A stretch of DNA of 27,078 bases from an uncultured archaeon. Its GTDB lineage: Archaea > Altiarchaeota > Altiarchaeia > JAFGQM01. A program made the position numbers and the translations under genes. This document shows positions 1 through 27,078 of the stretch, piece after piece. The DNA lies in contig CAZUDQ010000013.1 in assembly GCA_964619365.1 (NCBI GenBank), positions 1-27,078 of the forward strand. Reading direction: 5' to 3'. Each line of letters begins with the position of its first letter. Positions within the stretch are counted from its first letter, which is position 1. A model generated the notes under the pieces. The model was not told the DNA's origin. It saw nothing but the letters and a program-made list of their open reading frames with translations, and did not search any database.

Positions 1-29
1 CAGGAATGTAATTTAGATTTAATTTTGAA

Positions 30-941
30 ATGGTTTCAGACATAAAGCGAGAAGTTGCGCGTTGCATCGAGCACTTTGGCGAAACAAATGGCGTAAGAAG
101 GATATTCTGGCAGATGGACGAGAAAGTGCCTGATTTAATTGAAGGAATACGCCAGGGCGACGACTGTGTTGTCGTCGGAAAAAACGTCATCAATATGGAA
201 GGGCCATACCCTATGAAAATCGGGATGAAAACAGGTCTTATCCACACATGCTCTGATATTGTTGTTACAGGCGGACGTCCACTTTATGGACTTAACGCGA
301 TGCAGGTCGATTCACTTGACCAAGCGCACGAAGCTTCCGAGATGATAAAAAAGCAGTCAAACGGAATCGGTGTTCCAATTGTCGGGGGCAACACACAGCT
401 TGAAAACGGTCTTGTGCCATGCATATCATTTTGCATATTCGGCGAGCTTATTGTCGATAAACCAATTCTTGATTCCGGGGCAAAAGCCGGAAATACCATG
501 GTCATGATTGGTGGTGCGCTTTCGGGTGAGACTGGAGACCGCATAAGAATAGCAAACGAAAAGTTTAAAACATTCCAAGATGTCATAAAAGAAATTCCAG
601 TTTATGCGGCAAAAGACGCGTCACGCGGCGGCTGGTTCGGAAACCTTCTTGAAATGATGGTAAAATCACAAACCGGATTTAATATCACATCAATCCCATA
701 CCCATCATTTGGAAGTTATATGGGCAACTACATGACATGTATCGATGAAGAAGACGTTCCGACCGTAATGGAGATTGCGACAAAATATGCATGCCCCGTT
801 TCAATAATGGGTGAGGTCACAAAAGAAAAAGAAATACGTCTCGGAAAAAACGCCCTGATTGATGAGAAAAAGATGCTGGAAATTATAAAAGATACTCCTT
901 TTAGGAAGCCTAAAATAGGACTTAAATCAAAAAAGAAATAG
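30..941 (+). CDS. AIR synthase-related protein (PurM/ThiL/HypE/SelD superfamily; resembles the sll0787 / methanogenesis-marker-2 subgroup)
   Basis: Motifs GDDCVVV, SDIVVTGGRP, VPIVGGNT, GAKAGN and AAKDASRGG match the PurM-like ATP-binding fold. The substrate cannot be assigned. Confidence 0.75.
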   Translation: MVSDIKREVARCIEHFGETNGVRRIFWQMDEKVPDLIEGIRQGDDCVVVGKNVINMEGPYPMKIGMKTGLIHTCSDIVVTGGRPLYGLNAMQVDSLDQAHEASEMIKKQSNGIGVPIVGGNTQLENGLVPCISFCIFGELIVDKPILDSGAKAGNTMVMIGGALSGETGDRIRIANEKFKTFQDVIKEIPVYAAKDASRGGWFGNLLEMMVKSQTGFNITSIPYPSFGSYMGNYMTCIDEEDVPTVMEIATKYACPVSIMGEVTKEKEIRLGKNALIDEKKMLEIIKDTPFRKPKIGLKSKKK

Positions 942-943
942 GA

Positions 944-1792
944 TTATTTCATATCAGGTGGCTTTCGTATGACCATACCCCAACGAGGTATACTTCCTGA
1001 GGCTATTTTTTCATTATTTACTATGGCAGTATCAAATCCACGATTTTTTAGCTCTTTTTGAGCCCGCATAAGTTCCCCCTCTATGTCGTGAGGACCCTTA
1101 CTAGTTCCAAATACCCCTCCCATAGCTTTATATCTTTTAGCCGAGAGTTCAGTTCGACTTTGTTCCCCTAAATGACTTCCAATAGCAAAAACACCACCTG
1201 GCGCAAGAGACTCTGCAGTCCTCATAACATATGCCGGACGAAGCCAGGGAGCCATGTAGGTTCCTGCACCGAGAATATCAACGGCAAAATGCGGTCTTTC
1301 TGTTGGAACCCAGTCCTCAGCATAGCTTTTTATAAAACTTATTCCCGGATTTTTTCTTGCCAGATGTTCCTGTAAACCATGTTCATAAGGCCCAATCCCA
1401 ATGAGTTTTGGTTCAAAACCAGCCTGCCTAATCTCTTGTGCGTGACCTGCCAGGGCAAAACCGTCCCCGGGGCCGTACTCATGTCCGATTACCTGTTTTG
1501 AACCAAGATCATTTGCAATAGACACCCCTGTTAAAGCAATATTGGGATTTAGACCAAGCTTCTCTAATGCTGGACCAAAAGTCCCTTTGTGATGTATCTG
1601 ATCCCTTCTAATTATCCAGGTATCCCCTTCTTCTAAACCACGGCTTGAACGGTTTACAGCCTCAACAAGCGCTCTGTTCTTTAGAGCATACTGTCGCGAA
1701 AGAGGTCTTGACATCGAGCGTTGTATCGCTTCATGATGTCGCATCACATGCGGGTCTTCCTTAGGGCTTAAAGAATGTCTCCTACTTGGCAT
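944..1792 (-). CDS. Putative class I SAM-dependent methyltransferase-like protein with a basic N-terminal extension
   Basis: Motif-I-like EYGPGDG, followed by LIGI, FIKSYAEDW, AVDILGAGTY and ESLAPGGVF (typical LxPGG motif). The 282-aa ORF is convergent with 30..941. Confidence 0.6.
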   Translation of the reverse strand: MPSRRHSLSPKEDPHVMRHHEAIQRSMSRPLSRQYALKNRALVEAVNRSSRGLEEGDTWIIRRDQIHHKGTFGPALEKLGLNPNIALTGVSIANDLGSKQVIGHEYGPGDGFALAGHAQEIRQAGFEPKLIGIGPYEHGLQEHLARKNPGISFIKSYAEDWVPTERPHFAVDILGAGTYMAPWLRPAYVMRTAESLAPGGVFAIGSHLGEQSRTELSAKRYKAMGGVFGTSKGPHDIEGELMRAQKELKNRGFDTAIVNNEKIASGSIPRWGMVIRKPPDMK

Positions 1793-1843
1793 CAGCTAGA
1801 ATTATATGGGATTAAGAGAAAAATTAAAGAATAAAAAAGGAGT

Positions 1844-2251
1844 TTAATCTAGAGGGCGGAACTTATAACCATATTGAATTATACCACCATCTTTACTGTC
1901 CCTAATCTTTCGGAACACAGTTTCAACCTCATCACCGATTTTCAGTTCCTTGTCTTTACAATCAACAATCTGGCCTGTAATCTTTGGACCTTCTTCAAGG
2001 TCTATTATGCCAAGTGCATAAGGTTTTTCAAGCTCAAAGCCTTCAGGAGGCGCATAAATAGTAGTATAAGAATAAATTTTTCCCTTACCTGAGAACGTAA
2101 AAGGCTTTAATTCCCCCCCACGACGGCAGTTTGGACAGATGCTTCTAATAGGGAAAAACGTTTCCCCGCATGATTCGCAGGCAACACCTTCCAGACGATA
2201 CCATTGTGGCATCTTTCGCCAGTAGTTTGCAAGGCTTTTTGTGTGTGGCAT
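1844..2251 (-). CDS. DUF35 family Zn-ribbon/OB-fold protein (scaffold of the archaeal thiolase/HMG-CoA synthase complex)
   Basis: CESCG..FFP.RSICPNC zinc ribbon, GKGKIYSYTTI, PYALGIIDLEEG and IIQYGYKFRP OB-fold. Thiolase and HMGS lie nearby on the same strand. Confidence 0.92.
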   Translation of the reverse strand: MPHTKSLANYWRKMPQWYRLEGVACESCGETFFPIRSICPNCRRGGELKPFTFSGKGKIYSYTTIYAPPEGFELEKPYALGIIDLEEGPKITGQIVDCKDKELKIGDEVETVFRKIRDSKDGGIIQYGYKFRPLD

Positions 2252-2349
2252 TTTATGTCCCTTTGTGTTCTCTTAGTTTGAAAAGCACGCTATTTAAATC
2301 GCCCTTTTCTCTAATTAGAGGGCTAAGAATCAGAACTATTAAATCCATC

Positions 2350-3261
2350 ATGGGTTTTTCACAATACAAAAAGGATTTCCAGGAGCTTTTGCCGCAAATA
2401 CGTGAGCGTGCCCTTCTGGCATTTAATGATGACCTAGGAAACGAAGGCGATATCACCACAAAAGCTGCGCTTGGCCTTCAACGACGCGAGGATGCAAAAG
2501 CAGTAATCATCGCCGAAGAACCTTTTTGTCTTGCAGGAGCAATCGAGGCAAGAGCAATATTGGAAAAAGGCGGAATAACAATCAGTTCAAAAGAGGGTGG
2601 CGAACACTGCGCAAAAGGCGACATAATAATGGAGCTTTCAGGCCCGATTGATGAAATCCTTGCTAGGGAACGCGTCGCACTAAACTACCTTACGCGCATG
2701 AGTGGCATTGCCACAATGTCGCGAAGAATCGCAAGGAAGCATGGAAAACGTGTTGCTTTCCTTAGAAAAACAGACCCATGTTTGTCCCTTTCTGAAAAAT
2801 ATGCAGTTTCCTTAGGTGGATGCCTCCCACACAGGCTAAATCTCTCAGACGGACTACTCATAAAAGACAATCACCTTGATGAGATAGCAAAGGCCGCGGG
2901 GTCGCGTCTTGATGCGATTCATGTTGCAATATACCGGACTGATGCATGGAAGAAAAAGACAGGGTTAAAATACCTGCCAATAGAACTTGAAGTAGACTCT
3001 GTTGAAGAAGCGCATTACGCGGCAATCGAGCTTTCGATGATTCCCGGAAAAAACATAATACTTCTTGATAATTTTAATGTGCGGGATTCCAAGCGCGCAG
3101 TTTCTCTTATACGAGCAAAATGTCCAGAAGCCATAATAGAAGCATCCGGCGGCATAACTGAAGAATCAATAAAAGAATATCTGGGCGTTGGTGTGGATTT
3201 TGTCTCAGGCTCTATGTTTCTTTCGGCTCCGCCTACCAGCTTAAAATTAGAGATTCTTTAA
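2350..3261 (+). CDS. nadC: Quinolinate phosphoribosyltransferase (nicotinate-nucleotide pyrophosphorylase)
   Basis: GDITT, ERVALNYL..MSGIAT, RKT, EKYAV..GG, HR..LSD..LIKDNH, ELEVDS, ILLDNF, EASGGIT and GVDFVS. Start moved to the ATG at 2350 because the ORF-track start at 2170 overlaps DUF35. Confidence 0.93.
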   Translation: MGFSQYKKDFQELLPQIRERALLAFNDDLGNEGDITTKAALGLQRREDAKAVIIAEEPFCLAGAIEARAILEKGGITISSKEGGEHCAKGDIIMELSGPIDEILARERVALNYLTRMSGIATMSRRIARKHGKRVAFLRKTDPCLSLSEKYAVSLGGCLPHRLNLSDGLLIKDNHLDEIAKAAGSRLDAIHVAIYRTDAWKKKTGLKYLPIELEVDSVEEAHYAAIELSMIPGKNIILLDNFNVRDSKRAVSLIRAKCPEAIIEASGGITEESIKEYLGVGVDFVSGSMFLSAPPTSLKLEIL

Positions 3262-3266
3262 CACAT

Positions 3267-4022
3267 TTAACCTATAATAAAAGGTGAGTCATCCGCAAGT
3301 TTTCTTATTGCAGAAATCGCACTCATTGCGGCAATATAAGAGGTTTTGGGATTCTTTTTCGAAGGAACGTTAGTGCATTTTGTATGCAGTTTTAAATACT
3401 CTGAATCAAGCCTCACTTCGTGGCAGTTCTCTTTTATGCCAGGGTCTGCAACAAGCTTCACCTTAGTCTTATCAAAACCCGCTCCCGCAAGTGAGACGGT
3501 CGCCGCAATATTAAGGTTTTTTGGATACTTTTTAACAGCTTCTTTTGCGTTCCCTTCAAAGACTATCTTTTTCGTTTTTGTCTTGACACCAAGACTGGAT
3601 GGGGGTTTTGTACTTGTGAGTACCAATGAATTTATCTCCCCACAGGATGCGGCACGGATACCATCAATTCCTGCTATCGCACCTGACGGGAGTATTACTT
3701 TTGCCCCACTCTTTTTTGCAAGAGATTCTATTCCAGACTTGAGTTTCTCATCTGAAAGTGCGCCAATACTCATGACAAGAGTGTTTGTGCCTTTTTCCGC
3801 AAAGTAAGGGATGAACTCACGAACGGCATTTGCACTTGCTACTTCAACAACAAGGTCGCATTTGGGAAAGTCCAAGGGATGATTGATGGCACAAAGGAAT
3901 TTTTTTGAGAAGGAATCTACCTTTTTTTGGTCTATATCCCATACAGAAAGTATCTTAAATGAATCGGCATGTTCTGCAATCGCAGTTCCAAGGTTCCCGC
4001 AACCGATGATGCAGATGTTCAT
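3267..4022 (-). CDS. nadX: L-aspartate dehydrogenase
   Basis: N-terminal IIGCGNLG Rossmann motif, VVEVAS, MSIGAL, PSGAIAGIDG, KPP, YPKNLNIAA, NCHEV and NPKTSYIAA. Adjacent to nadC. Confidence 0.92.
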   Translation of the reverse strand: MNICIIGCGNLGTAIAEHADSFKILSVWDIDQKKVDSFSKKFLCAINHPLDFPKCDLVVEVASANAVREFIPYFAEKGTNTLVMSIGALSDEKLKSGIESLAKKSGAKVILPSGAIAGIDGIRAASCGEINSLVLTSTKPPSSLGVKTKTKKIVFEGNAKEAVKKYPKNLNIAATVSLAGAGFDKTKVKLVADPGIKENCHEVRLDSEYLKLHTKCTNVPSKKNPKTSYIAAMSAISAIRKLADDSPFIIG

Positions 4023-4044
4023 TCTTTTTTTAAGCTAAAACTCA

Positions 4045-5214
4045 TTATTTTGAGTAGATGTGGACAACACAAGTCGCCCCCGAACCACCAACGTTATGGG
4101 AAAGTCCGATTTCCGGGTTTTCGAGCTGACGCCCTCCGGCTTCGCCCCTGAGCTGCCAGGAGATTTCAACTGCCTGTTTGATTCCTGTCGCGCCGACCGG
4201 GTGTCCACAAGCTTTGAGTCCACCTGAAGTGTTTATTGGAATCTCTCCGGTTCTTTTGGTCTTCCCTTCTGCGCTTGCAGGACCGCCTTGTCCTTTTGGG
4301 AAAAAGCCTAAATCTTCTATTGCAAGTATTTCAGCGATAGTAAAACAGTCGTGGACTTCAGCAAGATCGATATCTTTTGAAGTGACTCCTGCGCGGTCGT
4401 ATGCCTTTTTGGCTGCAAACTTTGCCGCCCTAAGTTCTGTTAAGCTGGCTCTGTCATGCAGTGCAAGAGCGTCGCTTGCCTGAGCAGACGAAAGGATCTT
4501 TATGGGTGAATCCGAATATTTCTTTGCAACATCATCACGCGCCAGAATAACGGCCGCTGCACCATCTGTAACTGGTGAGCAGTCAAAAAGTTTAAGTGGG
4601 GTTGCAATGGGTGATGATTTCATCACCTTCTCAATTGTTATCTCAAAAGGATACTGTGCATAAGGGTTTTTTGCACCATTCTCGTGGTTCTTAACGGCAA
4701 CTGCTGCCATTTGTTCCTCAGTTGTTCCGTATTCGTGCATATGGCGCTTTGCCATCATAGCATAAAGTGCAGGGAAAGTTGCGCCAAAGGCTGCCTCCCA
4801 ATCAGTATCTGCAGCACCACCAAGAGTTGTTGTAACCTGAGACATGCCGACATCATTCATCTTCTCGACACCACCTGCAATAACAATATCATGTTCTCCT
4901 GCCATGATTGAAAGGATTGCCTGGCGCAGTGCAAGACCGCCTGAAGCGCACGCAGCTTCGACTCTTGTTGCAGGAATTGGTGTAAGACCGCTTTGGTCAG
5001 AAATAAGCGCTCCGATATGCTCTTGACCGCTTAAACGTCCGCCACTCATGTTACCGCCGTATACTGCGTCTATATCAGGACCGTCAACACCCGCATCAAT
5101 TATCGCTTTGACACCAGCTTCAGCCATAAGCTCGCGCAAGCCCTTGTCCCAGCATTCGCCGAATTGGGTCATACCGACCCCGATTATCGAGACTCCTGTG
5201 CCTTTTGATGTCAT
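4045..5214 (-). CDS. Acetyl-CoA acetyltransferase (archaeal acetoacetyl-CoA thiolase)
   Basis: VEAACASG catalytic Cys, GGVEKM, DCSPVTDGAAA, EVHDCF, GGLKACGHPVGATG and HNVGG. Confidence 0.95.
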   Translation of the reverse strand: MTSKGTGVSIIGVGMTQFGECWDKGLRELMAEAGVKAIIDAGVDGPDIDAVYGGNMSGGRLSGQEHIGALISDQSGLTPIPATRVEAACASGGLALRQAILSIMAGEHDIVIAGGVEKMNDVGMSQVTTTLGGAADTDWEAAFGATFPALYAMMAKRHMHEYGTTEEQMAAVAVKNHENGAKNPYAQYPFEITIEKVMKSSPIATPLKLFDCSPVTDGAAAVILARDDVAKKYSDSPIKILSSAQASDALALHDRASLTELRAAKFAAKKAYDRAGVTSKDIDLAEVHDCFTIAEILAIEDLGFFPKGQGGPASAEGKTKRTGEIPINTSGGLKACGHPVGATGIKQAVEISWQLRGEAGGRQLENPEIGLSHNVGGSGATCVVHIYSK

Positions 5215-5219
5215 TTTGA

Positions 5220-6263
5220 TTATATCCCCTTTAATTTCTTCCTGAGTTTGGCGTATTGGCCGTATGTTACATACTCCTTTTTTGAGATGTAATACTCCAA
5301 AGGTTTTCCACCGCGTTCTCTTGCTTTACTTAGTTCATCGGTCACAGTTATATCAAAAGCGTCGCTTCCAGAACCTGAGCCGTATGAGACTGCAAGAATC
5401 CGGTCTCCCGCCTTTGCGATGTCAAGAGTTGCCGCAAGACCAAGAGGCGTTGCACCAGAATAAGTGTTTCCGATTCTTGTTACAAGAAGCCCAGGCATAA
5501 CTTTTTCCTTAGGCACCCCAAGTCTTTTTGCAAGTGCAAGCGGGAACTTCCCGTTTGGCTGATGGAAGACAAAATAATCATAATCCTCTACACAAGTAGA
5601 GCATTTCTCCATGATGAGCTTTGCTGAGCCCTGTGAATGTTTGAAATAGGCGGGTTCTCCAGTAAATCTCCCCGCGTGGCGTGGGAACTCTTCGCCTTCA
5701 CGTCTCCAGAAGTCAGGAGTGTCGGTTGTAAAAGTACATGTGTCATTAATTTCTGCAATAACGTTCTTATCTCCCATGAGGTATGCTGCGCCGCCGGCTG
5801 CTGCGCTGTATTCAAGGGCGTCCCCTGGGCGGCCTTGTGAAGTATCTGCGCCAATCCCCATAGCATACTCTACCATCTTTGACTTTACAAGAGAAAGAGC
5901 TATTTGCATGCCTGCAGTTCCTGCCTTACAGGCAAACTCAAGGTCGGCTGCCATGACATTAGGTACTGCATTGATATATTCTGCAACTGTTGCTGCACTT
6001 GACTTTACTGCATAAGGGTGTGATTCTGAACCGACATAGATTGCACCTATTCTTTGTGGGTCGATTGCTGCCATCCTAACGGCGTCCTTTGCCGTCTGTG
6101 ATGCTATTGTGATACAATCCTCGTCAATATTGGGGACTGTTTTCTCTTCAATAAGGAGTCCCTTAGATATTCGATCGGGGTCCTCGTTCCAAATTGAAGC
6201 GATTTCGCCCGACTTTATCCTGAGGCGCGGAACATATGCGCCGTAACCCACGATTCCAGCCAT
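5220..6263 (-). CDS. hmgS: Hydroxymethylglutaryl-CoA synthase (archaeal type)
   Basis: GIVGYGAYVP, VGSESHPYAVK, DLEFACKAG catalytic Cys, DTPDFWRR, FHQPNGKFP, IGNTYSG and SYGSGSGSDAF. Lies 5 bp upstream of the thiolase. Confidence 0.96.
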   Translation of the reverse strand: MAGIVGYGAYVPRLRIKSGEIASIWNEDPDRISKGLLIEEKTVPNIDEDCITIASQTAKDAVRMAAIDPQRIGAIYVGSESHPYAVKSSAATVAEYINAVPNVMAADLEFACKAGTAGMQIALSLVKSKMVEYAMGIGADTSQGRPGDALEYSAAAGGAAYLMGDKNVIAEINDTCTFTTDTPDFWRREGEEFPRHAGRFTGEPAYFKHSQGSAKLIMEKCSTCVEDYDYFVFHQPNGKFPLALAKRLGVPKEKVMPGLLVTRIGNTYSGATPLGLAATLDIAKAGDRILAVSYGSGSGSDAFDITVTDELSKARERGGKPLEYYISKKEYVTYGQYAKLRKKLKGI

Positions 6264-6296
6264 TTTGGGTAATTAGAAGTTTGAGTTAAAAAAGGG

Positions 6297-6524
6297 CAAG
6301 TCAAAAGTAAGATTTTCTTATTTTTTTTAAGTTGGATTACAACGTAACCCGACCATAATCCTTTCGGTATTTCGAAAGAAAGTAAGATTTTCTTACTTTT
6401 TATCTCACATGTATCAATATCTTCAAGTCAAAAGTAAGATTTTCTTATTTTTTAAGTTGGGTTACAACGTAACCCGACAATACTCCTCGGGTATTTCCGA
6501 GAAAGTAAGATTTTCTTACTTTTT
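6297..6524. repeat. Imperfect direct repeat, two ~100-105-bp copies (6297-6401 and 6424-6524, starts 127 bp apart), each built of four palindromes
   Basis: Both copies read CAAGTCAAAAGTAAGATTTTCTTATTTTT..AAGTTGG(A/G)TTACAACGTAACCCGAC..(stem)GTATTT(stem)AAAGTAAGATTTTCTTACTTTT. Confidence 0.95.
6303..6522. promoter_or_regulatory. Four palindromic operator-like sites AAAGTAAGA-TTT-TCTTA(C/T)TTT (6303-6324, 6379-6399, 6430-6451, 6502-6522), probably bound by the downstream AbrB/MazE protein
   Basis: Perfect 9-3-9 inverted repeat at 6379 and 6502, one-mismatch versions at 6303 and 6430. The sites lie between divergent hmgS and the AbrB gene. The binding protein is inferred. Confidence 0.65.
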
Positions 6525-6549
6525 GGAGATAATTACCTTAAACTTAAAA

Positions 6550-6804
6550 ATGGAAAAAAACGTCTCGTATGAAATCGAAACTGAACTTACGACCCTTTCC
6601 TCAAGAGGACAGGTTGTAATCCCAAAAGGCTTTAGAAGGCGGATGAAGCTTAGCGCAGGCGACTTTTTGGGAATGGCTCTTATCGGCGATATGTTAGTAA
6701 TAAAGCGTATTGACATGCCAACAGAAGACATAGCAAAGTCGGCGCGCGCGGCTGAAAAGAACGTTGATGCCGCATTTGAAGAGCTCCTTTACAGAAAAGA
6801 ATAA
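6550..6804 (+). CDS. AbrB/MazE/SpoVT family DNA-binding protein
   Basis: TTLSSRGQVVIPKGFRRRMKLSAGDFL swapped-hairpin signature. Start placed at the ATG at 6550, because the upstream ORF extension only translates the repeat. Confidence 0.88.
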   Translation: MEKNVSYEIETELTTLSSRGQVVIPKGFRRRMKLSAGDFLGMALIGDMLVIKRIDMPTEDIAKSARAAEKNVDAAFEELLYRKE

Positions 6805-6817
6805 ACAAGAGAATACA

Positions 6818-8245
6818 ATGACAAAAGCAAAAAGCGTATATGGACTTTTAATTGAAGATTATTTCACAACAGATTCGATGTCTGTTCACATAAAAGAAGG
6901 TCTTGTTCCTACAAGAAAATGCGGAAAACCTGGAGCCTGGAAACTTGAGGATGCAGGAAAAGAACCTCTTGACTCCCACGAAATAGCAGAGATAATCGGA
7001 GAATTCCTTGACGAGTGCGACGGACATGGCGATGGCATGATTGAAATGGAAAAGAAGGGCTGCACAGTAATTCAGCTTGGCCCATATAGAATCGTCATAA
7101 CAAAGTTCCCGTTTTCAGAAAGTACAGAGATTACGGCGGTACGTCCGATAAAGTCTCTTTGCCTAGAAGACTACAAGATGTCAGCAAAGCTTAAAAACAG
7201 GCTTGAGTCGCGAGCAGAGGGAATACTTGTTGCAGGGCCTCCTGGTGCCGGAAAATCAACGTTTGCATGCGCTCTTGCTGAGTTCTACAACGCCCTTGGA
7301 AAGACTGTTAAGACTATGGAGCATCCACGAGACTTACAGGTCAGTCGGGAGATAACACAATATTCAGCACTTGACGGCTCAATGGTTAACACCGGAGACA
7401 TACTCCTTCTTGTGCGTCCGGACTACACAGTCTATGACGAAGTAAGAAAACCCGACGATTTCCTGATATTTGAGGATCTTCGCCTTGCCGGCGTCGGAAT
7501 GATTGGAGTCTGTCACGGTTCTCTTGCAATTGACGCCATACAAAGATTTGTCGGAAAAGTGGAGCTTGGCGTAATACCCCAGGTCATTGACACCCTTATA
7601 TTCATAAAAGGGGGGCAGGTCTCAAAGACTCTCACCCTTAAGATGACTGTTAAAACACCGACTGGGATGACAGAAAAAGACCTGGCACGGCCAGTCGTTG
7701 AAGTCACAGACTTTGAGTCAGGGGATTTAGAATACGAGATTTATACATATGGCGAGCAGGTTGTTGTAATTCCAGTTAAAGAAGTCGCGGCAAAAGCTGC
7801 GCGGGAGTACGCACAGATTTCAGAAGGACTTGAAGACCGCATAATGGGATTTGTCCCAGAGGCGGACATCAAGGCAAACGGAACCAACGTTGATGTATGC
7901 GTCCCGGAGAAATTCATAAAAAGGCTTATCGGACGCGGCGGTTCGACCATAAACGGCATCGAGCGCGAGTTTGGTGTCTCAATAAACGTAAACCCAATGC
8001 AGGAGAAAACAGGCGGCGGGCGAAAGTCGGTTCCGATAGATTCGGGAAGTAAAGCAGTCGTAATCAATGCAGGAAAACACAATGCAGGGCGTTACATGCG
8101 AGTTCTTGCAAACGGCGAAGAGATACTCATGGCACCAGTCTCACGAAGAGGCGAGATTCAGGTGAAAAAGAAGTCTAAAAAAGGACGGCAGTTGATGATG
8201 GCAATGGACGCGGGAAAAGACATTAAATTCGAAGCTGTTGTATAA
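6818..8245 (+). CDS. PINA/MJ1533-type P-loop ATPase (VirB11/PilT-like) with C-terminal KH domain, lacking the N-terminal PIN domain
   Basis: YFTTDSMSVHIKEG, EITAVRP, Walker A GPPGAGKST, TMEHPRDLQV, LLLVRPDYTVYDEVR, DLRLAGVGMIGVCHG, AIQRF, DLARPVVEV, YEIYTYGEQ and KH loop LIGRGGSTI. Start is the ATG at 6818, 13 bp after the AbrB stop. Confidence 0.88.
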   Translation: MTKAKSVYGLLIEDYFTTDSMSVHIKEGLVPTRKCGKPGAWKLEDAGKEPLDSHEIAEIIGEFLDECDGHGDGMIEMEKKGCTVIQLGPYRIVITKFPFSESTEITAVRPIKSLCLEDYKMSAKLKNRLESRAEGILVAGPPGAGKSTFACALAEFYNALGKTVKTMEHPRDLQVSREITQYSALDGSMVNTGDILLLVRPDYTVYDEVRKPDDFLIFEDLRLAGVGMIGVCHGSLAIDAIQRFVGKVELGVIPQVIDTLIFIKGGQVSKTLTLKMTVKTPTGMTEKDLARPVVEVTDFESGDLEYEIYTYGEQVVVIPVKEVAAKAAREYAQISEGLEDRIMGFVPEADIKANGTNVDVCVPEKFIKRLIGRGGSTINGIEREFGVSINVNPMQEKTGGGRKSVPIDSGSKAVVINAGKHNAGRYMRVLANGEEILMAPVSRRGEIQVKKKSKKGRQLMMAMDAGKDIKFEAVV

Positions 8246-8314
8246 ACTTCCACGAACTTACAAAAATAGAGTAAACTGGGTCAGAACCTAAAACAAAAAT
8301 TAAAAAGAAAGAGA

Positions 8315-8566
8315 TTAAAGGAGCGTAACGCCGGTTACCTCAACTGATTCTACACCCGGAATTGCTTTAATCGTGTTTTCAAGTTCGTCGGTTCCTCCAT
8401 CTTTATCCTCACGGATAAACTGGATTTCAAGACACTTGATGCCAAATGCAACAGGCTTTTCAGCTATTGCGTGAGGGGATAGTTTTTCAATCTCTTTTGC
8501 AACAAGAGAGAGATCAACATCAGTTCCTGTCGGCATAACCTTTATGTTTGATAATACTTCACCCAT
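8315..8566 (-). CDS. ef1b: Translation elongation factor 1-beta (archaeal)
   Basis: MGEV...IKVMP...DVDL, EKPVAFGIKCL, GGTDELE..I..IPGVESVEV. Confidence 0.93.
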   Translation of the reverse strand: MGEVLSNIKVMPTGTDVDLSLVAKEIEKLSPHAIAEKPVAFGIKCLEIQFIREDKDGGTDELENTIKAIPGVESVEVTGVTLL

Positions 8567-8580
8567 TTTTCGTTATTTAT

Positions 8581-8736
8581 TTAAGGACCCGTAAAACCGC
8601 ACTTGGGGCACTTATACATATTGTTCATCGCGCGGCAGTGTGCACAGCGAAGGAGACCTTCCCCGCACTCGGGACATGGGAACGAAACGATTGTTGTTCC
8701 GCGCCCGCCGCATGTCATGCAAATTCTTTCAGCCAT
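8581..8736 (-). CDS. Small zinc-finger protein, DUF1610/HVO_2753 family (51 aa, not in the ORF track)
   Basis: Manual translation gives MAERICMTCGGRGTTIVSFPCPECGEGLLRCAHCRAMNNMYKCPKCGFTGP, with four CxxC motifs and a C-terminal GFxGP. It occupies the conserved position directly upstream of EF-1beta. Confidence 0.92.
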   Translation of the reverse strand: MAERICMTCGGRGTTIVSFPCPECGEGLLRCAHCRAMNNMYKCPKCGFTGP

Positions 8737-8849
8737 TTTAAAATTTAGATATTTATTGTTTTATAATAATATTGCGGTGTGATTTTGAGGGTGGAGGTAT
8801 AAAAGCCTTTTAACTCTTTTTCAATAAACTAATAAACTTCCAAAACAAA

Positions 8850-11800
8850 ATGAATAAAAAAGCTCTTCTCCTGACAATAGCAGTCCTTGCAGTATTTTTT
8901 GTTGCAGGAACATGTGCGCAGTATGTGAAAATCGACTCGGCGACAAACCCCACGATGGTATTTGATTCGGGGACATGTGTAGCATTTGTCGGTGACAATA
9001 TGCCTGTGGGAAAAGCTGCAAAGGAAATTTTTGAAAAGGAATTAAGTGACGAATCCTCAGTCGGAAGCACCGTTGCAGGCTGGTTCACAACGACAGTTGA
9101 TGATGTTAAGGGCGAAGCTAAAAATCCTATTTTAGGAAAGCAAGGCAGCGACGGATTCTTTTATTGCTACACGGCCGTAGCAGGAAGACAGATACCTTTA
9201 GAAAGTCACCCAAAGGTCATGGCAATCGAGTTTTGGACGCCCTCCATGGGAGATTCCCCAACATTGTCCGGTTGCGAAATCTATAAAGATAACTTTAAGA
9301 CTACAGCACCAAACTCCAATATATTAACAGACGGCAACGGAAAAATTTATTTTTCCGGCTCGGGATTCTATGCATCATGCGGAGTGGAAACAAAAACTTT
9401 TCCTGATTCTGGAAAAACAGCTCAAGTCCAAAAGATACTTGTAGCAGGTGCGAGCCAGGAGGCTCTTAAGGCCGCTGCAGAAGACTTGGCCGAAGCAATA
9501 GGCGACATGGATGCAAGCGATTATGAATCCAAGGTCAAATACTATGTTGATGAGCCTTGGGCAAAAAGCCTTTTAGTCTACACTAAAAACGGTGATAAGG
9601 GAGCTGCCTATGGCCTTGCTGAAACGGAGCTCGAATACAAAGACAGTATGTCAAAAACTCCTCTAGCATATATCAGCGATGATAGCAAAGAAACAAACAG
9701 CAATTATATCGCTCTTATCCTAAATCCTGGTGAGGATGGTCATGTCTATGTCTTTGCGTCCGCAGCAGATATCGTCAATAAACCCACGACAACCCCACAG
9801 GCTGTCGCCGCAACGCTAAACAAGCAAAATGCAGATAAAGAAAACGGCGGAGAGGGTTACTCGATAGTCAATGCGACAGCATACGGTTGCATAAATGCGG
9901 CAACAGCAAAACAGAAATCAAAGAATACTCAGTTATCTTCATCAGATTTTTCAACAGGCTCTGCTTATGCTTTAGACAACGACGGGATATATGCATTAAA
10001 TGTAACTGGTGAAGATTACGCTTATATAGGCCTTAACGGTTTTGTCTGCAATTTTGACGGCACTGAAGAAAAAGGTTCATGTACAGCGGCAATCTTAGGA
10101 ACAGACACTTATGTAAAAGATCCAAAAGAGGATCACGCATATTGCGCGCAGGCAAAGTCCGACGATGTGTCGGGGGCCTGGCAAAATCTTGGAGTCTACT
10201 GGGAAAAAGATACAGATGACGGTAAAATAACATTTATAGCGGGCTTTGCTCCCTGCTCAACAACAGGTATGGTTGCAATGGAGTCGGCATATCCTACAGG
10301 CAATTTGGGACGCCAGAAAGTCACTATTTGCGAAAAAGGGAAGTCGTATGAATGCCCCTACGATGAGAGCAAAGGAACTGAGGAAAACGGATATGGAACA
10401 TTCTCTTCTAATTGGTGTGGATGTCTTTCTCTGGAGGCGTTGCCGGAAATTGAAATAGGAACGGCTGAAACAGGTGGATCACCAAGCCTTAGCGTTGCTG
10501 ATAAAGGCAAAGTGGAAACTACTGCAGACCTTGGCACTGAGGTGACTAAGGATGATGCAAATAAAGCTAAAATTGAGCATGAAAAACAGCGTGCGACGCT
10601 TGCAAATCAAGCTTGGAGAGGCATAGTTTCTGTATCAGAAGATGCGTGGGATGGTGTCACAAGCGCAGGAGAAGTTGTGTGGGACGGAACAAAGTACGTA
10701 ACCGGTGCTACCTGGGACGGAACCAAGTATGTCGGCGGAGCCGCATGGGACGCGACTAAGTATGTAGGTCAATCTATAGGTGAAGGTGCACAAACCGTAT
10801 GGGATGGAACAAAGTACGTAACCGGTGCTACTTGGGACGGAACCAAGTATGTCGGCGGAGCCATATGGGACGCGACTAAATATGTGGGCAATACATTATA
10901 TACAACAAGCCCTGCTGATATCGTTAGTGGAATTGGAACTGGCGCACAAGCAGTATGGGACGGAACAAAGTACGTAACCGGTGCCACCTGGGACGGAACC
11001 AAGTATGTCGGCGGAGCCGCATGGGACGCGACTAAGTATGTAGGTCAATCTATAGGTGAAGGTGCACAAGCAGTATGGGACGGAACCAAGTATGTCGGTG
11101 GAGCCGTATGGAACGGAACCACATACGTTGGTGAACAAATAGGCGAAGGTGCACAAGCAGTATGGGACGGAACAAAGTACGTAACCGGTGCTACCTGGGA
11201 CGGAACCAAGTATGTCGGCGGAGCCGCATGGGACGCGACTAAGTATGTAGGTCAATCTATAGGTGAAGGTGCACAAGCAGTATGGGATGGAACAAAGTAC
11301 GTAACGGGTGCCACCTGGGACGGAACCAAGTATGTCGGCGGAGCCGCATGGGACGCAAGCATATATGTTGGCGAACAAATAGGCGAAGGTAGTGAATATG
11401 CAATATCAGCAATTGACTCTGGCGCAACCTCAACCTGGAATTATCTTGCAGAAGCCTCTGATGAAAACACAAAAGAACTTAACAATAAGATAGGCAATCC
11501 TAAAGACGGAACTATTCATGAATTGGAGGGGGTAGAATACCGATATACTGATGGCAAATGGGTAGTTGATGATGTCTGGGACGCAACAAAACTCGTAACG
11601 TTTAGTGCTGGTTCAGGTATTGCAGATGGCGCAGAGTATCTGTATACAAAGACAAACGAATATGTAGTCAATCCGGTATGGACATCCACAAAGGACGCGT
11701 CGTCTGCGACATGGGATGTAACAAAATCAATTGCAAATACATTATATACAACAAGTCCTGCTGATGTCGTTAGTGGAATTGGAACTGGCGCACAAACAGT

Positions 11801-12641
11801 ATGGGACGGAACAAAGTACGTAACCGGTGCTACCTGGGACGGAACCAAGTATGTAGGCGGAGCCACCTGGGACGGAACCACATACGTTGGTGAACAAATA
11901 GGCGAAGGCGCACAAACAGTATGGGACGGAACAAAGTACGTAACCGGAGCTACTTGGGACGGAACCAAGTATGTCGGCGGAGCCACCTGGGACGGAACCA
12001 CATACGTTGGTGAACAAATAGGCGAAGGCGCACAAACAGTATGGGACGGAACAAAGTACGTAACCGGAGCTACTTGGGACGGAACCAAGTATGTCGGCGG
12101 AGCCACCTGGGACGGAACAAAATATGTGGGCAATACATTATATACAACAAGCCCTGCCGATATCGTTAGTGGAATTGGAACTGGCGCACAAGCTACTGGC
12201 ACAGGTATTGCAAATGCTGCAGGGTACATCTGGGATGGTAACACAGAAAGTGGCAAAGATGCAACTCCATACAGCATCGTCGGGATGACAAGCACAACAG
12301 GCAATGCAATTTCAAATATGGCAAGCTGGACTTATGGGGCCACTAAAACAGGAGCAGTGGGTATCAAAGATGCAACGATTGCCACAACAAATGCTCTTTC
12401 AAATGCGGCAAGTAAAACAGGTACTGCAGTTAAAAGCGGTACTATAGCTGTTTATGATGGGACAGTTTATGTGTTCAAAGCCTCAGGAGACTGGGTAACC
12501 GGTACAGCATGGCCAAAAATAGGGGAATTTACAACAAGTACGGGAAAAACAATAGGAGCTACGGGCACATATATATATCAGGCCTCTCCGAAAAAGGTGG
12601 TCGATGATATTAAGTCGGTATTTGTTTCGACTACCCCATAA
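8850..12641 (+). CDS. Large secreted protein: signal peptide, acidic Cys-containing N-terminal half, C-terminal Trp-marked 11/18-aa repeat region
   Basis: Signal peptide MNKKALLLTIAVLAVFFVAGTCA and an uninterrupted 1263-aa ORF. Repeats read WDGTKYVTGAT/WDGTKYVGGAA/WDATKYVGQSIGEGAQAV. There is no C-terminal TM anchor. Function unknown. Confidence 0.85.
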   Translation: MNKKALLLTIAVLAVFFVAGTCAQYVKIDSATNPTMVFDSGTCVAFVGDNMPVGKAAKEIFEKELSDESSVGSTVAGWFTTTVDDVKGEAKNPILGKQGSDGFFYCYTAVAGRQIPLESHPKVMAIEFWTPSMGDSPTLSGCEIYKDNFKTTAPNSNILTDGNGKIYFSGSGFYASCGVETKTFPDSGKTAQVQKILVAGASQEALKAAAEDLAEAIGDMDASDYESKVKYYVDEPWAKSLLVYTKNGDKGAAYGLAETELEYKDSMSKTPLAYISDDSKETNSNYIALILNPGEDGHVYVFASAADIVNKPTTTPQAVAATLNKQNADKENGGEGYSIVNATAYGCINAATAKQKSKNTQLSSSDFSTGSAYALDNDGIYALNVTGEDYAYIGLNGFVCNFDGTEEKGSCTAAILGTDTYVKDPKEDHAYCAQAKSDDVSGAWQNLGVYWEKDTDDGKITFIAGFAPCSTTGMVAMESAYPTGNLGRQKVTICEKGKSYECPYDESKGTEENGYGTFSSNWCGCLSLEALPEIEIGTAETGGSPSLSVADKGKVETTADLGTEVTKDDANKAKIEHEKQRATLANQAWRGIVSVSEDAWDGVTSAGEVVWDGTKYVTGATWDGTKYVGGAAWDATKYVGQSIGEGAQTVWDGTKYVTGATWDGTKYVGGAIWDATKYVGNTLYTTSPADIVSGIGTGAQAVWDGTKYVTGATWDGTKYVGGAAWDATKYVGQSIGEGAQAVWDGTKYVGGAVWNGTTYVGEQIGEGAQAVWDGTKYVTGATWDGTKYVGGAAWDATKYVGQSIGEGAQAVWDGTKYVTGATWDGTKYVGGAAWDASIYVGEQIGEGSEYAISAIDSGATSTWNYLAEASDENTKELNNKIGNPKDGTIHELEGVEYRYTDGKWVVDDVWDATKLVTFSAGSGIADGAEYLYTKTNEYVVNPVWTSTKDASSATWDVTKSIANTLYTTSPADVVSGIGTGAQTVWDGTKYVTGATWDGTKYVGGATWDGTTYVGEQIGEGAQTVWDGTKYVTGATWDGTKYVGGATWDGTTYVGEQIGEGAQTVWDGTKYVTGATWDGTKYVGGATWDGTKYVGNTLYTTSPADIVSGIGTGAQATGTGIANAAGYIWDGNTESGKDATPYSIVGMTSTTGNAISNMASWTYGATKTGAVGIKDATIATTNALSNAASKTGTAVKSGTIAVYDGTVYVFKASGDWVTGTAWPKIGEFTTSTGKTIGATGTYIYQASPKKVVDDIKSVFVSTTP
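10678..11390 (+). repeat. Intragenic tandem repeat block 1 (33-bp and 54-bp subunits, 120-bp higher-order unit)
   Basis: Recurrent TGGGACGGAAC(A/C)AAGTA(C/T)GT. Sequence lines 10681 vs 10801 and 11161 vs 11281 are near-identical (120-bp offset). Confidence 0.95.
11709..12195 (+). repeat. Intragenic tandem repeat block 2 (120-bp unit, near-perfect copies)
   Basis: Lines 11881 and 12001 are identical, and 11941 and 12061 differ by one base. The block is flanked by the NTLYTTSPADxVSGIGTGAQ variant that also occurs near 10890. Confidence 0.95.
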
Positions 12642-12657
12642 AATAAAAAACAATAAA

Positions 12658-13545
12658 ATGAATTCAAGAAAACTGGGGGGAATTGCATTTTTTGCATTTT
12701 TTGCATTCGCATTTGTCGCATCAGGAGCAACGGATATCACAGTAGGCGAAAACGATTATTGCGAGCGTTATAATATCGAATTTTGGTGCGAGAAAGGTGC
12801 TACTGACTTTTTAGAAGGACTAGATCAAGAAACTCTTGAATGGTCTGGAGGATATCTAAACGATTTAGCTTTTACTGACTCCCAAAGATATACAGGTCTT
12901 TTAAAAGTCGATTCGGTCAAGGTAATCTCTGATGTAGGCAATGATGGCGCGAGGGTCAATGCCACATACATAATTAAAAACCCAGGTGACGAAGTTATCT
13001 CTGATTGGGGGGCAGCGTTTTATGCCCCAGGGGACACTAAGCTCTATCTTGATGGTGAAGAACTTGAAGGAATTGATGCGCAGCTTGACGGCTGGCCGAT
13101 TAATCTGGGGCCTGGTGAGACACAGGTTGTAAAGCTTGTCATGCAAGAACCCAATTATGGCGATATTTATGCTTATAATATAAACCTACTTTTTGATGGT
13201 AAGACAATAGACAATCACATAAGCCCAAAAGGCAGTTTTGAGTTCCTGCTTCCTGTGGGTGTAGACAACATCGAATGCGTACCTGGAGATTACACTAAGT
13301 CTGTATCAGACGGCCGTACAAAAGTCACTTGGGAAATGGAGAACTTTGTTCCTTGGACAAATCCTTTTAACGACCTTATCTGCAAGTGGGACGGTGCAGG
13401 GACAGAAACCAAAGAAGAGCCCACGACAACCCAAAGTCCCCAGAATACAACGGAAGGAAGTTTCCCATTATGGATAATAATCCTCGTAGTTGCTATAATA
13501 CTTGTAGCAGTCTTTTATTTCTATAAACGTGGGCAAGCGGAATAA
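12658..13545 (+). CDS. Secreted acidic protein with C-terminal transmembrane anchor
   Basis: Signal peptide MNSRKLGGIAFFAFFAFAFVASGA, Thr/Pro linker, TM FPLWIIILVVAIILVAVFYFY followed by KR. Starts 16 bp after the repeat-protein stop. Confidence 0.8.
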   Translation: MNSRKLGGIAFFAFFAFAFVASGATDITVGENDYCERYNIEFWCEKGATDFLEGLDQETLEWSGGYLNDLAFTDSQRYTGLLKVDSVKVISDVGNDGARVNATYIIKNPGDEVISDWGAAFYAPGDTKLYLDGEELEGIDAQLDGWPINLGPGETQVVKLVMQEPNYGDIYAYNINLLFDGKTIDNHISPKGSFEFLLPVGVDNIECVPGDYTKSVSDGRTKVTWEMENFVPWTNPFNDLICKWDGAGTETKEEPTTTQSPQNTTEGSFPLWIIILVVAIILVAVFYFYKRGQAE

Positions 13546-13604
13546 ACAAAACCTTTAATAAGTTTATCTTCAAATATCGCGCTATCTTCTTTACCTATAG
13601 ATAT

Positions 13605-13678
13605 GCCCGGGTAGGGTAGCCAGGACATCCTTTCAGGTTGCGGACCTGACGACCGGGGTTCGAATCCCCGCTCGGGCG
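13605..13678 (+). tRNA. tRNA-Arg (anticodon GCG), intronless, no encoded CCA
   Basis: Acceptor GCCCGGG/CTCGGGC plus discriminator G, D arm GGGTAGCCAGGACATCC, anticodon arm TCAGG-TTGCGGA-CCTGA, T arm CGGGG-TTCGAAT-CCCCG. Confidence 0.96.
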
Positions 13679-13679
13679 C

Positions 13680-13685
13680 TTTTTT
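13680..13685 (+). terminator. Oligo-T tract after tRNA-Arg (archaeal-type terminator)
   Basis: Six Ts almost immediately 3' of the discriminator base. Confidence 0.45.
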
Positions 13686-13742
13686 GATACGTCTTAGCAT
13701 CAGCGATATTCTTTTAAGTCTTATTTACTGTTAATATACCTA

Positions 13743-14084
13743 ATGAGCATGCGACCTCCCAAGAAAGCAAAAAAAACTCCAGTGAAAAGCCCAGCTCAAA
13801 TGGCTCACAAGAACAACCTTCAGTTCAGGGCATTTGTAAGAAGGAGAATTGCGCCGCTTAAGGAGAACTTCGAAAAGTCCGGCGCAAAGCTTGATGCAAA
13901 GACACGGGCGAATTTCATAGAGCAAAGCTACACACACTTTAAAACCGCAAATAATCTAAGGAAAAGTGCTCTAAAGCAAAATCCCACAAATCCCCAGGAG
14001 ATTGCCAAGGAAATTGAATCGCAAAGGTTGCGCCAGGCGTTTTTAGACCAGGAAAAGATGCGCGCGGAGAAACTAAAAAAATAG
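13743..14084 (+). CDS. Hypothetical basic, probably alpha-helical protein
   Basis: 113-aa ORF with a K/P-rich N-terminus. A TTTTAAG TATA-like box at 13712-13718 lies ~25-31 bp upstream of the ATG. Confidence 0.7.
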   Translation: MSMRPPKKAKKTPVKSPAQMAHKNNLQFRAFVRRRIAPLKENFEKSGAKLDAKTRANFIEQSYTHFKTANNLRKSALKQNPTNPQEIAKEIESQRLRQAFLDQEKMRAEKLKK

Positions 14085-14123
14085 TGATTTTTAATCCTTT
14101 AAGAGATAGAACAATATAACAGA

Positions 14124-15191
14124 ATGAACCGCCCAGACGCCCATAAACTTTCAGATGAAGACTTTAAGCTTAGGCGAGGTACATTTGCTCATGACCATAG
14201 AGCCAATATACACGGCATTAACGGTTTGGCGGATTTGTATCAGAAGCATTTTGATCCAGATACACTCGAACTTTTTAAGTATCTGCATGGCACCCAGCCA
14301 AATTATTATATTGCAGAGCAAGCAAGCAAGCTAATTGCGGTGGAAGATAGGTTTAAAGATAAGTTTACTAATGTGTCTAATCGGGATGAGCGCAACCGGC
14401 TTCTTGAAGACTATAGGGAGGACTTGTCAATAGAACAAAAAGAACTGATTAAACGCAGTAAAAGGATACAAAAGTTTATTACGTTAAATAAAAGCCGGGC
14501 CTCTAAAGGGGATTTGAAGAAACAAGAACAAATGAATAAAATTTCAGATTTTTTTGATACATCAATAAAAACAGAAAAGACAACATTTTCAATGCAAAAT
14601 GCCCCAATGACGCTAAAACAGAAGATGCGGCGCATGAATATTAATCGCAGGCTTGAGAACTATGCAAAAAAGAACGGAATTGAGTATAAACCACTCAATG
14701 CAGGAAATGTAAGGCTTGTTAGCGTAAACCCAGAGATTTTTGACAGGGGGCTTGGCAACCTTGTCAATAATGCAAAACGACATATGGCACCTAATGATAA
14801 GATGACCCTTAAACTCGTAGGAAAACGGGGAGAATACCAAATAAAGCTTAGCAACACAGGGTCAGAACTCGGTCCTGAAGCCCAGGAAAAACTAGGACTT
14901 GAAGAGTTTACTACCAAAACCAAAAGTGGCGAGCATGGCAAGGGAACTCTTTCTGTAGCTCAAATGGCAAAGGAACATTGGGACATAGCAGGAAGAAAAG
15001 CACCCAAGCGTGTTCTTATCGCAAAGAACTGGGACAGTGGCGCAGGAAAGAAAGGTGTTGAAATGACAATACGACTTCCCGCACCCCACTTAAATGCTCC
15101 TGCCGCAAGAAAAACCCATAAAATAAAACCACAGAAGGGCGGGATTAAAAAAAGACCGTTGCGAAGTGCAAAGCCACGAAGAAGGAAATAA
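14124..15191 (+). CDS. Soluble histidine kinase-like protein (HisKA-like H box plus HATPase_c), no sensor domain
   Basis: H box FAHDHR, N box LGNLVNNAKRH, G1 LSNTG, F box EFTTK, G2 GEHGKG, terminal GVEMTIRLP, then a K/R/P-rich tail. Confidence 0.75.
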   Translation: MNRPDAHKLSDEDFKLRRGTFAHDHRANIHGINGLADLYQKHFDPDTLELFKYLHGTQPNYYIAEQASKLIAVEDRFKDKFTNVSNRDERNRLLEDYREDLSIEQKELIKRSKRIQKFITLNKSRASKGDLKKQEQMNKISDFFDTSIKTEKTTFSMQNAPMTLKQKMRRMNINRRLENYAKKNGIEYKPLNAGNVRLVSVNPEIFDRGLGNLVNNAKRHMAPNDKMTLKLVGKRGEYQIKLSNTGSELGPEAQEKLGLEEFTTKTKSGEHGKGTLSVAQMAKEHWDIAGRKAPKRVLIAKNWDSGAGKKGVEMTIRLPAPHLNAPAARKTHKIKPQKGGIKKRPLRSAKPRRRK

Positions 15192-15209
15192 CACCAGTCT
15201 AATCTACTT

Positions 15210-15797
15210 TTAATGGATACGTCTTCTTGCCTGCGCGCATGACATAATTGAGAATTCTATGATGTCACTAGCCTCATTGATATCACAGGCATAAAGTTTC
15301 TCAAGCATTATTTTGAATAGGTCTGCTGTAACCATTGCATCAGAAAGCGCCCGGTGGGCATTATCATTTCTTAGTTCAAAATGACAGCAAAGCGCGCCAA
15401 GCGACTTTGAGCGCGGTTCTGCAAAAAGTCTTGTCGCAAGCCTTCGCGTACATATAGATTCTTTTGGGAACGCGTGCCCTAAACTGCGTGCATTAAGGCT
15501 AAGAAAGCTGTGGTCAAAAGATGCATTGTGCGCGACAAACTTCCCATCTCCTAAAAATTCAAGAAAATCGGGAAGAGCTTCACTTATCGTCGGAGCATCC
15601 TGCACCATCTTATCATCAATCCCGGTGAGCCTGGTTATACTCCATGGGATTGGTCGCCTGGGATTGACAAGAGTCTGGAAGGTCTCTTTTTTCTCCCCAC
15701 AAGAGTCAAGGATGACAGCCCCAATCTCAGTTATGGCACTTGTGCGCGGACTAAGGCCAGTAGTTTCAATATCGACCACAACAAAATCCCCGGGCAT
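15210..15797 (-). CDS. DEDDh 3'-5' exonuclease (DnaQ/PolC-epsilon-like), standalone
   Basis: ExoI VVDIETTG, ITEIGAV, ITRLTGI, ExoII VAHNASFD and ExoIII HRALSDA. Confidence 0.92.
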   Translation of the reverse strand: MPGDFVVVDIETTGLSPRTSAITEIGAVILDSCGEKKETFQTLVNPRRPIPWSITRLTGIDDKMVQDAPTISEALPDFLEFLGDGKFVAHNASFDHSFLSLNARSLGHAFPKESICTRRLATRLFAEPRSKSLGALCCHFELRNDNAHRALSDAMVTADLFKIMLEKLYACDINEASDIIEFSIMSCAQARRRIH

Positions 15798-15850
15798 GTT
15801 CTAATTTTGAAACTGATTGAATTTAAGTCTCGGAAAAGGATTTATTCTCA

Positions 15851-16312
15851 TCAGTCCTTTGCTGGCTTCTTTTGTACTTTTTGACCAGTTGGCATCACAA
15901 TCCCCGAAGCCGGGTCATGATTATGATATGCATACAGCATACCTTTTTCATCAACAAAACCCGACTTAATACCACTACTTGCATCAGCGCCTTTGATGAG
16001 TTTGCCTTCCGGCGTTTTCATAGTTTTAAATACGCCAGTATTCTTTGCCTTTGTGAGTTTCCTTTCTGCAATGCCTTTCCCCCTCCCACAACGAAAGTTA
16101 GCACAATATGGCCAGTAAAAGTCTTCAATACCTTCAGTTAATACATAATGTCCGCTTCTATGAAGGTCGTCAACAACTAGTTCGGGTTTGCCCTCCCTTA
16201 GACATTTGTTATTTATCCATTCAGAAGACACCCTAACCTTTTTACATTGCCTACAAATGCTAGAAGGTTTTTTTGGAGAGTATAGTGGAGATTTTTTCTT
16301 TCGACTTATCAT
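15851..16312 (-). CDS. Hypothetical basic Cys-motif protein, paralog 1 of 5
   Basis: CRQC..C..YCANFRC..IKGADAS..GFVDEKGMLYAY..HD..S..V..TGQ, shared with its neighbours. The start overlaps the upstream stop (ATGA). Confidence 0.85.
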   Translation of the reverse strand: MISRKKKSPLYSPKKPSSICRQCKKVRVSSEWINNKCLREGKPELVVDDLHRSGHYVLTEGIEDFYWPYCANFRCGRGKGIAERKLTKAKNTGVFKTMKTPEGKLIKGADASSGIKSGFVDEKGMLYAYHNHDPASGIVMPTGQKVQKKPAKD

Positions 16313-16722
16313 TTTCCCTCCAATTCCTTTTCACTTAGTTTTTGACCGGTGGGCATTACTTGCAGGCTTTTGGGGTCAAGATTTTTATATGCATAAAGCT
16401 TGCCCGCCTTATCCACAAAACCAGTTTTAATTATGCTTGCATCAACGCCTTTTATAGGTTTTATGTCATGAAATTTTATTTGATGATTACCACCTTTAGC
16501 GGTTGCATTCAATTGTTTTACTGCGTGCGCTCTCCCCCGCTCGCAACGATAATATGCACAGAACGCAGGATTGTCCGTAAGGGGCAAATTTTGTTCCTTA
16601 GCGTCTAGAACCACAAGCTTTGGATCTTTTATCCTGCAGTTCTTATTAAGCTTAAAGGTTACGCATTTTTGACAGACGGCTCGTTTGTCTCTAGGAGCTT
16701 TTAGGGCAGGTCTTGGCTTCAT
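16309..16722 (-). CDS. Hypothetical basic Cys-motif protein, paralog 2 of 5
   Basis: CQKC..C..FCAYYRC..IKGVDAS..GFVDKAGKLYAY..LD..S..V..TGQ. Confidence 0.85.
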   Translation of the reverse strand: MKPRPALKAPRDKRAVCQKCVTFKLNKNCRIKDPKLVVLDAKEQNLPLTDNPAFCAYYRCERGRAHAVKQLNATAKGGNHQIKFHDIKPIKGVDASIIKTGFVDKAGKLYAYKNLDPKSLQVMPTGQKLSEKELEGK

Positions 16723-16736
16723 ATTCTAAGGGGTTA

Positions 16737-17198
16737 TTACTTGTTTGCTTTAGCCATTTTTCGCCTTTCAATTAGCGCCAAAGTCTCTTTATCCAGGTTC
16801 GCATACTGTCCAGTGCTGTGAACTACGTGGGAATCCTTATCATGCCCATCATAGACGTACAGCCTTCCGTCCAAATCCACAAAGCCTCTTTTGTTAAGGC
16901 TGGCATCGACCCCTTCGATTTCTAACCTGCCTTCCTTTTTGACGATAAGCTTTCCTTTTTCCACCGCGCGTTTAAGTCTATTCCCTGCAACTCGGGTCCC
17001 CCTTGGACATCTCCGATTAGCACAATAAGCAACCATAACATCAGGGTTCTCCTGGTATTTGTCCCAAGTGGCCTTTGCTATATCATCAAGCACAAGCTCC
17101 GCTTTGCCTTTCATCCGGCAGCTACTCGCAAAACCGCATTTTTCACATACGGCCTTAGGGTTCTTGGGCTTATGGATATGGTGACTTGCTTTTCTCAT
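16737..17198 (-). CDS. Hypothetical basic Cys-motif protein, paralog 3 of 5
   Basis: CEKC..C..YCANRRC..IEGVDAS..GFVDLDGRLYVY..HD..S..V..TGQ. The start overlaps the upstream stop (ATGA). Confidence 0.87.
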   Translation of the reverse strand: MRKASHHIHKPKNPKAVCEKCGFASSCRMKGKAELVLDDIAKATWDKYQENPDVMVAYCANRRCPRGTRVAGNRLKRAVEKGKLIVKKEGRLEIEGVDASLNKRGFVDLDGRLYVYDGHDKDSHVVHSTGQYANLDKETLALIERRKMAKANK

Positions 17199-17662
17199 TT
17201 TTTCTTTGACTCCTTAAGCAATGCTTTAACGTCTTTGCTAAGTTTTATACTCTGTCCTGTAGCAATCACTTCAGGGGACTTTTTGTCATGCCCCTTATAA
17301 ACATATAATTTTCCTTTTGTGTCAACAAAACCTCTTTTTATCAGGCTTGCATCAGCCCCCATGATTTCTAGATTGCCTTCTTTTTTGACGACAAGCTTTT
17401 CCTTTTCCAGTGCGCGCTTAAGTCTATCCCCTGCGATGCGAACGCCTTCCAGACATCTTCGGTTAACACAATAAGCGTTCATATCAGAATAAGCAATCAT
17501 ATTAGATGGGTTTTCCAGATACCCGTTCCAAGTAGCTTGTGTCATATCATCACGCACAAGTTCTGCCTTATCCTTCATCCGGCAGCTACTCGCAAAACCG
17601 CATTTTTCACATACGGCCTTAGGGTTCTTGGGCTTATGGATATGGTGACTTGCTTTTCTCAT
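17110..17662. repeat. 89-bp exact direct repeat (17110-17198 and 17574-17662) covering the 5' ends of paralogs 3 and 4
   Basis: Both read ttcatccggcagctactcgcaaaaccgcatttttcacatacggccttagggttcttgggcttatggatatggtgacttgcttttctcat. Confidence 0.93.
17195..17662 (-). CDS. Hypothetical basic Cys-motif protein, paralog 4 of 5
   Basis: CEKC..C..YCVNRRC..IMGADAS..GFVDTKGKLYVY..HD..S..V..TGQ. The first 30 aa are identical to paralog 3. Confidence 0.87.
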   Translation of the reverse strand: MRKASHHIHKPKNPKAVCEKCGFASSCRMKDKAELVRDDMTQATWNGYLENPSNMIAYSDMNAYCVNRRCLEGVRIAGDRLKRALEKEKLVVKKEGNLEIMGADASLIKRGFVDTKGKLYVYKGHDKKSPEVIATGQSIKLSKDVKALLKESKKK

Positions 17663-17697
17663 CGTGAGGATTGTTACTAAAATAACATCATTTAAAG

Positions 17698-18147
17698 CTA
17701 TCTAACTCGATACCTTAAAACATTGAACGGAAATTTTTTAATAGCACATTGTCCTGTTGCAATTACCTCATCATTTAGCCTGGGATTGTCAGGATATGTG
17801 AATACACTGTAGTCAGTTGCCATAAAAAAACTTCCTCGCGGGCTTTTGATATGTACCCCCTCAACTATATCTCCCCCAGATTCCCGCCTCTTGACACTAG
17901 GAACATCAGGCGAATGTAAATTTTGTCTTGCCAGTTTAAGCTCCTCTGGACTTCTAAGATTTGCGCAGTGTTTAGGGAGAGCTTCTCCACCATTACGGGA
18001 AACTTGTTTTACTATAGGGGCGCCAAGTCTCATTTTACAAGTTTTCGACGCACCACAACTTTTACAAAGGGCCTTATCATTAAAAATCCTGGGTTTTCTG
18101 ACAGGTCTACCAAGTTCAGGATGGGGATTACGTGAACCTTTTGGCAT
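17698..18147 (-). CDS. Hypothetical basic Cys-motif protein, paralog 5 of 5 (most divergent)
   Basis: KALCKSC..C..HCANLR..VEGVH..VFTY..EVIATGQ aligns with the other four. It lacks the fifth Cys and the GFVD motif is degenerate. Confidence 0.78.
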   Translation of the reverse strand: MPKGSRNPHPELGRPVRKPRIFNDKALCKSCGASKTCKMRLGAPIVKQVSRNGGEALPKHCANLRSPEELKLARQNLHSPDVPSVKRRESGGDIVEGVHIKSPRGSFFMATDYSVFTYPDNPRLNDEVIATGQCAIKKFPFNVLRYRVR

Positions 18148-18181
18148 TTTATGCTAGTTATAATGAGACTTTATATGAAAA

Positions 18182-19003
18182 TTACTTTTCGCACTTAAGC
18201 TTGCCTAGCCTTTCATGTGCCTTTTCTGAGCCGTCCCATTTTTTCTCGAAATAGTGACCAAGGGCGCGGATGAAATACGGGCTTTTTATCATGAGACCCA
18301 TTTCGGCGTGTTGACCCGGACCCTCACTATCATCGCCGTGCAGGATAAGAATCCCTTTATCATCATCGGCAAGAACAAATCGTGCTGTTGCCTCACCACC
18401 ATGGCCTATTAAGAAATCTTCAAGGGCGCCAGCAACAACTTCAGCATTTGCTTGAGTAATAGGAGCAAGAAGACGCACGTCAACCCCTCTGCATGAGGCT
18501 TTTTTGAGTTTGTCCTTATGGCGGAAGAGCTTTCTAATAATCCCTTTTTCAGTAGTTGCCGCAACAATCTTTTTGTGCGATTCGTCAACAAGCTCGTCAA
18601 TTGCGTTATAAATGTTATCCCGCCCACGGAGAATCCAAACCATTTCTTCATCAGACGCAGCCGTTGACTTTACTGAAACTAAGTTCTTTTCAAGCTCGTC
18701 GTGAATCTTTGATATCTGCTCAATCCTGGACTTAAACTCCTTTTCAGCCTTATTCTGAAGCTTAAATGCAATGCCGTCAAGACCCACAGGCTTAAACTTT
18801 GAGGGGCGCGTTGAAGTTGATATAGTAAAACCCTGTTTTTCAAGGCTGCGAAGGACTTCATAAACCTTTGCTCGCGGTATCCCAGAACTCTCTGCGACCT
18901 TACTTGCCGTACATACGCCACCTGAAACCAGGGCGAGATATGCCTTTGATTCGTAGTTGTTAAGGCCGAGCTTCTTTAGGGTACCAAGAATCTTTTCGCT
19001 CAT
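18182..19003 (-). CDS. TrmB family transcriptional regulator
   Basis: LKKLGLNNYESKAYLAL..ASKVAESSGIPRAKVYEVLRSLEKQG wHTH, coiled linker, WILRGRDNI, and RGVDVRLL / ARFVLADD PLD-like effector domain. Start placed at the ATG at 19003. Confidence 0.9.
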   Translation of the reverse strand: MSEKILGTLKKLGLNNYESKAYLALVSGGVCTASKVAESSGIPRAKVYEVLRSLEKQGFTISTSTRPSKFKPVGLDGIAFKLQNKAEKEFKSRIEQISKIHDELEKNLVSVKSTAASDEEMVWILRGRDNIYNAIDELVDESHKKIVAATTEKGIIRKLFRHKDKLKKASCRGVDVRLLAPITQANAEVVAGALEDFLIGHGGEATARFVLADDDKGILILHGDDSEGPGQHAEMGLMIKSPYFIRALGHYFEKKWDGSEKAHERLGKLKCEK

Positions 19004-19110
19004 TTCTAGTGGATACTTTATCGCTAATAGCATAAAAAGGGTTGCCACAAGAAGGGGACAAACGCCAGTATTCTTTTTATACTTTTAATTTGTAGTATCC
19101 CTGATTCCAA

Positions 19111-19449
19111 ATGAAGCGCATAAGTTTATTTGTCCTAGCAGCAATTTTCGCATTTGTTCTGATTGCAAGCGCGCAGGCTACAATATCTTATTACGGAACA
19201 GGCGGCACTAAATATTATTCTAATTATAACACGGTTTACGCTCCAAATTATCAGACATACTACGCCCCGACAAATATCCCAACGTATTATGGGGGGTACG
19301 GCGGCTATTATTACCCATCAAATTATTACAACTACGGTTATGGGTATGACTATGGTTATAATTACGGCTACTATGGTGGAGGCTATGGTGGCTACTACGG
19401 CGGATATTATCCATACTCCTCCGGGATTTATGCGAGCGTTTATTGGTAA
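19111..19449 (+). CDS. Small secreted Tyr/Gly-rich low-complexity protein
   Basis: Signal peptide MKRISLFVLAAIFAFVLIASAQA, then a mature region dominated by Y, G and N. Confidence 0.82.
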   Translation: MKRISLFVLAAIFAFVLIASAQATISYYGTGGTKYYSNYNTVYAPNYQTYYAPTNIPTYYGGYGGYYYPSNYYNYGYGYDYGYNYGYYGGGYGGYYGGYYPYSSGIYASVYW

Positions 19450-19513
19450 GTTCCCAGGATTTCTTCTAAGGACAAAGATTTTTATTTACTGAGTGACTAG
19501 TTTCAACGTTAAA

Positions 19514-20275
19514 ATGAACTATTCTTTTGCCGTTTTCTCATTACTTGCAGTCGTGCTTTTCTCTTTTAGCGCAGTTGCAGATGTTCCTTTCTACCAGCCC
19601 CACAGTATTTTAGGGCAGGTATTTTATTCAAACGGCAGTGCCGCTCCGGCAGGGACGCCCATCACAATAAAGCTTATCCGCTCGGACGGGACGGTGGATG
19701 AAATCTCAAAAGTAACTCCGACAAATCCGAGCGTGCCGGATAATGTTTTCTTTAGTGCCCTTACAGTTTCAGAATTTGGAGTCGATGTTCTTGAAATAAC
19801 TGTCGGAAAAGACTCCGAAGCCGTCACCAACACATTTGTTTTGACTCAAGACCTCACAGAACTTAATATAACTATAGATAATGAGCTAACTCTCCTTGAG
19901 GAAGAGCCCGACTGGGTAGGCTTACAAGAAAATGCAAAGGATGCTCCCGAAAAAACAGATGCGAAAACGTCTGAAAACCCTCCAAAAGACAAGCAAGAAG
20001 AGAATATACCTAGAGAGTCCCCCAAAGAAGAAACTAATGATGAAGTTCTAACAGGGGAACAAGACTCAAACTCAAGTAAAACAGAAGCCATTAACAATGA
20101 ATCATTGCAAATTGATACTGCTACAAAAGAACAGCCAGAGATTCAAAGAAACGATGAAGAAAATGACAGCTTAAACCTTATCTATATAATTATACCTGCG
20201 CTTGTAGTTCTTTTAATATTATATTTCTATTTACCTAAAAAGAAGACGAAGAAAAAGTATGCTCTTTCTGGGTGA
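19514..20275 (+). CDS. Secreted protein with N-terminal beta-sandwich-like module, acidic disordered stalk and C-terminal TM anchor
   Basis: Signal peptide MNYSFAVFSLLAVVLFSFSAVA, PHSILGQVFYSNGSAAPAGTPI module, E/D/K/S/T-rich linker, TM LIYIIIPALVVLLILYFYL plus poly-Lys. Confidence 0.8.
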   Translation: MNYSFAVFSLLAVVLFSFSAVADVPFYQPHSILGQVFYSNGSAAPAGTPITIKLIRSDGTVDEISKVTPTNPSVPDNVFFSALTVSEFGVDVLEITVGKDSEAVTNTFVLTQDLTELNITIDNELTLLEEEPDWVGLQENAKDAPEKTDAKTSENPPKDKQEENIPRESPKEETNDEVLTGEQDSNSSKTEAINNESLQIDTATKEQPEIQRNDEENDSLNLIYIIIPALVVLLILYFYLPKKKTKKKYALSG

Positions 20276-20318
20276 TTTATATGTGAACTTCCATTTAATA
20301 TAAGAATTGCAATCCAAC

Positions 20319-20963
20319 ATGAAACGAGCCATAATACCAACAGTCTTTATGCTGGCATTTTTATTGATGTTAACTCTAGGTCTTTCAACCTCTATAATCT
20401 CCTTACCAATAACACCAACTAACTCCAGTATTGAAGCTATTTTTTCAAATGCGTCCCTAGGGGATACAATATATAGGTTCGACACTAATACAAACCGTTA
20501 TAATTCGGCAACTTACATGAATTTTCCGGAAGTGGGCGATATCTGGGTTGCCGATCCCGCAAGCTTTACTACCATTGACGCAAGCTTAGGATATTTTTAC
20601 ATTCCAGCTTCTGGTACTTCATACAATGTAAATATTCTTGGAGAAGTCAATACAAGCAATGCATCAATTGAGATATTAACTGCAGGGCAAGGTGAATCTG
20701 TTGGAATGAACCTTGTTGCATGGAATAGTCCAATAAGACAATGCAATTTTAGTGAACTTGTTCCTAATGCCTCAGTAGGAGATACAATATATAGATTCAA
20801 TACAGGTACAAACCGTTATAACTCAGTCACTTACACCCATTTTACAGGTATAGGAAATATTTGGGTTGCTGACCCAGCAAATTTTGAATGTTTTGATCCT
20901 GGTGTGGGGTATATATTTACTCCTGTGGCCGCGGGTTACGTCTGGGAATATGAGCGTATTTAA
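20319..20963 (+). CDS. Secreted protein made of two ~106-aa internal repeats
   Basis: Signal peptide, then NAS(L/V)GDTIYRFxTxTNRYNSxTY...G.IWVADPA.F...D...GY at 20448 and 20766 (318-bp offset). Confidence 0.82.
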   Translation: MKRAIIPTVFMLAFLLMLTLGLSTSIISLPITPTNSSIEAIFSNASLGDTIYRFDTNTNRYNSATYMNFPEVGDIWVADPASFTTIDASLGYFYIPASGTSYNVNILGEVNTSNASIEILTAGQGESVGMNLVAWNSPIRQCNFSELVPNASVGDTIYRFNTGTNRYNSVTYTHFTGIGNIWVADPANFECFDPGVGYIFTPVAAGYVWEYERI

Positions 20964-20993
20964 ATAAGACTAATCTTAAATAATTAAACTAAA

Positions 20994-23900
20994 ATGATTC
21001 AAAGAAACTATATTTTATCTAGTTTAGTACTTTTAACTCTTTTAATGTTGACTTCCAGTATATTAGCTGATGATCCTCCTTGCTCATCTCCTTGGACACC
21101 AGGATATGTTGATGGCTTTATAACACTACCTGATGGAAGTCCCGTCCCTATGGGAACGCCCCTTAATGTCACAACAATATTTGCAGGCGGTGGAAGTTAT
21201 GTTAATAATTCACAGACACGAATTGTAGATAATTATTATAAAGTTACTCTTAGTTATTGTGGGTCATCTGATAATGTAAGCGTTACTTGTTCTTATGCTG
21301 ATGGATTTGGCTCAAATTGGACTCTTCTAACAAGTAGTACACCCAGATTAAATCTCACGATAACGGGTGTTCCCCCACTCGTAATAACCTGGGCGACAAA
21401 TAATGTCAACGTCACAACCAACGAGACGCCTTACACATTCTCTCTTACCACATCAAAGACGACAAGCAATTGTACTCTTTACCTTAACGGCACGATTCAG
21501 CCAGTAAATGACACAGAAGGCACAGAATTCAACTGGTCTGTTGCCGTCATTCATCGGAATTACACAAACTTTGACGTCCTTTGTATAGACACTTACGGCT
21601 TTATGAACTGGAGCAACAATTCTTGGCTTAATGTCGATCTTGTCGCACCAACAGTGTCATGGTCAAGTGGTAATCTGAATGCAGTCACAAACGACTCAAC
21701 GCCGACACTAAATGTAACTACAAGCGAGACTGTTTCACTTTGTAGGATAACGCTTAATGGGACGAACCGCACTATGACAGGCTCAGGCACTGCTTGGACT
21801 TATACTCCAACAAGTAACCTTAGTGACGGCAATTACACAGGCATTAAAGCTTACTGTTGGGACCTTGCAGGCAACAGAGGAAACTCAACCCCTGGCTGGA
21901 TTTATGTGGATACGCATCCGCTTTCAGTAAATTGGTCATTCCCCGAAGTAAACAGCATAATCACGACAAGCGAGGTAAACATAACTGTAAATGTAAGTGA
22001 GGATGTGGACTGGTGCAAATTAGGTGTAACCAACGCCACAGGTTGGTATATCTCATATGATATGTTGAATGCTAGCCCTACATGGTACACTAATTTCTCT
22101 AATCTTGATGAAGGCAATCACACGCTTAATGTGACCTGCAATGATGGCATCCAATCCTACCGATTAGGTCCTGCTTGGCTTGATGTCGACACAATAATCC
22201 CGCTTGTAACATGGGACACACAAACAAATGCGACCCTTATGACAGATACTTACACAGCTCAGGTGAACACACACCTTGACGTACTCTCTTGTACACTTGA
22301 TGTCAATGGAACAAGTTACAACATGACAAACACTTCAACAACGGAGTGGAGCTATGAGCTTGCGAGTGTTGCTTATAACAATTATACCTTAAGCGTATCT
22401 TGTGTTGATGACGCGGGGCATGTCGGCAATTCATCTTCCATGTGGGTGAATCTTGTACAGTGTTACTACCCATCAGGAACTGGGACAGCTGGGGATCCAT
22501 GGATTGTCAGCTGTTGTGGCGGAGAAGCCGGTGCTTCAGGTTACTACGAAGTAAATTCAAGTGCGACTCTTGAAGTGACCGACACATATTCATGTGTATA
22601 TGTCACGGCAGATGATGTGACAATCGACGGAAATGGTTCTACCATAACTGGAAACCTCTCAGATGATGTAGCTGGAGTGGTAATCTCAGGTAGGGATAAT
22701 GTAACTGTTAAGAATCTTATAGCGGTGACTCTTGAATGGGGCATCGTCGTAGAAAACGATACCAATGTCGATATTTTGAATAATTCCATAAGCAATTGTA
22801 CTTATGCACTCGGAATTGAGGACGAATCATTCATTACATACGCAGGAGCCAATAACTTCAGTAACAACTCAGTAGGGGTATATATCGAAGATTCTGACAA
22901 TAGCACGATTTTCAACAATACACTTAACAATAATTCGTATAGCCTTATTGTTTTAATGCTTACAGAAAACACAACTATTGACTCAAACCAGATAAATGGA
23001 AATGGTGTGGGGATTCTCACGATATTTGCCGCATTTAACAACATTACAAACAATACAATATGCAACAATACGGCTGGAATTTATTTAGACACATGGTCAA
23101 TGGTTTCAAACCTGAGTTATAATGTTATTGAAAACAATAGCGAAACAGGAATCTATATGTACCAAGGTGTTTCAAATTCAATATTTGAAAACAACTTTTC
23201 GGGCAACAGTCAATATGCAATAGTTCTTGAAAATGCCTCACTAAATACAATACGAGGCAATAATTTTTCAGATGAGAATGTATCTATCCTTATAAATGGT
23301 AGTTCACAGGTAAACAATATTTCAGAGAACAACATAAATGTGAGCATAACAGGGATTTTAATAAACGCATCTAACAACACAATACTCACCAATGTAATAA
23401 ACTCAAGTGATTGGGGCATTTGGATTGAAGGCAATAATAATACAGTTCTTGGCAATACCGTTACTAATTCAGATGAGGTAGGACTTTATCTAGCAGACGG
23501 TGCTGAAAACAATTCAATTGATGCAAATATATTATGTTCAAACGATGTTGACATAATGGCAGAAGTGACTGGTGAGAACTCAGGAGACAACAACACCTGT
23601 ACAGTGTATACAAACTGGGCTGATGATTCAGTGGCTTCTGGCTGCAGGTACATATGCGGCGCGACTACAGTTTCAGCCTGCCGCATACTAAACAACTCAA
23701 ATACGGTATACCAGCTAACAGCAGACATACCAAATGACGATGGCGACTGTTTCATAATAAACGAGTCAAACATCACCCTTAATTTGGCCGGGTTTACTGT
23801 TGATGGTGACAACGACACAGACGGCGCGGCAGTAAAGATAAACGCAACTGCGCCATATGCGACAGTATTTAGCGGAGTTTTGACACAGTTTAAAATTGGT

Positions 23901-25874
23901 GTTAACATAAGTGCAGCCAATGCAACAGTCTATGACCTTATAATAAATGATACTAGGGGTACTGGAATCTGGGTCCTTGCAAATAATGCTAACATCTCAA
24001 ATTCTATGATATATGATTTAGATAGGCCAGGAGTGGCGTTGAATAACACTAACTCCACAACACTTAGCGACCTCACGATATATTTATCCTCTCTTAGTGG
24101 AATTGATGCAAATATTGTAGGCGGACTTACAATAGAAGATTTGACAGTGTATAATTGTAGTGGAAACGGAATAGAAATTTCAAACGGAAACGATACGACA
24201 ATAACAAATATCTTATCAACAAACAACAGCGCTTCAGGTGTTTATATAACTGCATCGAATATCACAGCAATAAGTAACTTGATTTCAGTTGATAACTCAG
24301 AAAACGGTGTATATGTCATAAATGCTTCTGGAACGCCAAATGACACCACAATAACAGACGCTACAATAAGCAGTAACGACGACATGGGTATTAGGGTACT
24401 TGGAGCAAGTTCGACAACAATTTCAAATGTTATTGCTAACCAGAACGCGGCTGATGGTCTTTTGGTAACTTTCTCAAATACGACTACAGTTAATAACTTA
24501 ACTGCAAATTCAAACTACAGGCGTGGAATTACTGGTGGACTTGTCGTGGGTCTTAATATCAATGATTCTACATGTAATTACAACAATGGGACTGGAATGT
24601 ATTTCCAGTACATCAACTATTCAACTATTGCAAATTCGACAGCGTCATATAACAATGGGAGTGGCCTTATGATATGGACTAACGACTCTACTGTAAACAA
24701 CACGAATATAACAGTGACGGCAGTTACACTAGAATTCAATCAAGAAGACGGTGTCGGTGGCTTTGATGTGGTAAACAGCACAATGACTGATTCAGTGATG
24801 TGCTTTAACGACCAAAGTGCTGGAGCTTATTACGATGCAGCACATGACATGACTACCAGAAACCTCAATGCGACAAATAACACCTGTGATACAAGTGTCA
24901 ACTGGACTGAGGATATGCAGACATTAGGTTGCACCAATAGATGTGTTGCAGTAAACATCACAAAGACATCTACTGTGAGTAGCGTCTGCAGAGGCAGCAC
25001 TATTAACTGGAGAGTAGCCGTCTGCAACAACGGTCTTTACACAGTCAATGTAAGTTTAAATGATACGGAGCTTTCAAAAACGCATACTCTATCAAACTTA
25101 GCCGCAGATGCGTGTTCCACTTGGAGTTACACAAGTACAATGGGCTCCTCAGCTGTAATAAACAATGTGACGGCAAACGCGACAAATAATAACTCGTATT
25201 ATAACGTATTAGGCTCGGCTACAGTAAGCAGAAGAACATATAATTGCGGTGGCGGTAGTTCAGGCAGTGGTGGAAGCGGCAGTGGCAGTATGGTAATCTA
25301 CAGTCCAACTCTACCTACTGAGACATGTGGTAACGGTAACTGCGCAGGCAACGAGACTTGCCTTACTTGTCCCGAAGACTGTGGAAAGTGCGTCGCAAAG
25401 GTTATAATTGAGAATATTCCTGGCGTCGGTGAAGAGCTTGTCATGCTAATCATGGACGCAGACGGCAAGTTTGCTGAAGGTGTTGTAATACTAAACACTC
25501 CACAGGGCGAAGCAATCGAAGTCGTTCTTGTTGGAGGCAAAGCAAAGTTCACAGTGCCTGAAGCTGGTGTCTGGGAAGTGCAGTTTACAGACGAAGATGG
25601 CAATCTTATAACCGAGAAATTCTCAGTCGCACGGCAAACAGAACCTGTCGTAAAGCCTGATGAGAAGACAACGGTTGAAGACGACATAAAAAAGATTGAA
25701 GACGACATAAAAGAAATCGAAAAAGAAGCATCCGGAGATGTACTTCCGATTATCATAGTCTTAGTGGTAATTGCAGTGATTGTCGCCCTGTTCTTCCTGA
25801 TGAAATCAAAGAAGGGCGAACTTGGATCTTTTTTACCTACAAAAGCTAAGAAAAAAGGTCTAAGGGGACTTTAA
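20994..25874 (+). CDS. Large membrane-anchored cell-surface glycoprotein with Ig-like repeats and NosD/CASH-type parallel beta-helix regions
   Basis: Signal peptide, about four ~90-aa units with disulfide-like Cys pairs (e.g. CWDLAGN, CVDDAGH), two long GI.I..S.NNTI beta-helix tracts, G/S linker, CGNGNC..NETCLTCPEDCGKC motif, TM VLPIIIVLVVIAVIVALFFLM plus Lys tail, and very dense NxS/T sequons. Confidence 0.88.
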   Translation: MIQRNYILSSLVLLTLLMLTSSILADDPPCSSPWTPGYVDGFITLPDGSPVPMGTPLNVTTIFAGGGSYVNNSQTRIVDNYYKVTLSYCGSSDNVSVTCSYADGFGSNWTLLTSSTPRLNLTITGVPPLVITWATNNVNVTTNETPYTFSLTTSKTTSNCTLYLNGTIQPVNDTEGTEFNWSVAVIHRNYTNFDVLCIDTYGFMNWSNNSWLNVDLVAPTVSWSSGNLNAVTNDSTPTLNVTTSETVSLCRITLNGTNRTMTGSGTAWTYTPTSNLSDGNYTGIKAYCWDLAGNRGNSTPGWIYVDTHPLSVNWSFPEVNSIITTSEVNITVNVSEDVDWCKLGVTNATGWYISYDMLNASPTWYTNFSNLDEGNHTLNVTCNDGIQSYRLGPAWLDVDTIIPLVTWDTQTNATLMTDTYTAQVNTHLDVLSCTLDVNGTSYNMTNTSTTEWSYELASVAYNNYTLSVSCVDDAGHVGNSSSMWVNLVQCYYPSGTGTAGDPWIVSCCGGEAGASGYYEVNSSATLEVTDTYSCVYVTADDVTIDGNGSTITGNLSDDVAGVVISGRDNVTVKNLIAVTLEWGIVVENDTNVDILNNSISNCTYALGIEDESFITYAGANNFSNNSVGVYIEDSDNSTIFNNTLNNNSYSLIVLMLTENTTIDSNQINGNGVGILTIFAAFNNITNNTICNNTAGIYLDTWSMVSNLSYNVIENNSETGIYMYQGVSNSIFENNFSGNSQYAIVLENASLNTIRGNNFSDENVSILINGSSQVNNISENNINVSITGILINASNNTILTNVINSSDWGIWIEGNNNTVLGNTVTNSDEVGLYLADGAENNSIDANILCSNDVDIMAEVTGENSGDNNTCTVYTNWADDSVASGCRYICGATTVSACRILNNSNTVYQLTADIPNDDGDCFIINESNITLNLAGFTVDGDNDTDGAAVKINATAPYATVFSGVLTQFKIGVNISAANATVYDLIINDTRGTGIWVLANNANISNSMIYDLDRPGVALNNTNSTTLSDLTIYLSSLSGIDANIVGGLTIEDLTVYNCSGNGIEISNGNDTTITNILSTNNSASGVYITASNITAISNLISVDNSENGVYVINASGTPNDTTITDATISSNDDMGIRVLGASSTTISNVIANQNAADGLLVTFSNTTTVNNLTANSNYRRGITGGLVVGLNINDSTCNYNNGTGMYFQYINYSTIANSTASYNNGSGLMIWTNDSTVNNTNITVTAVTLEFNQEDGVGGFDVVNSTMTDSVMCFNDQSAGAYYDAAHDMTTRNLNATNNTCDTSVNWTEDMQTLGCTNRCVAVNITKTSTVSSVCRGSTINWRVAVCNNGLYTVNVSLNDTELSKTHTLSNLAADACSTWSYTSTMGSSAVINNVTANATNNNSYYNVLGSATVSRRTYNCGGGSSGSGGSGSGSMVIYSPTLPTETCGNGNCAGNETCLTCPEDCGKCVAKVIIENIPGVGEELVMLIMDADGKFAEGVVILNTPQGEAIEVVLVGGKAKFTVPEAGVWEVQFTDEDGNLITEKFSVARQTEPVVKPDEKTTVEDDIKKIEDDIKEIEKEASGDVLPIIIVLVVIAVIVALFFLMKSKKGELGSFLPTKAKKKGLRGL

Positions 25875-25994
25875 CTCCCCACCCATTTTTTTCTTTTATT
25901 AATTAATCTAGCATTAGCCCAAACTAAGAATTTAACTGTTTTAATACTTTCTTGGTCTAAACCTATTGGACTGAACCCAATAAATGGACTAGAA

Positions 25995-27078
25995 ATGAAT
26001 GCCCTGAATATTTGTATAATACTAGCCTTATCTGTTTCAATTCTAGTCTCACTCTCATTTATCTCTAGTGCTGCAATCGGCGAAAATGAGCTTTATGAAT
26101 ACTTCATTGATACAAACGAATCAAACGACAGCCAAGAAATCTTCATAGTAGGTCAGTACACCGGAAACGACTCTGAAGGCCCTTCACAACTTCTAGGGAT
26201 ATATGGCGTCATATCTTTTGTCCCGCCGACGCCAGACAACGGGACAAGTACTTCGAGTACGCAAGTAAACCTAAATGTCTCAACAGAGCAGGAAAACCTA
26301 TCAAAAGTCACAATAGTCTTTGGAAACTACAGTTTCTATTACTATACCAATCCGACAACAATCGTTGAGAAAAATAGAGTTATAACAGAATACCCATACA
26401 CTGAAGGTGCAGGCCTCCCCGGTAAAACATATGACGGACAAAAAGGAAACGTCTATAACTTCTCAGATGGCGACGGACTCGACATAGATTTCAGTTCATT
26501 TGAGGCAAGAGCGGGTTGCATCTCGCTTTGGATAAAACCCCAAAGTAATGACACAGAGTACCTCTGGAGCGACAACTCATCGCCAAGCTATCACGAAGCC
26601 TACCTTGAGAATGGAACAACCCTAATTGACAAGTGGGCATATAATGGCTCGACATACTACTTAAATTCTTCATCAATAATCCAGGATGCCTGGAACTATG
26701 TCCTTGTCTGCTGGGACGAAGGCAACATAAGCCTTAATATAAACGATAACGAGTCCGAAGAGGAGAACCTTACAATATGTAAGCTCTCCTGTGCCTTTAA
26801 CGAGTGCGGAACTGATGGCTGCAACGGGACTTGCGGGACTTGTGCTGATGACGAGTTCTGCGGGGACGGCACATGTTTGCCGGTTATAGCCGGAGACACT
26901 AACGGTAACGGAGTAATAGACGATGGCGAGATAGCGGGAGACACAAACGGCAACGGAGTAATCGACGAAGGCGAAATAGCTGGAGACACAAACGGCAACG
27001 GAGTAATCGACGAAGGCGAAATAGCTGGAGACACCAATGGCAATGGCCAAATAGACGAAGGCGAAATAGCCGGAGACA
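25995..27078 (+). CDS. Secreted surface protein, 3'-truncated by the window (not in the ORF track): LamG-like domain, Cys-rich motif, tandem DxNxNG calcium-loop repeats
   Basis: Manual translation is open from the ATG at 25995 to the window end: MNALNICIILALSVSILVSLSFISSAA..SFVPPTPDNG..ISLWIKP..WNYVLVCWD..CGTDGCNGTCGTC..(IAGDTNGNGVIDEGE)n. Confidence 0.85.
   Translation, partial: MNALNICIILALSVSILVSLSFISSAAIGENELYEYFIDTNESNDSQEIFIVGQYTGNDSEGPSQLLGIYGVISFVPPTPDNGTSTSSTQVNLNVSTEQENLSKVTIVFGNYSFYYYTNPTTIVEKNRVITEYPYTEGAGLPGKTYDGQKGNVYNFSDGDGLDIDFSSFEARAGCISLWIKPQSNDTEYLWSDNSSPSYHEAYLENGTTLIDKWAYNGSTYYLNSSSIIQDAWNYVLVCWDEGNISLNINDNESEEENLTICKLSCAFNECGTDGCNGTCGTCADDEFCGDGTCLPVIAGDTNGNGVIDDGEIAGDTNGNGVIDEGEIAGDTNGNGVIDEGEIAGDTNGNGQIDEGEIAGD
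26886..27078 (+). repeat. 45-bp (15-aa) intragenic tandem repeat, at least 4.3 copies
   Basis: ATAGC(C/G/T)GGAGACAC(T/A/C)AA(C/T)GG(T/C)AA(C/T)GG... recurs every 45 bp, with mostly synonymous variation. Confidence 0.93.

Follow-up and report, generated by a model that had tools for sequence, protein, structure and literature searches.

A 1,263-residue exported protein encoded by an uncultured archaeon of the Altiarchaeota joins, as comparison with its relatives shows, a constant N-terminal carrier to an exchangeable C-terminal passenger. The passenger in this genome is a tryptophan-marked repeat, one interchangeable tail that is most likely a surface decoration for sticking or spacing. We rate the chances as slightly better than even that the gene forms, with its downstream neighbor, a two-gene surface-display module with an exchangeable passenger, in which the repeat would serve as a weakly amphipathic helical, length-variable spacer or low-affinity adhesive. 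The stretch of DNA analyzed (the window) is 27,078 nucleotides long and contains the following features.

8315..8566, minus strand: EF-1beta gene, divergently oriented and serving as an upstream synteny marker; a small Zn-ribbon gene directly precedes it
8850..12641, plus strand: exported protein, 1,263 aa, comprising signal peptide, carrier domain, and repeat passenger
8850..8918, plus strand: Sec-type signal peptide, residues 1 to 23, read by eye; the relatives' N termini are alike
8919..10469, plus strand: Cys-rich conserved carrier domain, residues 24 to 540
10614..11435, plus strand: Trp repeat block 1, residues 589 to 862, with 11/11/18 units and a single Pro 30-mer
10866..10955, plus strand: 30-mer with Pro (11+12+7) and T-S-P-A-D motif, found again at residues 955 and 1087
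11436..11576, plus strand: non-repeat spacer, residues 863 to 909, predicted as a helix plus a three-strand meander
11577..11801, plus strand: degenerate Trp units, residues 910 to 984
11802..12230, plus strand: Trp repeat block 2, residues 985 to 1127
12231..12638, plus strand: C-terminal tail rich in Thr/Gly/Ala, without a transmembrane (TM) anchor or a Pfam family
12658..13545, plus strand: partner gene, 295 aa, with signal peptide, ectodomain, and C-terminal TM helix; candidate anchor
13605..13679, plus strand: tRNA-Arg(GCG), 3' of the partner at loci L040 and L041 too and thus part of the conserved locus

Carrier, passengers, and partner gene

Of 61 Altiarchaeota genomes, 5 encode the carrier, and these belong without exception to one family (f1); it also appears in 16 cluster representatives out of 1.84 billion, the 1,263-aa protein included; these loci stem from related organisms, and the counts are not independent. 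Residues 24 to 540 matched nothing in Pfam, NCBIfam, or the PDB sequence families, a word-indexed search returned the self match alone among 7,999 candidates, and a description of the family was not found in a literature search of largely open-access texts without supplements. Behind orthologous carriers lie unrelated tails of 252 to 1,110 aa, and one such carrier occupies the equivalent locus in a congeneric genome. The relatives' passengers consist of LRR, FN3, TSP3, Ig-like, or carboxypeptidase-regulatory domains; the Trp repeat is present in none of 16, and Trp pairs at 11/18 spacing number 26 here versus 0 to 1 in those passengers. P0021 and the L040 protein, for instance, share 92.7% identity across 573 columns and are unrelated beyond. 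Both, along with P0020, group with the carrier studied here in a phylogenetic tree (support, 100/97), and the Trp repeat is found in none of the three. In a second genome of the same genus (G001), a gene starts at the same site, and its 24 readable residues are those of the P0020 start. This modular design did not figure in the original prediction.

At 7 of 8 informative loci, no more than about 750 bp separates the partner from the carrier, with the pairing in G004 read across a contig break. The exception is G002, whose carrier bears its own C-terminal TM helix. Because G002 is 81% complete and two carrier relatives, P0018 (no TM) and P0019 (TM), may belong to one genome, TM-bearing carriers may be paralogs, not replacements. 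The 1,263-aa protein itself has a Sec-type signal peptide by eye and no TM segment (the best 19-residue Kyte-Doolittle mean past residue 40 is 1.14), as originally predicted. The single-pass partner, whose ectodomain carries an invariant PWTNP motif, is the probable surface anchor of the carrier; complex prediction for carrier and partner ectodomain gave a score of 0.00 in two runs and, with it, no answer.

The protein had been described as lacking phage context and as flanked by housekeeping genes and a tRNA. The tRNA and the cellular, syntenic neighbors agree with that description, but 12658 to 13545 encodes the conserved partner, not a housekeeping protein. The conserved gene order (EF-1beta, carrier, partner, tRNA-Arg) led us to discard the idea that the gene arrived with an element integrated at the tRNA. 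Promoter and terminator scans, which use models of bacterial type on archaeal DNA, performed near chance, and CdhC was absent from the matches in this 85%-complete genome.

The first 200 or so residues of the carrier model as an alpha/beta domain (model mean pLDDT, 38) resembling the split alpha/beta domain of the S-layer anchor 9FSA, BcsB, and the N-terminal domains of GH67/GH20, with Z scores of 6.0 to 6.8 (values under 8 are not decisive), root mean square deviations of 3.3 to 4.1, and 107 to 132 aligned residues; the match to the Methanococcus-type S-layer anchor has a Z of 6.0 and a deviation of 3.5 over 110 residues. The available portion of PMC11410804 describes 9FSA as a dimeric S-layer anchor. 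Homology of the carrier to S-layer anchors found no support: hhalign probabilities against those of Altiarchaeota were at most 2.3%, and PF05124 did not match the protein. An S-layer gene is encoded elsewhere in the genome.

Autotransporters, two-partner adhesins, and polymorphic toxins are surface proteins with constant carriers and variable passengers. The present system shares with them a conserved export/anchoring module, swapped C-terminal cargo, and a dedicated partner gene. It differs in being archaeal, in its unrelated sequences, in its single-pass membrane partner, and in that a toxin or immunity gene was not found. Polymorphic-toxin-like export, with the repeat as a Gly-rich helical linker crossing a membrane, would account for the constant N terminus and variable C termini, and the same repeat does occur in P0004, an eCIS-core protein. 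Moreover, P0025 and P0028 have a segment in common (E = 3e-18) that we take to be pre-toxin-TG-like. Nevertheless, this reading is very improbable: Pfam toxin and pre-toxin families were unmatched on P0025, P0028, and the tail of the 1,263-aa protein, the passengers carry mostly adhesin-type domains, and the neighbor gene stays the same as passengers change, the reverse of an immunity gene.

The tryptophan repeat array

Splitting the protein at Trp yields runs of 11, 11, and 18 residues plus 30-residue Pro variants. The units group as 29- and 40-mers, plus the Pro-containing 30-mers, and Tandem Repeats Finder (TRF) reports periods of 33, 87, 120, and 207 bp, so the originally described organization of Trp-initiated units holds. 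The array forms two blocks rather than one (residues 589 to 862 and 985 to 1127), with the spacer (863 to 909) and the degenerate units (910 to 984) between them. Trp-Trp intervals of 7, 11, 18, 22, or 29 residues number 28 here, and none of the others among 3,285 six-frame genome open reading frames has more than 5. The pattern W[DN].[TS].YV is matched by 26 heptad cores, for which pN/pS is 0.075 (0.118 for the 10 distinct cores; the copies are not independent). The repeat has expanded through recent 120-bp duplications: the 40-mers of block 2 share 117 of 120 nucleotides with each other and 101 to 103 of 120 with block 1. The net charges of the blocks are -10 and -7, and the T-S-P-A-D sequence in the Pro 30-mer is presumably a helix-cap-like motif.

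Contigs from runs X1, X2, and X3 join the unique flanks to repeats and none spans the array, so the copy number is as assembled. In X1, possibly the source sample itself, read depth is raised over the repeats and is not usable as a copy number. Relatives of the repeat were found neither in viral contigs nor in the seven other genomes of the family, the ESM Atlas held no usable match for repeat or carrier, and solved structures yielded nothing usable by sequence or profile search.

Likeness to phage tape-measure proteins

The tape-measure-like 11-11-18 periodicity put forward originally is borne out by similarity searches. The tape-measure profile PHROG phrog_58 matches the repeat at an E value of 1.3e-9, and 174 phage records match at E <= 1e-3; among the matches listed, 15 of 15 are tape-measure genes. 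Column-permuted controls reached the scores against two tape-measure repeats in 0 and 1 of 150 cases, the targets having been picked by similarity. The repeat shares with the TP901-1 and p2 tape measures the Trp-marked 11/18 units, the 40-mer groups, and a W-D-G-x-K-x-V register, and its identity to siphophage tape-measure repeats is about 29 to 33% across the repeat. Those repeats follow an 11-11-18 pattern and are predicted to be largely helical, according to the part of PMC5099701 consulted.

These similarities are what a phage tape-measure protein would show if a cell had domesticated it as the molecular ruler of an appendage, but we give that rival only the slightest chance. Tape-measure proteins are cytoplasmic, lack a signal peptide, and often have hydrophobic TM regions, whereas the 1,263-aa protein bears a signal peptide and lacks such regions. 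Position 4 is Ile in tape measures and Thr here, as in non-tail proteins, and the hydrophobic moment is about half that of siphophage repeats. The original prediction called for tube and sheath genes to be sought in the genome: no tail, sheath, or terminase family was matched in the 85%-complete assembly. Specifically, sheath, terminase, and PF06199 were unmatched, the tape-measure N-terminal domain PF10145 matched neither protein nor genome (its control matched 8 of 14), and PF06841 gave no informative match, its control also matching nowhere. The phrog_58 profile matches the Trp repeat alone. It also has matches in nine other Altiarchaeota genomes, and the seven of those nine loci that were examined lack a comparable exported Trp array.

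The closest repeat consensus, 18-mer included, belongs to the eCIS-core protein P0004, P0012, Chloroflexota P0013, helicase-like P0014, and P0030, which are unrelated, uncharacterized proteins with shorter WD(G/A)TK arrays of 70 to 185 aa; per-residue scores against P0012, P0013, P0030, and P0004 exceed those against either tape measure. A Trp periodicity of the tape-measure type is, by itself, no phage marker. The cellular ruler originally proposed is largely refuted already, with orthologous carriers bearing unrelated tails in place of the repeat and tail genes not found in the 85%-complete genome; a ruler role is unlikely, though the repeat DNA itself may have come from a phage.

Fold and putative function of the repeat

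As geometry, the unit lengths keep one straight alpha-helix face in phase: an angle of 99.3 degrees per residue holds 11 and 18 both within 12.6 degrees, the runner-up being 161.4 degrees at 25. Hydrophobicity peaks at 99 degrees, a value reached by 0 of 500 shuffles (a test that establishes periodicity and nothing beyond), with no excess at 160 to 180 degrees. Fourier peaks at 63 and 134 degrees match the 99-degree peak, whereas 99 degrees dominates in tape-measure controls (0.43 to 0.49). The mean 18-residue hydrophobic moment is weak (0.25 to 0.26), and the amphipathic 11-mer helix originally suggested survives in correspondingly weak form. By helix propensity, the repeat fares worse than its tape-measure counterparts (0.57 to 0.62 versus 0.48 to 0.52 kcal/mol). 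Given its Gly content of 20%, it probably lacks a fold in solution and stays so until meeting a surface.

Single-sequence AlphaFold2 models the repeats as recurring beta-hairpins, with a mean pLDDT of 37 and about 50 to 60 in hairpin stretches; the best-predicted part of the passenger is the spacer (63 to 76). A beta model runs partly against the originally proposed helix, albeit at low confidence. On this basis, the same carrier and passenger might display a string of hairpins, with W-D-G-T-K-Y as strand-turn-strand, in the form of a meander, stalk, or amyloid-like adhesive. The hairpin pattern recurs in each 11-11 block, about 60% of block residues are Gly, Thr, Val, Tyr, Trp, or Ile, and the family's other passengers are beta-rich; hairpins typically show Asp-Gly turns and cross-strand Trp/Tyr pairs. 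We nonetheless find hairpins doubtful, since Foldseek with the low-confidence repeat and carrier models returned nothing at E <= 0.001 and hairpins leave unexplained the 11+7 long unit, which preserves a helix and appears in tape measures, P0004, P0012, and P0013 too. A dedicated lipid-binding helix of the perilipin, apolipoprotein, or synuclein kind, bridging to another cell's membrane or taking up lipid, seems improbable. Like Plin4, alpha-synuclein, and apolipoprotein helices, the repeat is very long, has an 11-mer period and a weak moment, and is Thr/Gly/Val-rich; unlike them, it is aromatic-rich, net acidic, exported, and mixed in its 11- and 18-residue units. Trp and Tyr border a narrow Lys/Asp strip on the helical wheel, and the Pro punctuation is reminiscent of ApoA-I. 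Pfam gave no match to these families, the alpha-synuclein match is not significant (E = 0.21), and the synuclein-like WalE1 family scores 35 bits against a cut-off of 90. In the portion of PMC5889406 available, Plin4 is a Thr/Gly/Val-rich helix unfolded in solution (moment, 0.257) whose droplet targeting requires a net positive polar face and is abolished once it is made net-negative; the acidic blocks here thus speak against lipid binding. In addition, the 16 relatives all do without such a helix, and no host for the lineage surfaced in the present analysis. The case for lipid uptake loses weight from two archaeal-lipid enzymes encoded in the genome, GGGP synthase and a prenyltransferase of the UbiA family, and from a thiolase/HMG-CoA-synthase cluster read from the translations of the window.

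We therefore return to the surface-display module, whose mechanism might run as follows. In one Altiarchaeota family, a constant carrier of about 520 aa is exported by Sec with a swappable C-terminal passenger, and the adjoining single-pass membrane protein would keep it at the cell surface. In this genome, the passenger is the Trp-marked heptad-plus-tetrad repeat, enlarged by the recent duplications. Probably a coil in solution, it would fold on contact with a membrane, with some hydrophobic surface, or with further copies of the repeat, giving long helices of weak amphipathicity that bend at the Pro units. The passenger would then be a spacer of variable length and an adhesive that is multivalent but of low affinity, in a family that swaps many such surface decorations. 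A bolder version, to which we assign a low probability, is an undescribed cassette-style display whose passenger is swapped by recombination, here loaded with a giant tape-measure-type amphipathic helix, about 41 and 33 nm long if fully helical, that is exported and, resembling a perilipin, clings like Velcro to hydrophobic droplets or to the membranes of other cells. The analysis also defines an unnamed gene pair of narrow range, a carrier and its candidate anchor, whose surface cargo is quickly exchanged, in an archaeal lineage about which little is known.

Architecture and expansion of the tryptophan repeat

The open reading frame at 8850 to 12641 encodes a 1263-residue protein. Its tryptophan repeat is best interpreted as one of the exchangeable passengers of an unnamed surface-display pair, a carrier and its putative anchor. 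Cutting the protein at tryptophan yields units of 11, 11, and 18 residues, and the repeat DNA has TRF periods of 33, 87, 120, and 207 bp, bearing out the 11- and 18-residue units and the proline-containing 30-residue variant of the original prediction. Each 11-mer joins the heptad WDGTKYV to a tetrad, the 18-mer has a further degenerate heptad, and the 30-mer has an extra 12-residue unit with T-S-P-A-D. Two 30-residue variants are placed at residues 673 and 955, with a similar unit at 1087. The array consists of two blocks (residues 589 to 862 and 985 to 1127), between which lie a nonrepeat spacer (863 to 909) and degenerate units (910 to 984). Public contigs join both flanks and the spacer to the repeats, and none spans the whole array. 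The repeat is real and striking: 28 Trp intervals fall on 7, 11, 18, 22, or 29 residues, versus at most 5 in any other open reading frame of the genome (3285 in all).

The 40-residue units are identical at 117 to 119 of 120 nucleotides inside one block and at 101 to 103 of 120 across blocks, and the 26 heptad cores, which are not independent copies, differ mostly silently (pN/pS of 0.075). The array has therefore grown recently, with its protein sequence under constraint.

A carrier with exchangeable passengers and a membrane partner

The N-terminal carrier (residues 24 to 540) has relatives in four of the seven other genomes of its family, and the 53 genomes from other families yielded none; the putative carrier/anchor pair is limited to one Altiarchaeota family among the 61 genomes searched. 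A listing-level literature search found no description of this protein family. A carrier profile search returned 16 representatives, including the protein studied here. Passengers, the variable C-terminal parts, were compared in 16 relatives, excluding fragments P0026, P0027, and P0029 and duplicate loci L041 and L042; the proteins of G007, L043, L044, and P0028 may be incomplete. These passengers carry LRR, FN3, TSP3, or carboxypeptidase-regulatory domains or no recognizable domain, and they hold 0 or 1 Trp pairs at 11/18 spacing, versus 26 in our protein. Over 573 columns, P0021 matches the L040 protein at 92.7% identity, and beyond them the two are unrelated (best later match, E of 0.41). 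In the carrier tree (n = 16, also without P0024, which misses the first half), our carrier joins P0020, L040, and P0021 at 100/97, on a long branch. The contig of same-genus genome G001 stops 24 codons into a gene at the same site; those codons match the start of P0020, whose passenger differs from the Trp repeat. Passengers are thus swapped as modules, and the relatives lacking the repeat, the P0021/L040 tail switch, and the G001 match show that the repeat is lineage-specific cargo rather than the conserved function of the locus.

P0025 and P0028 have in common a 131-residue segment (E of 3e-18) that resembles pre-toxin-TG, and on visual inspection the C-terminal region of P0025 is similar to a kinase, but neither likeness is confirmed by Pfam. 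The first domain of the carrier has Z scores of 6.0 to 6.8 to BcsB, the Methanococcus S-layer anchor (PMC11410804), and GH67/GH20 N-terminal domains; this likeness is not decisive, and profile comparison did not recover it.

The protein encoded by the adjoining partner gene (12658 to 13545) begins with a signal peptide and ends in a transmembrane helix, and its ectodomain contains a PWTNP motif that is invariant. The gene directly follows the carrier in our genome, G006, G007, and L040/L041. In G004 it is also downstream, but on the other side of a contig break, whereas in L043 and L044 it precedes the carrier, as two copies in the former and at a distance of 745 bp in the latter. Carrier and partner are paired at seven of eight informative loci, a count that leaves out G001 and L042, which end too early. 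The exception is G002 (81% complete), where the carrier has its own transmembrane tail, as does P0019; only these 2 of 17 proteins have a best 19-residue Kyte-Doolittle mean above 2.4. Because either a partner is present or the carrier has its own tail, the partner is suggested to be the anchor, and the tailed carriers may be paralogs. In the mechanism that we propose, the carrier would be exported and anchored by the partner, and the Trp passenger would form a conditional helix acting as an adhesive or spacer.

Likenesses and fold of the repeat

Compared by sequence, the likeness to phage tape-measure proteins is real. The repeat has the 11-11-18 pattern described for lactococcal siphophages p2 and TP901-1 (PMC5099701), and permutation controls place the likeness above Trp spacing alone, for targets picked by similarity. 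Nevertheless, the proposed role as a tape-measure-type ruler is unlikely, and the domain, context, and localization tests all went against tape-measure membership. The motif of the repeat is also present in P0030, an eCIS-core protein, a helicase-like protein, and two large nonphage proteins, one of which is from Chloroflexota. Position 4 is Thr in our repeat and in these nontail proteins, whereas it is Ile in tape measures, and four nontail proteins outscore tape measures per residue against the repeat. The repeat may have been captured from a phage or may have arisen convergently, and we prefer neither origin. Matches to alpha-synuclein (E of 0.21) and WalE1 (below the cutoff; PMC4958246) reflect only a shared 11-mer class. 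Elsewhere in Altiarchaeota, the PHROG tape-measure family phrog_58 matches virus-like proteins at L106 (G037:C52), which looks like a true tape-measure gene, and L109 (G046:C49).

The fold was weighed between an alpha-helix and a beta-hairpin. An angle of 99.3 degrees per residue, as in an alpha-helix that is almost straight, keeps the 11- and 18-residue units phased to 12.6 degrees or better, and any alternative angle does at best half as well; hydrophobicity peaks at 99 degrees in all blocks tested, with no excess at 160 to 180 degrees, and both results favor a helix. The helical wheel has a narrow Lys/Asp strip flanked by Trp and Tyr. Only part of the amphipathic-helix expectation held, however: the hydrophobic moment is weak (0.25 to 0.26 versus 0.44 to 0.52 in two tape-measure repeats), and peaks at 63 and 134 degrees, which speak against a helix, are as strong as that at 99. 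Helix propensity is poor, with 20 to 21% Gly. Single-sequence AlphaFold2 likewise draws the repeats as beta-hairpins rather than helix, at a low pLDDT (about 50 to 60 there; mean, 37). On balance, we consider a helix moderately more likely than a hairpin. In perilipin-4, a similarly weak repeat rich in Thr, Gly, and Val (moment, 0.257) can lack a fold in solution and turn helical on lipid (PMC5889406), and the Trp repeat may be a conditional helix.

Genomic setting

The gene order runs from KH-ATPase through EF-1beta and its accompanying Zn-ribbon gene to the carrier, the partner, tRNA-Arg, and TrmB. It recurs in L040/L041, where the KH-ATPase, Zn-ribbon, partner, tRNA, and TrmB genes are found, and its start is also present in G001. 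This cellular order is conserved, the genome (85% complete) gave no match to PF10145, PF06199, sheath, or terminase, and no phage context was found, as predicted. The idea of a secreted repeat protein outside phage context is upheld in that respect, but with the repeat best read as a swappable passenger rather than the conserved function of the locus. The genome also encodes GGGP synthase, a UbiA-family protein, and a separate S-layer protein. Three runs containing 0.41 to 0.92 of the words are salt-lake metagenomes from one year, possibly from one campaign, and one may be the source.

Other features of the window are as follows.

6297 to 6524: a 125-bp near-duplicate just 5' of and reaching into an AbrB/MazE-type gene, possibly operator repeats.
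14124 to 15191: an orphan, Lys/Arg-rich, histidine-kinase-like HATPase_c protein, with no obvious transmembrane segment and no adjoining response regulator.
15851 to 18147, minus strand: five tandem paralogs (137 to 155 residues, basic, four invariant Cys and a TGQ motif) in the variable stretch from tRNA-Arg to TrmB, with no Pfam family.
19111 to 25874: an exported-protein cluster in which a 112-residue peptide rich in Tyr and Gly and a pair of small exported proteins accompany a 1626-residue NosD/beta-helix protein with a C-terminal transmembrane helix.
26886 to 27078: a tandem repeat of 45 bp, lying where the contig ends, that encodes an Asp/Gly-rich unit resembling an EF-hand or dockerin-type loop.

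Our genome encodes at least eight exported proteins of very large size (the longest having 4275 codons; contigs C1, C2, C5, C6, C9, C12, and C15) that have in common an N-terminal ..GLAIGDD.. YEYF motif, several being cut at contig ends. A Methanococcus-type S-layer protein (PF05124, N- and C-terminal halves split) is encoded on contig C4 at 59666 to 62554, and this type is present in 53 of the 61 Altiarchaeota genomes.
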